From IMG/VR virus record IMGVR_UViG_3300046092_000062, positions 61,866 through 125,865 of that record: 64,000 bases of DNA; one strand, written 5' to 3'. Below are positions 1-64,000 of the stretch, one piece after another. The notes beneath the pieces are model-generated. The model was given only the letters and a program-made list of their open reading frames with translations. It was not told where the DNA came from and did no database searches. Every line of letters starts with the position of its first letter. Position 1 is the stretch's first letter. The stretch comes from a virus. Made by a program: the position numbers and the translations under genes.

Positions 1-132
1 TATCCGCACGATGACGAGTCGGGACTAAACCAATTGCACGACGTGGACGATTTGATTGCATTAAAATTAAGCAATAATGATTTAGAGAACATCGCTTACA
101 AAAACGCCGAACGAATTTTTCGGTTAGTATAG
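1..132 (+). CDS. 3' end of an upstream gene (C-terminal fragment; ends ...NAERIFRLV, amidohydrolase-like tail)
   Basis: The frame is open from base 1 to a TAG at 130-132, and the C-terminal motif fits the end of amidohydrolase-type genes. Confidence 0.35.
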   Translation, partial: YPHDDESGLNQLHDVDDLIALKLSNNDLENIAYKNAERIFRLV

Positions 133-138
133 AATTGT

Positions 139-212
139 TGGGGATTAGTTAAACGGTATAACTACGGATTTTGATTCCGTCATTAGTGGTTCGATTCCAC
201 TATCCTCTGCCA
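139..212 (+). tRNA. tRNA-Gln(TTG)
   Basis: Cloverleaf folded by hand. The anticodon arm ACGGA-TTTTGAT-TCCGT matches E. coli tRNA-Gln and the T arm is AGTGG-TTCGATT-CCACT. Positions 1 and 72 form a U-U mismatch and the CCA end is encoded. Confidence 0.65.
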
Positions 213-384
213 AAATTTCATATCCTGTACGAACGGCAGCTCTTGCTTTTCAGGATAATCTCGTGTAAAATGTTTAACACAAGAGAAGCTCTTAGCATCG
301 GAATAAGTTCCGTTGCCGAGTTTAAGTAATTCATCGAATCCAGGATTGGGTTTGCTCATACTGTATTTAACACAAGGAAACAAA

Positions 385-888
385 ATGCCCTGGATCCAAA
401 ACGTAGCACGTAGCGATGTCACTAAAGGGTTTCACATCAACCCCGGTGATAACGCTATGTTGATTCAAATCGTTGACTGCGGCAGCGAATTTCCTACTCC
501 CCTTTACAAGTTTAAAGAAGCTCATCAATTTGAGTTTTTAGATGTAGAGGAAAAGGACTACGTTCTTGAAGAAGAAATGAAGTGCAGTCACGAACAAGCC
601 GCAGAGCTAGTTCGTTTGTTGCAACATGCACTAGAGAATCGCATGAACGTTATTGTTCATTGCCATGCTGGTGTTTGCCGCAGCGGTGCAGTATGTGAAG
701 TTGGAGTCATGCTTGGCTTTGATGACACTGAAGCATTTCGTGCTCCTAACTTGCTAGTCAAGCATCGCATGATGAAGCAGCTGGGTTGGACGTATGATGA
801 GAACGAAGAGCCAACGATCAATGGTCAACCATATCAATACAGCGCAGGCGGGATCATTTTACCCCCAAGTCACGAAGGTGATATTTAA
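385..888 (+). CDS. protein-tyrosine / dual-specificity phosphatase (CX5R P-loop HCHAGVCRSG)
   Basis: The P-loop signature sits in ORF 313..888. The start was moved to the ATG at 385, which has an AAGGA ribosome-binding site, because position 313 is a TTG inside the preceding intergenic region. Confidence 0.65.
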   Translation: MPWIQNVARSDVTKGFHINPGDNAMLIQIVDCGSEFPTPLYKFKEAHQFEFLDVEEKDYVLEEEMKCSHEQAAELVRLLQHALENRMNVIVHCHAGVCRSGAVCEVGVMLGFDDTEAFRAPNLLVKHRMMKQLGWTYDENEEPTINGQPYQYSAGGIILPPSHEGDI

Positions 889-1229
889 TGCACAAAATCT
901 ACGTTGATGTTCCGTACGAGTACAACTATGTGTACCGAGTTGATCATGATGAGTCCACTGGTCCAGAAGTGCTAGCAAGGGACTTTGGGGTAAAGTTTGC
1001 GTTTATTTGCAACGCTGCTCAGAGATTCAGCAACCCCGAAGGACTTGGAGCAGTGGGCAATACAGGTGATGCTCACGTGGTATGGCTTGAGTCGGAGAAA
1101 GACGAATTGTTCTTTCTAATCAAGTCCGGATTTACCAAGTTAAATAAAGATGTAGTTGAACTATTCTTGAAAGCAAGATTGGAAGCTATGCGATTAAAAG
1201 AGAGGAATGATTATGAAACGTGTAATTGA
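888..1229 (+). CDS. hypothetical protein
   Basis: ORF track entry. Its ATG overlaps the upstream stop (TAATG). Confidence 0.5.
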   Translation: MHKIYVDVPYEYNYVYRVDHDESTGPEVLARDFGVKFAFICNAAQRFSNPEGLGAVGNTGDAHVVWLESEKDELFFLIKSGFTKLNKDVVELFLKARLEAMRLKERNDYETCN

Positions 1230-1884
1230 GGTCCGTGCCGCAGAAGGTGGCGAAGACAGTAAACTATTTGTAAAAGACTTGGCACAAGCCTACATTAAAT
1301 TTGCACACAGCAAAGGCTGAACTAGCCGCCTGATAAATGAGTATCTTGGCGAAGTTCATATCTTAGTCGAGGGTGCTGATTTATCTGGCTTATACAACGA
1401 GCCAGGTGGACACCGAATACAGCGTGTACCACCAACAGAGCGAAAAGGACGAGTACATACCAGTACTGTTACTGTCGCTGTTGTTGATCCAAGTGTGCCG
1501 ACCACTACCATAAAAGAATCTGATTTGCGGATTGAATGGTACAGCGGAACAGGCGCAGGAGGACAACACCGTAACAAGCACCAAAACAGTGCCCGCGTTA
1601 CGCACATACCTAGTGGCACAGTAGTAACAGCACAGTGTCGCAGTAGGGAAAATAGTTTGGCAGAAGCTATGCAAACTATTCGAGAAAGAGTTGACAAGAT
1701 AACAAAAGACTGTTATAATAACAACTTAGCAAGCAACAGAAAGCAACAAGTTGGTTCAGGGATGCGAGGAGACAAAATTCGCACATACCGCTTTCAGGAC
1801 GATACAGTTAAAGATCACGTAAGTGACAAGACTGCAAGCGTTAAGAAAGTGTTAGCCGGCAACTTTGACTTACTTTGGAATTAA
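1213..1884 (+). CDS. class-I release-factor-like protein (domains 2-4 only; PxT = PPT and GGQ motifs) with an in-frame TGA at 1318..1320
   Basis: An ATG at 1213 has a GAGGAA ribosome-binding site. The reading frame is continuous through to 1884 except for one TGA. The residues after the TGA (GGHRIQRVPPTERKGRVHTS...SGTGAGGQHRNK) align to RF1 domain 3. The TGA sits where RF1 has a conserved Trp (compare ...AEARRWRVEI). Confidence 0.55.
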
Positions 1885-1984
1885 AAAGGAAAATTGACAT
1901 GAAACGTTCAGGTAAACGATAGTGTCATCCTAGACCCCCGTATGGTCCTGGATGGCACGTAAAAGAAAAATATTTACGATCCAT

Positions 1985-2059
1985 CCACAGCAAACTTTGC
2001 TGGCGAAGTACCCGGCTCTTACCCGGACTAACAGAGTTCGATTCTCTGGCTGTGGACCA
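1985..2059 (+). tRNA. tRNA-Lys(CTT) (tentative anticodon)
   Basis: A 7-bp acceptor stem CCACAGC/GCTGTGG, the T arm CAGAG-TTCGATT-CTCTG, anticodon loop CTCTTAC, and an encoded CCA end. The anticodon stem has one mismatch. Confidence 0.5.
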
Positions 2060-2062
2060 TAT

Positions 2063-2137
2063 GGGGGTATAACTTAGCGGCTAAAGTATCTGGCTTTTAA
2101 CCAGAGAACCAGAGTTCGATTCTCTGTGCCCCTACCA
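2063..2137 (+). tRNA. tRNA-Lys(TTT)
   Basis: Acceptor stem GGGGGTA/TGCCCCT, D stem ACTT/AAGT, anticodon arm TCTGG-CTTTTAA-CCAGA, T arm CAGAG-TTCGATT-CTCTG, and an encoded CCA end. Confidence 0.75.
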
Positions 2138-2143
2138 TATCAA

Positions 2144-2256
2144 AGTACGCTAGTGCATTATAGTGAATCAGGTCGCTCCTGTGGAAGCTAAAACTGCATC
2201 AATTGCCCTGGAGGGAAAGGTCGACGGCTGCGGTTCGATTCCGTAGCGTACTTTGA
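2144..2256 (+). ncRNA. tRNA-like, 113-nt element bracketed by a perfect 18-bp inverted repeat; carries a canonical T arm but is too long for a tRNA
   Basis: CCATATCAAAGTACGCTA at 2138-2155 is the exact reverse complement of TAGCGTACTTTGATATGG at 2245-2262. The interior contains TGCGG-TTCGATT-CCGTA. No standard D arm or anticodon arm could be folded. Confidence 0.3.
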
Positions 2257-2269
2257 TATGGTAAGGCAT

Positions 2270-2347
2270 GGAAGTATAGCTCAGTTGGTTTAGAGCATCG
2301 GACTTTTAATCCGAGGGTCCTGGGTTCGAGCCCCAGTGCTTCTACCA
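2270..2347 (+). tRNA. tRNA-Lys(TTT)
   Basis: Acceptor stem GGAAGTA/TGCTTCT (with G-U pairs), D arm GCTCAGTTGGTTTAGAGC, anticodon arm TCGGA-CTTTTAA-TCCGA, T arm CTGGG-TTCGAGC-CCCAG, and an encoded CCA end. Confidence 0.75.
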
Positions 2348-2416
2348 TATGCAAACACATTTTTCTGAACGCCAGTCATTTGCCGTGCAGAGTAGGTCAA
2401 GTGTGTTTACATATGG
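2346..2416 (+). ncRNA. hairpin-bracketed small RNA element (not tRNA-like inside)
   Basis: ATATGCAAACACAT ... GTGTGTTTACATAT form an imperfect 14-bp inverted repeat around about 40 nt. The same bracket reappears at 13012-13112. Confidence 0.3.
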
Positions 2417-2548
2417 TACTAGAAGGAGTAATTAACCTTCGCCATAATCGGGAGTCATGACCCGATGAACTCGTAGTCTTCTAATTGGTTAGGAAAGGCC
2501 CGTTATGGGGCTTAATGTTGGTTCGAGCCCAACCTACAATGAGTTCGC

Positions 2549-2637
2549 ATATATAAACATACTAGTCGGCGACTAAGCGTATTGCACGGTCTCTACGGAG
2601 TGAAAGGGTCAGTGGTTCGATTCCACATAGTGTGTTT
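2549..2637 (+). ncRNA. possible long-variable-arm tRNA (type II) or degenerate tRNA; isotype unresolved
   Basis: The acceptor stem CATACTA/TAGTGTG pairs fully and the T arm is AGTGG-TTCGATT-CCACA. The D arm and anticodon arm could not be folded convincingly. Confidence 0.3.
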
Positions 2638-2992
2638 TTATATGGTGCAAAAGTAATAAAGGGACTTGGGTGCCCAGAGTTTTGAAAACTCACACACTAT
2701 AGTCGGCATGTGTGTCCACCGTGCATTAACCGACGTTTAAATAAAGCTAGGGCAAGCGCCAGTTAACGGTGGAGCCTATATAGAAGTATTCTTGGCATAA
2801 GTCAAAGCGGGAGAAGAAGCCTAGTATCTGCAGATGCGAAAGTTTCAGAGCTTGACTCCTCCTATGCTTGCATTTGAGAGTGCTTCTATATGGTATAGTG
2901 TAATGCGAATGCACGGGATCGCCACATAAGCCTTTGACGAGCGGTGGAACAAGGTTCAGGTGTGGTAGGAACCCACAATGCCATTTAAATTT

Positions 2993-3068
2993 GCCTTTAT
3001 AGCTCAGTTGGTAGAGCAGAGGATTGAAAATCCTTGTGTCACTGGTTCGAATCCGGTTAGAGGCACCA
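2993..3068 (+). tRNA. tRNA-Phe(GAA)
   Basis: The sequence is close to E. coli tRNA-Phe. It has acceptor stem GCCTTTA/TAGAGGC, D arm GCTCAGTTGGTAGAGC, anticodon arm GAGGA-TTGAAAA-TCCTT, T arm CTGGTTCGAATCCGG, and an encoded CCA end. Confidence 0.85.
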
Positions 3069-3083
3069 AATTATAGGAGTAGT

Positions 3084-4307
3084 ATGGCAAAGTTTTCGGA
3101 GAAGTTCTTCTGTCCTGCACCGTGGACAATGTTATACTATCATGCCAACTCTCCTAGTCCGTGCCACATGATTAAAAATTTAGAGATGGAAGCGACCCCA
3201 TCTGAATATTTTAATAGCGAATGGCTTAAGAATATAAAACAAGAAATGCAGCAAGGGATTGTTCCTGCTGCATGTTCTGGTTGTAAAGAGCGTGAGAGTC
3301 ATGGACTAAAAAGCACACGCGGCGCTATTTGGAATTACTATAATGTAGGACCTGAGCCCGAGTACGAAGATCAATGGTTCGCAAACAAGTTTACCGCAGA
3401 CAGCCCAACCGTTCCAAAAAGAATTGAGCTTAGGTTTAGTAATCTATGTAATATGAAATGCAGGATGTGCGACGAAACATCTAGTTCCAGCTTTGCAGCA
3501 GAAAAAATTGAACATAAGATTAAACCAGACAAAAACGGAAGTCATCTTGAGCATAGCGTGATACCCATCACAAAGATAGAAAACAATTCAATTGATGGCC
3601 TCATGGATACTGCCTTTCTAGCGTCAGTTCGAAAGGTATGTTTAACCGGTGGCGAACCATTTTTAATAAAAGAATATTACAGCTATCTAGATTACTTAAT
3701 AGACAACGGTTTTAACAAAACACTAGACGTAGAATTGTTTACAAATTGCAGTGTATATAATCCATTGTTTATTGATCGACTTAGTAAATTTAAAACAGTT
3801 CAAATGGTGATGAGCATCGATGCTGTGGGCAAAGCGGCTGAATATATTCGTAGTGGAACCGATTGGCCTAAAGTGGAAGCCAATGTGCTTCGACTAAATC
3901 AACTAGCAGCTCCATTTAAAATGGAAGTTACAACTGCCATATCTGCATACAGCCTAATGGACTTTGCAGAGACTGCACGATTTCTAATGAGGTTGTACAC
4001 CGAAAACAACACCATTGGCGTAAAATGTTACAACGTAACTTCGCCTCCGGGTATGCACTTTAATAATCTGCCTAAGCCGTTGAGAATACAAGCAATAGAT
4101 CAAATCGACAAGGCAGTAGAGATTCTAACAGCACCAAACTATTTGGTACTAGTTACAGAGTTGTTAAACGTGAAACACGCATTGACTACTTCGTCCCCGG
4201 ATACACCACTGGCATTCTTTGACTATACTAAGAAGTACGACACCATTAGGGGAGAGTCGTTTGCGGAAGTGTTTTTAACATCTCCTGACAGCACAGATTA
4301 CTTGTAA
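3084..4307 (+). CDS. radical SAM enzyme (CNMKCRMC = CX3CX2C) with an N-terminal Cys-rich domain; paralog of 49128..50156
   Basis: ORF 3024..4307 trimmed to the ATG at 3084, which follows an AGGAG ribosome-binding site and lies after tRNA-Phe. The radical-SAM cysteine triad is present. Confidence 0.7.
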   Translation: MAKFSEKFFCPAPWTMLYYHANSPSPCHMIKNLEMEATPSEYFNSEWLKNIKQEMQQGIVPAACSGCKERESHGLKSTRGAIWNYYNVGPEPEYEDQWFANKFTADSPTVPKRIELRFSNLCNMKCRMCDETSSSSFAAEKIEHKIKPDKNGSHLEHSVIPITKIENNSIDGLMDTAFLASVRKVCLTGGEPFLIKEYYSYLDYLIDNGFNKTLDVELFTNCSVYNPLFIDRLSKFKTVQMVMSIDAVGKAAEYIRSGTDWPKVEANVLRLNQLAAPFKMEVTTAISAYSLMDFAETARFLMRLYTENNTIGVKCYNVTSPPGMHFNNLPKPLRIQAIDQIDKAVEILTAPNYLVLVTELLNVKHALTTSSPDTPLAFFDYTKKYDTIRGESFAEVFLTSPDSTDYL

Positions 4308-5296
4308 AGGTTGGCCACATACACAATATGGTCAATGGGGTGGTCTTTCCAATTATACACTGCTGGTAGATGATGTTTAATCTCCATAATTACAAACGCT
4401 TGCAGCAATGAATGGCTTCGTAGAAAATCTGTTAACTTATAGGTTTTTCTAAATTGTTCAATTTCGCTAAACCATTGTAAGTTTTGCTGGGCATCAATGT
4501 ATGTTTGGTGGAATGACTTTGTGTAACTAGTATCAAATGTGCCAGCCCCGATAGAGTTAACAAAATTGTCGAACCAAGTGGGAAATCGATCGCTAACAAT
4601 ATCAGTTAACGAGATCTGGTACAGGTGATCTATTCGGTCTTTGGGTAGTACATAGGTTTGTTCGTTAACTTCATGCCCGTTGTGTTGATTCCGTACACGA
4701 TACCATTCAGAATACCATTCCAGCCCGCCGGATAACTTATCATAGTCGATGCCTCTAAGGAATGGGAAAATTTCGTAATACGATTCAACAAACAAATTCC
4801 GCGCCTCAATAGAGTCTTGACAATTAAAACTATCAAACCCAAACCGACGTTCGACTATTTGATTCGCCTTAAAGAAAACAGGCCATTTGGTGATAGTATT
4901 TAATGATCCGTATTTGCGATCGTCGAGTACATCGTTATCATTGATAATAACAATAACTGGATCGGGATCACTTAATAGTATCGATCGGATAGCCATGTCC
5001 GGTCTTGACACATCAAAAGATGTTGGTATGTCATGACAGTTGAGTAGAAAAACTTTTTTCTCTTTTGGTTGATTGTATGTCATCCAAATTAGATGTTGAT
5101 GAATACTTTGATGAGTTGGTATTCTTGCGTGTAAGTGCGCAGTACCTATTCCTCCAAACATCTCACTAACTTCTTTGTTTACTGGATCATCAACGGTTTG
5201 ACTAGCTGAGTCAATTTCACTTTTGTTGATGCACCAATGTATATAACTACCCGACGACCCCGGCGGGTATAATAGATAAATGTTCTTTGACAGCAT
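4298..5296 (-). CDS. hypothetical protein with P-loop-like YPPGSSGSY motif (paralog family with 6302..7141 and 36984..37766; possibly sulfotransferase-like)
   Basis: Minus-strand ORF 4298..5440 trimmed to the Met at 5296, because its N-terminal extension is antisense to tRNA-Thr. Confidence 0.5.
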   Translation of the reverse strand: MLSKNIYLLYPPGSSGSYIHWCINKSEIDSASQTVDDPVNKEVSEMFGGIGTAHLHARIPTHQSIHQHLIWMTYNQPKEKKVFLLNCHDIPTSFDVSRPDMAIRSILLSDPDPVIVIINDNDVLDDRKYGSLNTITKWPVFFKANQIVERRFGFDSFNCQDSIEARNLFVESYYEIFPFLRGIDYDKLSGGLEWYSEWYRVRNQHNGHEVNEQTYVLPKDRIDHLYQISLTDIVSDRFPTWFDNFVNSIGAGTFDTSYTKSFHQTYIDAQQNLQWFSEIEQFRKTYKLTDFLRSHSLLQAFVIMEIKHHLPAVYNWKDHPIDHIVYVANLYK

Positions 5297-5317
5297 GGAA
5301 TATTTATTGAAATAAAT

Positions 5318-5391
5318 GCTCTTATAGGTAAATGGTATATCGGCGCTGTGGTATAGCGCAGTCCTAAGTTCGATTCTTAGTAGGAGCACCA
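5318..5391 (+). tRNA. tRNA-Thr(GGT)
   Basis: Acceptor stem GCTCTTA/TAGGAGC, D arm GGTA-AATGGTA-TATC, anticodon arm GCGCT-GTGGTAT-AGCGC, T arm CTAAG-TTCGATT-CTTAG, and an encoded CCA end. Confidence 0.7.
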
Positions 5392-5406
5392 CGTGATAAG
5401 TATCTA

Positions 5407-6318
5407 ATGCAACATAATTTTTTACCATGTAAATATCCAATTATTTGTGCCCCGATGAATAGAGTGTCGGACGTTAAGCTAGCACTTGCAGTTCATAGAG
5501 CTGGGTGCTTGCCGAGCCTTGTGGTCCACAATCATGATGAATCTGAATTAGCTAACGATGTGGCTAAGATTGTGAACGAAATGAAAGAGTTCACAGAGCT
5601 GTCGGGATCAAGCGATTTTATACTTGCACTTAGATCAGATTTTTTATTAAAAGATACCAAGCTGCTCCCTGCGATGTTAAAGTACAGGCCTGCGTATGTT
5701 GAATTCTTTGACAATATTGATTGGTCTGACATAAAGGTGGTCAACCTTATTAAGCTGCTTAGAACATACAGAATTAAAATAATCTATAAAATACTTGCAC
5801 CTAGAATATTGGGCAAGTTAGTGGAATTTGTTGACGCTATTGACGTTAAGGGCCCTGATGCCGCTGCCCGTGTGAATACCACAACTACTACTAGTTTAGT
5901 AGATCGGATTAAGCAACTGAAATCCGCTAATCCACATTTGCACATTATTGCATCTGGTGGTATGTCATCGCAACAGGATGTGCAGGCATGTATTGACGCT
6001 GGCGCAAGTGCAGTGGCATTGGGCACAGTATTTGCCATGTCAGAAGAGTCGTCGATTTCAGTTGAGACAAAAATGAAAATGATTGAATCAACATTCTCAC
6101 AAGTTGTGAACATTGGCGAAGCCCAACAAAATGCGTTAGTGTTTACAAACGAAAAAGATGTTGACGGCAACCACACTGTGGGACTAGAACTTGGTATAAA
6201 AAGCCCAGTCGCTGGTCATGTGTTTGTGGGGAAAGCAATTGATTCAATTGACTCAATTAAAACAGTGGAAACAATCGTGTCGGAGCTAACTGGGGTAACT
6301 GATGCAAAAACCCGATGA
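5407..6318 (+). CDS. nitronate monooxygenase / FabK-like FMN-dependent TIM-barrel oxidoreductase
   Basis: Motifs PIICAPM and SDVKLALAV..AG, plus IIASGG...GASAVALGTVF, are typical of the NMO/2-nitropropane dioxygenase family. Confidence 0.6.
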   Translation: MQHNFLPCKYPIICAPMNRVSDVKLALAVHRAGCLPSLVVHNHDESELANDVAKIVNEMKEFTELSGSSDFILALRSDFLLKDTKLLPAMLKYRPAYVEFFDNIDWSDIKVVNLIKLLRTYRIKIIYKILAPRILGKLVEFVDAIDVKGPDAAARVNTTTTTSLVDRIKQLKSANPHLHIIASGGMSSQQDVQACIDAGASAVALGTVFAMSEESSISVETKMKMIESTFSQVVNIGEAQQNALVFTNEKDVDGNHTVGLELGIKSPVAGHVFVGKAIDSIDSIKTVETIVSELTGVTDAKTR

Positions 6319-7141
6319 TGTAACTATTTGTTACTTCGGGGGCAGCGGCGGCTTCTTTTGCTTGTACCTTCTTTTGCTTAGTAACCAATACCAATGCTGC
6401 TTCGAAAATGGGTCAGCTGACGCACACGTAACAAAAGTTACGCAATGGGATATACAGAATGTTTCCAATTGGAAAGATAATGAGATATGGCCTAACAACA
6501 GCAACACCAAAGCAGAGAGTTTCGATGTTAGCAAAGTCTTTTTTCTTTGTAACCCATTGCAATTAACGCAAAAGCCCGGAGTGCAAGATGACGTGCTATC
6601 TAAATGTCCAGGAAAGAAAATTCTATTGTACACAGATTTAGAAACACAATGGCATCTAACAAAAACTAAACGTGCCTACTGGTTTCAAAAAGGACAGCAG
6701 CTAAACGGACAAGGACCAAGTTGGCAGACAGCCGAATATCGTGAAGAACAAGTGCTAATATGGTATAATAACATCAGACAGGATAGCTGGCCTCAAATCT
6801 CCAAGGCAGATGATTTTTACAATCTTCCGCAGGAAATACAGGATATTTGTATAACTGACTATAGCATGTGGGAAGTCCTTGACATTGGCAAATTTGACAA
6901 TGATGACTACCGACCCCGTGGAGTAGAGTTTAGGGGAGACATAGTGTACAAGAAAGTAGTGGACATTATGCCTAAGATGGACATAGTGGTTAAGCTACAA
7001 GATTTGATTAAAACACAAGGCCGTGTGTTGTTCGACCAGCTTGGTATTGAGACAAACAAAGACACGCAAAAGTTCATAATCCAGTACCTGTCGTTGCACA
7101 CAGTCGAGCAGCGGAAATTCCTATTAGGCAAGCACATATAA
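6302..7141 (+). CDS. hypothetical protein, CYFGGSGGFF motif (paralog family X)
   Basis: ORF track entry. The N-terminal glycine-rich loop resembles the motifs in 4298..5296 and 36984..37766. Confidence 0.5.
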   Translation: MQKPDDVTICYFGGSGGFFCLYLLLLSNQYQCCFENGSADAHVTKVTQWDIQNVSNWKDNEIWPNNSNTKAESFDVSKVFFLCNPLQLTQKPGVQDDVLSKCPGKKILLYTDLETQWHLTKTKRAYWFQKGQQLNGQGPSWQTAEYREEQVLIWYNNIRQDSWPQISKADDFYNLPQEIQDICITDYSMWEVLDIGKFDNDDYRPRGVEFRGDIVYKKVVDIMPKMDIVVKLQDLIKTQGRVLFDQLGIETNKDTQKFIIQYLSLHTVEQRKFLLGKHI

Positions 7142-7166
7142 TCAATTTGGCAACCAACTCATAATT

Positions 7167-8375
7167 ATGATTAATTTAAAACTAGGATATTACTCATGCA
7201 ACGGAGTCACGTTCGATTCTAAGATTGCTGCATGTGTGTATTCTGTGCAGCACAATAACGCATTAGTTACGTGGACATTCAACGACCGAGAGTTTAATCA
7301 GCACAACTGGACACAAGAACCTGACCTAACACTGGATCAATTGTATGATATTAGATCAAAGCAGCTAAGAGATCAGTACGACTATGTTATATTGAGCTAC
7401 AGCGGCGGCGCCGACAGTCACAATATCCTAATGAGCTTTATTCGTCAAGGCCTCCATATAGACGAGATTGTGGTAAACACAACTGAGAAAGCTAGTGCAA
7501 GATTCACAGAGTTAGATAAAAACAATCTTGACCCCCGCAATGCAGGAGCAGAGCATGTGTTTCAGACGTTGCCTAGACTACGTGAAATTCAGGGATTGAT
7601 CCCTAAAACAAAGATTAGTGTGTTGGATTTGTCGGATCATCTATTTGAGAGTTTTTCAAAAGCCGATGATGCTAGCTGGGTATTAGAAAAGCGCGAAAGC
7701 CTAAACCCAGCTGGAGTAACACGGTTTAATTATCTGCACTTTGATCAATTGCGCAAACAGTTTGATAAAGATAAAAAAATTGCATTAGTGCTAGGAATCG
7801 AAAAGCCCAGGGTGTTTATTAGACACGGACAGTTGGTACTACGGTTTACAGACCGTGCGGCCAACATTGTTACTGTAGCAGAACACGTTAAAGAATACAC
7901 AAATAGCACAGTAGAATTCTTCTACTGGAGTCCAGATGCAGTGCCAGTGGTTATCAAACAAGCGCACACTATCAAGCGATGGCTTGAGGCTAATCCAGAC
8001 AAACAGCATCTCTGGGACGTTGACACACTAACACCGGAGATGGTGAGACTAGTGCATGAGCGAGTGTACAGACCACTGCTATACACTACGTGGGACAACA
8101 GTTGGTGGCAATCAAACAAAGCAGTTAACGATTGGACAAGCGAGTTTGACCAGTGGTTTAAGGATGGGTACAGTGATACTCGTGCTTACCAAGTGTGGGC
8201 AGAGGGTATTGAGTATGTTCGTGAAATTTTGCATCCTTACATAAACACTACTCATCTTGTTAATGGTCAAGCAGACGGCCTTGACATATTTGTTAAAGAG
8301 TACTTAATTGGACCAGTGAAAAATCTTTGTCCAGAATTAAAGAATAAACTGTATAGGCATTTGCAAAATAAATAA
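7167..8375 (+). CDS. PP-loop superfamily ATP pyrophosphatase (SYSGGADS; PAPS-reductase/CysD-like fold)
   Basis: An SGGxDS PP-loop motif lies near the N-terminus. Confidence 0.6.
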   Translation: MINLKLGYYSCNGVTFDSKIAACVYSVQHNNALVTWTFNDREFNQHNWTQEPDLTLDQLYDIRSKQLRDQYDYVILSYSGGADSHNILMSFIRQGLHIDEIVVNTTEKASARFTELDKNNLDPRNAGAEHVFQTLPRLREIQGLIPKTKISVLDLSDHLFESFSKADDASWVLEKRESLNPAGVTRFNYLHFDQLRKQFDKDKKIALVLGIEKPRVFIRHGQLVLRFTDRAANIVTVAEHVKEYTNSTVEFFYWSPDAVPVVIKQAHTIKRWLEANPDKQHLWDVDTLTPEMVRLVHERVYRPLLYTTWDNSWWQSNKAVNDWTSEFDQWFKDGYSDTRAYQVWAEGIEYVREILHPYINTTHLVNGQADGLDIFVKEYLIGPVKNLCPELKNKLYRHLQNK

Positions 8376-8382
8376 CTAGCGT
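8354..8382 (+). promoter_or_regulatory. sigma70-type promoter TTGCAA-17 bp-TATAAT
   Basis: The -35 and -10 hexamers match consensus with a 17-bp spacer. A small ORF and a tRNA cluster lie downstream. Coordinates are approximate to within about 2 bp. Confidence 0.45.
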
Positions 8383-8408
8383 GTATAATACACAGAAGGG
8401 ACGATGCA

Positions 8409-8543
8409 ATGAAGTCAAGAGAGACAATCGAAAAGGCATACGGCAACGTCCCAAAAGAAATTGGGGTCACAGTTGATGTATTTAACTGGGTCCCGGAGTT
8501 TAGAGGTGTTAAGTATTACTGGATTCGTGCAGTAAGATTTTTC
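8409..8543 (+). CDS. small hypothetical protein (44 aa)
   Basis: An ATG with an AAGGGA ribosome-binding site lies between the promoter and tRNA-Ser. The ORF is below the track's size cutoff. Confidence 0.3.
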
Positions 8544-8548
8544 ACCAG

Positions 8549-8639
8549 GTAAGAATACGGAGTGTGGGCAGGCCGGTAATGCAGCACCCTGCTAAGGTGT
8601 AGACTTGTGATGAGCAGGTCATAGGGTTCGATTCCCTAA
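8549..8639 (+). tRNA. tRNA-Ser(GCT)
   Basis: 91 nt long. Acceptor stem GGAGTGT/ACACTCC, anticodon arm GCACC-CTGCTAA-GGTGT, a long variable arm, T arm TAGGG-TTCGATT-CCCTA, and an encoded CCA end. Confidence 0.7.
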
Positions 8640-8657
8640 CACTCCGCCAGTGATAAG

Positions 8658-8733
8658 TAAGTATAATGCGGATGTAGCTCAGCTGGTAGAGCACAACGTT
8701 GCCAACGTCGAGGTCGTCGGTTCGAACCCGATC
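8658..8733 (+). tRNA. tRNA-Gly(GCC)
   Basis: Close to E. coli tRNA-Gly(GCC). Acceptor stem GCGGATG/CATCCGC, anticodon loop TTGCCAA, T arm GTCGG-TTCGAAC-CCGAT, discriminator U followed by CCA. Confidence 0.8.
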
Positions 8734-8738
8734 ATCCG

Positions 8739-8815
8739 CTCCATAAATGGCTCTCTAGTTCCAATTGGCAGAACATCGGATTCCAAATCCGAGTGTTGGG
8801 GGTTCGAATCCCTCG
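8739..8815 (+). tRNA. tRNA-Trp(CCA), D stem GTTC/GAAC, i.e. a U11-A24 pair
   Basis: Acceptor stem GGCTCTC/GGGGGTC, anticodon arm TCGGA-TTCCAAA-TCCGA, T arm GGGGG-TTCGAAT-CCCTC, discriminator G followed by CCA. Confidence 0.8.
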
Positions 8816-8820
8816 GGGGT

Positions 8821-9280
8821 CGCCAATATAATGAAATCAAAATTCTCCGATTCCCAATTACGCACAATCACGAAAGTGGTTACATACCGCGTGATTATCA
8901 CATGTAGTCACATCATCAATGGGTTTATTGTTAGTGGTAGTCTTGCTCTTGGATTGCAAATTGCAGGCCTAGCAGCAGTAATTAACAGTTTGTTATTTTG
9001 GCTACACGAGCGCATGTGGAATAGGCTACAATGGAAACGTCTCCATTTAAACAGTTCTACGTTCGTAGAAACCAATCCTAGAAGCATCAGTAAGATATTA
9101 ACTTGGCGCATTTTCTCAATGTCTAGTAATTTTCTCATCCCTTACTTGATAACTGGATCATGGGGATCAGCAGCGGCATTCCTTGGGATAGCAGTAATAG
9201 TTAACATGGCTCTATACTATCTACATGAACGAGTGTGGAACATAGTTAAGTGGGGTAAACAGGTCAACGGCCTTTGGTGA
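8821..9280 (+). CDS. small membrane protein with an internal tandem duplication (two LxxLHER(M/V)WN repeats)
   Basis: ORF 8765..9280 trimmed to the ATG at 8821, after tRNA-Trp. The protein has two hydrophobic repeats. Confidence 0.5.
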
Positions 9281-9342
9281 AATGGATATCATATCTGTCT
9301 TCGAAACAGATGGTGGGAGTTCGATCCTCTCAAGGCCGACCA
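9268..9342 (+). tRNA. tRNA-Arg(TCG)
   Basis: Acceptor stem CGGCCTT/AAGGCCG, D stem GTGA/TCAT, anticodon arm TCTGT-CTTCGAA-ACAGA, T arm GGGAG-TTCGATC-CTCTC, and an encoded CCA end. The 5' end overlaps the preceding CDS by 13 nt. Confidence 0.6.
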
Positions 9343-9348
9343 AAATAG

Positions 9349-9377
9349 TTGACTTAGTCAACGGCAGTGTGTATAAT
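9349..9377 (+). promoter_or_regulatory. sigma70-type promoter TTGACT-17 bp-TATAAT, with the palindrome GTTGAC-TTA-GTCAAC overlapping the -35 hexamer
   Basis: Consensus -35 and -10 hexamers, with a 7-bp-arm inverted repeat lying across the -35. Confidence 0.45.
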
Positions 9378-9604
9378 ACAAACTGTTCATAAAAGAGTTA
9401 GCCATGAGCAAGGCAGCTTTCTGTTACCAGTGGTAGGCGTAGTATCAATAATCTTGCAATTAGTGGCCTGTGTTTAAGTATCGGGAACCCCCGAGGCAAC
9501 AAAACGATTTTAAAATTGAGAACCGTTTCGAGCCCACAACGTGTGGTCTAGGTAGGCATTCGCAAGATGCTGCTTGATCTAGATCATGGTTGCCCATCTG
9601 ATCA

Positions 9605-10240
9605 ATGGGGACCAAGTGGTCCGCGGTTGAAAAACAGAATTACATGGCTAACCCTTTTATGAATACATTAACGTTTCAGACCCCGGTACGTATAGTTAAT
9701 AACTGGGATAAAACCACACAAGTAGCAAAGCACTGCATCGATCTAGTAAAGAGTCAATCGGCCAGTATCACTAGGGAATACAAGTACAGCGATTACGGAT
9801 ATCACTATGAACTAGGATCAACTGGCACAGTTAGTCACATCACTAACGGTAGTGCAGAATGGTATTCAGTGACTGGTAAGCTAATAGAATCTACCATGCG
9901 CTTTTTGCCGCTAATGCTAGATGACCTAGCAGACCTTGACCCTACGTTTGCTAGCATTAACTACATGGTGGGCAATGGCGCAGAGCATAGGGATCACGAA
10001 AGTCAGCAAACTGGGTTCAATTATTTTTTTGCTGATTGTGACAGCACTACCTACGCAAGAAACGCAGACATCTGCGAATCCTATCCTAGCGTAAAAGACA
10101 CAGGGTGGATCCTTGATATCCAACAACTACACAGCATCTCAAATACAAACGAACGCATTTGGTTTAACCTTAGATTTGGTAAACCCTTTGCATATTGCAG
10201 AGATTGGTTTGCAGATCATTTGGTATTAACTTATGAATAA
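9605..10240 (+). CDS. hypothetical protein
   Basis: ORF track entry. Confidence 0.5.
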   Translation: MGTKWSAVEKQNYMANPFMNTLTFQTPVRIVNNWDKTTQVAKHCIDLVKSQSASITREYKYSDYGYHYELGSTGTVSHITNGSAEWYSVTGKLIESTMRFLPLMLDDLADLDPTFASINYMVGNGAEHRDHESQQTGFNYFFADCDSTTYARNADICESYPSVKDTGWILDIQQLHSISNTNERIWFNLRFGKPFAYCRDWFADHLVLTYE

Positions 10241-11408
10241 AATTATCTCAATTGAGCCTGCAATCGATCCAGTCAATCGTCCTACATTTTTGTTGGACTG
10301 GGAACTAACAATGAAGTGCAATTTGGATTGCGACTACTGCTCGACTGGCATTGAGTACGGTGGTCACGACAACAGCACAGCACATCCTCCTAAAGACGAA
10401 TGCTTAAAAACCATTGACTTCATGTTTGCTTATGCAGACAAGTACATGCAGCTAAAGCCCAAATGGCAGCGCATGGTGGTTCTCAATGTATACGGCGGCG
10501 AAAGTATATTTCATCCAGACATTGTTGAGATCCTAGAGCAGGTGCGAGCAAGACACACATACGATTGGCCATTGACTGTTACCTGCACAAGTAACGCAGT
10601 GGCTGGTAAGAATCTTTGGGAAAAGGTTGCAAACTTAATTGATGAGTTTACCGTTAGTTTTCACAGCAGTGCATTGCCTAAACAGAGACAGCAAGTACTA
10701 GACAACATACTTTATAATAAGGCTATCGGCAGGCGCCAAAAGGTGGTGTTTGTGATGCACAACGATCCTGTTTTGTGGGATATTAGCCAACAAGCTATTG
10801 AGTTTTGTAAAACACACGATGTTAGGTATGTAGTTAAAGCAAACGACACCCCTACACCTCAGTGGCAGTATAACAAAGAACAGTTTATTTACTTTCAAGA
10901 TTACTACAAGTCACGCACACCAGCTAAGAGTAGGGATGCTCTAACAAAGGCGCTGGATGCAGTGGAAACTGACACAGTTGGCATGGGTAAGGTCGGTCGA
11001 GGTTGTTGTGGTGGCCGAAAGCTATGCACTAACCAAGACCTACAACACCCAACAGCCTTTGTACCACATGCAGATTTCATGGGTTGGAGTTGCAGTGTTA
11101 ACTGGTACTTCTTGTACATTAAACAGATCAATGGCGATGTGTACACAAACAAGGATTGCCGTATGCGCTTTGATGGTACAGTTGGTCCAATTGGTAATTT
11201 GTCAAATGGTAATCTTATACTAGAACAAGTGCAGAAAAACATTGACAACAAAGCCATGCCTGTTATACAATGTGCTAGAACAAGATGTATATGCGGTTAC
11301 TGTGCTCCAAAAGCGCAAGACCCAAAAGATTTTGAAGCTATTATGGATAAACACATAGTTGACAAGCAAGTCAAATTTGTTTATAATAACAGCTTAGATG
11401 ATAAGTAA
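10233..11408 (+). CDS. radical SAM enzyme (CNLDCDYC) with a C-terminal Cys-rich SPASM/twitch-like region
   Basis: The CX3CX2C triad sits near the N-terminus, and several CxxC/CxC clusters lie in the last 150 residues. Confidence 0.7.
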   Translation: MNKIISIEPAIDPVNRPTFLLDWELTMKCNLDCDYCSTGIEYGGHDNSTAHPPKDECLKTIDFMFAYADKYMQLKPKWQRMVVLNVYGGESIFHPDIVEILEQVRARHTYDWPLTVTCTSNAVAGKNLWEKVANLIDEFTVSFHSSALPKQRQQVLDNILYNKAIGRRQKVVFVMHNDPVLWDISQQAIEFCKTHDVRYVVKANDTPTPQWQYNKEQFIYFQDYYKSRTPAKSRDALTKALDAVETDTVGMGKVGRGCCGGRKLCTNQDLQHPTAFVPHADFMGWSCSVNWYFLYIKQINGDVYTNKDCRMRFDGTVGPIGNLSNGNLILEQVQKNIDNKAMPVIQCARTRCICGYCAPKAQDPKDFEAIMDKHIVDKQVKFVYNNSLDDK

Positions 11409-11419
11409 TTTATCACAAT

Positions 11420-11503
11420 GCGTAAGTGGTGGAATGGTATACACTCTGGTCTTAGAAGCCAGCGCCGCGAGGATTGAGAGTTCGAGTCTCTCCTTACGCA
11501 CCA
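11420..11503 (+). tRNA. tRNA-Leu(TAG)
   Basis: 84 nt long. Acceptor stem GCGTAAG/CTTACGC, D stem GTG/CAC, anticodon arm CTGGT-CTTAGAA-GCCAG, a long variable arm, T arm GAGAG-TTCGAGT-CTCTC, and an encoded CCA end. Confidence 0.8.
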
Positions 11504-11533
11504 TTTATTATTTTAAGTTTTTCTAAAAAGTGC

Positions 11534-11562
11534 TTGACACTTAATGAAACTCTTGTTATAAT
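11534..11562 (+). promoter_or_regulatory. sigma70 consensus promoter TTGACA-17 bp-TATAAT (P1 of a tandem pair)
   Basis: Exact consensus hexamers. The spacer contains the AATGAAA motif shared with the other early promoters. Confidence 0.55.
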
Positions 11563-11585
11563 AGATACATGTTAAGAAATTAACA

Positions 11586-11603
11586 AACGTTCTTTAAAAA
11601 TTT
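11586..11603 (+). promoter_or_regulatory. boxA-like antitermination element CGTTCTTTAAAAATTT
   Basis: It resembles the rrn/lambda-nut boxA (GCTCTTTAACAA) and lies about 25 nt downstream of the P1 -10 hexamer. Confidence 0.4.
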
Positions 11604-11899
11604 GTTTTGATGTAAAGTAAGCAGGCGTACCACGCTAATAGGTTGCGTGACTCTTGTCGAAAATTTGGTCCAGATAGAAAGCTGGGAACTCTTGAGTAGT
11701 CTGTAAGCGGCTACTGTGGCGTCTAACACCTATGAGTTAGAAACGATCTGTTCCACGTAGCAATACGCAGGAAGAATGATTGCAATAGAGTAGAGTAACG
11801 CTCTACCGGTTGCATGAGGGTCAACTGAAAGACGCAAGTCTTACCCGTTACCTTGTAACCAGGTAAAAAGAGGCATCAAAATAAATTTCTAAATAACTG

Positions 11900-11928
11900 T
11901 TGACAGCAAATGAAAAGTTTGCTACAAT
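11900..11928 (+). promoter_or_regulatory. sigma70 consensus-like promoter TTGACA-17 bp-TACAAT (P2)
   Basis: The second promoter lies about 370 bp downstream of P1 in the same orientation. Confidence 0.5.
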
Positions 11929-11961
11929 AGCAGCTTAGTTAGACATTGTGCTAACTAACAA

Positions 11962-11976
11962 AGTTCTTTAAAATAG
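11962..11976 (+). promoter_or_regulatory. second boxA-like element AGTTCTTTAAAATAG, followed by the hairpin GTATAAG-AAGTT-CTTATAC
   Basis: The arrangement is the same as after P1, and a boxB-like hairpin sits directly downstream. Confidence 0.4.
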
Positions 11977-12602
11977 ATACGTATAAGAAGTTCTTATACA
12001 CATGCACATAAATGCGTAGGCCACGCAGATATGGTTGGATTCATAGCTTGGGCTATTGCCCAGGTTGGCAGGTTCGAAACCTGTGAGTGTGCAGTTGTAT
12101 AAGAATTTAGGGCAGTTTAATGTCCTGCAAAGAGTATGGTTCGCCCAGCTTGATGCGAAGAATAACTGTGGTGACACAGCCAAAGGAGGTATGCCTACAT
12201 AACTCCGCTAGCAATAGTTCATTTAGACAAGCCTGCTCACTCCTGTGAGGGAGCGTTCACTCAGCGACGGGTGGATGTAACAGTGACGCAAAGTGCATAG
12301 GGAAGAACGTTTGCTTACAAGCCTGAGATTGCATCAAGGGGAACTTGAGTAGATGGAAAGTAACAGGTGGTGCTGACTTCTATGCGAAACCAACTTTGTT
12401 AATTGGTATGAGAAAGGGTAGTGTATTGGTTCGAAGGGTTGCACCTAAGAGCTCGTATGCAGTTTTAGTGGTTGGTGGACGTAGTAATACGAACATTGGT
12501 CGCAAAAGACGACTGAGTAGCTCGCAAGGCAAAAGGTACGTGGTGTGTTGTATTGTGTATTCCAAAAGATTATGCAGCAACTGAGTCAGCACATCGCAGT
12601 AG

Positions 12603-12674
12603 GTTGATATAGTTCATTGGTAGAACATCTGTCTCTTAAACAGAATGCGGTGGGTTCAATTCCCACTATCATTA
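12603..12674 (+). tRNA. tRNA-Lys(CTT) (CCA end not encoded)
   Basis: D arm GTTC-ATTGGTA-GAAC, anticodon arm TCTGT-CTCTTAA-ACAGA, T arm GTGGG-TTCAATT-CCCAC. The acceptor stem GTTGATA/TATCATT has one U-U mismatch. Confidence 0.55.
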
Positions 12675-13359
12675 CAAAACGCAAAGACTGACTCGGTCGT
12701 ATGTGAAAAGCATCTAATACTTGAGCCGCAAGGTAATCAAGTCAGACGTAACTCGCAAGGTGAAATCTGTTTATGCAGGAAGTTTCGTAGCTACTTAGCG
12801 GTGGTGAATGGCTCTAAAGGTCAACGGGATAGAAAGCGTAGAATAGCATACGGCGACAAGACTACTGCCTGTCTTTAAAAACGGCGATGCTGACAGCAGA
12901 CTAGACTACTATGCAAATAGGGTTTAGTGGAAGTCGGAAGAAAGTAGACTCGCAAGGTTTACAATAATGTCCGAGGTGTTGTTAGGTTAGGATGTATTCT
13001 CAGTCCGCCAACTTATATGCAAACACATTAGTAAAAGTCTGTAAAAGGACGAAGCAACTGACTCTGTAATAGGAGCTGTTTGCTCAGTGTGTTTACATAT
13101 AAGTATGCTTTGATGGTTAAAGTTGGATAGGTAGTGGGTAGCTTGTGAAATCATAGTAGCAAGTCCACAGCAACCCAAACGGTAGAAGCAGCTTATTTGA
13201 AAGCACATTTGTTCCTGAAAGATTTTACGGTTTGGATGGTTCAGCAAATGTGTTTCCAAATAAGAATTTGGTGATTGTGTGGAGCTAAGGCGATTCGCTG
13301 GACTATGAAGCACGACGAGAGCGTTGAACTTGAAATAGGTTCAACCACCAGACTAATAT

Positions 13360-13435
13360 GGACGGTTGGCAGAGCGTTTATGCGCCGGATTGCAAACTCG
13401 GTATAAGGTAGGTTAGACTCCTACACCGTCCTCCA
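13360..13435 (+). ncRNA. tRNA-sized element with a perfect acceptor stem GGACGGT/ACCGTCC, discriminator U and CCA, but a non-canonical T loop (TTAGACT) and an unresolved anticodon arm (possibly a 9-nt loop ATTGCAAAC)
   Basis: It is 76 nt long, is preceded by ATATGG as the other tRNAs are, and has T stem GTAGG/CCTAC. Confidence 0.35.
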
Positions 13436-13730
13436 TTTTTGCTAGTTTTTTAAAACTAGTTGTGACGTATGGAGATGAGAGATTGCACCTCTAGTTAGCA
13501 CTTGACACGCTTACTGGAATATTAATCGTGATCCAGTGACCCGAGTCCCCTGGCTTAATTGCCTTGTTTGTTGACTCTCGGAAATATTGGTATCCTCTGC
13601 TTGTTGTATTTTGCTTTAGAAAACAGTTGCCTTGAAAATCAATTATATCTAATGTACATTGCACATTGTCCCGCAATTGACTTGCCATACGTTGCACCCC
13701 TATTAAAATCAAACAGAAAGGAACTCGATT

Positions 13731-14297
13731 ATGAAATTTACACTTCGCAAAGCAAACGCCCTACAAAACACAATCCAGGAACACATCAAGACGATCGACA
13801 TCGCATTGACGGTTTCCCTTAACGAGTTCCAAAGTTCAACTTCGGTGCTTGGTACCGCACGTGAGACATTGGTCCGCAACGATGCCAAGCGCACACAGTT
13901 GACCAAGGCCTTGTACGCAGTCCGTGCAAAGGTTGGTCGCGCCAACACAGAAGCCGGTGTTGCAGATCTGTTGACAGACGCTGCATTCATTGACAAGCGT
14001 TTGGGCTTCTTAAAAGGCCTAACTGAAAGCAAGGTTGTCGAAGAAATCGCAGTCATTGAAGGCAAGCTAGAAAAGCTTCGCGCACAAGACAACAAGAACC
14101 GTGTTTACGGTTACAACGACACAGTTGACACTGGTGTGCTTGAAGCGGACCAGATTGAAGGTTACAAGGCAGAAATGCGTGACCTGAAGAAACAAAAGCA
14201 AAGCATTAATGACAAGGTCCTGGAACTTAACGTTCGCACCGAGATTGAGTTGGATGCAGATACCGTTTCTTTGCTACAGGCAGAGCAACTGGTATAA
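13731..14297 (+). CDS. hypothetical protein (coiled-coil rich)
   Basis: Clean ORF with an AAAGGAA ribosome-binding site. Confidence 0.55.
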   Translation: MKFTLRKANALQNTIQEHIKTIDIALTVSLNEFQSSTSVLGTARETLVRNDAKRTQLTKALYAVRAKVGRANTEAGVADLLTDAAFIDKRLGFLKGLTESKVVEEIAVIEGKLEKLRAQDNKNRVYGYNDTVDTGVLEADQIEGYKAEMRDLKKQKQSINDKVLELNVRTEIELDADTVSLLQAEQLV

Positions 14298-14304
14298 ATA
14301 TTGA

Positions 14305-14379
14305 AGCAGAGTAGAGAAATGGTATCTCACCAGGCTCATAACCTGGAGACAGTTGGTTCGATTCCAGCCTTTGCATCCA
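14305..14379 (+). tRNA. tRNA-Met(CAT) (elongator, initiator or Ile2 type not resolved; positions 1 and 72 form an A-A mismatch)
   Basis: D arm GAGA-AATGGTA-TCTC, anticodon arm CCAGG-CTCATAA-CCTGG, T arm GTTGG-TTCGATT-CCAGC, and an encoded CCA end. Confidence 0.7.
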
Positions 14380-14385
14380 ATACAT

Positions 14386-14460
14386 GCCTTGATAGCTCAG
14401 GGGTAGAGCGTCTCCTTTACACGGAGAGGGTCCGCGGTTCGAAACCGTGTCAAGGTACCA
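14386..14460 (+). tRNA. tRNA-Val(TAC)
   Basis: Acceptor stem GCCTTGA/TCAAGGT, D arm GCTCAGGGGTAGAGC, anticodon arm TCTCC-TTTACAC-GGAGA, T arm CGCGG-TTCGAAA-CCGTG, and an encoded CCA end. Confidence 0.75.
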
Positions 14461-14468
14461 AAGGAAAT

Positions 14469-14542
14469 GCGGGATTAGTTTAATGGTAAAACGAGATCCT
14501 TCCAAGTTCAAGTCAGCGGTTCGATTCCGCTATCCCGCTCCA
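14469..14542 (+). tRNA. tRNA-Gly(TCC)
   Basis: Acceptor stem GCGGGAT/ATCCCGC, D arm GTTT-AATGGTA-AAAC, anticodon loop CTTCCAA, T arm AGCGG-TTCGATT-CCGCT, discriminator U followed by CCA. The anticodon stem is imperfect. Confidence 0.6.
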
Positions 14543-14550
14543 TAACATTA

Positions 14551-14577
14551 CCCCGCCTGGTGCGGGGTTTGCCATTT
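14551..14577 (+). terminator. rho-independent terminator-like hairpin CCCCGC-CTGGT-GCGGGG followed by a T-rich tail
   Basis: A GC-rich stem lies directly after tRNA-Gly. The U tract is short (TTTGCCATTT). Confidence 0.4.
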
Positions 14578-15033
14578 ATGAAAACAAAATATCAACAACT
14601 ATACATGGACTGGGCGCATCGTGCAGCAGAACTAAGTCATGCACGTAGGCTCAAGGTAGGAGCAGTTATTGTCAAGGACGATGTGGTCATTTACGGCTAC
14701 AATGGCATGCCAGCAGGGTGGGATAACAACTGCGAAGAACACCCTAAGATTGTTAACAAACAAACCTATGCCATTGAAGAAGATACAACTAGATTAGTAA
14801 CACGACCTGAGGTATTACATGCTGAATCAAATGCTATTGCAAAACTGGCGAAGTCTCCTAACGTTGGTAACGGGGCTGACTTATTTGTTACTCACAGTCC
14901 TTGTATCCACTGTGCCAAGCTCATTTTTCAGTCAGGTATTCGTCGTGTATTTTATGGTGCAAACTATCGCGATGATGCAGGAGTCCAATTCCTCAGGAGT
15001 TCGGGCATAACAGTTACACAAATTGAAGAATAA
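14578..15033 (+). CDS. dCMP (deoxycytidylate) deaminase
   Basis: The zinc-binding motifs HAESNAI and PCIHCAKLI are present. The GTG start of the track ORF lies inside the terminator hairpin, so the ATG at 14578 was used. Confidence 0.8.
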   Translation: MKTKYQQLYMDWAHRAAELSHARRLKVGAVIVKDDVVIYGYNGMPAGWDNNCEEHPKIVNKQTYAIEEDTTRLVTRPEVLHAESNAIAKLAKSPNVGNGADLFVTHSPCIHCAKLIFQSGIRRVFYGANYRDDAGVQFLRSSGITVTQIEE

Positions 15034-15034
15034 C

Positions 15035-15057
15035 TAGCCCACTTCGGTGGGCTTTTT
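15035..15057 (+). terminator. rho-independent terminator AGCCCAC-TTCG-GTGGGCT followed by T5
   Basis: A GC-rich stem, a tetraloop and a U tract lie immediately after the dCMP deaminase stop. Confidence 0.6.
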
Positions 15058-15058
15058 C

Positions 15059-15087
15059 TTGACTATACTTTCATGCTCTGCTATAAT
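15059..15087 (+). promoter_or_regulatory. sigma70-type promoter TTGACT-17 bp-TATAAT
   Basis: Consensus hexamers sit directly after the terminator. Confidence 0.5.
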
Positions 15088-15118
15088 AGTAGTTCAACTA
15101 ACCCAATGGAATACTTTA

Positions 15119-15280
15119 ATGTTTGAATCAATTGAAATCCGCAAAGCAGCAAACGGCTTTATCCTTATCGTGCATACCGAAGACGAAACAAAAGAATTTG
15201 TGTACGATACTGAACGCAAGCTGATGCGATCACTTAAATCGCAGCTGGGTCAAAAGATCACAGCTGACGACCAAGATTAA
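15119..15280 (+). CDS. small hypothetical protein (53 aa)
   Basis: The first ATG downstream of the promoter, inside track ORF 15047..15280. Confidence 0.35.
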
Positions 15281-16032
15281 TCTCTACGCTCGATATCTTC
15301 TTCAGTGCAGTGTTTGCCGTATTGTATCTCTACAATGCGACAAGGTGCAGTAAACGGATTGTGTAATCGATGCCATCCGTCTTTGGGTATATGGATACTC
15401 ATGTGTTCGCTTAATTGTTGAGCTGGCATATGGTATCCATTTTCCATTTGTTGCTCAGCAACACATTGTCCTTCGCTAACGTGCCAGTATTCTGCACGGT
15501 GCTGATGCCTTTGTAGACTGAGACTTTGTCCTGGATTGATAGTCAACTCCTTGACCTTAGTACCTGGCACATCGTGTAGGACACGATAGTAACCCCATGG
15601 GCGTTCTGTCTTAGGTGCTTTCCATTCTTGTAGAATCCAGCTTGAACTGTTGGCCTTGTTTTCACCACCAACACCAAACACAAACTCTACTCCAGTAACT
15701 GACATTTCGGGGATGTTGTCTCGTGTTCTATCGCCACCATTGGCAAAGATGATTTCATCGTTGGGATATTGTGCTTTAAGCTCTTCCAGTAACTTAATGG
15801 CACTACCATCGCTGTCGTCCCAGTAAGTGGTTTGGGTAACATACTTGATCTTGCTTACAACAGCATATCGTTCGTCCCATGGCATAAATGCTGCACCCTT
15901 TTTGCGTTGTAGCCAAGCGTCACTGTTTAGGCCGACGACCAAGATATCGCCAAGTTGGCTTGCTGCTTTGAGATAGGCAATGTGCCCACTATGGATAGGA
16001 TCAAACCCACCGGTTACGATTACAATTTTCAT
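15277..16032 (-). CDS. bifunctional cytidylyltransferase-like nucleotidyltransferase ([10 protein letters not shown], HxGH) fused to a cupin domain
   Basis: The N-terminal HxGH motif fits the Rossmann-like nucleotidyltransferase family (RfaE-II/TagD-like). The C-terminal third looks like a cupin beta-barrel. Confidence 0.6.
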
Positions 16033-16129
16033 ACAAATATTTATTCGGTGGTCTTGCTCTTGCTTTTAAAACTTGATCCTTGTAAAATAGCTAAAATAAA
16101 TACCTTATCAACTATTATTGGAGAATTAC

Positions 16130-17161
16130 TTGTCAAAGACTGTACTTATTACCGGCGGAGCCGGTTTCATTGCTCACCACGTTATTGAGCGCATCCTAAA
16201 AACTACAGATTGGAATATTGTTAGCTTAGATCGCTTAGACTATTCGGGCAATCTAAACCGTCTACATGACATGATGGAAGAGATTGCGCCAGAACAGCGC
16301 AAACGCCTACGCATTGTATGGCACGATCTCAAAGCAGAGATCAATCCACTGACTACCAGCATGATTGGTGATGTGAACATTGTGCTGCACTTGGCTGCTG
16401 GTTCGCACGTGGATCGTTCTATCGAATTCCCAATGGAGTTTGTAATGGATAACGTTGTAGGCACAACCAATCTCTTGCAGTATGCTCGTACTCTTCCGAA
16501 CCTTGACCGCTTTGTTTACTTCTCGACAGACGAAGTGTTTGGTCCAGCACCCAATGGTGTTAGCTACAAAGAATACGATCGCTACAATAGCACGAACCCT
16601 TATTCAGCAAGTAAGGCAGCAGCAGAAGAAATTTGCGTTGCATTTGAAAACACTTACAAACTTCCTATCGTAGTTACACACACTATGAACGTGTTTGGTG
16701 AACGTCAGCACCCTGAGAAGTTTATCCCAATGGTAATCCAGAAAGCCCGTGATGGCGAAGTGGTAACAGTTCATAGCGATCCAAGCAAGACCATTGCAGG
16801 TTCACGTCACTATATCCATGCTAAGGATGTAGCAGATGGATTGATGTTTATCCTTGAAAATCTCAAAGACTATAAGCACACAGGTGATTACGGTGGTGCC
16901 AAGTGCCCTAAGTTTAACCTTGTTGGTCCAGAAGAAATTGACAACCTTACACTTGCTAAAATGATTGCAGCAGCAGTTGGCAAAGAGTTGGTATACGAAA
17001 TGACAGACTTCCACAGCAGCCGTCCTGGTCACGATCTACGTTATGCGCTCGATGGTGGCTTGCTAGCTGAACTAGGATGGACTCCTAAAATCAAACTTAG
17101 CGAACGTGTTAAGGAAGTGGTTGAATGGACACTAGCTAATAACCGTTGGTTGCGTAAATGA
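16130..17161 (+). CDS. NAD-dependent nucleotide-sugar 4,6-dehydratase/epimerase (SDR family; GGAGFIA and YSASK)
   Basis: A Rossmann GxxGxxG motif and a YxxxK catalytic motif are present. There is no ATG, so the TTG at 16130 after a GGAG ribosome-binding site was chosen; the TTG at 16118 is an alternative. Confidence 0.7.
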   Translation: MSKTVLITGGAGFIAHHVIERILKTTDWNIVSLDRLDYSGNLNRLHDMMEEIAPEQRKRLRIVWHDLKAEINPLTTSMIGDVNIVLHLAAGSHVDRSIEFPMEFVMDNVVGTTNLLQYARTLPNLDRFVYFSTDEVFGPAPNGVSYKEYDRYNSTNPYSASKAAAEEICVAFENTYKLPIVVTHTMNVFGERQHPEKFIPMVIQKARDGEVVTVHSDPSKTIAGSRHYIHAKDVADGLMFILENLKDYKHTGDYGGAKCPKFNLVGPEEIDNLTLAKMIAAAVGKELVYEMTDFHSSRPGHDLRYALDGGLLAELGWTPKIKLSERVKEVVEWTLANNRWLRK

Positions 17162-17868
17162 AACATTGCTTTATTGTAACTAGTGCAGTTAATAGCCGCT
17201 TTGGGGTATATTCCCCAATTGAGCGGCTAGAGCAAACAGTGACTACCGTTGCTAGTATTCGCAAGCATGTGCCGGATGCTAAGATTGTTATTATGGAAGT
17301 GACAGGGGTTCCTGTCACAGCAGAACAGACTGCAATCTTGTCTAGTGTATGCGATGTGTTCTTGGACTTTACAGACGAAGCAGAAGTGCAAAAACTTTAT
17401 CACAGTACAGACAACTGGGATGTGGTAAAGAATGGCACTGAGATCATGTGCTTTGGCCAAGCACTGAAATTGCTTAAAGAAGACGGCGAGTTTGTGGGCA
17501 TCGATCGTATTCACAAGATGTCAGGTCGTTACGTAATTAATGACTTGTTTGATCCTGAGCTATACGAAACTGAAGCAGACAAAATCATTATCGGGCGTAA
17601 GCATAAGAGTCAATTCCCTGTTGAGGTAACGCAGCAGTCTTGGCAATACATGGCACGACTATGGTCATGGCCTATTGCACTACTAGACGAAGTCATTGAG
17701 GTATACGACAACAGTTTCGCACACTTCAACGAACGAGTTACAAATGGAGGCTACACGGACATTGAGCATGTGCTTGCTAAATTCCTTAACCCTGCTCATG
17801 TAGTTGAAGTAGATCAAGTTGGCGTAGAAGGGGCCATTGCACCTAACGGTTCATATATTAAAAACTAA
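17158..17868 (+). CDS. hypothetical protein
   Basis: ORF track entry, in a run of genes with overlapping start and stop codons. Confidence 0.5.
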   Translation: MKHCFIVTSAVNSRFGVYSPIERLEQTVTTVASIRKHVPDAKIVIMEVTGVPVTAEQTAILSSVCDVFLDFTDEAEVQKLYHSTDNWDVVKNGTEIMCFGQALKLLKEDGEFVGIDRIHKMSGRYVINDLFDPELYETEADKIIIGRKHKSQFPVEVTQQSWQYMARLWSWPIALLDEVIEVYDNSFAHFNERVTNGGYTDIEHVLAKFLNPAHVVEVDQVGVEGAIAPNGSYIKN

Positions 17869-18647
17869 TGATAAACAACCACAACTGGAATCAAATCCAG
17901 CAAGACTTTTTACAAGCCAAGCCATTTAATTATGTAGTAATTGACAATTTCTTCACAGACGCGGTCGCTGCACAGCTAGTTGCAGATTTCCCGTCGTACG
18001 ACAACACAGTTTGGAATGCACACTATCACAATGCACTAGAAGATAAGAAAGCATGTAATCGCTGGGATAACTTTCCTGCAACCACATACAAGGCATTTTC
18101 TTATTTGACAGGAGCAACATTTACATCACACATGCAACACCTATTAGGTGATGCCGATCTTGCAGCCGATGTTGGACTGCATGGTGGTGGATGGCACGCT
18201 CACACTAAAGGCGGGAAGAACAACATCCACTTGGATTACAGTATTCATCCCAAATTGGAATTGCAACGCAAGCTCAACATTATCATTTACATCAGTCCTG
18301 AATGGGATACTGCATGGGGCGGCGGCCTAGAGATTTGGGATCACAACGAAGAAACAGGCGGCCCCGGGCAATGTGTGACTACTGTTGAAAATCGTTTTAA
18401 CAGAGCAGTAATTTTTGATACTACACAAAATTCATGGCACGGCCTGCCTAAGGAACTCAACTGCCCAGACGGCAGTGTTCGTCGTAGCCTAGCAGTGTAT
18501 TATGTCACTGATCCAGCAACAAACGCAGATCCACGCGGTAAAGCATTATTTGCACCATACGGCGACCAAGCAAACGATCCAGACGTGATCGAACTAATTA
18601 AAAAACGTAGCAACGTTACAAACGCACCCGGAGTTTACAAAGCATGA
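17868..18647 (+). CDS. 2-oxoglutarate/Fe(II)-dependent oxygenase (HxD...H; PhyH/prolyl-hydroxylase-like)
   Basis: An IHLD motif and a distal NSWHG His are present, with RAVIFD as the putative 2-oxoglutarate-binding arginine. Confidence 0.55.
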   Translation: MINNHNWNQIQQDFLQAKPFNYVVIDNFFTDAVAAQLVADFPSYDNTVWNAHYHNALEDKKACNRWDNFPATTYKAFSYLTGATFTSHMQHLLGDADLAADVGLHGGGWHAHTKGGKNNIHLDYSIHPKLELQRKLNIIIYISPEWDTAWGGGLEIWDHNEETGGPGQCVTTVENRFNRAVIFDTTQNSWHGLPKELNCPDGSVRRSLAVYYVTDPATNADPRGKALFAPYGDQANDPDVIELIKKRSNVTNAPGVYKA

Positions 18648-19366
18648 TTAAATTTTATTTACACGTACCAGAGTTAACTGGTTGGCAATCAGTTCTAGTT
18701 GAGATGCTAGAGAAAATGGACAACAGCGGCCTAATCAATCGCGCAGACGAAATCATCTTCTGCTTAAATGGTGTTAAGAGCAATATGGAAATGTTCCTGT
18801 TGCCCATCCTTAAATCTAATCCTAAATTTACAGCAGTGCAAGTCCATGGCGATGCTACTAAGTGGGAATGGCCTACTATTAACAAAATCAAGCAGGATGC
18901 TGATTCTAGCGAAGATGAGTACACAATTGGTTACGCACACCTTAAAGGGCTCAGCAGAGAAAATGTTGCAGACCAAAAGGCCGCAGATTGGCGCAACTAT
19001 CTAACATACTGGACAATCGAGCAATGGGAAAAATCTCTCGAAGAATTGTCTAAAGGGGTTGAAGTAGTTGGAGTCAACTGGTTGGATCATCCGTTCCCTC
19101 ATTTCTCAGGAAACTTTTGGTGGACAAATAATAACTACATCCGACGCTTGCGTAAACTGTCAGACCCTGCTACAATTGAGTGGGGCAAGGAAAGTTTATA
19201 CTTGCCGGGAGTTAAACTAGATCCGGGTAACTTTAGATTTGAGCATGAGGCATGGATCGGCAGCGGAAAACCTCTGCAAACAAACATGCACTCAAGTCAT
19301 GTTAAAGGAGACCCTAGCTTCCACTACAACAACGAATATCCTTCTTCTAACTACAGAACTGAATAA
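18644..19366 (+). CDS. hypothetical protein
   Basis: ORF track entry. Confidence 0.5.
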   Translation: MIKFYLHVPELTGWQSVLVEMLEKMDNSGLINRADEIIFCLNGVKSNMEMFLLPILKSNPKFTAVQVHGDATKWEWPTINKIKQDADSSEDEYTIGYAHLKGLSRENVADQKAADWRNYLTYWTIEQWEKSLEELSKGVEVVGVNWLDHPFPHFSGNFWWTNNNYIRRLRKLSDPATIEWGKESLYLPGVKLDPGNFRFEHEAWIGSGKPLQTNMHSSHVKGDPSFHYNNEYPSSNYRTE

Positions 19367-20592
19367 TGACATCTTGCAAATCAATTGACGCCTGCCTTGC
19401 TTGTGGTAGCAGCCACTTAACTCTTGAACTAGACTTAGGCAACCAAGCCCTTGCCAATGCTTGTATTTCGGACTTACAAGGTGACGAACTAAAGTTCCCG
19501 TTGGCCGTTAACAGATGCGAGCACTGCAATCATTTGCAATTGACTCACGCAGTTGACCCTGCACTGATTTACACTCACTACCTCTACGTAAGTGGTACAA
19601 GTAAAACAGGGCGTGATCACTTTGAGTGGTTCTCTAAGTTTGCAGTTGAGTACATGGGCAACTATCCAATGACAGTATTGGACATTGGTTGCAACGACGG
19701 TACACAATTAGATTACTTCAAACAGTTGGGATTGAGAACCACTGGTGTTGACCCTGCTGAAAACCTGTACCCGGTTAGCAGCAAGAATCACAATATCTAC
19801 TGTGACTTCTTTAGCTCAACGTTAACTGAACAACTAGCCAAGGACGAAATATTCTTTGACATCATTACAGCGCAGAACAGCTTTGCTCACAATCCGGATC
19901 CACTGACTTACATGAAGAACATCAAGAGATTGATGCGTAATGGTAGCAAGTTCTTTATTCAAACAAGCCAAGCTGACATGGTCGTAAACAACGAGTTTGA
20001 TACTATCTATCACGAGCATGTAAACTTCTACAACATCAACAGCATGAATGAGTTGTGCAAACGTGCTGGATTGTATCTAGAGGATGTGGTCAAGTGCCCT
20101 ATCCATGGCACAAGCTATATCTTTATTGTTAGCAAAGACAAACAACGTCCCGAACACATCAAGAACTTGATTGCAAGCGAAGCTAGTAAAGGACTGCTAA
20201 CAGCAGACACTTACGACCGTTGGGCATTTAATGCCAAAGAGTTAGTAGAGGAATTGGTTGGTAGTGTTGAAGTATACGTAGAAAAGTACGGCTATAGAGC
20301 CATTGGTTATGGCGCGGCAGCTAAAGGCAATACTCTGCTACAGTTTAGTGGACTCAAGCTGGAAGCCATTATTGATGACAATCCTCTGAAGCAAGGTCTG
20401 TACAGCCCTGGTGCAAATATTCCTATTGTGCCAATTGACTATTTGGATCAGTTCGGCGAGGATGATACAATTATCTTCATTCCACTGGCATGGAATTTCT
20501 ACGAAGAGATTCGTACCCGTATTCAACAGAAGCGTAACTATCGCGGTGATCGTTATGTTAAGTATTTCCCTAAAGTAGAGATAGAACAATGA
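19366..20592 (+). CDS. SAM-dependent C-methyltransferase (N-terminal CxxC..CxxC zinc finger followed by methyltransferase motif I LDIGCNDGTQL; NDP-hexose C-methyltransferase-like)
   Basis: The zinc-ribbon-plus-methyltransferase architecture is typical of the TylCIII-type sugar C-methyltransferases. Confidence 0.6.
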   Translation: MTSCKSIDACLACGSSHLTLELDLGNQALANACISDLQGDELKFPLAVNRCEHCNHLQLTHAVDPALIYTHYLYVSGTSKTGRDHFEWFSKFAVEYMGNYPMTVLDIGCNDGTQLDYFKQLGLRTTGVDPAENLYPVSSKNHNIYCDFFSSTLTEQLAKDEIFFDIITAQNSFAHNPDPLTYMKNIKRLMRNGSKFFIQTSQADMVVNNEFDTIYHEHVNFYNINSMNELCKRAGLYLEDVVKCPIHGTSYIFIVSKDKQRPEHIKNLIASEASKGLLTADTYDRWAFNAKELVEELVGSVEVYVEKYGYRAIGYGAAAKGNTLLQFSGLKLEAIIDDNPLKQGLYSPGANIPIVPIDYLDQFGEDDTIIFIPLAWNFYEEIRTRIQQKRNYRGDRYVKYFPKVEIEQ

Positions 20593-21476
20593 AACTAGAA
20601 GTACCAATTGGAATCCTACTTCGACGCCGTGCTGCACTTGGTGATGTGATTATTACCACAGGCGTTGTGCGTGAACTAAAAAACATGTACGGTGACAACT
20701 GTGTAATCGATGTGCATACTGAGTATCCGCAAGTGTTTAAACATAATCCTCATGTGCGTAATGTGATTCACACAGACACCGAAGTTGATGCAGCGGCATA
20801 CGATGTGTTCTATAACTTAGATGACACATACGAGTATAACCCAGATGGGCACTTTGTTGACAATTACTTCTATCGGGTTTTTGGTAACACAAATATGGAC
20901 AAGAGCATGGAATTGTTTATTGGTAATGCGCAAGTCGCAGAAGTTGATAAACTAGTTGCATCAATCAACAGTCCGTTTGTGGTAATTCATATGCGCCGCT
21001 GGCACTGGGAATTGAAAAATATTGCAGTAGAAGTTTGGATAGACGTTATTAACAAAATCCTTGCAGCAGATCCTTCTGTTAAGATTGTGTGTACAGGCGG
21101 CCCAACGGATTATGCACCCGAAGGTAATCCTAGAGTAATTGACGCTAGAGGCCTTGACGCAGGATCAACTTGCTACTTAATGGATAGTGCTAAGTGCTTT
21201 GTGGGCATTGACTCGGCGCCATTTCACATTGCTGGAGCAAGTGAAACTCACATTGTGGCATTACTGAGCCACATGTATCCAGACCGTGTGTTGCCATTCC
21301 GTAATGGAGTGATGGGCGATAACTGCACAGTCATTCAAGCCAGTGTGCCCTGCGTTGGATGCCATGCTAGACAGCAACGCCCAGTTCGACAAATTGTATG
21401 CGAACGCAGCGACTACGCTTGTAATAAGTCATGGGATATTGCTGCAATTGTAGACGCAGTAGTTAAACAATTATGA
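20589..21476 (+). CDS. glycosyltransferase family 9 (heptosyltransferase-like)
   Basis: RRRAALGDVIITTGV matches the GT9 N-terminal motif, and FVGIDSAPFHIAGA matches the GT9 C-terminal motif. Confidence 0.65.
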   Translation: MKLEVPIGILLRRRAALGDVIITTGVVRELKNMYGDNCVIDVHTEYPQVFKHNPHVRNVIHTDTEVDAAAYDVFYNLDDTYEYNPDGHFVDNYFYRVFGNTNMDKSMELFIGNAQVAEVDKLVASINSPFVVIHMRRWHWELKNIAVEVWIDVINKILAADPSVKIVCTGGPTDYAPEGNPRVIDARGLDAGSTCYLMDSAKCFVGIDSAPFHIAGASETHIVALLSHMYPDRVLPFRNGVMGDNCTVIQASVPCVGCHARQQRPVRQIVCERSDYACNKSWDIAAIVDAVVKQL

Positions 21477-21847
21477 TCGTGTCTATTCCAGTAAGCATTG
21501 GGGAATTGTTTGATAAGATAACAATTCTCCAGATCAAAAGTGAGCGTATCAAGGATGCAACTAAGTTGGAAAATGTTAAGACCGAACTGTATCATCTCTA
21601 TGTATCGCTAAATGAATTATCACTGCCCGACGTAGATAGTTATGTGGCTGAACTAAAAGCCATTAATAGCGAACTGTGGGACATTGAAGACTTTAAACGT
21701 GCATGTGAAAAGAAGCAATCGTTTGACGCCGAGTTTATTGAAGCAGCAAGACAAGTATATCTTAAAAACGATAAACGGGCAGCTATTAAGAAAGCAATCA
21801 ACGACATCTGCGGCAGCACTATTACTGAAGAAAAGAGTTATGAGTAA
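21473..21847 (+). CDS. hypothetical protein
   Basis: ORF track entry. Confidence 0.45.
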   Translation: MIVSIPVSIGELFDKITILQIKSERIKDATKLENVKTELYHLYVSLNELSLPDVDSYVAELKAINSELWDIEDFKRACEKKQSFDAEFIEAARQVYLKNDKRAAIKKAINDICGSTITEEKSYE

Positions 21848-22667
21848 AAGCATTACGTTAGTCACTGTAGAAACCATGTACCACAACTTAGCTCGTCGTG
21901 CATTAGAAGAAACACTCAAACACATTGACGTTAAAGAAGTTGTGGTATTCAGTGACAAAGAGATCCTACCTGGTAGCACAACAGTGCTTACCAAGCCCAT
22001 CAAGAGCTTTAGGGACTACAACGAGATTATGCTTAAAAACATGTGGCCGTTTATTGACACTGACCATATCTTGTTTGCACAGTGGGATGCAATGGCATAC
22101 GATGGTACCAAGTGGACTGATCAGTTTCTCGAGTATGATTACATTGGTGCAGTTTGGCCATGGGCACCCGAAGGCCAAAACATGGGCAACGGTGGGTTCT
22201 CTCTACGTTCACGTAAGCTGTTATTGGCTTGTAAAGATCCTGCAATTCAGTTGCATGAAAAACGTAAGTTCATTGAGGAAGACGCAGTCCAGTGCGTTGA
22301 CCATAGGCAGCTCTTAGAGAGCAAGTACGGTATTAAATTTGCGCCAACTGCCTTAGCACAACAGTTTAGTCACGAGATACAAGAAGGCTCATATGAATAC
22401 AAACCAGGATTTGGATTTCACGGACAATGGAATGTGGTTAAGTTAGCTGACTTGGACGTAGTTGATTACTTTATTCCTAGGATGGACTACAAAGGTTGGA
22501 ACATACATAAATGGCATCATTTCTTGTACGAGCTAGGCGAACGAGCAGAAGCGCACTACCATATGCCGTTTGTGATGCAGCAGATTACACAACACAGTCC
22601 TGAGCTGGTGCTCCCGGTAATGGAATGGCTTGCGAGACACAGCGAATTCTGGGCCGCAGCAACGTAA
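21840..22667 (+). CDS. hypothetical protein (possible nucleotide-diphospho-sugar transferase fold)
   Basis: ORF 21684..22667 trimmed to the ATG at 21840, which follows the upstream stop. Confidence 0.45.
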   Translation: MSKSITLVTVETMYHNLARRALEETLKHIDVKEVVVFSDKEILPGSTTVLTKPIKSFRDYNEIMLKNMWPFIDTDHILFAQWDAMAYDGTKWTDQFLEYDYIGAVWPWAPEGQNMGNGGFSLRSRKLLLACKDPAIQLHEKRKFIEEDAVQCVDHRQLLESKYGIKFAPTALAQQFSHEIQEGSYEYKPGFGFHGQWNVVKLADLDVVDYFIPRMDYKGWNIHKWHHFLYELGERAEAHYHMPFVMQQITQHSPELVLPVMEWLARHSEFWAAAT

Positions 22668-22673
22668 TTTTGG

Positions 22674-22702
22674 TTGCCCAATAAAGGCCCTTTTGCTATA
22701 AT
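22674..22702 (+). promoter_or_regulatory. early promoter cassette TTGCCC-17 bp-TATAAT
   Basis: A member of the conserved promoter-leader family. Confidence 0.5.
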
Positions 22703-22732
22703 ACACGTATTGCAGCAAACAGGGCTTTTTCA

Positions 22733-22882
22733 ATGAAGTACACGCTAATCACTAGCAAGGGCAAAGTTTACACTTTCTTCTTGAAATCTGTTGCAGACAC
22801 GTACCAGCAAGCGTATGGCGGTGTTGTTTTTACACAACAAGTATTAGACTCAATTTGCCCAAAAATGGCAGAAGCAGTATAA
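22733..22882 (+). CDS. small hypothetical protein (49 aa)
   Basis: An ATG lies 30 nt after the -10 hexamer, and the ORF ends inside the next promoter. Confidence 0.35.
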   Translation: MKYTLITSKGKVYTFFLKSVADTYQQAYGGVVFTQQVLDSICPKMAEAV

Positions 22883-22883
22883 T
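22855..22883 (+). promoter_or_regulatory. early promoter cassette TTGCCC-17 bp-TATAAT followed by the leader ACATAGCAAGCAAAAAGG
   Basis: A member of the promoter-leader family. Confidence 0.5.
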
Positions 22884-22913
22884 AGATACATAGCAAGCAA
22901 AAAGGAACATACC

Positions 22914-23195
22914 ATGAAGCAAGATTACACTGTGCGCATCTTTAAACTTGATGGTCGTTGTGCCCGTGGCGAACGCCTTGTGTCAACTACAGTATGGGCA
23001 GACCGTACTGAAACTGGTATTAAGCGCGAGTGCCGAGAGCTCGAAGCTATGTGGCCAAAGAGCAAAGGCTATCGTGTAATTTACTATGCTACCATGAAAA
23101 CCGTGAAAAACCTTATGACTGGTAAGGATATTCAAATTAACGCAGACACCCCATGGTGCTGCAACCCTGCTAGCGAAACTTATTGGAGCATGTAA
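22914..23195 (+). CDS. hypothetical protein
   Basis: ORF track entry. It follows the promoter leader. Confidence 0.45.
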   Translation: MKQDYTVRIFKLDGRCARGERLVSTTVWADRTETGIKRECRELEAMWPKSKGYRVIYYATMKTVKNLMTGKDIQINADTPWCCNPASETYWSM

Positions 23196-23201
23196 TTTCG
23201 G

Positions 23202-23230
23202 TTGACCCGAAATGAAATCCATCGTATAAT
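23202..23230 (+). promoter_or_regulatory. early promoter cassette TTGACC-CGAAATGA..-TATAAT
   Basis: A member of the family. Confidence 0.5.
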
Positions 23231-23259
23231 ACATACTTAAACAGCAAAAAGGAAAAAGC

Positions 23260-24288
23260 ATGTCAAACAGTTTTGTTCGTATCCGCAGCGGCGCCTATCG
23301 TACTACTGATGTCTCGGGTCAAACATTCGAGCTTGTAGAACAGTTTAAGACCAGCGCCAAAGGTGGTTATGTGACTGTTAAAAATGGTGGTGCTTTTCCT
23401 GGCTTTCCGGAAGATATCCGTGTTAAGGTTACTGGCCCGTTTGATTACGAGTTTGTGACTGAAGGTGATGCAGGCGTTGCCGCAGTGCAAGCCCATGCAG
23501 AGGTCGTTGTAGAGTCTGATGAGGAAGCAATTGCACGTATCCGTGAGCGCTTTGAAATCTTGCATGAGATGACTAAGGCTGCAACCAACGGCGACATTCG
23601 TGCTATGATTGTTAGCGGCCCTCCTGGTGTGGGTAAGAGCTACGGTGTTGAGCAAGAAATTGAAAAGGCAACACTGCTGGATCAAATTGCAGGCAATCGT
23701 CTCCGTGCAGAAGTTGTTAAGGGTAGTGCTACCCCAATTGGCTTGTACCAAACCCTGTACAAGTACAGTGACGCAAATTGTGTGCTGGTGTTTGATGACT
23801 GTGACGGCATCTTGCTTGATGACGTGTCGCTTAACTTGCTGAAGGGTGCGTTGGACTCAGGCAAGAAGCGTAAGATTTCTTGGTTGAGCGAGTCAAGTGC
23901 TCTGCGCCGCGAAGGCATCCCAGACAGCTTTAACTTTAACGGTAGTGTGATCTTTATCACTAACTTGAAGTTTGACACTATGAAGAGCCAGAAGCTCCGT
24001 GATCACCTTGATGCACTGCAATCACGCTGTCACTACCTGGACTTGACCTTGGACACTATGCGTGACAAGATGCTCCGTATCCGTCAAATCGCAGCAGACG
24101 GCGAGTTGTTTGCAGACTACGAGTTTGATCAGATTGCCCAAGATGAGATCATTGATTTCATGGACGCTAACAAGAACAAGTTGCGTGAAATGAGTTTGCG
24201 TATGGCTCTTAAGATTGCAGACTTGCGCAAGAGCTTTCCAAATAACTGGACTGCAATGGCTCGTACTACTTGCATGAAGCCTAACTAA
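23260..24288 (+). CDS. AAA+ ATPase (Walker A GPPGVGKS)
   Basis: A P-loop motif is present, and a hhhhD Walker B candidate (VLVFDDCD) follows. Confidence 0.6.
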   Translation: MSNSFVRIRSGAYRTTDVSGQTFELVEQFKTSAKGGYVTVKNGGAFPGFPEDIRVKVTGPFDYEFVTEGDAGVAAVQAHAEVVVESDEEAIARIRERFEILHEMTKAATNGDIRAMIVSGPPGVGKSYGVEQEIEKATLLDQIAGNRLRAEVVKGSATPIGLYQTLYKYSDANCVLVFDDCDGILLDDVSLNLLKGALDSGKKRKISWLSESSALRREGIPDSFNFNGSVIFITNLKFDTMKSQKLRDHLDALQSRCHYLDLTLDTMRDKMLRIRQIAADGELFADYEFDQIAQDEIIDFMDANKNKLREMSLRMALKIADLRKSFPNNWTAMARTTCMKPN

Positions 24289-24297
24289 GGAGTTATA

Positions 24298-24396
24298 ATG
24301 AGTAAAGACCTCGGGTGGATTGCAGTCATAGTGTTAGCTATTTGCGGACACCCGGGCTTTGCAGTGTTTTTGGCTTTTCTTTTATTGTTGTCTTAA
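24298..24396 (+). CDS. small membrane peptide (32 aa)
   Basis: An AAGGAG ribosome-binding site precedes the ATG, and the product is hydrophobic. Confidence 0.3.
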   Translation: MSKDLGWIAVIVLAICGHPGFAVFLAFLLLLS

Positions 24397-24404
24397 GGAT
24401 TTTT

Positions 24405-24521
24405 ATGTATCAAATTTGGGATGGTGATTTGTTTTTGTTTAACGTGGAAACAGCAGACGAGGCTCTTGAGCAAAGCGAAGCTGGCTTCACAGTCGAACTA
24501 GAGGCATACTACGGTGCGTAA
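24405..24521 (+). CDS. small hypothetical protein (38 aa)
   Basis: Lies within track ORF 24315..24521. Confidence 0.3.
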   Translation: MYQIWDGDLFLFNVETADEALEQSEAGFTVELEAYYGA

Positions 24522-24673
24522 TCTTGTTATTGCACGTTTACACGAGTGTGCCCACAAAGGCATTATTTTTAACAGTGACGGTGAAGAGTTTCCTGTTGCA
24601 AAATTAGAGCAAATGTCTAATGCAGACTTGCTGGCATTGTTTGAAGACCTAATCGGATTTAACGGATAACAAC

Positions 24674-24829
24674 ATGGATAAATTTGAACAAATTGGAAAG
24701 CTGGCTGAAGCGGCAATTCTTATTCAGGAAGTGATTGCCCATGCACATCCTGATTTCCGTGCAGAACTGCAAACCATAGCCGACGATGTTGCTAACATTG
24801 CCGACGATATTGAATTGGAAGAAGAGTAA
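24674..24829 (+). CDS. small acidic hypothetical protein (51 aa)
   Basis: A below-cutoff ORF in an early small-gene region. Confidence 0.25.
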   Translation: MDKFEQIGKLAEAAILIQEVIAHAHPDFRAELQTIADDVANIADDIELEEE

Positions 24830-24884
24830 CCCCGCAGTGTGCGTAGGGGCAATGTCAATAAGACCCCTCCGATAAGGAATTAAA

Positions 24885-25109
24885 ATGATTTTGTGGGACG
24901 CAGAAACAAGGTTGTATCTCTTTACAGAAAAAGAGTTTGAACAACTGCCCGACGGCATTGAGTTAGAGACAATCGGCGGTAAATTTAAAGTCAAAGGACA
25001 AGACACAATCGATCTCGACACACGTATGGGCTATTTGGCTTTTGGTGTGCGAAATCCATTTGAACACGAACACAAGGACCTGTTCCTCTTGTTCACATTA
25101 GCGGAGTAA
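24885..25109 (+). CDS. hypothetical protein
   Basis: ORF track entry. Confidence 0.4.
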   Translation: MILWDAETRLYLFTEKEFEQLPDGIELETIGGKFKVKGQDTIDLDTRMGYLAFGVRNPFEHEHKDLFLLFTLAE

Positions 25110-25112
25110 ACG

Positions 25113-25559
25113 ATGAAATCATGGGACGTTGATAAAGATGATGCTGAGTGGGGAGGGTTTGAACGTACCCCGCGTCAAACAAAGTTTGAAAAGTTTGCTG
25201 TTGAGGCAATGGAAGAACTTGAAGCAAATGGCATGGCCGATCTCTTGTTGCTCAAGAACGATAAATTGCGTGAGTGGTGGAAGGTGCACAAAGAAGAGGA
25301 AGCCAGGAAACTTGCAGCTCGTCTGGAAAAAGAACGTGTTGCCCGAGTAAGGGAAGAAGCACTGGCCAAACTGTCCACAGAAGAGCGCAAGGTCTTGGGC
25401 ATCTCCACTGGCACTCGCAGAACGCGGAACACAAAGTCGCCCTCTGAGATGTGGCAAGGAGTAATGCACAGCGATGGCAGATTAACTGTAGTCTCTGTAG
25501 ACGATCTTGAGCAACGTTGGAGTGACTATTCTGAAAACGAGGATGATGAATTATCATGA
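25113..25559 (+). CDS. hypothetical protein (charged, coiled-coil)
   Basis: ORF track entry. Confidence 0.5.
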   Translation: MKSWDVDKDDAEWGGFERTPRQTKFEKFAVEAMEELEANGMADLLLLKNDKLREWWKVHKEEEARKLAARLEKERVARVREEALAKLSTEERKVLGISTGTRRTRNTKSPSEMWQGVMHSDGRLTVVSVDDLEQRWSDYSENEDDELS

Positions 25560-25792
25560 GTGAACGAGCAAGAGAATACTTCAAGACATACCCATGTCCA
25601 AATGAGCCTAAATACTTTACAGTATTTGGTTACTTGGTGTCTGTGAATTGGGCCAATGATTGCTGGACGCATATCACAGATCGTGAAAATGAAAAGACTG
25701 ACTACTTGCACTTTGGTAAAGTGCGTAACATGAAGGGCCAGACCATGTATGAAATCGTCATCTGGCGCTTCTTAATGCTGTGGGGCAAATAA
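25556..25792 (+). CDS. hypothetical protein
   Basis: ORF track entry with an overlapping start and stop. Confidence 0.45.
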   Translation: MSERAREYFKTYPCPNEPKYFTVFGYLVSVNWANDCWTHITDRENEKTDYLHFGKVRNMKGQTMYEIVIWRFLMLWGK

Positions 25793-25801
25793 GGAAACAC
25801 T

Positions 25802-26326
25802 ATGAAAACAACTAAACAATGGCTCGAACAAATCAAAGCAGATCCAGTAAAACTCAAGCAGTGGCTTGAACGTCAATACATCGGCGAGTACTTAGCAGCA
25901 GAGCGCATTGCTGATCTTGCGCATGAACAACGTGCTACACGATTTGGTCGAGTGCTGGAAAACATTGCAATTGATGAACTTACACATTCCAAGTGGGTTG
26001 GCAAGTTGCTTACTGATCGCGGCATGACTTTGCCCGAGCCTACAATAAAGGACACACGTTATTGGGAACCAATCCTGAATAACTTGCACACCTTTGAAGA
26101 AATTGCGGGTGCAGGACACCACGCCGAAACCATGCGATTGCGTCGCATCCGTGCATTGGCAGCAGATGAAGAAATTGCACAAGACATTCGCGATGTGTTT
26201 GCAAAGATTCTGCCCGATGAAGAATTCCATGCCAAAGCGTTTGCAGCAATGAGCACAACAGATGCAATTGAAAGCACCCGTGAGCTGCACAACATGGGCC
26301 TGGAAATGCTGGGACTGGAAGTTTAA
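25802..26326 (+). CDS. ferritin-like di-iron carboxylate protein (two ExxH motifs: DELTHSKW and DEEFHAKAF)
   Basis: The spacing of the two ExxH motifs fits a di-iron four-helix bundle. Confidence 0.45.
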   Translation: MKTTKQWLEQIKADPVKLKQWLERQYIGEYLAAERIADLAHEQRATRFGRVLENIAIDELTHSKWVGKLLTDRGMTLPEPTIKDTRYWEPILNNLHTFEEIAGAGHHAETMRLRRIRALAADEEIAQDIRDVFAKILPDEEFHAKAFAAMSTTDAIESTRELHNMGLEMLGLEV

Positions 26327-26356
26327 AAAGTAGTACTAGAGTATTACATATTTTGG

Positions 26357-26385
26357 TTGCTCAGAAATGGTCCTTTTGCTATAAT
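26357..26385 (+). promoter_or_regulatory. early promoter cassette TTGCTC-17 bp-TATAAT followed by the leader ACATAGCAAG
   Basis: A member of the family. Confidence 0.5.
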
Positions 26386-26410
26386 ATACACATAGCAAGA
26401 AGGGCCAGCA

Positions 26411-26698
26411 ATGCGTGTAGAAACCAAAGTTAAAATCATTATTTGGACTGTAACATTAGTTACTACTTTTGTTGTAGGCTTCTTAATGCTGCTAATGATT
26501 AACGAAGCATTTGGCACAGAAACCCCAGTGGGCGAGCCCTATGTAGCTAGTTATAGTTACTGCGCCGTTACTACACACGGTGTTAAGGGTCAAAGCTGGT
26601 GTAGCCAGTACAAAACAGGTCACGAAATGCGCCAAAAAACCCACATAAAAGGCCTGTTTTTTGACGGTACAGGCGATCATTTGGTTGTCCAGAAATGA
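26411..26698 (+). CDS. small membrane/secreted protein
   Basis: ORF track entry with an N-terminal transmembrane segment. Confidence 0.45.
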   Translation: MRVETKVKIIIWTVTLVTTFVVGFLMLLMINEAFGTETPVGEPYVASYSYCAVTTHGVKGQSWCSQYKTGHEMRQKTHIKGLFFDGTGDHLVVQK

Positions 26699-26713
26699 TT
26701 TTGGTTGTATAAT
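26685..26713 (+). promoter_or_regulatory. early promoter cassette TTGTCC-AGAAATGA..-TATAAT followed by the leader ACATAGCAAGCAAA
   Basis: A member of the family. Confidence 0.5.
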
Positions 26714-26746
26714 AACTACATAGCAAGCAAACAACAGGAGCAGAAA

Positions 26747-27172
26747 ATGACAGCAACTACACAACGTGATCCAAAGTGGGACGAGCGCATGGAAGTTCAA
26801 GCACAGCACATTCGCTGGCGCGAACAGTTTTACGGTGTGAAGTTTAACCTGCTCCAAAAGGCTTACGCTCACTTCCGTATGTTCTTTGTCAATAAACACA
26901 CAATCATTGGTGCTAACTGCACATTGGCTGACTACTGCGACAAGTACAAGACAGTTGATGGTCTGCGTGAAGCCATTGGTGACACTCCTAACACTGACAA
27001 GCGCAAAGCATACTTCCATGTTTTGACAGACGCTGGCAAGTTTGCTGCTTGGGCTATCCGTGTACCGTTTTTGTTGGTTGCACTGGCATTTGTCATTGTG
27101 CGCGAAGTGGCTGACTTGTGCGTAACAGGCGTACAAAAAGTGACCCAAATGTTGCCTGGTTCAATCGACTAA
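26747..27172 (+). CDS. hypothetical protein
   Basis: ORF 26705..27172 trimmed to the ATG at 26747, which has an ACAGGAG ribosome-binding site. Position 26705 lies inside the promoter. Confidence 0.5.
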   Translation: MTATTQRDPKWDERMEVQAQHIRWREQFYGVKFNLLQKAYAHFRMFFVNKHTIIGANCTLADYCDKYKTVDGLREAIGDTPNTDKRKAYFHVLTDAGKFAAWAIRVPFLLVALAFVIVREVADLCVTGVQKVTQMLPGSID

Positions 27173-27366
27173 TACAGTAAGTAAAGGAACACTATGCAAG
27201 CCTGTGTAAACGCCCTGATTATATTGAGCCCAATCCTGTTGATGGGATTGGCAATCATTGCTTATAACATCTTTGTTCCAGGTCAAAGCCGTGAAGATCG
27301 AATTGAAGAACAGTGTTCGAGAATTGAAGCCAAGTGGGCTCGTATGGCCAAGGAAGGTAAACTGTA

Positions 27367-27495
27367 ATGTATATCGAAATGACAGCCTTTGCTATTCCAA
27401 CTTTCATTATCACAATTTTCAAAGTGTGTGCAATGATTGTGGGTGTTTGGTTAGCCCTTGCACTGATTGTTGGCATGTTCTATCCTAGCAACTAA
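27367..27495 (+). CDS. small transmembrane peptide (42 aa)
   Basis: A hydrophobic ORF in the intergenic gap, coupled by TAATG to a preceding 41-codon ORF (27242..27367). Confidence 0.3.
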   Translation: MYIEMTAFAIPTFIITIFKVCAMIVGVWLALALIVGMFYPSN

Positions 27496-27504
27496 GGAGT
27501 TGAC

Positions 27505-27774
27505 GTGTTCAAACTTAAAGTTGGTGATGTTTGTAAATTGAATGAAACCATCCCTGGCATTCACAAATGTGATGATTGGAAGACAGGCTTGTATCGTGTG
27601 ACAAACATTTGGGCACTAGGCTGTGTTGGCAAAGATCGAGAAGACCCACGCCGCCAAAGTTATAAGTTTGAGAAAATCAAAAAAGACGGCACAGTTTACA
27701 AAAGTTTCAACAACGGATATCGTTGCCAAGCGTGGGATAAAATGATCGACGAAGGTCGAGTGGAGATTGTATGA
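27505..27774 (+). CDS. hypothetical protein
   Basis: A GTG start with an AAGGAG ribosome-binding site. Confidence 0.45.
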   Translation: MFKLKVGDVCKLNETIPGIHKCDDWKTGLYRVTNIWALGCVGKDREDPRRQSYKFEKIKKDGTVYKSFNNGYRCQAWDKMIDEGRVEIV

Positions 27775-28100
27775 TTACTGCAAAAGAAGCCAAAGAACTG
27801 TATGACCAAAGTGGGCAAGAGGTTGAAGACTTCTTGAAACACAACGTTGAGCAAGCAGTGGTCAAAGCCGCAGAAGGTGGCAAGCGTCAAGTGTTTATCC
27901 ATATGGGTAGTGTGAAACAGTTTGAGTACCTGGATCGTACTATTACACCTTTACAACAGGCAGTAGCAGACAAACTCAAAACATTGGGTTATCGTGCTGA
28001 TATTAAGTTAGACGGTGACAAGTATGTTCCACGAGGTCTAGCAGACGACAACGGCAATGGTCCTACAATTCAAAACTACGGTATTCAGATTAGCTGGTAA
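27771..28100 (+). CDS. hypothetical protein
   Basis: ORF track entry. Confidence 0.45.
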   Translation: MITAKEAKELYDQSGQEVEDFLKHNVEQAVVKAAEGGKRQVFIHMGSVKQFEYLDRTITPLQQAVADKLKTLGYRADIKLDGDKYVPRGLADDNGNGPTIQNYGIQISW

Positions 28101-28109
28101 GGACGCAAA

Positions 28110-28397
28110 ATGGCATTGGACAAAAACATTGCACCGGGCACAGTAATTAAGGTCAAGAGCCTTAAAGGTAAAACTGCGGGCATTTGGGTGGGCGGTTCAA
28201 ATATGAATTCGATCACTCTTTGGGACCCTAATGCTTTAGGTCAGGCTAAATTGGCAACGTCTCAAGTTGGGGACACATTGATTGTAATTAAAAAACCCCG
28301 TAAAGTGTACGGGATCAATGTGTGTCGGGTTGAAACTGCTAATGGCATTCAGGGCGAAGTGTATTGGACAGAACTCCGTTCCAACTGTGAGGTATGA
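28110..28397 (+). CDS. hypothetical protein
   Basis: ORF track entry. Confidence 0.45.
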   Translation: MALDKNIAPGTVIKVKSLKGKTAGIWVGGSNMNSITLWDPNALGQAKLATSQVGDTLIVIKKPRKVYGINVCRVETANGIQGEVYWTELRSNCEV

Positions 28398-28398
28398 A

Positions 28399-29082
28399 AT
28401 GAACGAACTTACGCAAATCCGCAGCATGGCGGAAATGATTATCGAAAAGGTTGACGCATTGGAAGGTGCAACGCCAAAGTCAAAGTTCCAAGTTGGTGAT
28501 CGTGTACGTTCGATTAGCGGACCGTCCTATGGCGCTATTGGAACAGTGGTCACAGTTAGCGGCAATCTTTATTATTGCAAGTTCGACCACGGTGTGTATC
28601 ATCATGGATACAACCACGAAGACGGCCTTATATTGACCAAGTGTGATGCAGAGCCAAAATTCAAAGTCGGTGATTGCGTCCGCCACACTGGCGTGACGGG
28701 TAACAACACGGGCAAAGTCACTGGAATTCATAAGCTCGACGGACATTATCGCTATCGCTATCTTGTTCTGCTTGACAACGGTGAACACACCCATATCATT
28801 GAGCCTCAGCTTGCATTAGTTGAAGCCGATCGTAAATGGCACAGTGGTCCGCCGCCCCATGTTGGATGGTGGAACGCAAGTTATTATGATGGACACAACC
28901 GAAACATGAGTTGGCGTTGGTGGAATGGTGAATACTGGTCACATCTTGTATTTCCCTTTGATTCAATTGTGATGGTTGGTATCAGTTCAGGCGAGTTTGA
29001 TGATTATCAAGATAAAATTCAATGGACCGACTACTGGCCAGAGAACGCTCGTGTGCCACGCATTAACCCAACAAAAGCATGA
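28399..29082 (+). CDS. hypothetical protein with two tandem KOW/SH3-like KF(Q/K)VGDxVR repeats
   Basis: ORF 28318..29082 trimmed to the ATG at 28399 after a GAGG ribosome-binding site. An internal duplication is visible. Confidence 0.5.
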   Translation: MNELTQIRSMAEMIIEKVDALEGATPKSKFQVGDRVRSISGPSYGAIGTVVTVSGNLYYCKFDHGVYHHGYNHEDGLILTKCDAEPKFKVGDCVRHTGVTGNNTGKVTGIHKLDGHYRYRYLVLLDNGEHTHIIEPQLALVEADRKWHSGPPPHVGWWNASYYDGHNRNMSWRWWNGEYWSHLVFPFDSIVMVGISSGEFDDYQDKIQWTDYWPENARVPRINPTKA

Positions 29083-29261
29083 GAGGCCAAACAGCACAAT
29101 ATCGTTGTCGCTCTTGTGGTGGGCTTTTCGTTGCACGAGTTGCTGATAGAAATCGCGGATGGGCAAAGTTCTGTGGTAAGGCTTGCAAACAAATAATGCA
29201 AGAAGAAGCAAAGAAAATTTGGAAGGTACTGAAAAATGGCGGGTTACGAGTTAATTCTTAA
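29079..29261 (+). CDS. zinc-ribbon protein (CRSCGG...CGKAC)
   Basis: ORF track entry with Cys pairs. Confidence 0.4.
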   Translation: MRGQTAQYRCRSCGGLFVARVADRNRGWAKFCGKACKQIMQEEAKKIWKVLKNGGLRVNS

Positions 29262-29598
29262 AGTTAAACGTCTCGAAGATACTCTGCACAAGATGGGTAT
29301 GCGTTGGGGCTACGACAAACACAATGGCCAGTGGGGCGGCAGCGAGTTTGGCGATCGTGTAGCAGTGTACCCACGTGATGAAGAACTGCCGGTTTATGCC
29401 CGTGATGCTATGTTGTTTAGCGGAACCATTGATCAGCTTCAAGTGTGGATTACTGGCATTGAATGGGCCCGCGGCTACGACATGATCAACAAAGTTAGTG
29501 ACGAAAAGAAACGTGCCCGCAAGGAACAAGATCGTCGCAACGAAAACATGATGCGCCGCCTTAAAAACGAAGAAGTCATTGGGAAAGGTCACGCTTGA
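29236..29598 (+). CDS. hypothetical protein
   Basis: ORF track entry. Confidence 0.45.
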   Translation: MAGYELILKVKRLEDTLHKMGMRWGYDKHNGQWGGSEFGDRVAVYPRDEELPVYARDAMLFSGTIDQLQVWITGIEWARGYDMINKVSDEKKRARKEQDRRNENMMRRLKNEEVIGKGHA

Positions 29599-29623
29599 CC
29601 CGAAATGATTTTGGTGTTATAAT
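29595..29623 (+). promoter_or_regulatory. early promoter cassette TTGACC-CGAAATGA..-TATAAT followed by the leader ACATAGCAGCAAAAAGG
   Basis: A member of the family. Confidence 0.5.
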
Positions 29624-29650
29624 AACTACATAGCAGCAAAAAGGTACCCG

Positions 29651-29917
29651 ATGATTAACGAAGCAATGTTCCGCAATCGCAGTCAGTTTAACGAGTTTAC
29701 TATGAGCCTGCGCCGTATGTGCGAAGTTACTGGTCCAACTCGTGTGCAGTTGCGTAATGGGTGCATTACTACTTTAGTATACAAGCCCTCTGATGAAAAA
29801 CGGGACGAAGAAGCTATGTTTCACACCACAAGTTGGTCGTTGGTTTGGTACCCAGATGGGTCCAGCTGCAAAAACGCAGATCTCGACATTGTGCGCATGG
29901 GCATTGACATTCAATGA
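29651..29917 (+). CDS. hypothetical protein
   Basis: ORF track entry. Confidence 0.45.
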   Translation: MINEAMFRNRSQFNEFTMSLRRMCEVTGPTRVQLRNGCITTLVYKPSDEKRDEEAMFHTTSWSLVWYPDGSSCKNADLDIVRMGIDIQ

Positions 29918-29932
29918 AAACGGTGTTATAAT
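29904..29932 (+). promoter_or_regulatory. early promoter cassette TTGACA-TTCAATGAAAA..-TATAAT followed by the leader ACATAGACAGCAACAAAGG
   Basis: A member of the family. It overlaps the 3' end of the preceding CDS. Confidence 0.5.
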
Positions 29933-29961
29933 ATACACATAGACAGCAACAAAGGACATAT

Positions 29962-31092
29962 ATGAAAAAGTTTCTAGCAGCACTCGCGTTTGGTTTGATG
30001 GCAATTGCCGCTCAAGCTGAGGCAACATTTGATCAGATCCAGGGACTGATCCAACAGCAACAATATGCCGCAGCAGCGCAAGGACTGGAAGTGATTATCC
30101 AAAATCACCCCAAGTCAGCTAAAGCATTTTATGCAATGGCACAAGCACAAGCAGGCTTGGGCAATCAAGAAAAAGCACAAAAGGCGCTTAACATTGCAAC
30201 AGGCTTGAACCCTGCACTGGACTTTGCTCCGGCTAGTAGCGTGGCAAGTTTGAAGGAAGCAATTACTCCGCAAACTAAGAAGATTGAGTCAATCGAGGAA
30301 ACGCATTTTTGGCGTAATACAATCATGGCGCTTATCTTGGCTGGCGCAGGTATTTGGGTGTTCATGATGTATATGCGTAAAGAGCAAGAAGCCGAAGCAA
30401 AGGCAGAAGCAGAACGTCAAGCAGAACTGGACCGTATCCGTGAAGAACGTGATGCAAAGCGTAAGCAAGAACACATGGAAATGCTTGCCAAACAAGATGC
30501 AGAACGCAAAGCTGAACTGGCCGCAGAAGCAGCATTGAAAGCACACAAGAATTATGGTCACGAACGTTTCGACCCAGCTAATCCCGACAAGTTGAAAACA
30601 GTCAAGCAGTTCAAAGAAGAAAAACTTGCAGAAGAAATGGTAGCTAAGGCCCGTGCAGAAGCAGCAGAAGCTCGAGCTCGTGCAGATGCCGCAGAAGCAA
30701 GAGGTCGCGGATACTACACTCCAGCTCAAGCTGTTCAGCCAACTCAGACAGTGGTGCATACTAGCTCGGGTAGCAACGACATGCTGACTGGTGTGTTGAT
30801 TGGTAACATGTTGAGCAACAGTGGTCACCACCATGACACTGAGCGCACTGTGATCCGCGAAACTGTGCGTGAAGTTCCTGCTCCTAGCAAGTCTAGCACA
30901 TGGGATGACACTACTATCCGCGAAGAAAAGTCTAGCACATGGGACACACCTGCACCATCACGCAGCTCTAGCTGGGATGACAGTTCAAGCAAGAGTAGCT
31001 CAAGCTGGTCTAGTTCAAGCAGCGACTCTAGCTCAAGCTGGAGCAGCAGCGATAGTTCTAGCAGCAGCGACAGTTCATCAAGCTGGGATTAA
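29962..31092 (+). CDS. secreted/membrane-anchored protein: signal peptide, TPR-like region, one transmembrane segment, a charged coiled coil, and a C-terminal Ser/Asp-rich tail with SSSW repeats
   Basis: The N-terminus is MKKFLAALAFGLMAIAAQA, the hydrophobic segment is ALILAGAGIWVFMMYM, and the C-terminus is SSSWDDSSSKSSSSWSSSSSDSSSSW.... Confidence 0.5.
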   Translation: MKKFLAALAFGLMAIAAQAEATFDQIQGLIQQQQYAAAAQGLEVIIQNHPKSAKAFYAMAQAQAGLGNQEKAQKALNIATGLNPALDFAPASSVASLKEAITPQTKKIESIEETHFWRNTIMALILAGAGIWVFMMYMRKEQEAEAKAEAERQAELDRIREERDAKRKQEHMEMLAKQDAERKAELAAEAALKAHKNYGHERFDPANPDKLKTVKQFKEEKLAEEMVAKARAEAAEARARADAAEARGRGYYTPAQAVQPTQTVVHTSSGSNDMLTGVLIGNMLSNSGHHHDTERTVIRETVREVPAPSKSSTWDDTTIREEKSSTWDTPAPSRSSSWDDSSSKSSSSWSSSSSDSSSSWSSSDSSSSSDSSSSWD

Positions 31093-31094
31093 TT

Positions 31095-31235
31095 ATGTTT
31101 TTTGCTGACCTTTTTATGATTACAATGACGTTTGTAATGTTGATTGGACTGTTCTTCATGTTTGATGAAGTTATCCTTAAAGGTTATTTTGCAACAAAAC
31201 TTCGTAAACGGTTTAACGTAGAGGACTTGAAATGA
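31095..31235 (+). CDS. small transmembrane peptide (46 aa)
   Basis: A hydrophobic ORF joined to the next gene by an ATGA start-stop overlap. Confidence 0.3.
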   Translation: MFFADLFMITMTFVMLIGLFFMFDEVILKGYFATKLRKRFNVEDLK

Positions 31236-31465
31236 CACAAACAATTTACGGACTAACATGCGACTATGGTGATGGCAGTGCTGGTATGCGTTGGTATCGC
31301 AACAAAGCAACAGTTGACGCCAAACTAGATGAAGACAGTCCGGACTGGGATGAGATGATGTATGGCAACGAAGGTACACCTAGCATGGTGCTAACTTTCC
31401 CGGCAGACTTAGATCTCGAGAAGTGTGGATTTAGGTTTGATGATAACGAGGACGATGATTTATGA
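31232..31465 (+). CDS. small acidic protein
   Basis: ORF track entry. Confidence 0.45.
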   Translation: MTQTIYGLTCDYGDGSAGMRWYRNKATVDAKLDEDSPDWDEMMYGNEGTPSMVLTFPADLDLEKCGFRFDDNEDDDL

Positions 31466-31575
31466 TTTTAATCGTAGAGTTTTTAATGGCATGTGGCTTA
31501 GTAGCGATTGTGGGTAGTTTGATCTACGCTGGCTACAAAGCAGGTAAAGCAAGTTCAACAACGGATAAAAAGGAA
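31462..31575 (+). CDS. small transmembrane peptide (37 aa)
   Basis: A hydrophobic ORF with an overlapping start and stop. Confidence 0.3.
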
Positions 31576-31583
31576 TAATCCAA

Positions 31584-32435
31584 ATGTTTTCAATCGTATT
31601 TTTTGCACTCTTGGCATTGGTTGCTGCTGGTGCTATCAGCGTCTTTCTTAATCAGAAAGCACTTGGCACACTAGTAGGTATTGTCATCTTTATCGGTGGC
31701 ATGGCGTTTAGTTCATTCACTGTTATCAGTGCTGGACACACAGGCGTTATTGTTACCCTAGGTGAAGTTAACCCGGTAACACTTACTGAAGGTTGGCACC
31801 TTGTTAATCCGGTGAGCCAAGTTAAAGACGTTAACGTTCAACTTCAGCGCACTCAGCTAGCAGGTGCTAACGCAAGTACCAAAGACTTGCAGGTTGTACA
31901 CACTGACATCGTTGTTCAGTATCGACTACACGCAGACAAAGTGCCGCACATCTACAAAGAGTACGGCTTGAATGTGGATGACAAGGTTCTTGGTCCAGCT
32001 ATTAACGAAGCGTTCAAATCAATCACTGCCAAATACACAAGTGAGGAATTGGTTACTAAGCGACAGATTGTTAGTGACGAAATCCAAACTATGTTGAAGG
32101 GTAAAGTTGCTCCGTTTGACATCGACGTAAGTGGTATTAGTTTGGTTAACTTTGGATTCTCAGCAGAGTACCAAAAGGCCATTGAGCAGAAGGTTATTGC
32201 TACTCAACAAACAGCCAAAGCTGAACAAGACTTGGCTCGTATTAAAGTTGAAGCCGCAAGCCGTATCGCTCAAGCTGAAGGTGAAGCCAAAGCTATTGCT
32301 ATTCAAGCAAGTGCTATCCAAAGCAATGGTGGACAGAACTATGTGCAGTTGCAATGGATTGAGAAATGGAATGGCAAATTGCCAGACACTGTGCTCAATG
32401 GCAACTCTAGTATGATGTTGAACATGGGCAAATAA
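31584..32435 (+). CDS. SPFH/band-7 (stomatin/prohibitin/HflK-like) membrane protein
   Basis: An N-terminal transmembrane segment and the SPFH core (GVIVTLGEV...VQLQRTQ...) are present. A terminator follows. Confidence 0.7.
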   Translation: MFSIVFFALLALVAAGAISVFLNQKALGTLVGIVIFIGGMAFSSFTVISAGHTGVIVTLGEVNPVTLTEGWHLVNPVSQVKDVNVQLQRTQLAGANASTKDLQVVHTDIVVQYRLHADKVPHIYKEYGLNVDDKVLGPAINEAFKSITAKYTSEELVTKRQIVSDEIQTMLKGKVAPFDIDVSGISLVNFGFSAEYQKAIEQKVIATQQTAKAEQDLARIKVEAASRIAQAEGEAKAIAIQASAIQSNGGQNYVQLQWIEKWNGKLPDTVLNGNSSMMLNMGK

Positions 32436-32436
32436 T

Positions 32437-32457
32437 AAAAGGGCTTCGGCCCTTTTT
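32437..32457 (+). terminator. rho-independent terminator AAGGGC-TTCG-GCCCTT followed by T tract
   Basis: A stem, a tetraloop and a U tract lie immediately after the stop. Confidence 0.6.
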
Positions 32458-32468
32458 AGGAGTTTAAA

Positions 32469-32837
32469 ATGAAACGTGTAATTGGAATTTTAGCAGCAGT
32501 ATTGTTAGTGGGTTGTGGTGGACGTACAGACGAGGAAGCCAAAGTCTTACTGTCTGCTCCTGCCGTTAACTTTGTTGGAGTGTACGAAGGCTGTGAAGTC
32601 AAGTACGTGGATCGTGGATACCAAAATAAGAGCTTCTATATTGCCAAGTGTGGCAGTACCACTACAGCTACTCGCAACTACAGCGAGCAGTCGGGCAAGA
32701 CCACAGTGTTTCGCAGCAGCACAGTAATCACACAAGAGCTTGATAAGCTGCAAGCTGAGAAAGCCGCAGCAGAAACAAAAGAACGAGCTCTTGAAAAGTT
32801 AACACCAACTGAACGTGCAGCGTTGGGGATCAAATGA
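32469..32837 (+). CDS. lipoprotein (lipobox LVGC)
   Basis: The N-terminus is MKRVIGILAAVLLVGCGG. Confidence 0.6.
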   Translation: MKRVIGILAAVLLVGCGGRTDEEAKVLLSAPAVNFVGVYEGCEVKYVDRGYQNKSFYIAKCGSTTTATRNYSEQSGKTTVFRSSTVITQELDKLQAEKAAAETKERALEKLTPTERAALGIK

Positions 32838-33088
32838 ACGAACGAATTCGAGAACTTACTAAACAGGCTGGTATTAGTATTCTGTATGAATATGATGGAT
32901 ATGATGGTCACGCCGCAGTAGCCAACTTGAAGGACATTGAAAAGTTTGCCGAGTTGATTGTTCGGGAATGTTTAGATATTGCTAAAAATTGGGAAGACGA
33001 ACTAGAAAATGCCAACATGCTCAGCGAATCAAATGCAGCTGGCATCGTGGCATATCGAATCGCCCGACAATTTGGAGTTGAAGAATGA
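32834..33088 (+). CDS. hypothetical protein
   Basis: ORF track entry. Confidence 0.4.
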   Translation: MNERIRELTKQAGISILYEYDGYDGHAAVANLKDIEKFAELIVRECLDIAKNWEDELENANMLSESNAAGIVAYRIARQFGVEE

Positions 33089-33393
33089 TCTACAAAGAAT
33101 TTTTTCAAGACGCAAAAGTTGCTGTCAAGAACATCTCAGGTTACGCATGGATCGGCATTAAGAGTATTTCCAAGATCATTGGATATGCAATACTGTTTAC
33201 TGTAGTATGTTTCGTTGTTGGCGCTATTGCATTTCAGTTTCCGTGGGTCACTGCTACTGTAGTTGCTATGCTAGCAGCCTGCGCATTATTCTGGATAGAA
33301 CTAGAAACTGTTAGGTTCGTTCGTGAAAAGGAACAGCTTGAACAAGCCTGGCGAGATGAAAAGAACAAGCCAGCGCACGGAGATGTAAAATGA
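33085..33393 (+). CDS. small membrane protein
   Basis: ORF track entry with two transmembrane segments. Confidence 0.45.
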   Translation: MIYKEFFQDAKVAVKNISGYAWIGIKSISKIIGYAILFTVVCFVVGAIAFQFPWVTATVVAMLAACALFWIELETVRFVREKEQLEQAWRDEKNKPAHGDVK

Positions 33394-33590
33394 AGTGGTT
33401 TGGTCGCACTGGCGGATACTACATTTTCTGGACAGGCTTTGTTTACCTTTGGGTGGGCCTGTTAAACATCTATTACAAGTTCTGTCCGGCAGAACTAATT
33501 CAAGTGCTATGGATTGTATCATTGATACTGCCACTAACAGTTAAACCTGTTGCACGGTATTTTAATATGAAACTATTTTGGGAGGAATGA
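33390..33590 (+). CDS. small membrane protein
   Basis: ORF track entry. Confidence 0.4.
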   Translation: MKWFGRTGGYYIFWTGFVYLWVGLLNIYYKFCPAELIQVLWIVSLILPLTVKPVARYFNMKLFWEE

Positions 33591-33591
33591 T

Positions 33592-33750
33592 ATGGACGAT
33601 GATATGAAGTGGTTTATGATCGCTATGATTTTTGTTATGGGATTGCCAATGGCAGGACTTGCATACTCCGACTATCAAAAGAGTCAGTGTAAGCTAGCCG
33701 GCATTGCTGCACACATGCCAACAGACGATATTGCAAAGGTGTGTAAATGA
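33592..33750 (+). CDS. small membrane peptide (52 aa)
   Basis: A below-cutoff ORF with a GGAGG ribosome-binding site. Confidence 0.3.
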   Translation: MDDDMKWFMIAMIFVMGLPMAGLAYSDYQKSQCKLAGIAAHMPTDDIAKVCK

Positions 33751-33917
33751 ATAAGTTTCAACTTTGGTACACACAGTACAGTAGCGAAATCACATGGTTC
33801 ATCATTGGCGTATGTTTGATGTCGTGCATTGCCAATCTCTCGTTGCGTAACTACGGCAACGCAGCACTGGATGCGTTCTTTGTAGTGGTGAACTACATGT
33901 TCTGGAGTCGCCGCTAA
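33747..33917 (+). CDS. small membrane peptide (56 aa)
   Basis: A below-cutoff ORF with an ATGA overlap. Confidence 0.3.
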   Translation: MNKFQLWYTQYSSEITWFIIGVCLMSCIANLSLRNYGNAALDAFFVVVNYMFWSRR

Positions 33918-33918
33918 T

Positions 33919-34215
33919 ATGAGTAACGAAACAGCAAAGTTCTTAAACTCGCGCCGCCGCCACAAGACGGATGTTACCATTGCTAGGCAGTTGCGTATTG
34001 CCAAGCAGAGTTCTACTTATAATCCAAAGTTGGATAAGCAGCCGCACCGTCTGGCTAAACATCGTGCTATGGATTGTGGTAAGCCTGGGTGCTTGATGTG
34101 TGGCAACCCACGCCGCAACGAGTGGCTCAAGAAAGACCGCAGAACTGCACAAGAACGCAGACTAATGCAAGACCTAGACTCTGGTACGCACAGCAGCGAT
34201 ACTGAGCAAGAGTAA
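33919..34215 (+). CDS. small basic protein
   Basis: ORF track entry. A terminator follows. Confidence 0.45.
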   Translation: MSNETAKFLNSRRRHKTDVTIARQLRIAKQSSTYNPKLDKQPHRLAKHRAMDCGKPGCLMCGNPRRNEWLKKDRRTAQERRLMQDLDSGTHSSDTEQE

Positions 34216-34236
34216 AAGCCCCGCAAGGGGCTTTTT
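34215..34236 (+). terminator. rho-independent terminator AGCCCC-GCAA-GGGGCT followed by T5
   Basis: A stem with a GNRA tetraloop and a U tract. Confidence 0.6.
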
Positions 34237-34286
34237 AATGGTTAAACGTACCTCGTAAAAATTATTTGTTCCTGTTACAATGCACT

Positions 34287-35477
34287 ATGAAAAAATACGA
34301 TACAGTTGAAGATTACATTGAAGTTATTTCTGGCTACCGTGACGTTGTTACCGGTAAGCCCAAGAGTTCGTGGATGTTTAGCTTTGATCCGATTATCAAT
34401 CTAGCTAGATATGATGTTAGTGTGCTGACCAGTATGTGCGAAGCTACATACTCAGCCAAGCCTCTAACTGAACGACAAGGCGAACTGGCTTGCAAGATCC
34501 TTCTTAAGTACCAACGGCAACTTGCAGCAAAGGGCGTTGATGTAAGTCCCATTGAGCAGCCGGTGTGGAGAAATAAATTACGTAAGATGGATTACACCAA
34601 GTCCCTTACTATTAGGGATGACACCATTGTTCTGCAATTTCCTTACTCGACAGACTTGATTGAGCGTTTACGGGCTTTCAGGAAAGATAGTCAGGGACGA
34701 TGCGTATTTGACAAAGAAAAGAAGCAATGGCACATTGCCCTGACAGAATATAATCTAAACTACTGCTATGCGTGGGCTGCATCCAATGGCTTTACTGTTG
34801 GCGAAGAAGTCATTGAGTTGAATAACAAGATTGCTCAGGTTGAACAACAGCCATATGCGATTGAGTTGTTTTGCAACGGTACATCTCTAGACATTAGAAA
34901 CTGCCCAGACAGCCTGCGTGAATACATTGAAACTAAACTAGGTGGATTTGCATTTGATAATCTGCTACGTCTAGTAGATGCCTCTAGTGATTTAGGGTAC
35001 ACTATTGATGAAGATCTAAGCCAAGCTGTGATCCAAGAGTGGGGCACAAGATTCCTACGCATTGCAAGCCATCGCGAAGTTAAGATTAACAGTGATGTTG
35101 GCATCGATGAAGATCATTTGTCTAGCGTGTTGGACTATGCAGTAAAGGTTGGACGTTTGCCCGTGGTAATTTATGAGCCCGACTTGAGTATTCGATTGTT
35201 CCAGCGATTAAAGGAATTGTACCCAGACGAACAAATCATTGACGTTGGCAACAGCAAAAGCGTACAAGAACGTATAACACCAGAGACAAAGTTCATATAT
35301 ACAGTTAAGCCCATTAAAGACCTTGAACACATCCCCATGCTTATTAGCACATCGGGAATGATCTTTGGCGGCGACAAACAAACCATGTTACAAAGATCCA
35401 GTAAGGTAGTATATACCGCAGCAGATGTGTATACTAAAGGCAATACTGGAAAGAAAGTTATTAAAATTGCAGGCTAA
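34287..35477 (+). CDS. hypothetical protein (precedes the helicase)
   Basis: ORF 34266..35477 trimmed to the ATG at 34287. Confidence 0.5.
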   Translation: MKKYDTVEDYIEVISGYRDVVTGKPKSSWMFSFDPIINLARYDVSVLTSMCEATYSAKPLTERQGELACKILLKYQRQLAAKGVDVSPIEQPVWRNKLRKMDYTKSLTIRDDTIVLQFPYSTDLIERLRAFRKDSQGRCVFDKEKKQWHIALTEYNLNYCYAWAASNGFTVGEEVIELNNKIAQVEQQPYAIELFCNGTSLDIRNCPDSLREYIETKLGGFAFDNLLRLVDASSDLGYTIDEDLSQAVIQEWGTRFLRIASHREVKINSDVGIDEDHLSSVLDYAVKVGRLPVVIYEPDLSIRLFQRLKELYPDEQIIDVGNSKSVQERITPETKFIYTVKPIKDLEHIPMLISTSGMIFGGDKQTMLQRSSKVVYTAADVYTKGNTGKKVIKIAG

Positions 35478-36993
35478 ATTAATTATCAAAGACGAAGTTA
35501 ACGTAAAGATTGAAGGCGTTGACGTAGGGGTTAGGAAGAAACTTGTAGACAAGTTCAAATACGAAATCCCCGGAGCACGGTATCAGCCTAGCGTTCGCTT
35601 GGGACGATGGGACGGCAAAGTTAGTTACTTTCAATTAGGTGGCAGCAGCTACATTAACCTGTTGCCTGAAATCTTGCCCGTACTAGATGCAGCAGGTTAC
35701 GACATCGAAATTGACGATCGTCGCACATACTCTAATACCATTGTGTTTGACGAGTTTAAAGAAGACACGTTTGCTCACAAGACATGGCCTGTTGGGCATC
35801 CGGCAGCAGGACAGCCTGTTATGTTCCGCGACTATCAAGTTGGTATTATCAACAACTTCTTACAGAACCCGCAGGCATTGCAAGAGATTGCCACAGGCGC
35901 AGGCAAGACAATTATGACTGCGGCGTTGTCGTTGAGTGCCGAGAAGTACGGTAAGAGTGTGGTTATTGTTCCTAACAAGGACTTGGTGCGTCAAACAGAG
36001 CTAGACTACATTAACTTGGGATTAGACGTTGGTGTGTACTTTGGTGATCGCAAGGAAGTTGGACGCACTCATACTATTTGCACATGGCAGAGCTTGAACA
36101 TTCTAATGAAGAACAGTGAAGGCCGCAATGGTGAAGATGAACCGGCTAGCCATCGTTTGTTAAAGGATCCAACAGACTATATCATTGACGATCTCGTTGA
36201 TGGAGTGGCATTAGTTATGGTAGACGAAGTACACATGGCCAAAGCAGATGCGTTAAAGACTTTGTTGACAAGTGTGTTTGCCCATGTGCCTATCCGTTGG
36301 GGACTAACAGGAACAGTGCCTAAAGAAGAATATGCAGCAGTGTCAATCTTCTGTAGCCTTGGTCCGGTAGTTGGTAAGCTAAGTGCAAGTGAATTGCAAG
36401 AAGCCGGACATTTGGCCATGTGCCACGTTAACGTTGTGCAGCTAATTGATCACGTAGAGTATAAAGACTACCAAAGTGAACTAAAGTACTTGACTACTAC
36501 AGCGGCACGTATTGCATACATTGCCAAGCTAGTGGACAAGATTAAAGAGGGCGGTAATACCCTTGTTCTAGTTGACCGCATTGAAACTGGCAAGATGTTG
36601 CAAGTGGAACTGAGTGGATTGTTTAGTTTACTAAGCGACAAGCCAGACGTGATGTTTGTTAACGGATCTACTAAAGCAAAGGATCGGAAAGATGAATATG
36701 ACGATGTTGCAACAGCAACTAACAAGATTATTGTGGCGACTTATGGTGTGGCCGCTGTGGGTATTAATATTCCTAGGATTTTTAATCTGGTTCTTATGGA
36801 GCCCGGAAAGAGCTTTGTGCGGGTTATACAAAGTATTGGGCGAGGCATTAGAAAAGCGGAAGACAAAGACCATGTAGAGATTTGGGATGTGACCAGTACC
36901 TGCAAGTTTTCTAAACGTCACCTAACAGCACGTAAGAAATTCTACAAAGATGCTAACTACCCATTTACAGTAGAGAAGATTGATTGGCAATGA
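35425..36993 (+). CDS. SF2 DEAD/DEAH-box-type DNA helicase (Walker A TGAGKT; motif II DEVH; motif VI QSIGRGIR)
   Basis: The helicase motifs occur in canonical order. Confidence 0.7.
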   Translation: MCILKAILERKLLKLQAKLIIKDEVNVKIEGVDVGVRKKLVDKFKYEIPGARYQPSVRLGRWDGKVSYFQLGGSSYINLLPEILPVLDAAGYDIEIDDRRTYSNTIVFDEFKEDTFAHKTWPVGHPAAGQPVMFRDYQVGIINNFLQNPQALQEIATGAGKTIMTAALSLSAEKYGKSVVIVPNKDLVRQTELDYINLGLDVGVYFGDRKEVGRTHTICTWQSLNILMKNSEGRNGEDEPASHRLLKDPTDYIIDDLVDGVALVMVDEVHMAKADALKTLLTSVFAHVPIRWGLTGTVPKEEYAAVSIFCSLGPVVGKLSASELQEAGHLAMCHVNVVQLIDHVEYKDYQSELKYLTTTAARIAYIAKLVDKIKEGGNTLVLVDRIETGKMLQVELSGLFSLLSDKPDVMFVNGSTKAKDRKDEYDDVATATNKIIVATYGVAAVGINIPRIFNLVLMEPGKSFVRVIQSIGRGIRKAEDKDHVEIWDVTSTCKFSKRHLTARKKFYKDANYPFTVEKIDWQ

Positions 36994-37766
36994 AGGGAGT
37001 GATCCTTTACTTTCCGTGGGGTGCTGCTGGTAATCTTGTTCGTAACATAATTACCATTGACCCGCGCTTTGACTTCTTTGATGACAAGGAGTTTAGAGAT
37101 TCTTACCCTACAGCTACAGACAGGTACAACTGGTTATTGGAATATTATCAACGACTAATGGCTCCTGCTTTGTGGCTACAGCGTGAGTGGAGTATTCGGC
37201 AAAAGCTGCACACCTGCTATTACACTAACAATCGAATACAGTTCTGGAACCCTGACGCATTAGTTGCATACGACTGTCATGGCCAAGAGCATGAAATCGA
37301 CGAGATCCTGTCTAACCAACAACTGCGGTGTTATGACCGACATCGTATTGCTACCGGCGAACGAGATGAACAACTTAGTACATGGCACTTGCAAGACTGC
37401 AACCATGTTTTTCTCTTGCCCAGCAACACTAAGCTGATAGCTGAAATATATAACAGCAAAAATCCATCGCTAAACCAACTAAACGGTAGCCTGCAGGAGA
37501 AACAAACAGCGGCATTGGTTGCCATAAACGCCATGTCTAATCGTCTCAGTAGTCTAGTAGATCCACTAATCACTAACGGCAGCAAGGTAAACATTTACAC
37601 AGCAGACACGCTATACACTGCAAACGGATACGATATTATCAATGACATAGTGACAAATTTACATTTAGAAGTCACGTTACACCAGATTAAGACATTGCAC
37701 TCAATATGGTTGCAAAGTACTAAAGAAGTGTACTATAATTATTTTAACAGAGAGCTTACCACATGA
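36984..37766 (+). CDS. hypothetical protein, YFPWGAAGN motif (paralog family X)
   Basis: ORF track entry. Confidence 0.5.
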   Translation: MAMKGVILYFPWGAAGNLVRNIITIDPRFDFFDDKEFRDSYPTATDRYNWLLEYYQRLMAPALWLQREWSIRQKLHTCYYTNNRIQFWNPDALVAYDCHGQEHEIDEILSNQQLRCYDRHRIATGERDEQLSTWHLQDCNHVFLLPSNTKLIAEIYNSKNPSLNQLNGSLQEKQTAALVAINAMSNRLSSLVDPLITNGSKVNIYTADTLYTANGYDIINDIVTNLHLEVTLHQIKTLHSIWLQSTKEVYYNYFNRELTT

Positions 37767-38266
37767 GAATATTAACGCTGGATAATACAGCATACGACCT
37801 TAACGAAATTCCCGATGAAGTTGAGGACTTGCGATTCGCAGTACTTGATAACAGCGATAACAAGAACCCCGATTACTTTTACATTCCCTTAATCTTTTTG
37901 GAATCATTTAATAGTCCTGCATTAGTGCTAAAAATTGGAGACAGCGTTATTAAGATGCCAGTTGATTGGCAACTGCTAATCGGAGAACCAGATCTAGGCG
38001 ATCTTGAAGTAGTTCCATTAACAAGCATTAACGACAGAGGCTTCAGTGTATTCTGCTTTAATCCACTAAGCAGCTTCAAGCCAGAATTTAAACCAGTTGA
38101 GATTGTAGACATTTATCAAGATGTTAAATGGTACTTTCCTAAACTCAAACCTGGGCAGATGCTAGCAGTGCCGCTTGAGTCGGGAACAGAGAAACCCCTA
38201 TGCGCCTACTTTGTAAAAGACATTAGTCGTCAAAGTGAGGTCGTTGATTACAGTAAGTGTTGGTAA
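37763..38266 (+). CDS. hypothetical protein
   Basis: ORF track entry. Confidence 0.45.
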   Translation: MRILTLDNTAYDLNEIPDEVEDLRFAVLDNSDNKNPDYFYIPLIFLESFNSPALVLKIGDSVIKMPVDWQLLIGEPDLGDLEVVPLTSINDRGFSVFCFNPLSSFKPEFKPVEIVDIYQDVKWYFPKLKPGQMLAVPLESGTEKPLCAYFVKDISRQSEVVDYSKCW

Positions 38267-38267
38267 T

Positions 38268-38417
38268 ATGGGCAATTACACAGAACCACAAATTTTTGAA
38301 ACCATTAATAGACTCGCTAGAATCTATTTGGAGAGCTACCCAGACGACAAGGAAGGACTGGAACGTTTCTTGCGCTGGGCACATCTACAATACGGATACA
38401 AGTATGGGACAGCTTAA
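38268..38417 (+). CDS. small hypothetical protein
   Basis: The ATG inside track ORF 38235..38417 that follows the upstream stop. Confidence 0.35.
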   Translation: MGNYTEPQIFETINRLARIYLESYPDDKEGLERFLRWAHLQYGYKYGTA

Positions 38418-38679
38418 ACCTGGTGCCACTTACATTTACGAAAGCCCGGATGGTGGCCAAACAACCTATGCTAGAGAAGTTGGTACCAATGAGCGTGTGA
38501 TGATTGGGCAAAGTTACTCAGCCAGTAGCAAATGGGATCAAATCCAAGAGGATAAACTATGGGGTAATATTCGTCGCAAGGCAAAGAGTCATCCCGGTTT
38601 ACAAGAAGAGCTAGATCGTGTTATAATGTTCTATAAACTACTTGAAGACAACGACGAAGTTATGTGGCATCCTGTATGA
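38404..38679 (+). CDS. hypothetical protein
   Basis: The ATG inside track ORF 38257..38679. Confidence 0.4.
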   Translation: MGQLKPGATYIYESPDGGQTTYAREVGTNERVMIGQSYSASSKWDQIQEDKLWGNIRRKAKSHPGLQEELDRVIMFYKLLEDNDEVMWHPV

Positions 38680-38873
38680 TAAAATATCAATACCATTATA
38701 TATCCAGCCTTATTAGAGATTCAGATTCCATTGGTTCATGGATAAACACCACCGCTGAGTTAAATGAGCTTGGTGCAGAGGGGTGGGATGTTGTTACTAT
38801 AACACCTGATTCCTCTAATGTGGTTGGATCGTTTTTAAACATAGTACTCCGGAGACCCTATATAGATGAGTGA
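38664..38873 (+). CDS. hypothetical protein
   Basis: ORF track entry. Confidence 0.35.
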   Translation: MASCMIKYQYHYISSLIRDSDSIGSWINTTAELNELGAEGWDVVTITPDSSNVVGSFLNIVLRRPYIDE

Positions 38874-39333
38874 TAAACTAAACATCGCAAATGAGATGGC
38901 ACAGTTTGATAACAAGAACCGTGACTTCTACGATAGCCTAAGCGAAGAAGAAAAGAAAAAGTTTAGCCCATTCCTAATGATTCGTTGGGGTGCTACAGTA
39001 GAAGGCAGCGCAGACATGCAGGCCTATTACTTAATGAGCCTAAACGAAAAGTTAAATAAACAGTTCTTCGACGTAAGCACAAGTGAGCACAAAAAGCTAC
39101 AGTGGTTGTTGGCCACTACAGTTAGTCCAGGATTGGGCAAACAGTATCACAAGTGGTTGGCAGGTAAGAAGAAAGAAAGTAACAACAAAGCAGTTAAGTT
39201 TCTTAGAGGAATTTACCCGCACTTGAAAGAAGATGAAATTGAGCTACTCGGACGACTTAACAGTAAAGACGATCTTAAACGACTGGCTAAAGAGCACGGA
39301 TGGGATGACAAGCGAATCAAAGCAGACCTATAA
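38866..39333 (+). CDS. hypothetical protein
   Basis: ORF track entry. Confidence 0.45.
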   Translation: MSDKLNIANEMAQFDNKNRDFYDSLSEEEKKKFSPFLMIRWGATVEGSADMQAYYLMSLNEKLNKQFFDVSTSEHKKLQWLLATTVSPGLGKQYHKWLAGKKKESNNKAVKFLRGIYPHLKEDEIELLGRLNSKDDLKRLAKEHGWDDKRIKADL

Positions 39334-40006
39334 GTGTCAGTATTGTAGCAAATCATTTGCTAAGGAATCTACTCTAGCAAGTCATGCCTGCGAACAAAAG
39401 CGCAGAGCACAGCAACAAAACGAAACTGGCGTACAGTTGGGCTTTAAAGCATACCTGCGATTTTATCAAACAACACAAGGTGCAGGCAAGATCAAAACAT
39501 ACGAAGACTTTGCTGGTAGTCCATACTACACAGCATTTGTTAAGTTTGGCAGACACCTTGTGGGCATACGTGCAGTTAACCCACTGGTATTCATCGACTG
39601 GTTACTTAAAAACAATAAGAAGTTAGACTACTGGACCAAGGATGCGTTTTACGCAGAGTGGTTAGCAGAGTACATGAAAAAAGAAAACCCGCAAGACGCA
39701 TTAGAGCGGGCACTAAAGGAAATGACAAGTTATGCAGAGGATCATCCAGAACTTAAAAACGGGTATAGAGACTATTTCAGATACGCTAATGGTAATAGGA
39801 TCTGTCATCATATTAGCACCGGTCGTATTAGTCCTTGGGTTGTCTTTAATTGTGAGAGCGGGGTTGCCTTTCTTGATACGTTATCTAATGAACAAGTGGA
39901 AATAATTTTGCCTGCTATTGATCCTGATTACTGGCAGAAGAAGTTTAGAGATTATCCAGAAGACGTAACGTGGGTTAAATCAATTATGGAAGCAGCGGGA
40001 CTATGA
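39305..40006 (+). CDS. hypothetical protein with a C2H2-like zinc finger (CQYCSKSF...HAC)
   Basis: ORF 39233..40006 trimmed to the ATG at 39305. Confidence 0.45.
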   Translation: MTSESKQTYKCQYCSKSFAKESTLASHACEQKRRAQQQNETGVQLGFKAYLRFYQTTQGAGKIKTYEDFAGSPYYTAFVKFGRHLVGIRAVNPLVFIDWLLKNNKKLDYWTKDAFYAEWLAEYMKKENPQDALERALKEMTSYAEDHPELKNGYRDYFRYANGNRICHHISTGRISPWVVFNCESGVAFLDTLSNEQVEIILPAIDPDYWQKKFRDYPEDVTWVKSIMEAAGL

Positions 40007-40593
40007 TTTTCAAAAGTGACGTAGACATTGACTTTGGCGATCGTAATAGAGCGCTGGCATTGCTAAAGCACACGCCAGCAGCCATTATTCGTGACGGTAA
40101 GTTGATCAAGCACAATACGGGCATCTATGTAACTGATGTACCTGAGGATCCATTCATGTGCGTTGCAGGCATTGATCACAAAGCGGCAGAGGATCGCGGC
40201 TATGCCAAGCTGGACTTTCTGAATGTTTCTTTATATACGCAGATAAAGAATGAGCAGCATTTGCAAGAACTGCTAGCCATTGAGCCAGACTGGGCAGCGT
40301 TATATGATCCAGAGTTTTGTGCTAAGTTGATTCACATTGGCGCACATTACGATACACTGATTAAGATGCCAGAAGCGGTGAATACTATTCCACGTATGGC
40401 TATGTTTCTAGCATTGATTCGCCCTGCTAAAAGGCATTTGATTGGGAAAACTTGGAAGGAAGTTGCTGCTACAGTTTGGGACAAACCTGAAGACGACAGC
40501 TACTTCTTTAAGAAAAGCCACGCAGTTGCTTACGCACATCTTGTGGTTGTAAACATGAACCTTCTATCCCAAGCGTCTAACGAGGGTAATTGA
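40003..40593 (+). CDS. hypothetical protein
   Basis: ORF track entry. Confidence 0.45.
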   Translation: MIFKSDVDIDFGDRNRALALLKHTPAAIIRDGKLIKHNTGIYVTDVPEDPFMCVAGIDHKAAEDRGYAKLDFLNVSLYTQIKNEQHLQELLAIEPDWAALYDPEFCAKLIHIGAHYDTLIKMPEAVNTIPRMAMFLALIRPAKRHLIGKTWKEVAATVWDKPEDDSYFFKKSHAVAYAHLVVVNMNLLSQASNEGN

Positions 40594-40935
40594 TCGGCGC
40601 TTTGAGCGTTTGCTAGCCATCTCTTTAAGGCTAGTTTGTGGACCTACTTTGATTTCCACGTCTTTACTGTTCATAGTCTTAACGCATGGCTTGAACACAA
40701 CCCAATCAGCTTTAAGAAACACGTTGATTGGGATTAATCTATTGCTTTCCCACCACCATTGCTCGCCTAGTTCTAGAAACTTGGCCTTTTGTTCCGGCGT
40801 CTTCAAGCTACCAAAGTCGTAGATCGTAGTGATCTGCTCGTCTGCGTTTTGGACAATCCCGATATAATCATTCCCACCGTACACTAGATACGTTATAAAG
40901 GGATATTGTTCTAATAGCTGTTGTATTTGTTCCAC
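40564..40935 (-). CDS. hypothetical protein (minus-strand insert)
   Basis: ORF track entry on the opposite strand, inside a plus-strand gene array. Confidence 0.4.
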   Translation of the reverse strand: MEQIQQLLEQYPFITYLVYGGNDYIGIVQNADEQITTIYDFGSLKTPEQKAKFLELGEQWWWESNRLIPINVFLKADWVVFKPCVKTMNSKDVEIKVGPQTSLKEMASKRSKRRSITLVRRLG

Positions 40936-40970
40936 CGTGTTTCGCTAAATATGTTAAAGATAATCTGAAA

Positions 40971-41465
40971 ATGCAGACTACCAAAATATATTTATATGAT
41001 AACACGGTGACGGTTCAAATAATGGACCCCACCATCTTCACCACAAGGAACAGACCTGTGTACAGTCGCCCTATTAAAGTCTATCAAGGTATAGACAACC
41101 CAATCCAAGTTTTAGTAAAGAACCAGGACCAGAAAGCTGCAAACATTGCAGGCTATGCAGTCCAAGCTGATATCCAAGACCCAACTAACCAAGTGACGGT
41201 TAGCAGCTATGCTGTCACATTCTCTAATGTGTCGTTGGGACAAGGTACATTTACTATTGACAAAAATACTGTTAGCAGCTTAGAGCAACGTTTCTACAAG
41301 TTAACCTTTAAAACAATTAAAACAAGTGACAATTCAGAGACACCTGCGTATGTAGATGACAACTACGGCGCACCACTAGACCTGCAAGTGCTACCTGCAT
41401 ATTATTCAGTAACTGAGCCTAGCCCAACTGTTGATAATAGTGTAATTGATGGCGGAGATATTTAA
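40971..41465 (+). CDS. hypothetical structural protein
   Basis: ORF track entry immediately upstream of the fiber genes. Confidence 0.45.
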   Translation: MQTTKIYLYDNTVTVQIMDPTIFTTRNRPVYSRPIKVYQGIDNPIQVLVKNQDQKAANIAGYAVQADIQDPTNQVTVSSYAVTFSNVSLGQGTFTIDKNTVSSLEQRFYKLTFKTIKTSDNSETPAYVDDNYGAPLDLQVLPAYYSVTEPSPTVDNSVIDGGDI

Positions 41466-42952
41466 TGACTATAGCAAATGTAAATGTAAGACAAATCTTA
41501 CTTAAAAAGGGCAACACTGCTCGAAGCCAAAACTACACCGGTGCAATTGGTGAAATTACCCTAGATACAGATTTAAACAGTATCAGAGTACACAATGGCG
41601 TTACAGCAGGCGGCGTTAATATACTTGCGACTCAAGCGCAAATCAACGCTCTAACATCTAGTATTAGTACTATCACTGGATTAGATGCCAACTTAGTTGC
41701 GAACATTAGCTCGTTGCTAGCCAATGCAGCAAGTCAACAGACCACGATCAATTCTTTACTTGCCAACGCAGCAAGCCAACAAACACAGATTGCTAATATT
41801 ACCACCGGTACTGCAACCTTTGGAAACTTGTTACCAAGTGCTAACGTAACATACAGTTTAGGTAGCCCGACACAGCAGTGGAAAGACTTGTACGTTAGCA
41901 GCAACACTATCTACATTGCTGGTATCCCGTTGCGAGTAGACACCAATGGAAATTTAACCATTAACGGCAACAGTGTAAGCGGTGGTCCGAGTGGAACGGT
42001 ATTGCCGCCGGACGCAAATGGCGTGCTAACTAACCTCAATGGGGGACTGGCGTGGGGCGATCCTAATAGACTTGGCTATAACGACACCTTAATCTATATG
42101 TCGGGGTATGATTCTAATCTTATTTTCCAGCGTGGACAAACACGCTACGGTGAAATTAAAGCAGGTCCGGAATTCTTTGGACTAGAAAACAGCGGCGAAA
42201 TTACCATTAACACCGGCGCCACATGGTCCTTTGCACAGGATGGTACATTAACATTCCCTGACAATCTCACAGTTGTTGACAGCGTTATTGGTCGTCGACT
42301 AGAAGAAGTTAACGGCGAAGCAGTGGATGCAGTAGGATCAAAGTTGACATTTACTGATACTGATGTACAAATGGAGGCATACGCCGATCCAGACGGACTT
42401 AACAACATAGCTCATGCTCGCTTGTTTGCTAATGCTACCTCAGCAATTATGGAAGCATCGATTGAAGACGTCGCTGGCGTAACTTTTGGACGAATAACAG
42501 TAGCTGGTGGTGGCATAGACATGTCACTAAGTGATGGTGTACTCGACAATTCGTGGGACTTTGCTTTAGATGGGACTACATTATTACCCAATGGTGGTCG
42601 AGTAGTTTTTGGTGCGCAAAACGGCGATTCGTACATCCAAGCAGGGCAAGGCTTCCACATCAGTAGCCGCGAAGGCATTAGTCTTGAAGCAGTGGATGCA
42701 ACAGATCCAGAGAATCCAGTTACACAAGGATGGTACTTTAGTCCAGATAGCAGAATAACATTCCCTGATGGTACAAAGCAAGGTACTGCATACGTCCACA
42801 ATAATGTCAACTTAGATGGCGGAGGAGCTAGCACAGTGTACGAAGTAGAAACAGCATACGCAGATGGCGGCTTTGCTAGCATTAGAAGTTTTAGTGAAAC
42901 GTTTGATGGCAACGAAGGCAACAATTACATATTAGATGGTGGTAGAGCATAA
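41465..42952 (+). CDS. tail-fiber-like structural protein (internal SLLANAASQQT(T/Q)I duplication)
   Basis: A Gly/Ser/Thr/Asn-rich beta-structure-like composition, in a run of ATGA-linked fiber genes. Confidence 0.5.
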   Translation: MTIANVNVRQILLKKGNTARSQNYTGAIGEITLDTDLNSIRVHNGVTAGGVNILATQAQINALTSSISTITGLDANLVANISSLLANAASQQTTINSLLANAASQQTQIANITTGTATFGNLLPSANVTYSLGSPTQQWKDLYVSSNTIYIAGIPLRVDTNGNLTINGNSVSGGPSGTVLPPDANGVLTNLNGGLAWGDPNRLGYNDTLIYMSGYDSNLIFQRGQTRYGEIKAGPEFFGLENSGEITINTGATWSFAQDGTLTFPDNLTVVDSVIGRRLEEVNGEAVDAVGSKLTFTDTDVQMEAYADPDGLNNIAHARLFANATSAIMEASIEDVAGVTFGRITVAGGGIDMSLSDGVLDNSWDFALDGTTLLPNGGRVVFGAQNGDSYIQAGQGFHISSREGISLEAVDATDPENPVTQGWYFSPDSRITFPDGTKQGTAYVHNNVNLDGGGASTVYEVETAYADGGFASIRSFSETFDGNEGNNYILDGGRA

Positions 42953-43950
42953 TGGCAAATAGAATACAACTACGCAGAGATACAGCAGCTAACTGGGCTA
43001 GCGTTAACCCTGTATTAGCAGATGGCGAGCCCGGCTTAGAGTGGGACACAAACAAGATCAAATACGGCGATGGCATTACTAGCTGGGACGGATTGAGCTA
43101 TGCTGGCAACGAGGTCACTTACGGTAACGTGCAAGTTGCAGAATACCTTACTCAATTTGATGGTACCATTAACTTTACATCTAGTCCAGCTGGTATCAGT
43201 GGAGCTGGTATTATCAGCACAGAAAGCCTGATTGCGTCGACTGCAACACTAACTTCGATTGAAAATGAAGTATCACAGGTGGGCACACAAATCACCGGAA
43301 TTGAAGCATGGGCCGGCGCTGGCGCAGATAACGGCTTTGTATGGATTGGATCTAATCCCAATTTTGATTCGTTGTTTAACATCGGCGATAGCATTGTTGG
43401 TTGGAGTTTTTACCCAGAGGGATCTCCGGAGGCAGCAGTAACTATTACAGAATACAACCCACCACTTGGTGCTCCTGCCTTGCGCTTTTCTGGAAGTCCT
43501 GGTTCGGCACCGTATGTAGCACAAAGTCCAGATTATTCGTCTGTACAAAATCCAGTGACAGTAACCGTTGACACTAATAACTGGGTGTTTAATGCAGATG
43601 GATCACTAACATTGCCAGCAACGTCTGCTAACGTGAGCATTGATGCTACTACTAACATTGTGTCCTTGGGCACTAACGATACTATCACATTCAGTGGGTT
43701 TAGTGGAGAAATCCTAGTTAACGACTTGTATGATGGTTACATGTACAAATATCTAGTGGGTAGCGGCAGCGTTTGGTTAATGGGCAGTACAAACACCAAT
43801 TGGACTCCGGCAAATACTGCGCCAGGAAACAGCGTAACAGTTGCTGGTTATACGTCAATTGCATTTACTACCGGCGCATACATATTCACTAACTTGGCAG
43901 AAGAACGATCATACAGCTTTTATGCCGTTAAGACCAGAAACGGTGCTTAA
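42952..43950 (+). CDS. tail fiber / receptor-binding protein with a conserved N-terminal anchor (MANRIQLRRDTAANW..NPVLADGEPGLEWDTNKIKYGDG)
   Basis: The N-terminal 50 residues are shared with 43983..45425 and 62422..63993. Confidence 0.6.
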   Translation: MANRIQLRRDTAANWASVNPVLADGEPGLEWDTNKIKYGDGITSWDGLSYAGNEVTYGNVQVAEYLTQFDGTINFTSSPAGISGAGIISTESLIASTATLTSIENEVSQVGTQITGIEAWAGAGADNGFVWIGSNPNFDSLFNIGDSIVGWSFYPEGSPEAAVTITEYNPPLGAPALRFSGSPGSAPYVAQSPDYSSVQNPVTVTVDTNNWVFNADGSLTLPATSANVSIDATTNIVSLGTNDTITFSGFSGEILVNDLYDGYMYKYLVGSGSVWLMGSTNTNWTPANTAPGNSVTVAGYTSIAFTTGAYIFTNLAEERSYSFYAVKTRNGA

Positions 43951-43982
43951 CAATAAATATAACATAACAAGGATTTTAGAAA

Positions 43983-45425
43983 ATGGCCTCAAAGATACAA
44001 ATTAGACGAGACACAGCGGATAACTGGACTAACACAAACCCAGTTTTAGCTCAAGGTGAGCCGGGATTAGAAACAGACACACGTAAGATCAAGTACGGCG
44101 ACGGCAACTCCTATTGGGTTGACTTATCGTATTCGGCTGCTGGTGTTGACATCGGCAACGATGGACAAATCACTATCGGCGAAGGTGCAGGTGCCGATGG
44201 TACAGGAACAAATGCAATCGCAATCGGTACAGACGCTGGTGTAAACCAACAGTATGTAGCTATTGCTATCGGTCATGCTGCGGGTAACAATAACCAAGGC
44301 GGCCAAGCTATTGCTATCGGTCGTAGTGCAGGTAACAATAACCAAGACATGAACGCGATTGCTATCGGTCGATATGCTGGTAATCAAGACCAACAAGAAG
44401 AAACTATTGCTATCGGTCGTTATGCTGGTAGAACAAACCAACGTTTCCACGCTATTGCCATTGGCGCACAAGCTGGCGAATCTGACCAGTACTGGGACGC
44501 TATTGCCATTGGTCGCAGTGCAGGTAACAACGGACAAGATCATCAAACTATTGCTATCGGACAACGTGCTGGACAAGACTACCAAGCGAGTCAAGCCATT
44601 GCTATTGGTGCATACGCAGGCAATGACACCCAAGGACAGAACTCTATTGCGATTGGTGCTTATGCAGGGCAGAACAGCCAATACAATAACAGCATTGTGA
44701 TTAACGCCACTGGCAGCTTACTAGACAGCGACGATACTGGTACGTTTATTGTTAAGCCAGTTCGTAGCACGGCCGATATGACTGGCTTTACCCCAATGGG
44801 ATACAATGCAGATACTGGCGAAATTGCTGCCAGTGCCCAGGGTACTATTTTAGCGACTAACACAGTTAGTGGCGGCGAAGGTACTATAATTGGCCGCGCA
44901 ACTGCAATTAGCTGGAACCCAACTAGCGGGTCCAACCTAACTCCTGGTACGTATGATTTTACATTGGAATTCAATGGCGGCCTGTTTTTACGTGCAGACA
45001 TATCGGAGTCTGGAGACATTGCGCTTAGTATTCTTGACGGCGGATACGGGCATACTGTTACAAATAACACTGTAATTAATGGTACAACAATCGGTGGATC
45101 TAGTCCAGCAAATGATGTAACCGTTACTATCGACGCAGTAACTGATATTTCAGATTACACTGCATTAGATTTAACCAAATCTATTAACAAGTTGAACGAC
45201 GGCTACTATACACTAGCAGACGGCACAGAAGGTCAAATTATGTATTTGGCATCACTTAGCAGCATTACTAACCCATCTAGTGTACGAGTAACGGTGGCCA
45301 ATGGTCGCGGTAACGGCAGTTCATGGCAAGACGGTTGGCTATTTCCGTTTAACGGCAGCGGAGTATGCACACTGCTATTTACAGATGGTTCATGGCAGAT
45401 CGTTAGCGGCGGAATCTGGGATTAA
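43983..45425 (+). CDS. tail fiber / receptor-binding protein with the same N-terminal anchor and about 11 tandem 15-aa (AIAIGxxAGxxxQ) repeats
   Basis: The N-terminus is MASKIQIRRDTADNW...GEPGLETDTRKIKYGDG, and the repeats are obvious in the translation. Confidence 0.6.
   Translation: MASKIQIRRDTADNWTNTNPVLAQGEPGLETDTRKIKYGDGNSYWVDLSYSAAGVDIGNDGQITIGEGAGADGTGTNAIAIGTDAGVNQQYVAIAIGHAAGNNNQGGQAIAIGRSAGNNNQDMNAIAIGRYAGNQDQQEETIAIGRYAGRTNQRFHAIAIGAQAGESDQYWDAIAIGRSAGNNGQDHQTIAIGQRAGQDYQASQAIAIGAYAGNDTQGQNSIAIGAYAGQNSQYNNSIVINATGSLLDSDDTGTFIVKPVRSTADMTGFTPMGYNADTGEIAASAQGTILATNTVSGGEGTIIGRATAISWNPTSGSNLTPGTYDFTLEFNGGLFLRADISESGDIALSILDGGYGHTVTNNTVINGTTIGGSSPANDVTVTIDAVTDISDYTALDLTKSINKLNDGYYTLADGTEGQIMYLASLSSITNPSSVRVTVANGRGNGSSWQDGWLFPFNGSGVCTLLFTDGSWQIVSGGIWD
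44211..44700 (+). repeat. about 11 tandem 45-bp coding repeats (ATTGCTATCGGTCG...GCTGGTAA...)
   Basis: Direct repeats are visible in the DNA and as the AIAIG(R/A)xAG motif in the protein. Confidence 0.7.
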
Positions 45426-45437
45426 AGGATAAACAAA

Positions 45438-45635
45438 ATGACACAATACAACATCACAGCAACTTCTGCTAAAAAAGAAATCACAGTTAGTAACACTGAC
45501 TCTAAGTTTGCAAGTCCAGCAGAATTTGAAACACAAGAGCTTGCACAAGCTCAAGCAGACAAATACGCAAACCACCTAAACCATGACGACTATGAGGGTG
45601 CATGGGATTGGACCGGACAAGCCACAGCGGTTTAA
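45438..45635 (+). CDS. small hypothetical protein
   Basis: ORF track entry. Confidence 0.4.
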   Translation: MTQYNITATSAKKEITVSNTDSKFASPAEFETQELAQAQADKYANHLNHDDYEGAWDWTGQATAV

Positions 45636-45681
45636 CTACCAAATAATTTGAGTTTGCTTTGCATATAGTATAAAATACTAT

Positions 45682-46644
45682 ATGATTAAAGTTTTTGACT
45701 CAGCGATCGACGATACAACAGCCATTGAATTATGGAACAAGTATCGTCGATTTCGTTTTAGCTACTACTGGGCAGGTAATGTCAAGTCTTCCTTGAACCA
45801 CTGGCATCACGGCATTGCCGACGGTGGCCTCAATGGAGTGGATGATGTTTCACATAAGTTTTATAATAAGCCAGGGTATGAATTGGAGTCCCGTGTATGG
45901 GACGTTATCAAGCGTGACATTATTACTGAGCCCTGCAAGCTACTACGTTGTTATGTAAATGCCTACACCTTTGGTACAGAGGGTGCAATGCACACTGACA
46001 GCAATAGAGAAGGTGAATTCACTGTCATGCTCTATCTCAACCGAGAATGGCAAATGAACTGGGCAGGAGAAACAGTTATCCTTGACGCAGAAGGTAAAGA
46101 TATCCAGCAGTCAGTGATACCGAGATTTAGGCGCATTGTGAAATTTCCCTGCAACCAATTACATGCAGCCAGACCCGTTAGTAAGACTTGCAATGAGCTG
46201 AGGGAAGTGTTAGTATACAAGATACGTTTAGATTCTGCACCAGATATCATTGAAGCAAAATACACAGCCTTGCTTAATCAAATTGGTGCAGACAAAACGC
46301 AGCACTCTAAAGGCACACTAAAAAGCCATTTAATGGGCACGTATCAAATACTGCAAAACAAAAAGCAAAACATTGATGTATGCCTAGCAGGATTGTTCCA
46401 CAGTGTATATGGCACCAGTATCTTTACATACTCGAGTACATCCGATAGAGATGCAGTAAGAGCAGTGATTGGGGAAACTGCTGAACGTCTTGTGTGGTTG
46501 TTTTGTAACCTAGATCGGCCTACATGCTGGTCAGTGCAGGGTAATGTCTTGCCCACAAAAGACGGCAGCACTATTACGGTTAGTGATGTAGAGCGAGAGC
46601 AGTTGGCGCAAATTGAAGCAGCTAACTTAGAAGATCAACGATAA
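45682..46644 (+). CDS. 2-oxoglutarate/Fe(II) oxygenase superfamily (HTDSN...LHAARPV) with a C-terminal extension
   Basis: The HxD...H arrangement is PhyH-like. Confidence 0.5.
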   Translation: MIKVFDSAIDDTTAIELWNKYRRFRFSYYWAGNVKSSLNHWHHGIADGGLNGVDDVSHKFYNKPGYELESRVWDVIKRDIITEPCKLLRCYVNAYTFGTEGAMHTDSNREGEFTVMLYLNREWQMNWAGETVILDAEGKDIQQSVIPRFRRIVKFPCNQLHAARPVSKTCNELREVLVYKIRLDSAPDIIEAKYTALLNQIGADKTQHSKGTLKSHLMGTYQILQNKKQNIDVCLAGLFHSVYGTSIFTYSSTSDRDAVRAVIGETAERLVWLFCNLDRPTCWSVQGNVLPTKDGSTITVSDVEREQLAQIEAANLEDQR

Positions 46645-47702
46645 TGTTTAATACAATCCAAGACGCAGTGCGTCAAATACTTCCTGCTAAAAAGAAAACC
46701 AGTTCTAACGGGTGGATCAGTTTCAATGGCGTGTGTTGTACGCATAATGGCGAAAGCGCAGACACACGGGGCAGGGGCGGTCTTGTGATGAACGCAGATG
46801 GTGGTACAAGCTATCACTGCTTTAACTGTGGATTCAAAGCCAACTACACACCGGGTCGTCACTTAAACTATAAATTCCGTAAGCTATTAAGCTGGCTTGG
46901 TGCAAGCGAGAACGAAGTAAAGCGTTTGGTCATTGACGCACTTCGAGTTAAAGATCTAGTCGCACCCGAGACTATTAAAGAAGAGCGAGAAGAAGTTTCG
47001 TTTAAGGCGCGAGCACTACCAGAGGATGCAGTGAGTTTTAAGGAGTGGGAGACATTCCTGCGCTTACAAGACGACGACGAGCCCGTGCATCCACAATTTG
47101 CCAGCGCATTTAACTACATTTACAATCGTAAGATTGATTACAGTAGGTACGATTTTTACACCACAGAGAACGAAGCATACAATTTGCACAAACGTGTGAT
47201 TGTTCCCTTTAAGTGGAAAGGACAGATAATTGGATACACAGCAAGAACATGGGACAACAACGTCAAGCCCAAATACCACAACCACCATGAGCCTAATTTC
47301 GTCTTTAATATGGATGAGCAGCTGGATACTAGCAAGTTTGTTCTTGTCATGGAAGGTCCGTTTGATGCGATGTCTGTTGACGGTGTTGCTATTCTGGGCT
47401 CCGAATGTAATGAGACTCAAGCAGACATTATCGAATCTCTTGGTCGTGAAGTTATTGTAGTTCCAGACTTTGACATTAAAGAAGTTAAGGGCAAGATGGT
47501 ATGGGCTGGAGAAAAGTTAGTAGACCAGGCAATTGAATATGGCTGGTCTGTTAGTTTCCCAGTCTGGCGAGAACTGGTTAAAGACACTGCAAATGCAGTT
47601 GAATCATACGGTAAGCTATTTACTATGAAGAGTATCTTAGAGGGCAAGCAAACGAGCAGATTAAAGATTGAGCTTATGAAGCGCCGCATATATAATAGCT
47701 AA
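46644..47702 (+). CDS. DNA primase (T7 gp4-type zinc ribbon CTHNG...CFNC plus a TOPRIM domain)
   Basis: A zinc-binding domain sits at the N-terminus, followed by an EGxxD TOPRIM motif (MEGPFDAMS). Confidence 0.7.
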   Translation: MFNTIQDAVRQILPAKKKTSSNGWISFNGVCCTHNGESADTRGRGGLVMNADGGTSYHCFNCGFKANYTPGRHLNYKFRKLLSWLGASENEVKRLVIDALRVKDLVAPETIKEEREEVSFKARALPEDAVSFKEWETFLRLQDDDEPVHPQFASAFNYIYNRKIDYSRYDFYTTENEAYNLHKRVIVPFKWKGQIIGYTARTWDNNVKPKYHNHHEPNFVFNMDEQLDTSKFVLVMEGPFDAMSVDGVAILGSECNETQADIIESLGREVIVVPDFDIKEVKGKMVWAGEKLVDQAIEYGWSVSFPVWRELVKDTANAVESYGKLFTMKSILEGKQTSRLKIELMKRRIYNS

Positions 47703-47714
47703 CAGGAAAATTAC

Positions 47715-49154
47715 ATGGCAACAAAAGAATACAGTACCGACTTACAAAAGCTATTTTTAGAGATGATGTTACAGGATGCACAAAGTTATGTGCGTGTGGC
47801 TAACATTTACAATCCCGAAAACTTTGATCGCAGCATTAGATCCGCAGCGGAATTTATTAAGACACACAGTAATGACTTTAAAACATTACCAGGCTACGAT
47901 CAAATCAAAGCAGTTACAGGCGTAGAGCTAAAAGCAATTCCCGATGTAGGTGAAGGGCATACTGAATGGTTCTTAACTGAGTTTGAAAACTTTACCAAGC
48001 GACAAGAGCTAGAACGTGCGATCCTTAAGGCAGCGGACATGTTAGAAGCTGGCGACTTTGATCCGGTAGAGAAGCTGATCAAGGATGCAGTGCAGATCAG
48101 TTTGCAAAAAGACATGGGTACAGATTACTTTGCTGACCCAGCAGGTCGTATTAACAAATATTACAACAGCGGCGGACAAGTAAGTACTGGATGGCCGCAA
48201 CTGGATCGACTGCTATACGGCGGGTTCTCGCGTGGTGAACTAAACATCTTTGCAGGTGGATCTGGTTCTGGTAAGTCATTGGTTATGATGAACATTGCAC
48301 TCAGCTGGTTGCAAGCAGGACTAAGTGGTGTGTATGTTACGCTGGAATTGAGCGAAGAACTTACATCATTGCGTACTGATGCTATGCTAACTGGCATGGG
48401 CACAAAAGACATCCGCAAGGACATTGATACCACAACGCTTAAAGTTAAGCTGGTTAGCAAAAAGTCTGGGCAGTATCGCATCAAGGCATTGCCAGCGCAG
48501 AGCAACGTTAACGACATTCGTGCTTACCTAAAGGAAGTGCAATTACAAACAGGCATCAAAGTTGACTTTGTGATGGTTGACTACCTTGACTTGGTTATGC
48601 CTGTGTCAGTTAAAGTTAACCCTAACGACCAGTTTATTAAAGACAAGTATGTAGCAGAAGAGTTGCGTAACTTGGCAAAGGAACTAGGTATCTTGTTAGT
48701 TACAGCAAGTCAGTTGAACCGCAGTGCCGTTGAAGAAGTTGAATTTGATCACAGTCACATTGCTGGCGGTATCTCTAAGATTAACACTGCTGACAACGTG
48801 TTTGGTATTTTTACTAGTCGTGCTATGAAGGAACGCGGCAAGTATCAAATCCAGTGTATGAAGTCGCGTAGTTCTACTGGTGTGGGACAAAAGATTGATC
48901 TCGAATACAACATCGAAACCATGCGTATTACAGATCCGGGCATCGATGAAAGCAGTGGCAATGGTGGTCCACCTAGACTTGCTGGCATTATGAATCAGAT
49001 CAAGAACAAGCCAGCGGCGTCCGATGATGAAGGGCCGTCGTCATTTGAACGTGCAACTGGAACGCCTGCGTGGGAACAAGGTCCTAAAGTCACAGGCGAA
49101 GTGCAAAGCAATAAGCTAAAGCAGATGCTAGCCGGGCTTAAGAAGGGTGAATAA
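47715..49154 (+). CDS. DnaB-family replicative DNA helicase (Walker A GGSGSGKS)
   Basis: A RecA-like core with Walker A and Walker B motifs. The layout is similar to the T7 gp4 helicase domain. Confidence 0.75.
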   Translation: MATKEYSTDLQKLFLEMMLQDAQSYVRVANIYNPENFDRSIRSAAEFIKTHSNDFKTLPGYDQIKAVTGVELKAIPDVGEGHTEWFLTEFENFTKRQELERAILKAADMLEAGDFDPVEKLIKDAVQISLQKDMGTDYFADPAGRINKYYNSGGQVSTGWPQLDRLLYGGFSRGELNIFAGGSGSGKSLVMMNIALSWLQAGLSGVYVTLELSEELTSLRTDAMLTGMGTKDIRKDIDTTTLKVKLVSKKSGQYRIKALPAQSNVNDIRAYLKEVQLQTGIKVDFVMVDYLDLVMPVSVKVNPNDQFIKDKYVAEELRNLAKELGILLVTASQLNRSAVEEVEFDHSHIAGGISKINTADNVFGIFTSRAMKERGKYQIQCMKSRSSTGVGQKIDLEYNIETMRITDPGIDESSGNGGPPRLAGIMNQIKNKPAASDDEGPSSFERATGTPAWEQGPKVTGEVQSNKLKQMLAGLKKGE

Positions 49155-50156
49155 GTCGGGCAAGTAATCTGCAATGGAGATATTCTTTAGCAGATCTTGT
49201 GTTAAAATTTCGTCAGAAAATCGCCGGAAATCGAGATCGTCTTGATCTCGATGTTCTCTAAATAATTTATTGGGATTAGATTTTTTAACATGCTCTGGTA
49301 AACAATTTAAATTAAAATATGTAGGAGATGAAACAAGATTGTGATTGTAGGACAAACCGGCATCGCGAAACCAGCCAACTGTAGCTGAGTGTTGTAGTAT
49401 GTTAAGATTGCTTATAGTGTAGCTAACAGTTAATTGGATTCCGAGGTCGCGGTATTGTTGTAAATTTAACAGTAACCGATCCCACGTTAATGGATACCGT
49501 ATGTACTCAAATGTCGGTCCAATTCCATCTATGCTCACACAAAAATTCAGTCTACTAAACTTGGATAATATTGCAAGTTGTTCTCTATTCAAATGAATTG
49601 ACCCATTGGTTACTAGCGATACAAAGCATGAGGTATTACCGGAATCGATTAATCTTTGTAACACATCAAAATTCTTTTTCTCATATAGAGGCTCGCCTCC
49701 TACAAAAGACAACATTTTTAGATTTTTAAAATCAATGTTATTAATTTGACTATCATTGATTTTAATCATTTTTTCTCCGGTATTTTTGAGACTTGCCCAC
49801 TTTGAACTTGAATGTTCGTTACAGGTAACGCAGGTTGAGTTGCAGAGATTAGATGTGTATAATTTAACTATCTGTTCAGAGAACACACCATTGGCACAAT
49901 CATCTTTAACAAACCTTATATCTTTATTGGCATAAAAATCATATGATGTGTTTTTTATCTGCCTGTCGCTTTGGATTTGTTGATCTTCTAACACCCAACA
50001 TTTACTACATTCAACAGGTCGTTGGTTCTTTAACATTTCCTGTTGTATGGTCTTTATACTTCTATTAGACCTTGCCATTAAACAACATGGGGTATCAAAT
50101 TTGTTTTTACTGTATTCTGCACCGTAAAACGGCATTACGCAAAAGGTATCATTCAT
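49128..50156 (-). CDS. radical SAM enzyme (CNSTCVTC) with an N-terminal Cys-rich domain; paralog of 3084..4307
   Basis: A CX3CX2C triad is present, and the N-terminal architecture (FCVMPFY...PCC...CSKC) matches the other paralog. Confidence 0.65.
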   Translation of the reverse strand: MNDTFCVMPFYGAEYSKNKFDTPCCLMARSNRSIKTIQQEMLKNQRPVECSKCWVLEDQQIQSDRQIKNTSYDFYANKDIRFVKDDCANGVFSEQIVKLYTSNLCNSTCVTCNEHSSSKWASLKNTGEKMIKINDSQINNIDFKNLKMLSFVGGEPLYEKKNFDVLQRLIDSGNTSCFVSLVTNGSIHLNREQLAILSKFSRLNFCVSIDGIGPTFEYIRYPLTWDRLLLNLQQYRDLGIQLTVSYTISNLNILQHSATVGWFRDAGLSYNHNLVSSPTYFNLNCLPEHVKKSNPNKLFREHRDQDDLDFRRFSDEILTQDLLKNISIADYLPDLFTLLKPG

Positions 50157-50214
50157 ACAATATTTAACGGGAAGTAACCTAATCTAAAAATATGTTAACA
50201 CTAAATATACTAAA

Positions 50215-50478
50215 TTGGAGCAAATCTTGCAAAAACGTACTCGTAGTATCCTAGACGAACTTGCTAGTATCGGCGCACAAAAGGACAAGGAAAGCCTTAT
50301 TGAAAGCCGTGCTAATAATGTGATCGCTAGTGCTATCAATTTAGTAAACTATATCAAGGAAAATTATGATGCCGAGACATCTGCTGAACTTGAGCGTAGG
50401 CTTCTAAACAGTATCCGTTCGCAGGATCCACAAAAATTCACACGTGGTGTACGGAGACTAAGAAACAATGAGAATTAA
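50215..50478 (+). CDS. hypothetical protein
   Basis: ORF track entry. Confidence 0.4.
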   Translation: MEQILQKRTRSILDELASIGAQKDKESLIESRANNVIASAINLVNYIKENYDAETSAELERRLLNSIRSQDPQKFTRGVRRLRNNEN

Positions 50479-52870
50479 CAGCATCCTATCGGAAAATGTA
50501 AAAGCGAAGCAAAGATTAATTGAAGATCCAGACTACAAGAAATTGTATAATCTTGGTCGTTTGCTTAAAGAAGCAGACCTAACACAAGATCAAGTTAAAC
50601 AAGCATTTCAGCGTGTAGCTGATGGCGCAGCAGCAGGTGCAAACACAGAATTCTCTACAGACGACCAAGCAAGCAACCGTACCCTATTAGGTAAAGGCGT
50701 TGACGTTGCTGGTAAAGTATCTTCTGCATTTAAAGACGTTGGTAACTGGATTGGTAATTCTGGACCAGTTGCCGGCCTAGATGCAATGATTGACCAAGCG
50801 CAAAAAGAAATTATGTCAGCAGCAGGCGGTGATGCAGGCAAAGTACAACAGGCGCTTGATTGGTATCGTGAATTAAGTAAAGTACCGGGCATGGCTCTTG
50901 CCATTAAAGCAATCATTGTTGGTCTTGCAGGTCTAGCAGGATCGGGTCTTGGTCCAGTTGGTATTGCAGCAGGCTTGACATTTGCTAACAAAATGTTGCA
51001 AGGTAACAAATTCTCTAGCGCAGTTGGCAGCGCATTAGCAACGGGCGGGACTGTTGCAGCTATGCACGTGGCAAAAGACTTATTAGCTGATGCACCAGAT
51101 GCAGCAACTACAGAGCCGGATGCAGCAGCCGAGCCAGAAGCAAGCCAAGATTTACAATTACCTGACGCTGATGCAGAAATGAACGCACAAGCAGACGTAG
51201 ATGCAGCACAGCAATGGCTTGATGCAGATGAAGCAGGTAAAACCGCAATCGAGCAAGCTACCGGAATGCCAGCAGCACAGTTACAAGATATTGCAGTTGG
51301 CAATAGCCTACAACCAACTGGTGCCGGCAGTGTAGACATGGGCGGAGTTGATGCAGGCGAAGTAATTCAACACACTGTAACAAAAGGTGAGACACTGAGT
51401 CAGATTGCCAAAGCCAATGGTGTATCAGTAGAAGAATTACAAGCTGCTAACCCAGAGATCACCGATGTACACAAGATTGCAGTGGGACAAAATATCAATA
51501 TCCCAGCAGAGACTGGTAGTAATGTTTATGCCAACGGGGTTGGCGCAGGTGGACCAACTGCATCTAGCACAATGCCGCAAGCACAAGCAGACGAATTAAG
51601 TGGACGAGCATCCAACATAAGCGCAGCACAGCAAGCCGCAGAGCCAGCAGCCGCGCCAGTTGCAGAACCGTCTACAGATTTTGCACAGCAAGCCCGCAAC
51701 CAAGTTGAATTAAACAAAATGGTGCAGGACAAAGTAGATACAGATTACGCAAATCAACAAGGTGCTCAAGGAAACTACGTACCAACTGGTAATGCCTATA
51801 TTGACCGTTTAAACAGAGCCGCAGCAAACGGTATCCGTTTGCGTGAAAGCTATATTGATCGTGACATGACTATCCGTATGTGGGTCTTGCGCGAAGGTAT
51901 GGGCAAACCACGCGGCGGAGTACAGATTACAGAATCTGGTCGTAAAGCTATTTTCCGTGCAATCGCTAAAGCAAGTTTAAACGAAGGTGCATTGGATAAG
52001 CTAAAGTCGTTTAACCAACAAGCTGGTGCAGCAATTGGTAAAGCAACAGCACCACTAAAGCGTATTGCCGCAGCAGGTGCAGACGCAGCAACTAACAATA
52101 TCACTTACGATAAGCTAGACATGAACTGGCGCCGTGGTGCAAAGCTAGCAGGTGCCCCAACAGTAAACAGTGAAGACCTAGTTAAGTTCCTAAGAGACCA
52201 AGGGGTCAAGGATAACTTAATTAACAGCGTATTTGCTGACATGAATATCCCGCTTGACAAATCGTCACAGGCTGCAAACGCCACAAAGGGCGGATTCTTA
52301 TCTAGTTTGCTAAAAGGTGCAGGCGCACAGCAAGCAGGTCAAGCAGTTGACTCTTACAATGCAGCAAGCACTGGCGGAGCAAAAGCACCACCTGCAGATG
52401 CATCTAAGACAGCAGGCGCAGCGATGAACAATCTACGTTCGCAATATGCCGCAGCACAACAGCCAGCAGCCACACCTGCTCCGGCAGCAACAGCGCAAGC
52501 TACACCTGCTCCTACTGCAACGGCATCAAAGCCAACACCAGTTACTGGATCAACTGGATTTGATTATGCGTCAGCAGCTAAGATGGCCGGAATTAAGCCA
52601 GCAGCTCCTAAAGCAGCACCAAACTTTGGTCAGCAAATGGGCGGATATGGTAAGACTACAACTACTGTAAACACAACTCCTACAGTAGCTAAGCCAGTAG
52701 CAGCAGCACAGCCAAAGCAACCTAAGGTTGTATCAGGTGGTGCAACTCCTGCCGAAGTAGACGCTTACAACAAGAAAGTGCAAGCCGCAGCAGCAGCACA
52801 ACCAGCAATGGCTGAAAGCAAAATTGACATCGCCGAAACACTATGGCGTAAAATGAAGAGAATCAAATGA
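50468..52870 (+). CDS. large Ala/Gln-rich virion-associated protein with a LysM peptidoglycan-binding domain
   Basis: The LysM motif is TVTKGETLSQIAKANGVSVEELQAANPEI...NINIP. The 800-aa protein has long low-complexity stretches. Confidence 0.55.
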   Translation: MRINSILSENVKAKQRLIEDPDYKKLYNLGRLLKEADLTQDQVKQAFQRVADGAAAGANTEFSTDDQASNRTLLGKGVDVAGKVSSAFKDVGNWIGNSGPVAGLDAMIDQAQKEIMSAAGGDAGKVQQALDWYRELSKVPGMALAIKAIIVGLAGLAGSGLGPVGIAAGLTFANKMLQGNKFSSAVGSALATGGTVAAMHVAKDLLADAPDAATTEPDAAAEPEASQDLQLPDADAEMNAQADVDAAQQWLDADEAGKTAIEQATGMPAAQLQDIAVGNSLQPTGAGSVDMGGVDAGEVIQHTVTKGETLSQIAKANGVSVEELQAANPEITDVHKIAVGQNINIPAETGSNVYANGVGAGGPTASSTMPQAQADELSGRASNISAAQQAAEPAAAPVAEPSTDFAQQARNQVELNKMVQDKVDTDYANQQGAQGNYVPTGNAYIDRLNRAAANGIRLRESYIDRDMTIRMWVLREGMGKPRGGVQITESGRKAIFRAIAKASLNEGALDKLKSFNQQAGAAIGKATAPLKRIAAAGADAATNNITYDKLDMNWRRGAKLAGAPTVNSEDLVKFLRDQGVKDNLINSVFADMNIPLDKSSQAANATKGGFLSSLLKGAGAQQAGQAVDSYNAASTGGAKAPPADASKTAGAAMNNLRSQYAAAQQPAATPAPAATAQATPAPTATASKPTPVTGSTGFDYASAAKMAGIKPAAPKAAPNFGQQMGGYGKTTTTVNTTPTVAKPVAAAQPKQPKVVSGGATPAEVDAYNKKVQAAAAAQPAMAESKIDIAETLWRKMKRIK

Positions 52871-53625
52871 TGTATTTGTACGAAGGTGGAAACATTTTTG
52901 GGGATGGCGACATTCCTAAGGAAGCAGTGCAGGGCATTATTGCCCACGTACAAGCAGACTTACCAACTGGGCTAAAGGCCATTGCCGACATTGGATCGGC
53001 AGGTTTTAAAGTATCAGCAGGTGACATGGACTTGTTTTTAGATGCAGAGACTGTAATGAAGAAGTTTGGTGCAGCGGATGAGAAGGCAGCTAAAGTAGCT
53101 CTAGCAGAGTTTATGATGGCCAAAGGTTACAAGGCCAAAATCTCAGGTCGCAACGTGCATATTGAAGTTCCTTACAAAACTGAAGCCGGCAACCGTGCAG
53201 CACAAGTTGACTTAATGGTTATACCAGATGCTACCCGTGTAGCAGATTGGCACCAGCATGGCCCACGCGGCAGTTACGAAGACCCTAAGTTCAAAGCAGC
53301 ACAAATCTTTATTTTGTTGAACAGCATTGGTAAGCATCTTGGGTTTAAAGTAGATGCGTTTGCTGGCAACGTATTGCGCAGAGACAATAACGAAGTGGTA
53401 GCAAACAATAGAGATGCTGCCGCAAAAGTTTTGCTTAACCCTAAGGCAAAAGCAGCAGATTTAAACAGTGTGGGCACTATTATGGCTGCACTAAAGAACG
53501 ACCCAGACCGCGAAGGTAAACTAGCACAAGCTAGACAGGACCAAGCCAAGGGATTATTAACATTACCCGAAGACGTTGCTCCTGGTACAGCAACGTGGTT
53601 TAGAAACATATCAAGCCAATTATGA
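52867..53625 (+). CDS. Pol-beta-superfamily nucleotidyltransferase (GSAGFKVSAGDMDLFL, compare Pol beta GSFRRGAESSGDMDVLL)
   Basis: A minimal nucleotidyltransferase hG[GS]x9-13DhD signature is present. Confidence 0.55.
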   Translation: MMYLYEGGNIFGDGDIPKEAVQGIIAHVQADLPTGLKAIADIGSAGFKVSAGDMDLFLDAETVMKKFGAADEKAAKVALAEFMMAKGYKAKISGRNVHIEVPYKTEAGNRAAQVDLMVIPDATRVADWHQHGPRGSYEDPKFKAAQIFILLNSIGKHLGFKVDAFAGNVLRRDNNEVVANNRDAAAKVLLNPKAKAADLNSVGTIMAALKNDPDREGKLAQARQDQAKGLLTLPEDVAPGTATWFRNISSQL

Positions 53626-54638
53626 AAATTTTTGAAATTCTAAGAGAAGGTGGTTGGGACACTACCTTAACACAAAACACAGTTCTACATCCTAGAATCG
53701 TCGCTCCTGCATTGGCAGTAGTTGACAAGTTTGTTATGGACTTTAACCGCTGGCTAGAGCCTAAGGGATTGGGTCCTGTACGCAGAGGCCGCCCTACAGG
53801 TAGTAGCGCACATCACGAAGCAGACGCAGCAGAACAACCAGACAAAGTCTACGGAGACATTGACTTGCAAATGATTGGCCCTGAGTTTGAAGGTGCAACA
53901 TTTGCACAGTTTACAGGCAACTGGAACAAGCTAGCAGATCAGTTTGTTAAAGAAGGTCATGCTCCTTATGTGGACACAAGCGAAAGCAAACCTGGTCACC
54001 CTATTTTCCAAATTGGCGCAAACGATTACGTACAGATTGACTTTATGTGGCATCCTGAGCGTTTAGAGCAATGGGGTGCAGCCCGTGTTACTCCTGAGCG
54101 CGGCGTTAAGGGTTTGCTAACTGGCAACATGTTTAGTGTGCTAGGCGAGCTATTGGACATCAGTATCCAACATGCAGGTGTGCAGCTAAAGGTTATTGAC
54201 AATCAGCACGTTCCGTTTAGTAAACAAAAAGGCACACAAGTTGTTACTATTACAACTAACCCCAGCACCTACATCCTGGATCTCTTTAACTACGAAGCCC
54301 AGCAACAAGGCGTGCAACCACGCATTGACCCTTTGCTAAAACAATTTCCAGGCAACGACTTAAACGATGTTAAAATCTCTAAACTAGTTAACGGCGTTAA
54401 AGGCTTTGCCCGTAGCGCAGAAGCCAGTGGCATGATGGGGCAAGGCGATTTTGCTAACTTTTCTAGCGCACAGGATTTTATACAGCAGTTCTGGCAACGT
54501 TACGAAGAAAAGGCCATGATCGATATCGCAGGCAAAAAGCGTGACAAGGCACAAACACCTGATGCTATTGCTAGGGCAGAACAAGACAGACAAAAGATCC
54601 AACAGGGTCTTGACATGGTTAGAGGACTATTCGCATAA
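53622..54638 (+). CDS. nucleotidyltransferase-fold paralog (TGSSAHHEADAAEQPDKVYGDIDL)
   Basis: A GS...DxD signature is present with a longer spacer. The N-terminus resembles those of its neighbours. Confidence 0.4.
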   Translation: MKIFEILREGGWDTTLTQNTVLHPRIVAPALAVVDKFVMDFNRWLEPKGLGPVRRGRPTGSSAHHEADAAEQPDKVYGDIDLQMIGPEFEGATFAQFTGNWNKLADQFVKEGHAPYVDTSESKPGHPIFQIGANDYVQIDFMWHPERLEQWGAARVTPERGVKGLLTGNMFSVLGELLDISIQHAGVQLKVIDNQHVPFSKQKGTQVVTITTNPSTYILDLFNYEAQQQGVQPRIDPLLKQFPGNDLNDVKISKLVNGVKGFARSAEASGMMGQGDFANFSSAQDFIQQFWQRYEEKAMIDIAGKKRDKAQTPDAIARAEQDRQKIQQGLDMVRGLFA

Positions 54639-55756
54639 TGAAATTCAGCTTTATTAACATGCTGACTGAAGCAGCAGATCCACGTATTCCCCACCCAGAG
54701 GATGCTATCTTTGGACCCAATGGTAGTGCAGATGCTGCACAAGCTCTTGCGGGACTTAGAGGTGCTATTGCCCAAGCTGGTAATATGAGTATTAAATGGG
54801 ACGGTGGTATTGCATTGTGGTTTGGCCGTAACGAACAAGGACAGTTGGTAGTGACTGACAAGTACATGCCAGACAAAGGTGTGCTAGCAACTAGCCCCGA
54901 GCAATGGCGTGAATACGATTTACAAAAGAAGTCGGGAACAACTCGTGATGACTTGTATGCAAAGCTAGCACAAATGTGGCCTGCATTAGATAAAGCAGTT
55001 GTTGGTCCAGGATGGTTCTTCGGCGACCTAATGTACAGCGAACCATTGACTCCTATCCATGGACGCTTTGTGTTTAAGGGCCCAACAGTTGAGTACCGTG
55101 TTCCTATTGAAAGCGAACTAGGACATTTAATTAACAGATCTATTGCGGGCATTGTTGTACACGTACAGTCGGATTCCCCCGGCGGTACAAAAACACCTTG
55201 GAACGGCAACGGTTTGCGTAATATTCCAGGCGGTGTGGCTATTATTAACCCTACTTTAGGCATTAAATTTAGCCTCAAGGAGCCTGTGCAGCTTTCTAAA
55301 GCAGCAGATGCGGCAATTAAAAAGTGGGGCCCAACTGTAGACCAATTCCTTGCTACACAGTCTGGAACAGCAAAAGCTCTGCTACAGCAATTCTTTAACA
55401 AGCGTATTACTAACCAGCCCGAAGGCAGGGATCTTGTTGAGTTCTTGAAAGCAAAAGCTAGCGGAAAGCAGTTTCAAATCCTAGTAGGCGATCAGGAAAC
55501 TCCTGGTGCGTTGTATGCACAAAATGCAGAAGGTGGCCTAGATGAAAGTCCGGGATACACAGGGCTTAAAGCAATATGGAACGCAATCTATGCGTTTAAA
55601 GTTAACCTAAGTCAACAGCTTGAAACTCAAGTTAAGGGACTAGAACAGTTTAGTGGTGGCCAACCCGGCGGCGAAGGATTTGTATTTCCGAGCCCAAATG
55701 GCCTGGTTAAAATTGTAAATCGTGGGCAGTTCGGCGCAGCGCATTTTAACAAGTAA
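54638..55756 (+). CDS. paralog of the two preceding proteins (degenerate nucleotidyltransferase motif; KWDGG)
   Basis: The N-terminal similarity to 52867..53625 is clear (AIFGPNGSADAAQALAGLRGAIAQA against NIFGDGDIPKEAVQGIIAHVQA). Confidence 0.4.
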   Translation: MKFSFINMLTEAADPRIPHPEDAIFGPNGSADAAQALAGLRGAIAQAGNMSIKWDGGIALWFGRNEQGQLVVTDKYMPDKGVLATSPEQWREYDLQKKSGTTRDDLYAKLAQMWPALDKAVVGPGWFFGDLMYSEPLTPIHGRFVFKGPTVEYRVPIESELGHLINRSIAGIVVHVQSDSPGGTKTPWNGNGLRNIPGGVAIINPTLGIKFSLKEPVQLSKAADAAIKKWGPTVDQFLATQSGTAKALLQQFFNKRITNQPEGRDLVEFLKAKASGKQFQILVGDQETPGALYAQNAEGGLDESPGYTGLKAIWNAIYAFKVNLSQQLETQVKGLEQFSGGQPGGEGFVFPSPNGLVKIVNRGQFGAAHFNK

Positions 55757-55780
55757 ATAGCCAGTCTTTTTCTCAAAGAG

Positions 55781-55796
55781 ATAAATATTTACATGA
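55781..55796 (+). promoter_or_regulatory. late-promoter-like motif ATAAATATTTACATGA
   Basis: A near-identical 16-mer recurs at 56805..56820. It resembles the T4 late consensus TATAAATA. Its embedded ATG opens a 15-codon upstream ORF that ends on the start of the next gene. Confidence 0.35.
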
Positions 55797-55830
55797 GGCG
55801 TATAGCCCATTCATTAAAAGGAAATTTAAA

Positions 55831-56229
55831 ATGGCATTAGGACAAGTAAAAGTAAACGGCAAAGCAGCCGCAGGTGCATTCCAAGGTTACCAACCATTGG
55901 TTATTAAAATCGCTGACAGCCAATCTGGCTTCACAGCTACAACAGGTGGTACAAGTCAATCTGCACCATTGGTTGAAGGTGGTTACGACCAAGGTATCCG
56001 TGCAGTAGAAACATTGGGTTCTATCGTATGGGCTGGCGCTCAAACTAACGCATCTTTGTGCGTTATCGTTGACGGTGCTACATTCAACGCAGGCGCAGGT
56101 GCAACAACATCTGGTGCTTACGGTGCTTTGAAGGATGCAGTTGCATCTGCAACAGGCATGGGTGCTGGTAACTTGACAGTTACTACATCTAGCGTGTTGA
56201 ACGGCGCTGGTACATTCACATTCGCTTAA
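55831..56229 (+). CDS. small Gly/Ala/Thr-rich abundant structural-type protein (paralog of 56310..56753)
   Basis: It has its own terminator and the late motif upstream. The N-termini of the two paralogs are MALGQVKVNGK and MASGALKVNGD. Confidence 0.5.
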   Translation: MALGQVKVNGKAAAGAFQGYQPLVIKIADSQSGFTATTGGTSQSAPLVEGGYDQGIRAVETLGSIVWAGAQTNASLCVIVDGATFNAGAGATTSGAYGALKDAVASATGMGAGNLTVTTSSVLNGAGTFTFA

Positions 56230-56248
56230 TATTTTAAGCAGTGAAAAC

Positions 56249-56273
56249 AAAAAGGCTCTTAGGAGCCTTTTTT
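56249..56273 (+). terminator. rho-independent terminator AGGCTC-TTA-GGAGCCT followed by T6
   Basis: A perfect stem followed by a U tract. Confidence 0.65.
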
Positions 56274-56309
56274 AATGGCTAACTAAATATAGTATATTGG
56301 AGATATAAC

Positions 56310-56753
56310 ATGGCCTCAGGCGCATTAAAAGTAAACGGCGATGCAACCGCAGTAGTTGCAACAGATATTGATGGTAACACAGACGGCTCGGCCCGCACTG
56401 CCACTGGCATCATTGCACCAGGTATGAGTGGCCGCATCACTGCATATAAGATCACAGGTGTTGGCGGATATGCTGCAAGCAACTTAACTCTTGAAAGCGG
56501 CATTAACCGCACAACAGGTAACGTTGGGTTAGTATCACAGATGCTTGGGGTTATTCAGCAACGTAACACAGTTGTAGCATACCAAGTCGAAAGCGGCAGT
56601 AATCAACTAAGTGCATTAGTAGAACACAGTGCATGGACTGACGCAGAATTGCAAGCATACATTCGTGCAAACATTACACAACTTGGTGTATACGGTAACA
56701 GCACAGTGTCTAGCGTATCAGTTGCTAGCACAGGCGGCTTGAAGTTAGCATAA
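56310..56753 (+). CDS. small Gly/Ala/Thr-rich structural-type protein (paralog)
   Basis: ORF track entry. A terminator follows. Confidence 0.5.
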   Translation: MASGALKVNGDATAVVATDIDGNTDGSARTATGIIAPGMSGRITAYKITGVGGYAASNLTLESGINRTTGNVGLVSQMLGVIQQRNTVVAYQVESGSNQLSALVEHSAWTDAELQAYIRANITQLGVYGNSTVSSVSVASTGGLKLA

Positions 56754-56773
56754 GAGTTAACACTTAACAACAG

Positions 56774-56797
56774 AGGCAGTTTTATACTGCCTTTTTT
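56774..56797 (+). terminator. rho-independent terminator GGCAG-TTTTATA-CTGCC followed by T6
   Basis: A stem followed by a U tract. Confidence 0.55.
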
Positions 56798-56804
56798 GTT
56801 GGAC

Positions 56805-56820
56805 ATAAATATCTACATGA
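56805..56820 (+). promoter_or_regulatory. late-promoter-like motif ATAAATATCTACATGA
   Basis: The second copy of the 16-mer. Its ATG is the start of the next CDS. Confidence 0.35.
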
Positions 56821-57263
56821 ACCGAGAACTACAGTTTTATACAGGATACACACTAGTGGACATTACTGCCACTGGTGTAACCCGATATAGACCTGAGCAA
56901 GAGTTTGAAAGAAATCAGCAACGTAACTGGGAAACGGTATTGCAGACAATGGGTCTTAGAACCCAGCCTCTCATGATCAACGGACCGATATGCACAGAAA
57001 GTAACCTAGCAGATGGATGGAACTTTGGAGAATATTACCGAGGACGCCATAAGATCTGGGTTTGGACCTTTGCAATCGAGCACCAAGACGTTTTCCTAGT
57101 GGGAGATAATCCACAAGGTGGCTTAGAAACTGACTTTGAACAAATTCCTGTCGTAACCGGATTGGCAGAAACAGCTCGTTTTATGTTGCCTATCTTTTAT
57201 CCGCATGGCGCGATAAAAAATGTGTACTTTAAAAACCTGGCAATAGACTTAAATAATATTTAA
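56817..57263 (+). CDS. hypothetical protein
   Basis: ORF 56796..57263 (TTG start) trimmed to the ATG at 56817. Confidence 0.45.
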   Translation: MNRELQFYTGYTLVDITATGVTRYRPEQEFERNQQRNWETVLQTMGLRTQPLMINGPICTESNLADGWNFGEYYRGRHKIWVWTFAIEHQDVFLVGDNPQGGLETDFEQIPVVTGLAETARFMLPIFYPHGAIKNVYFKNLAIDLNNI

Positions 57264-57353
57264 TGCTACGGCACACACAGGCACTCTTTTATGGCACACA
57301 TTTTGGCACACTCAACAGCATTGTTATCTGAATAACAAATAAGGAATATCGCA

Positions 57354-57611
57354 ATGGCGACGGAAATTGAAAAAGAGAATCTTGAAGCGCACGTAGAATT
57401 ATGTGCTGAAAGGTATAAGAATTTGGACACTAAGCTAAACAGTCTTGATGAAAGAATGAGTCGCGTTGAGGATTTAATCGTGAGTATTAAAGAATCGCTT
57501 GCCGCTGCTCCCGATGCATCAAACAAAACAATTATCACTATTGGTACAGCAATCATCGGCGTGTTGATCTCCGGTTTTGTTGTTGTGCTAGTTAACTTTG
57601 TCAACAAATGA
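57354..57611 (+). CDS. small coiled-coil protein with a C-terminal transmembrane segment
   Basis: ORF track entry. The last 25 residues are hydrophobic. Confidence 0.45.
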   Translation: MATEIEKENLEAHVELCAERYKNLDTKLNSLDERMSRVEDLIVSIKESLAAAPDASNKTIITIGTAIIGVLISGFVVVLVNFVNK

Positions 57612-57820
57612 AAATTGTTGAACTATTAAACCACATTAGATTGTCCATCACAAACGAAGAAGCGGATGTGTTGGGCAAATTTAATGAACACGAAATAATT
57701 AAACGGGCCGACCTGAACGAGCGCGAAATTCACATTGCAAATCAATTAGTCAACAAAGATGTATTGTTGAGAAAGAATCAAGATGGCCAAATCACGTACA
57801 AGAAAAAATCCCATAACTAA
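57608..57820 (+). CDS. hypothetical protein
   Basis: ORF track entry. Confidence 0.4.
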   Translation: MKIVELLNHIRLSITNEEADVLGKFNEHEIIKRADLNEREIHIANQLVNKDVLLRKNQDGQITYKKKSHN

Positions 57821-58310
57821 TGGGCAAGTAGTCGAGGCAATGGTAGCAGTAGATTTAGCTGCACAATATGTCAAAACCTGGACTAAAAATGAAACTCAAA
57901 AACTAATAAAAAGCGAACCCTTGATCATCCCCACTAAGGATGGATGGCAAGTTGGTAAGCACTCTATAAAACAGTCAGCAGGTGTTTGGCAACTATTCAA
58001 CGACTTCACTGAGTTGATGGCCACATTCACTTGCAAACAATCTGCTGTGACGTACTCGTTGCTATATCAAACTGGCCGCTTGAAGCAAGCACAGAATTTA
58101 TACCGAAACGATACGACACTAAGTAAGTTAACACAGGATAAAATCTATTACGTACACAACAGAAATCGAGCAATTAAGCGCGATGATATGTTTACAGTTG
58201 ACGTATTAGATGCTAGAATAACAGATAATAGTATCATGTTAGATCTAGCTAAAATAGATCTTGAAAAAACTTTAAATCAGGCTAAATATCTAAAAGGTAT
58301 CTGGGAATAA
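57783..58310 (+). CDS. hypothetical protein
   Basis: ORF track entry. Confidence 0.4.
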   Translation: MAKSRTRKNPITNGQVVEAMVAVDLAAQYVKTWTKNETQKLIKSEPLIIPTKDGWQVGKHSIKQSAGVWQLFNDFTELMATFTCKQSAVTYSLLYQTGRLKQAQNLYRNDTTLSKLTQDKIYYVHNRNRAIKRDDMFTVDVLDARITDNSIMLDLAKIDLEKTLNQAKYLKGIWE

Positions 58311-58315
58311 CCACT

Positions 58316-58999
58316 ATGAGATTAAACGAAATGGGCGCTAAGCCAACCGCAAAACAAATGAACAAAGTCATGGAAAGCCGCTTTGGTTTCCAAGTTGACT
58401 ATGCAAACTTAACCTTCAAGAAGGCTTACACGATGGCAACTGCTATCAGCGAAAGCCTAAACAAGATTAAGAGTACACACGGCGTTCACACTGCTGAAAA
58501 GAATCCATCTTACATGGAAATGCTTATGGTACGTGAAAGCCTACACAGCTGGATGCGTGACAACAAACAACAGTTGATCAACGAAAGCGAAATGGCCAAG
58601 TCTGAAGCTATCTTAGCTGCAAAAGACATGGTTGATAGCATCCAAGACATGTTGGAAAAAATCAGCAAAATGCAGAACGAACAGTTACCTGCATTGTTAG
58701 ACACAATCCGTGACCAAATTGGCATTGAAAAAGCCGACGGCTTTAAGAGCGCAGTTAGCCCATTGCTAGGCAATTTGGCACAAACACTACAACAAGGTCG
58801 CGAAACTGCTGATTCAGCAGCACGTGGCTTAGCCGGCGAAGACATGGGCCAAGATATGGGCATGGGCGGAGCAGACTTAGGTCCAAGCATGGGCGGTGGT
58901 CTTGACGGCGAAATGAGTGATATGGACCAAGGCGCTGACTTTGGTGCCAGCGATGCAGCAACAGGCGGTACAGCCGACTTAGGCAGAGAAGTACGCTAA
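58316..58999 (+). CDS. hypothetical protein with a Gly/Asp/Met-rich C-terminus
   Basis: ORF track entry. Confidence 0.45.
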   Translation: MRLNEMGAKPTAKQMNKVMESRFGFQVDYANLTFKKAYTMATAISESLNKIKSTHGVHTAEKNPSYMEMLMVRESLHSWMRDNKQQLINESEMAKSEAILAAKDMVDSIQDMLEKISKMQNEQLPALLDTIRDQIGIEKADGFKSAVSPLLGNLAQTLQQGRETADSAARGLAGEDMGQDMGMGGADLGPSMGGGLDGEMSDMDQGADFGASDAATGGTADLGREVR

Positions 59000-59421
59000 T
59001 GCGATTCGCAGAAATTATTGTTGAAGACAGCGGCATAGGCGCAATGATCGAAGACGAGGCAGAAACTCGTGGAGATAGCGTCTTAGCCACAGCTCTTGAA
59101 GAATTACGCAATCGTGCTCATGGGCATTCAGTCCCTAAGGTACGTGTTGACAGCTTAGTTAATCTAGTTAAGCGTTTACCAGGCGGTGAATCGTTTAACG
59201 CAGATGCACTAGAATCTGCACGTAAGAGCAACGACACAATCAAAAACTTAATCACAGATATTAAAGACGACGAAAACGGCGTTAAGTACGTTTACTTGGC
59301 TACATTTAGTGATGACGGTTTCGGTGATGAATCGACTCCTGGTGCAGAAGACGGAGCACAAACTGCTCCTGAGAAAACTGTTAGCAGTATGGCTAACAGG
59401 GCACTAGGAAACCGTGGCTAA
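58999..59421 (+). CDS. hypothetical acidic protein
   Basis: ORF track entry. Confidence 0.4.
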   Translation: MRFAEIIVEDSGIGAMIEDEAETRGDSVLATALEELRNRAHGHSVPKVRVDSLVNLVKRLPGGESFNADALESARKSNDTIKNLITDIKDDENGVKYVYLATFSDDGFGDESTPGAEDGAQTAPEKTVSSMANRALGNRG

Positions 59422-59451
59422 ATCTGTTATAGTTGTCCATAAAGGACTTAT

Positions 59452-59844
59452 ATGGCATATTCAGACAAGGTAATTGATCACTATGAGAACCCACGTAATG
59501 TGGGTTCTTTTGCGAGTGAGGACAGCGATGTTGGCACTGGTATGGTTGGCGCACCCGCTTGTGGTGACGTAATGAAATTACAAATAAAGGTAGACTCGAA
59601 TGGAATTATCACCGATGCACGTTTTAAGACTTATGGTTGCGGGAGTGCTATTGCAAGCAGCTCATTGGTTACTGAGTGGGTTAAAGGAAAAAGTCTGTCC
59701 GAAGCAGCAAGCATCACAAACAGTGAGATCGCAGGCGAGCTAGCTCTACCACCAGTTAAAATCCATTGTAGCATCTTAGCTGAGGATGCAATCAAAGCAG
59801 CAATTGAAAATTATCGAGCAAAGAATGATTCTAGTTTACAGTGA
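59452..59844 (+). CDS. iscU: IscU/NifU-type Fe-S cluster assembly scaffold
   Basis: The sequence is almost colinear with E. coli IscU as recalled (MAYS(D/E)KVIDHYENPRNVGSF...GAPACGDVMKLQIKV...FKTYGCGSAIASSSLVTEWVKGKSL...LPPVKIHCSILAEDAIKAAI), including the three cluster-ligand Cys residues. Confidence 0.85.
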   Translation: MAYSDKVIDHYENPRNVGSFASEDSDVGTGMVGAPACGDVMKLQIKVDSNGIITDARFKTYGCGSAIASSSLVTEWVKGKSLSEAASITNSEIAGELALPPVKIHCSILAEDAIKAAIENYRAKNDSSLQ

Positions 59845-60910
59845 TAGTCAGATTATTGACTTAGAGTGGCTTCCAAAAATACAGTTCAACCGCCCATACA
59901 CAATTTGTCACAGCATCGACGAATACGAAGCAGCACAAGTTGACACCAAGATAGCATTTACTACACACCGACTACACTGTGACTTTGATACAGCCTACGT
60001 TGGATTTGAAGATAAGATAAACCGTTTAAGTTACATTAGTGATTTAGTTTTCACCTTTGAAAGCGAATTGCACAACTTCCATTGGCAAATTTGGGACCAA
60101 TGCCATCACGACAATGTCTACTGGATGTTGCCAGGCGCAGTAAACGACAGAGATGACATTAACAGTCACATTCTATGCTGGGGCGACTGGTTTAAAACAA
60201 CAGCAAATATCTATAAAGCATTGCCAGACAAAGTAATGCACATCAACTACTCTGCTACCAAGCCCAAGTACTTTGATGCCTTACTAGGCAGTCCTAAGCC
60301 ACACAGAGACTTTGTGTTTAAAGCAGTTAACGATAACAAGTTAAATGACAAAGTTGTAATGACGTATGGCGGTGACTGGAAAGAAGGCGAGTTCTATGCT
60401 AAGGATTACTTTATTTGGGAAGAAGGAACTACACCAATTGGTCAAACCATTGGCACTGCTGACTGGGCAGACTATTGCGGGCAACGTGTACACCTAAGTC
60501 AGATCATTCCTATCAAGACATTCAACGAAACAGCATACAGTATCATTGCAGAAACTGACTTTGATAATACACTAAGCTGCTTCACTGAGAAAACGGCCAA
60601 GCCAATGATTGGTCGTAGACTGTTTATTGCGTTCACCGGTTACAAGTTTATGCACAATCTACGTGCATTGGGCTTCAAAACATTTGATGGAGTAATTGAC
60701 GAGTCTTATGACTTGATTAAAGACGATAACGAGCGTTATACTGCCGCATTTGAGCAGGTTAAGTGGCTTTGTGAGCAGGATCAAGATGTTATCTATGCCA
60801 AGATCAAGCCTATTGTTGAACATAACTTTCAACTGCTAATGACACGGGATTGGACAGCATGGCCAGCATCCCGTATCACTGAGGTAATTAACTCAACAAT
60901 CGTTGGTTAA
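59825..60910 (+). CDS. hypothetical protein
   Basis: ORF 59786..60910 trimmed to the ATG at 59825. Confidence 0.45.
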   Translation: MILVYSDSQIIDLEWLPKIQFNRPYTICHSIDEYEAAQVDTKIAFTTHRLHCDFDTAYVGFEDKINRLSYISDLVFTFESELHNFHWQIWDQCHHDNVYWMLPGAVNDRDDINSHILCWGDWFKTTANIYKALPDKVMHINYSATKPKYFDALLGSPKPHRDFVFKAVNDNKLNDKVVMTYGGDWKEGEFYAKDYFIWEEGTTPIGQTIGTADWADYCGQRVHLSQIIPIKTFNETAYSIIAETDFDNTLSCFTEKTAKPMIGRRLFIAFTGYKFMHNLRALGFKTFDGVIDESYDLIKDDNERYTAAFEQVKWLCEQDQDVIYAKIKPIVEHNFQLLMTRDWTAWPASRITEVINSTIVG

Positions 60911-61640
60911 CAATTCCGGCCCAGGCAGCATGTGCAGCAGGGCCTGGATGAAACTTGTCATCCATAAAACTTCCCATACTCTTAGCTAATTCGTAGACCC
61001 CGTCTTTGGCGTCGTTTGTAAAGATCCAGTTATCAAACTTGATTTCACGCAACAGGTGCTGAACTTCAGGGAACCCTGTAACACCAAAGTCACCATTGGG
61101 GCTGATATTCTTACCATCAGTCCAGTAGTTTACGTAACTCATAAACTTGTATTTGATGCCCTTGCTCTCTAAGAAGCTTTGTAGCTTGACCATCTCCATC
61201 AAGTTGATCATTGCTAAACTCAATTCACTGGATACCTTGTACTGCTCATAGAACATCTTGTGCGCAACAGGATTCTTGTACCATGTGCCCATCTGCCCAC
61301 CGCTAAAGATGTACCCTAGCTTCTGGTTATCCATCCTGCGATAAAACCCATAGCTGTCGTATAAGGCATTCCAGTCTGGATCAGTAACGTCGGTTAGGAA
61401 ATCTAGTCTGCTTACACCACTCCACATAACCAAGACTTGGTCATACGCACCGGGATTCTCTAAGACCTTGTGTATAACGCTGTCTGCGATGTATTGGTTA
61501 CCAGCCGCTGCTTCTGCAATGGTAGTAATCTCTAGTTCTGGATTGATTTCGTTTAGGTAACGGGGCCAACACGTATTGAGTCCGCCCGGTGTCTCGGGCC
61601 ATTGGGTAAAGCTACACCCACTTATAAGTAATTTCATCAA
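60888..61640 (-). CDS. hypothetical protein (minus strand; LISGCSFT N-terminal motif, possibly SGNH-like)
   Basis: ORF track entry. Confidence 0.4.
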   Translation of the reverse strand: MMKLLISGCSFTQWPETPGGLNTCWPRYLNEINPELEITTIAEAAAGNQYIADSVIHKVLENPGAYDQVLVMWSGVSRLDFLTDVTDPDWNALYDSYGFYRRMDNQKLGYIFSGGQMGTWYKNPVAHKMFYEQYKVSSELSLAMINLMEMVKLQSFLESKGIKYKFMSYVNYWTDGKNISPNGDFGVTGFPEVQHLLREIKFDNWIFTNDAKDGVYELAKSMGSFMDDKFHPGPAAHAAWAGIVNQRLLS

Positions 61641-61648
61641 AATATTTA

Positions 61649-61677
61649 TTGACTATGAGGGCACCAGTTGCTATAAT
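61649..61677 (+). promoter_or_regulatory. sigma70-type promoter TTGACT-17 bp-TATAAT, 7 nt upstream of the ATG at 61684 (near-leaderless)
   Basis: Consensus hexamers lie in the divergent intergenic region. Confidence 0.45.
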
Positions 61678-61683
61678 TACAAT

Positions 61684-62394
61684 ATGTTAACATCACCATA
61701 TGAATATTCACCATTAAGCAGAGAAACACTAGAAGGCAAACGTCACTATTGTTTACCCGACGGCAGCAAAGTACCCTCTGTTACCACTATCCTAGACCGT
61801 ACCAAGAGCGAGGAAAAGAAAGCAGTCCTTGCTAACTGGAAAAAGCGGGTAGGCGAGCAGCAAGCACAAAAGATTGTGACAGAAGCTGCTAACCGCGGCA
61901 CACGTATGCACAGTTACCTAGAGCAGTACATCTTAACAGGTGACATGAAGGAACTGCCCTCTAATCCCTTTGCACAACCCAGCTGGTTTATGGCAGCAGA
62001 AGTTATCCTACAAGGACTACAACACGTAGACGAGTTTTGGGGCACAGAAGTTCCACTTTATTATAGTGGGTTATATGCAGGTACCACTGACTGCATTGGC
62101 GTATGGAAGGGCAAGCCTGCTATCCTTGACTTTAAGCAAACTAACAAGCCCAAGAAACGTGAGTGGATTGATGATTACTTTATTCAGCTAGCAGCATACG
62201 CCGCAGCACACAATCACACTCACGGCACAGAAATCAACACTGGCGTTATTTTAATGGCTCAACAGCCAACTACATTGCCCAATGGCGAACTAGACAAGCC
62301 GGTTTATACCGAATATGTAATCGAAGGCGATGAGTTTGCACATTGGGACAAAGAGTGGATGAAACGTGTAGAGATGTATTACCTGTCTAGCTAA
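61684..62394 (+). CDS. PD-(D/E)XK-superfamily nuclease (lambda-exonuclease/YqaJ-like; ILDFKQT motif)
   Basis: ORF 61576..62394 trimmed to the ATG at 61684. A D...(D/E)xK arrangement is present. Confidence 0.5.
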   Translation: MLTSPYEYSPLSRETLEGKRHYCLPDGSKVPSVTTILDRTKSEEKKAVLANWKKRVGEQQAQKIVTEAANRGTRMHSYLEQYILTGDMKELPSNPFAQPSWFMAAEVILQGLQHVDEFWGTEVPLYYSGLYAGTTDCIGVWKGKPAILDFKQTNKPKKREWIDDYFIQLAAYAAAHNHTHGTEINTGVILMAQQPTTLPNGELDKPVYTEYVIEGDEFAHWDKEWMKRVEMYYLSS

Positions 62395-62421
62395 ATACAC
62401 AATAGTTAGAGGATTAGCACA

Positions 62422-63993
62422 ATGGCTGTCGTACAGATTTCACGCATTCAGGCACGTAGAGGCCTACAACAAGATTTACCAGCACTAGCAAGCGCAGAGT
62501 TTGCATGGAGTGTTGATACACGTAAGTTATACATCGGTAACGGCACGTTAGCCGAAGGCGCCCCTACTGAAGGGGCAACGGAGATTTTAACTCAGTATAC
62601 CGACTTTGCAGCAGTATTAAAGAATTACACGTTTAAAGGCAATGCTGGCGGATATACTGCACAGACTACTACAAGCCCGCTAAATCCTATCGTACGAACA
62701 ATTCAAGACAAACTTGACGATATTGTTAGTATCAAAGACTTTGGCGCAGTAGGCGATGGCGTAGCAGACGACACCGCAGCAATTAATCGTGCAATCCAAC
62801 AAATTTACTTGACTACACGATTGACAAATTATCCTCAAGTGCGTAGAACAATCTTCTTCCCTGCAGGTACCTACAACGTAACTGGAGAAACTATTTTAAT
62901 TCCGCCATATGCTCGTTTAATCGGGGACGGAATCGAAAGTACAATCATTAAACAAACAGACGGTACACAAACTTCCTTATTCCAGTTTACTGATAGCATG
63001 TACCAGACTGGCGCATCGCTAGGACAAAACAGTGCAACCCTGCCTGGTTACATCACAATCGAAAACATGACATTAGCAACAACTAGTGATCGTGATGTTG
63101 TTGCCATTGACAGCGCAGAACATGTGACATTCTTTGGCGTTGAGTTCTTGGGTAGCCTAAGCAGTCCGACTACTGCTGGTAGTCAAGCATACGCAGGCGT
63201 AAAAATCAATTCCTTTGCAGCGACTACTAAGAATATCAATTTTTGGTCGTGCAAATTTAAGAACACACGTTACGCAGCATTAAGCGATGACGCTAGCAGC
63301 GACGTGAGAATGAACGGGTGTTTATTTGTTGGCTTGTACAAAGGTCTAAAGCTAGGCCAGAACAGTGCAAGCGTTGCAACCACTCCAAGCAACTACAAAA
63401 TTCTAAACAGCATTTTTGCCAGTGTTGCAAACAATGCAATTGACTGCTATGCAAACGTCACTGGCGTACTAAGCAGCGGCAATCACTTCCTTGACGTCGG
63501 TAACAACTTTGCAGGTTCCGGATCTCCTGTGGCATCAATTATTTCGTTTGTGGCAAACGGTAACACCAGTGCCAACGATATGTTTGATCGCCCCGATGCT
63601 GACAACGTAACAGTTCCTCGATTGAGTTTTAACAATGCTAAAAACATTGCAATTCAGGCCAACGTTGGTCTAACAGTTGGTACATATACTATCGGCACTA
63701 GCGGATATGCAGTACTAGCAGACAATACACCAGCCTTTACACAATCAAACATTAACTTAGTCAACGGGTGTACACTAACATACTCAATGACTAGAGGTAC
63801 AGGTAAGCGTTTTGGTACGTTATTCTTTTCAAACGATGGCACCACTGGAGCAAACTTCATTGAGACTGCAACACAAACTGGTTCAAACATTGGAGTTACT
63901 ATCAGTGCAAGTAACGCTAACGTAATCACATATACAACAACTTCTACTGGCTCACCTGCCATCGTTAAATACAACATCAACTACTTCAGTTAA
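62422..63993 (+). CDS. tailspike with the conserved N-terminal anchor and a pectate-lyase-type right-handed beta-helix (DFGAVGDGVADDTAAINRAIQ)
   Basis: The N-terminus MAVVQISRIQARRGLQQDL..W.VDTRKLYIGNG matches the anchor of the other receptor-binding proteins. The pectate-lyase-3 signature is present. Confidence 0.6.
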   Translation: MAVVQISRIQARRGLQQDLPALASAEFAWSVDTRKLYIGNGTLAEGAPTEGATEILTQYTDFAAVLKNYTFKGNAGGYTAQTTTSPLNPIVRTIQDKLDDIVSIKDFGAVGDGVADDTAAINRAIQQIYLTTRLTNYPQVRRTIFFPAGTYNVTGETILIPPYARLIGDGIESTIIKQTDGTQTSLFQFTDSMYQTGASLGQNSATLPGYITIENMTLATTSDRDVVAIDSAEHVTFFGVEFLGSLSSPTTAGSQAYAGVKINSFAATTKNINFWSCKFKNTRYAALSDDASSDVRMNGCLFVGLYKGLKLGQNSASVATTPSNYKILNSIFASVANNAIDCYANVTGVLSSGNHFLDVGNNFAGSGSPVASIISFVANGNTSANDMFDRPDADNVTVPRLSFNNAKNIAIQANVGLTVGTYTIGTSGYAVLADNTPAFTQSNINLVNGCTLTYSMTRGTGKRFGTLFFSNDGTTGANFIETATQTGSNIGVTISASNANVITYTTTSTGSPAIVKYNINYFS

Positions 63994-64000
63994 TTTATGT

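Follow-up and report, generated by a model that had tools for sequence, protein, structure and literature searches.

The 64-kb stretch of viral DNA analyzed here (64,000 nucleotides, below called the window) contains an open reading frame whose product resembles IscU, the scaffold protein on which bacteria assemble iron–sulfur (Fe–S) clusters. This raises the question of what such a gene does on a viral genome: whether the product is a true and functional IscU, whether the gene belongs to the virus and reveals its host, and which proteins, viral or cellular, the scaffold would serve.

The iscU gene and its surroundings

The ORF of interest starts with ATG, encodes 130 amino acids and ends with TGA. 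It and the features referred to in this section are located as follows.

35425-36993: UvsW-like helicase
46644-47702: primase-like ORF
47715-49154: DnaB-type helicase
58316..59421, + strand: two upstream genes, encoding proteins of 227 aa and 140 aa; conserved left flank of iscU
59441..59446, + strand: Shine–Dalgarno-like AAAGGA, read from the sequence, 5 nt 5' of the iscU ATG
59452..59844, + strand: iscU, Fe–S cluster assembly scaffold, T54 replacing the bacterial E54 (assigned by TIGR01999, PDB matches, and alignment with E. coli)
59825..60910, + strand: gene of a 361-aa protein, function unassigned; overlaps the 3' end of iscU by 20 nt

The product matches NCBIfam TIGR01999 with 220.3 bits (E = 5.4e-66; curated cut-off 192.4), the match covering protein residues 3–125 and model positions 1–123 of 124, and it falls below the cut-off of each of the NifU, SufU, and clostridial NifU models. 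Its best matches among solved structures are IscU from H. influenzae (1q48, 222 bits) and E. coli (2l4x, 218 bits). These matches place the predicted product beyond doubt among the true IscU proteins, the U-type Fe–S scaffold family.

The BLASTP alignment with E. coli IscU is ungapped, with 101 out of 127 residues identical (80% identity, 90% positives), which is lower than the 85 to 90% given in an earlier note on this DNA; the DNA of the two iscU genes is 69.7% identical. The same note had rightly listed the cluster-ligand cysteines and the LPPVK motif as present: residues C37, D39, C63, H105, and C106 (ungapped alignment, E. coli numbering) are all kept, and so is LPPVK at positions 99–103 (L99-P100-P101-V102-K103), the motif that the HscA chaperone recognizes. 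According to the published contact list, residues Y3, Y11, G38, V40, K42, K59–G64, and K103 of IscU touch IscS (Shi et al., 2010, PMC2854127), and every one of them is the same in the phage protein as in E. coli. The ligand, LPPVK, and other functional positions are essentially invariant across the 120 closest proteins. The phage protein also has a short additional C-terminal tail, ending in NDSSLQ. Judged by its sequence, the phage IscU is apparently functional, and its kept ligand, IscS-contact, and HscA-contact residues are what would be expected of a protein fitting several host partners.

The gap between iscU and the preceding ORF is only 30 nt. A consensus scan of positions 58999 to 59452 revealed neither promoter-like nor + strand terminator-like sites, hence iscU is presumably co-transcribed with the upstream genes; promoter and terminator scans around iscU were as such uninformative, promoter-like sites being rarer than in shuffled sequence. 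The 227-aa upstream protein has a weak “virion structural protein” match (phrog_14154, E = 1.5e-11). The 361-aa downstream protein has no Pfam or PHROG match; it is 90–98% identical to its counterparts in the related contigs L161–L164, and it is kept beside iscU in the close lineage. The immediate neighbors of iscU are thus structural-looking genes and not radical SAM genes.

The wider context is that of a phage. The G+C content is uniform along the window (0.40–0.47), and besides the helicases and the primase-like ORF listed above, the window encodes four Mtd_N-type fibre proteins, a DUF6267 protein, an 800-aa LysM protein, a sugar-nucleotide modification cluster, and 16 tRNAs, which include tRNA-Lys(UUU) and tRNA-Lys(CUU), two copies each, and tRNA-Gln(UUG). 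The nearest cultured relatives of the DnaB helicase are those of the jumbo phages PA5oct, Atu_ph07, and Phosso (45% amino acid identity). Megablast of window positions 40–64 kb against 50,697 phage records yielded no match, so that the phage has no close cultured relative among them. The carrier of iscU is a large uncultured phage, probably a jumbo one.

No match to IscR, IscS, IscA, HscB, HscA, or Fdx was found in the 64-kb window by tblastn with Samsonia queries (E ≤ 1e-5), and a phage IscA query did not match the window either. Given the phage context and the lack of isc partners in the window, we consider this iscU to be an orphan gene of a large phage. This organization contrasts with that of bacteria, where the full isc set (IscS, IscA, HscB, HscA, and usually Fdx) surrounds iscU in 70 out of 80 loci. 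None of 80 IMG/VR iscU loci contains a credible iscS, hscB, hscA, or fdx gene, the only candidates being three weak matches (26–43% identity).

The exception is iscA. A gene for an IscA-type carrier is found on the same strand in about 76 out of 84 viral-type loci, mostly beginning directly where iscU ends, which fits the capture of a contiguous iscU–iscA piece of an isc operon. Near iscU, no iscA was observed in the window or in L161, L162, L108, L129, and L133. In L163/L164, an extra ORF of 235–246 aa separates iscU and iscA, and both precede the counterpart of the 361-aa gene. Since iscA is missing near iscU in the sub-lineage of the window, it was likely lost or moved there; the iscA gene of this phage could lie outside the 64-kb window.

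Candidate clients and the proposed role of the phage scaffold

Three radical SAM enzymes are encoded in the window, as claimed in the earlier note; each of the three ORFs contains exactly one CX3CX2C motif, and two score above the NF033640 cut-off.

2993-3068: tRNA-Phe
3084..4307, + strand: radical SAM enzyme 1, twitch-domain, with a TTG start listed at 3024 (NF033640, 277 bits, cut-off 170)
10233..11408, + strand: radical SAM enzyme 2, divergent (Pfam Radical_SAM, 27.9 bits, just below the cut-off of 29.5)
49128..50156, - strand: radical SAM enzyme 3, twitch-domain (NF033640, 208 bits, cut-off 170)

Enzyme 1 also matches Pfam Radical_SAM (35 bits) and has the motif CNMKCRMC; its TTG start overlaps the tRNA-Phe gene, and thus the ATG at 3084 is the likelier start. 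In enzyme 2, the motif CNLDCDYC occupies residues 29–36, the NCBIfam rSAM/SPASM matches are weak, and there are 15 cysteines, C-terminal clusters among them. Enzyme 3 (motif CNSTCVTC) is encoded 9.3 kb upstream of iscU, the nearest of the three; its homologues lie at most 10 kb from iscU in seven IMG/VR loci, and in L168/L169, a radical SAM gene is found about 7 kb upstream of iscU. Iron enzymes of the window also include two 2OG-Fe(II) oxygenases and the product of a rubrerythrin-like ORF; no Fe–S assembly gene other than iscU was identified when about 60 window ORFs were scanned against Pfam, NCBIfam, and PHROG. Radical SAM enzymes need [4Fe-4S] clusters, and the three enzymes are plausible candidate Fe–S clients of the phage IscU.

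As an intact IscU and three radical SAM enzymes are encoded in the same 64-kb window, auxiliary Fe–S supply is the best reading of the locus. We give a probability of about 0.7 to the phage IscU being a working auxiliary scaffold that plugs into the host IscS, ferredoxin, HscA/HscB, and carriers, and supplies Fe–S clusters mainly for the radical SAM enzymes. During infection, the phage IscU would dock on the host cysteine desulfurase IscS and build [2Fe-2S]/[4Fe-4S] clusters, which would then be passed on via the chaperones HscA/HscB and A-type carriers, the chaperones presumably being those of the host. The capacity for Fe–S assembly available to phage enzymes would rise, the likely recipients being the three enzymes of the radical SAM type (two with twitch domains), and host Fe–S enzymes that the phage depends on could gain incidentally. 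In the history of the family, it would usually be the iscU–iscA pair that was taken, without iscS, hscBA, and fdx, and then inherited with the genome. An auxiliary gene feeding the radical SAM enzymes had also been proposed in the earlier note, and this proposal stands as the plausible best reading, with a precedent in marine viruses (PMC5332604). The placement of iscU among structural-looking genes, the distance of 9.3 kb to the nearest radical SAM gene, and the missing iscA in the sub-lineage of the window were counted against the supply role.

Growth of phage lambda was slowed by additional IscU in E. coli, as IscS was diverted from tRNA thiolation (PMC3296357), and thus extra IscU is no automatic help to a phage. 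The same branch point suggests the main alternative, in our opinion an improbable one: the phage IscU might mainly occupy the host IscS, out-competing TusA and other sulfur acceptors, and change tRNA 2-thiolation (s2U34 of tRNA-Lys/Glu/Gln), frameshifting, or Moco synthesis, and not supply clusters. [quoted passage not shown] The phage, in turn, retains all IscS-contact residues in its IscU, has no iscS detectable by tblastn in the window, and encodes its own tRNA-Lys (UUU and CUU, two genes each) and tRNA-Gln(UUG). However, the cluster ligands, D39, H105, and LPPVK are under strong purifying selection, and a pure IscS blocker needs none of them; the A-type carrier encoded directly downstream of iscU in most relatives indicates real cluster assembly and transfer; and in the case of lambda, higher IscU helped the host, not the phage (PMC3296357). 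Cluster supply and re-routing of sulfur are not mutually exclusive roles.

Origin of the gene and its residence in the phage family

The protein had been described in the earlier note as nearly identical to the E. coli scaffold, acquired from an enterobacterial host, and pinning the host range. In order to place it among bacterial proteins, we used a pattern-based scan with one genome per bacterial species. Among the matches listed, bacterial IscUs from many orders are 77–86% identical to the phage protein, the closest being that of a Burkholderiales MAG (L040; 86%, or 87% over trimmed alignment columns), although the scan is not exhaustive and closer bacteria may exist; the short contig of L040 carries those flanking isc genes that fit on it. 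Many other Burkholderiales and Betaproteobacteria among these matches show 82–83% identity, Psychromonas, Vibrio, and Photorhabdus 82%, Samsonia and Pseudescherichia 80%. Enterobacterales including E. coli (80–82%) are no closer than Vibrio, Psychromonas, and Pasteurellaceae. By these alignments, 80% identity to E. coli is simply the background for any beta- or gammaproteobacterial IscU (80–87%), many orders of which lie in this range and several of which are closer than E. coli, so that the words “nearly identical” are misleading.

Individual positions point in the same direction. T29 and A98 of the phage protein are found in 46 out of 46 and 44 out of 46 Betaproteobacteria compared, respectively, as well as in every or almost every viral copy and in 13 out of 21 non-enteric Gammaproteobacteria, while S29 and E98 are found in all four Enterobacterales compared. 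When the columns were bootstrapped 1000 times, the bacterial sequence nearest to the phage protein came from Betaproteobacteria alone in 865 cases and from Enterobacterales alone in 14. Given the background-level identity and the T29/A98 signature, iscU is no marker of an enterobacterial host. The gene looks as if donated by a beta- or a non-enteric gammaproteobacterial lineage, and what follows from iscU about the host is no more than that it should belong to the proteobacteria and possess an ISC system.

The closest relatives of all are viral. A search of 5.8 billion proteins retrieved IscU copies 92–99% identical to that of the window on metagenomic contigs, and identity to viral copies reaches 88–99%. 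In L161 (IscU identity 98%), L162 (96%), and L163/L164 (89%), the gene order is as in the window: genes for DUF6267, several small ORFs, proteins of 175, 227, and 140 aa, IscU, a 361/374-aa protein, a 249-aa protein (reverse strand), a PD-(D/E)XK-like protein of 236 aa, and a 523-aa fibre, then a 145-aa protein and NrdA/NrdB/glutaredoxin, the class I RNR and glutaredoxin genes of these syntenic relatives lying just past the position where the window ends. Synteny around iscU is also observed in L168/L169, and a more distant relative, P0019 (IscU identity 87%; 17 contigs, the longest of them known at 360 kb), has the same plan. Homologues of the proteins flanking iscU are encoded in many of the 80 IMG/VR iscU loci (the 227-aa protein in 43, PD-(D/E)XK in 38, the fibre in 29, and DUF6267 in 23), and at none of 80 bacterial iscU loci. 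The IMG/VR contigs with related iscU genes include those of 160, 245, 300, and 374 kb.

Across this series of relatives, identity of IscU (98, 96, 89, 88, and 82%) falls together with that of the neighboring proteins, but more slowly: in L108 and L081, the neighbors are 29–80% identical, whereas IscU retains 82% and 88%, respectively, and at deeper divergence it is the most conserved gene of its neighborhood. The Nei–Gojobori dN/dS ratios of iscU against L161, L162, and L163 are 0.047, 0.074, and 0.078, dS reaching about 1 (the dN/dS ratio against L081 was discarded, as an indel had thrown the ungapped comparison out of register). The phage iscU is under strong purifying selection.

The composition of the gene, which the earlier note had suggested as a means to date the acquisition, is phage-like: the GC content of iscU is 0.435, with the mean of window genes at 0.436, its codon usage ranks 27th among 63 window genes, and the fit to the phage codon table is far poorer for iscU genes of Burkholderiales and enterobacteria. 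Taking together phage-like GC content and codon usage, synteny across diverged phage contigs, and viral nearest relatives, iscU was not recently acquired and is an old resident inherited with the phage genome.

Thus, it is hardly credible that iscU is a passenger lately taken from an enterobacterial host and marking that host. With 80% of 127 residues identical and 90% similar to those of E. coli IscU, and with its motifs intact, the protein may give such an impression, but the DNA identity of 69.7%, the position of Enterobacterales, matched or exceeded in closeness by many other orders and below the Burkholderiales MAG (86%) among the matches listed, T29/A98 in place of S29/E98, the fully phage-like composition, far from that of enterobacterial iscU, and the syntenic orthologues with viral nearest relatives all disagree with it. 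Least credible of all is that a gene of a bacterial chromosome or prophage flank was misread as phage-encoded: some “phage” records with iscU are indeed bacterial, e.g., “Acinetobacter phage MD-2021a” with the full iscRSUA-hscBA-fdx, but here the operon partners are absent from the 64-kb window, the composition is uniform, the surroundings consist of fibre genes, DUF6267, DnaB, a primase-like ORF, and 16 tRNAs, with RNR downstream in syntenic contigs, and the flank genes occur at 0 out of 80 bacterial loci. Both recent enterobacterial capture and non-phage origin are contradicted.

Residue 54, known systems, and implications

The phage IscU and bacterial ISC IscUs (E. coli, 2l4x/3lvl; H. influenzae, 1q48) belong to the same family and share length and fold-defining motifs. 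The bacterial gene sits in an operon, whereas the phage gene is an orphan without iscR, iscS, iscA, hscB, hscA, and fdx around it, and the proteins differ in the short extra C-terminal tail and at residue 54, which is Thr in the phage IscU and Glu in 77 out of 80 operon-borne bacterial ones. Thr is not observed at this position in any of the 80 bacterial loci; in 84 viral-type loci, it is found in 72 cases, and Glu in four. Among the 120 closest proteins worldwide, residue 54 is Ser in 53, Thr in 52, and Glu in 10; one T54 and one S54 example were examined, and both have phage-like contexts with iscA present and iscS absent.

In a neighbor-joining tree built without column 54, most sequences with Thr or Ser fall into one clade of 178 tips, 83% of which have T/S, and which includes only nine bacterial sequences, Comamonadaceae-like in look. 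The Fitch count for residue 54 is 28 state changes on this tree of 123 columns, and with such poor resolution, monophyly of the viral sequences and a Burkholderiales-like donor are likely, not proven; a single capture from such a donor is likely. Residue 54 is absent from the published list of IscS contacts (PMC2854127). A link to the L63/V72/F94 patch of yeast Isu1, which concerns the co-chaperone and the desulfurase, was considered and dropped, since V72 corresponds to V40 of E. coli, which is not a neighbor of residue 54.

The nearly clade-wide replacement of E54 by T/S hints that the viral IscU may behave not exactly like the host one. A bolder reading, which we hold to be rather unlikely, is that of a long-lived, virus-adapted IscU branch: one iscU–iscA capture from a Burkholderiales-like operon would have spread through uncultured phages with big genomes, E54T/S being adaptive and not a neutral marker. 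If true, E54T/S might alter regulation or the choice of partners, with the phage scaffold monopolizing the host IscS/HscBA or escaping host control; the phage IscU would then be a specialized device for takeover of the Fe–S and sulfur traffic of the host, and more than a simple spare copy.

Genes for IscU and A-type carriers have previously been reported both for viromes from the sea and for complete viral genomes from the environment (Nishimura et al., 2017, PMC5332604, citing earlier virome studies); the viral genomes with IscU also encode radical SAM, glutaredoxin, and other proteins, the role proposed being in viral and host Fe–S proteins (PMC5332604). Therefore, viral iscU beside radical SAM genes has already been described, and the functional proposal is not new. 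The published genomes and the window both combine a host-type IscU with radical SAM on a tailed-phage genome. The published genomes are marine and belong to four scattered groups, including T4-like phages, with IscUs that group with gammaproteobacterial (e.g., SAR86) homologues (PMC5332604). The family of the window is different and uncultured, has iscU(-iscA) at a fixed syntenic position, its IscUs form a mostly viral clade nearest to the Burkholderiales type, and its DnaB is nearest to that of jumbo phages; sample names, and these only, suggest that the related contigs come from lake metagenomes.

Among 50,697 deposited phage records, the sole genuine IscU of comparable type that we found is the “NifU-like Fe-S cluster assembly protein” of phage C48C1 (Kyanoviridae, OQ984149), 76.6% identical to that of the window. 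Phage C48C1 belongs to a different family, its iscU lies beside DnaB/replication genes, with no iscA nearby, and its IscU keeps E54; it is probably an independent acquisition. The blastn and tblastn matches to “Acinetobacter phage MD-2021a” were discarded, as these are bacterial chromosome contigs with the full isc operon; two “Acinetobacter phage” records are such mislabelled bacterial contigs. The short record “Salmonella phage S.Kent 1-2-1” (1.9 kb) is unannotated.

What is new here is, firstly, the corrected host claim: 80% identity to E. coli is background, and thus a protein as conserved as this housekeeping one is unusable as a host marker. Secondly, iscU(-iscA) is a conserved, syntenic, and vertically inherited element of an uncultured phage family, with iscA missing from the sub-lineage of the window. 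Thirdly, E54-to-T/S is a viral marker, and as such a simple handle to tell viral from cellular IscU in metagenomes. Phage Fe–S assembly genes form a recurring class of auxiliary metabolic genes with a predicted role, and iscU of the window acts like a core gene of its family, which lends support to the idea that large phages provide for their own cofactor-dependent enzymes and at the same time rely on IscS and chaperones of the host.

IscU residue 54 and the neighboring iscA gene

Codon 54 of the phage iscU occupies window positions 59611–59613. Almost all viral-context copies (loci L081–L164 and the 120 closest IscU proteins, P0001–P0120) have Thr or Ser at residue 54, with Thr found in 72 of the 84 viral-type loci (L081–L164), and Ser and Thr in 53 and 52 of the closest proteins, respectively; Glu is seen in 77 of the 80 operon-borne bacterial copies. 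This position is absent from the listed IscS contacts.

In related phages (most of the IMG/VR loci L081–L160), a gene encoding an IscA-type carrier lies directly 3′ of iscU, and these iscA-bearing loci are without iscS, hscBA, and fdx. The iscU–iscA order was observed on the related metagenomic phage contigs L163 (10447–11471), L164 (2421–3478), and L168 (8374–8697); in L163 and L164, an additional ORF of 235–246 aa, putatively homing-endonuclease-like as judged by eye, is interposed between the two genes. No iscA was found near iscU in the window, contigs L161 and L162, and viral loci L108, L129, and L133.

tRNA, glycan modification, and fibre genes

Sixteen tRNA genes are mixed in among ORFs at window positions 139–14542, including four tRNA-Lys genes (two UUU, two CUU) and tRNA-Gln(UUG), species normally bearing IscS-dependent 2-thiouridine at position 34. 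The first radical SAM ORF, a candidate Fe–S client, was mechanically assigned a TTG start (3024) that falls inside tRNA-Phe (2993–3068); its true start is more likely the ATG at 3084 in the same frame.

A cluster of sugar-nucleotide or glycan modification genes (15277–22667) encodes:

reverse-strand fusion of a cytidylyltransferase and a mannose-6-P isomerase/cupin domain
NAD-dependent epimerase/dehydratase
2OG-Fe(II) oxygenase
C-methyltransferase with a zinc-binding N-domain
GT9-like glycosyltransferase
DUF5672 protein

Three paralogous ORFs with Mtd_N (major tropism determinant N-terminal) domains follow in succession at 41465–45425, and a fourth fibre-like ORF (62422–63993) combines Mtd_N with a pectate-lyase-like domain; this fourth ORF is conserved on the right-hand side of iscU, in 29 out of 80 viral loci. 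Other auxiliary-looking genes of the window are:

313–888, dual-specificity phosphatase-like protein
14560–15033, dCMP/cytidine deaminase
25802–26326, rubrerythrin-like protein
31584–32435, SPFH/Band 7 protein
45682–46644, 2OG-Fe(II) oxygenase fused to DUF6817

One of the small ORFs yielded an RF-1 domain match.

IscU loci without isc partners and mislabelled records

Six loci on MAG contigs in the genome collection (L005, L019, L028, L031, L054, L064) encode IscU with Glu54, and no isc partner was found within 4 kb of iscU in any of them; they may represent unusual arrangements in bacteria or elements binned wrongly.

The phage-collection records named “Acinetobacter phage MD-2021a” (L166, CAKLQF020000009.1, 32382–44753; and CAKLQH020000011.1) carry iscR-iscS-iscU-iscA-hscB-hscA-fdx, ppiD, hupB, and mfd, and were rejected as phage, being contigs of a bacterial chromosome. 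Counting them as phage would inflate tallies of “phage IscU.”
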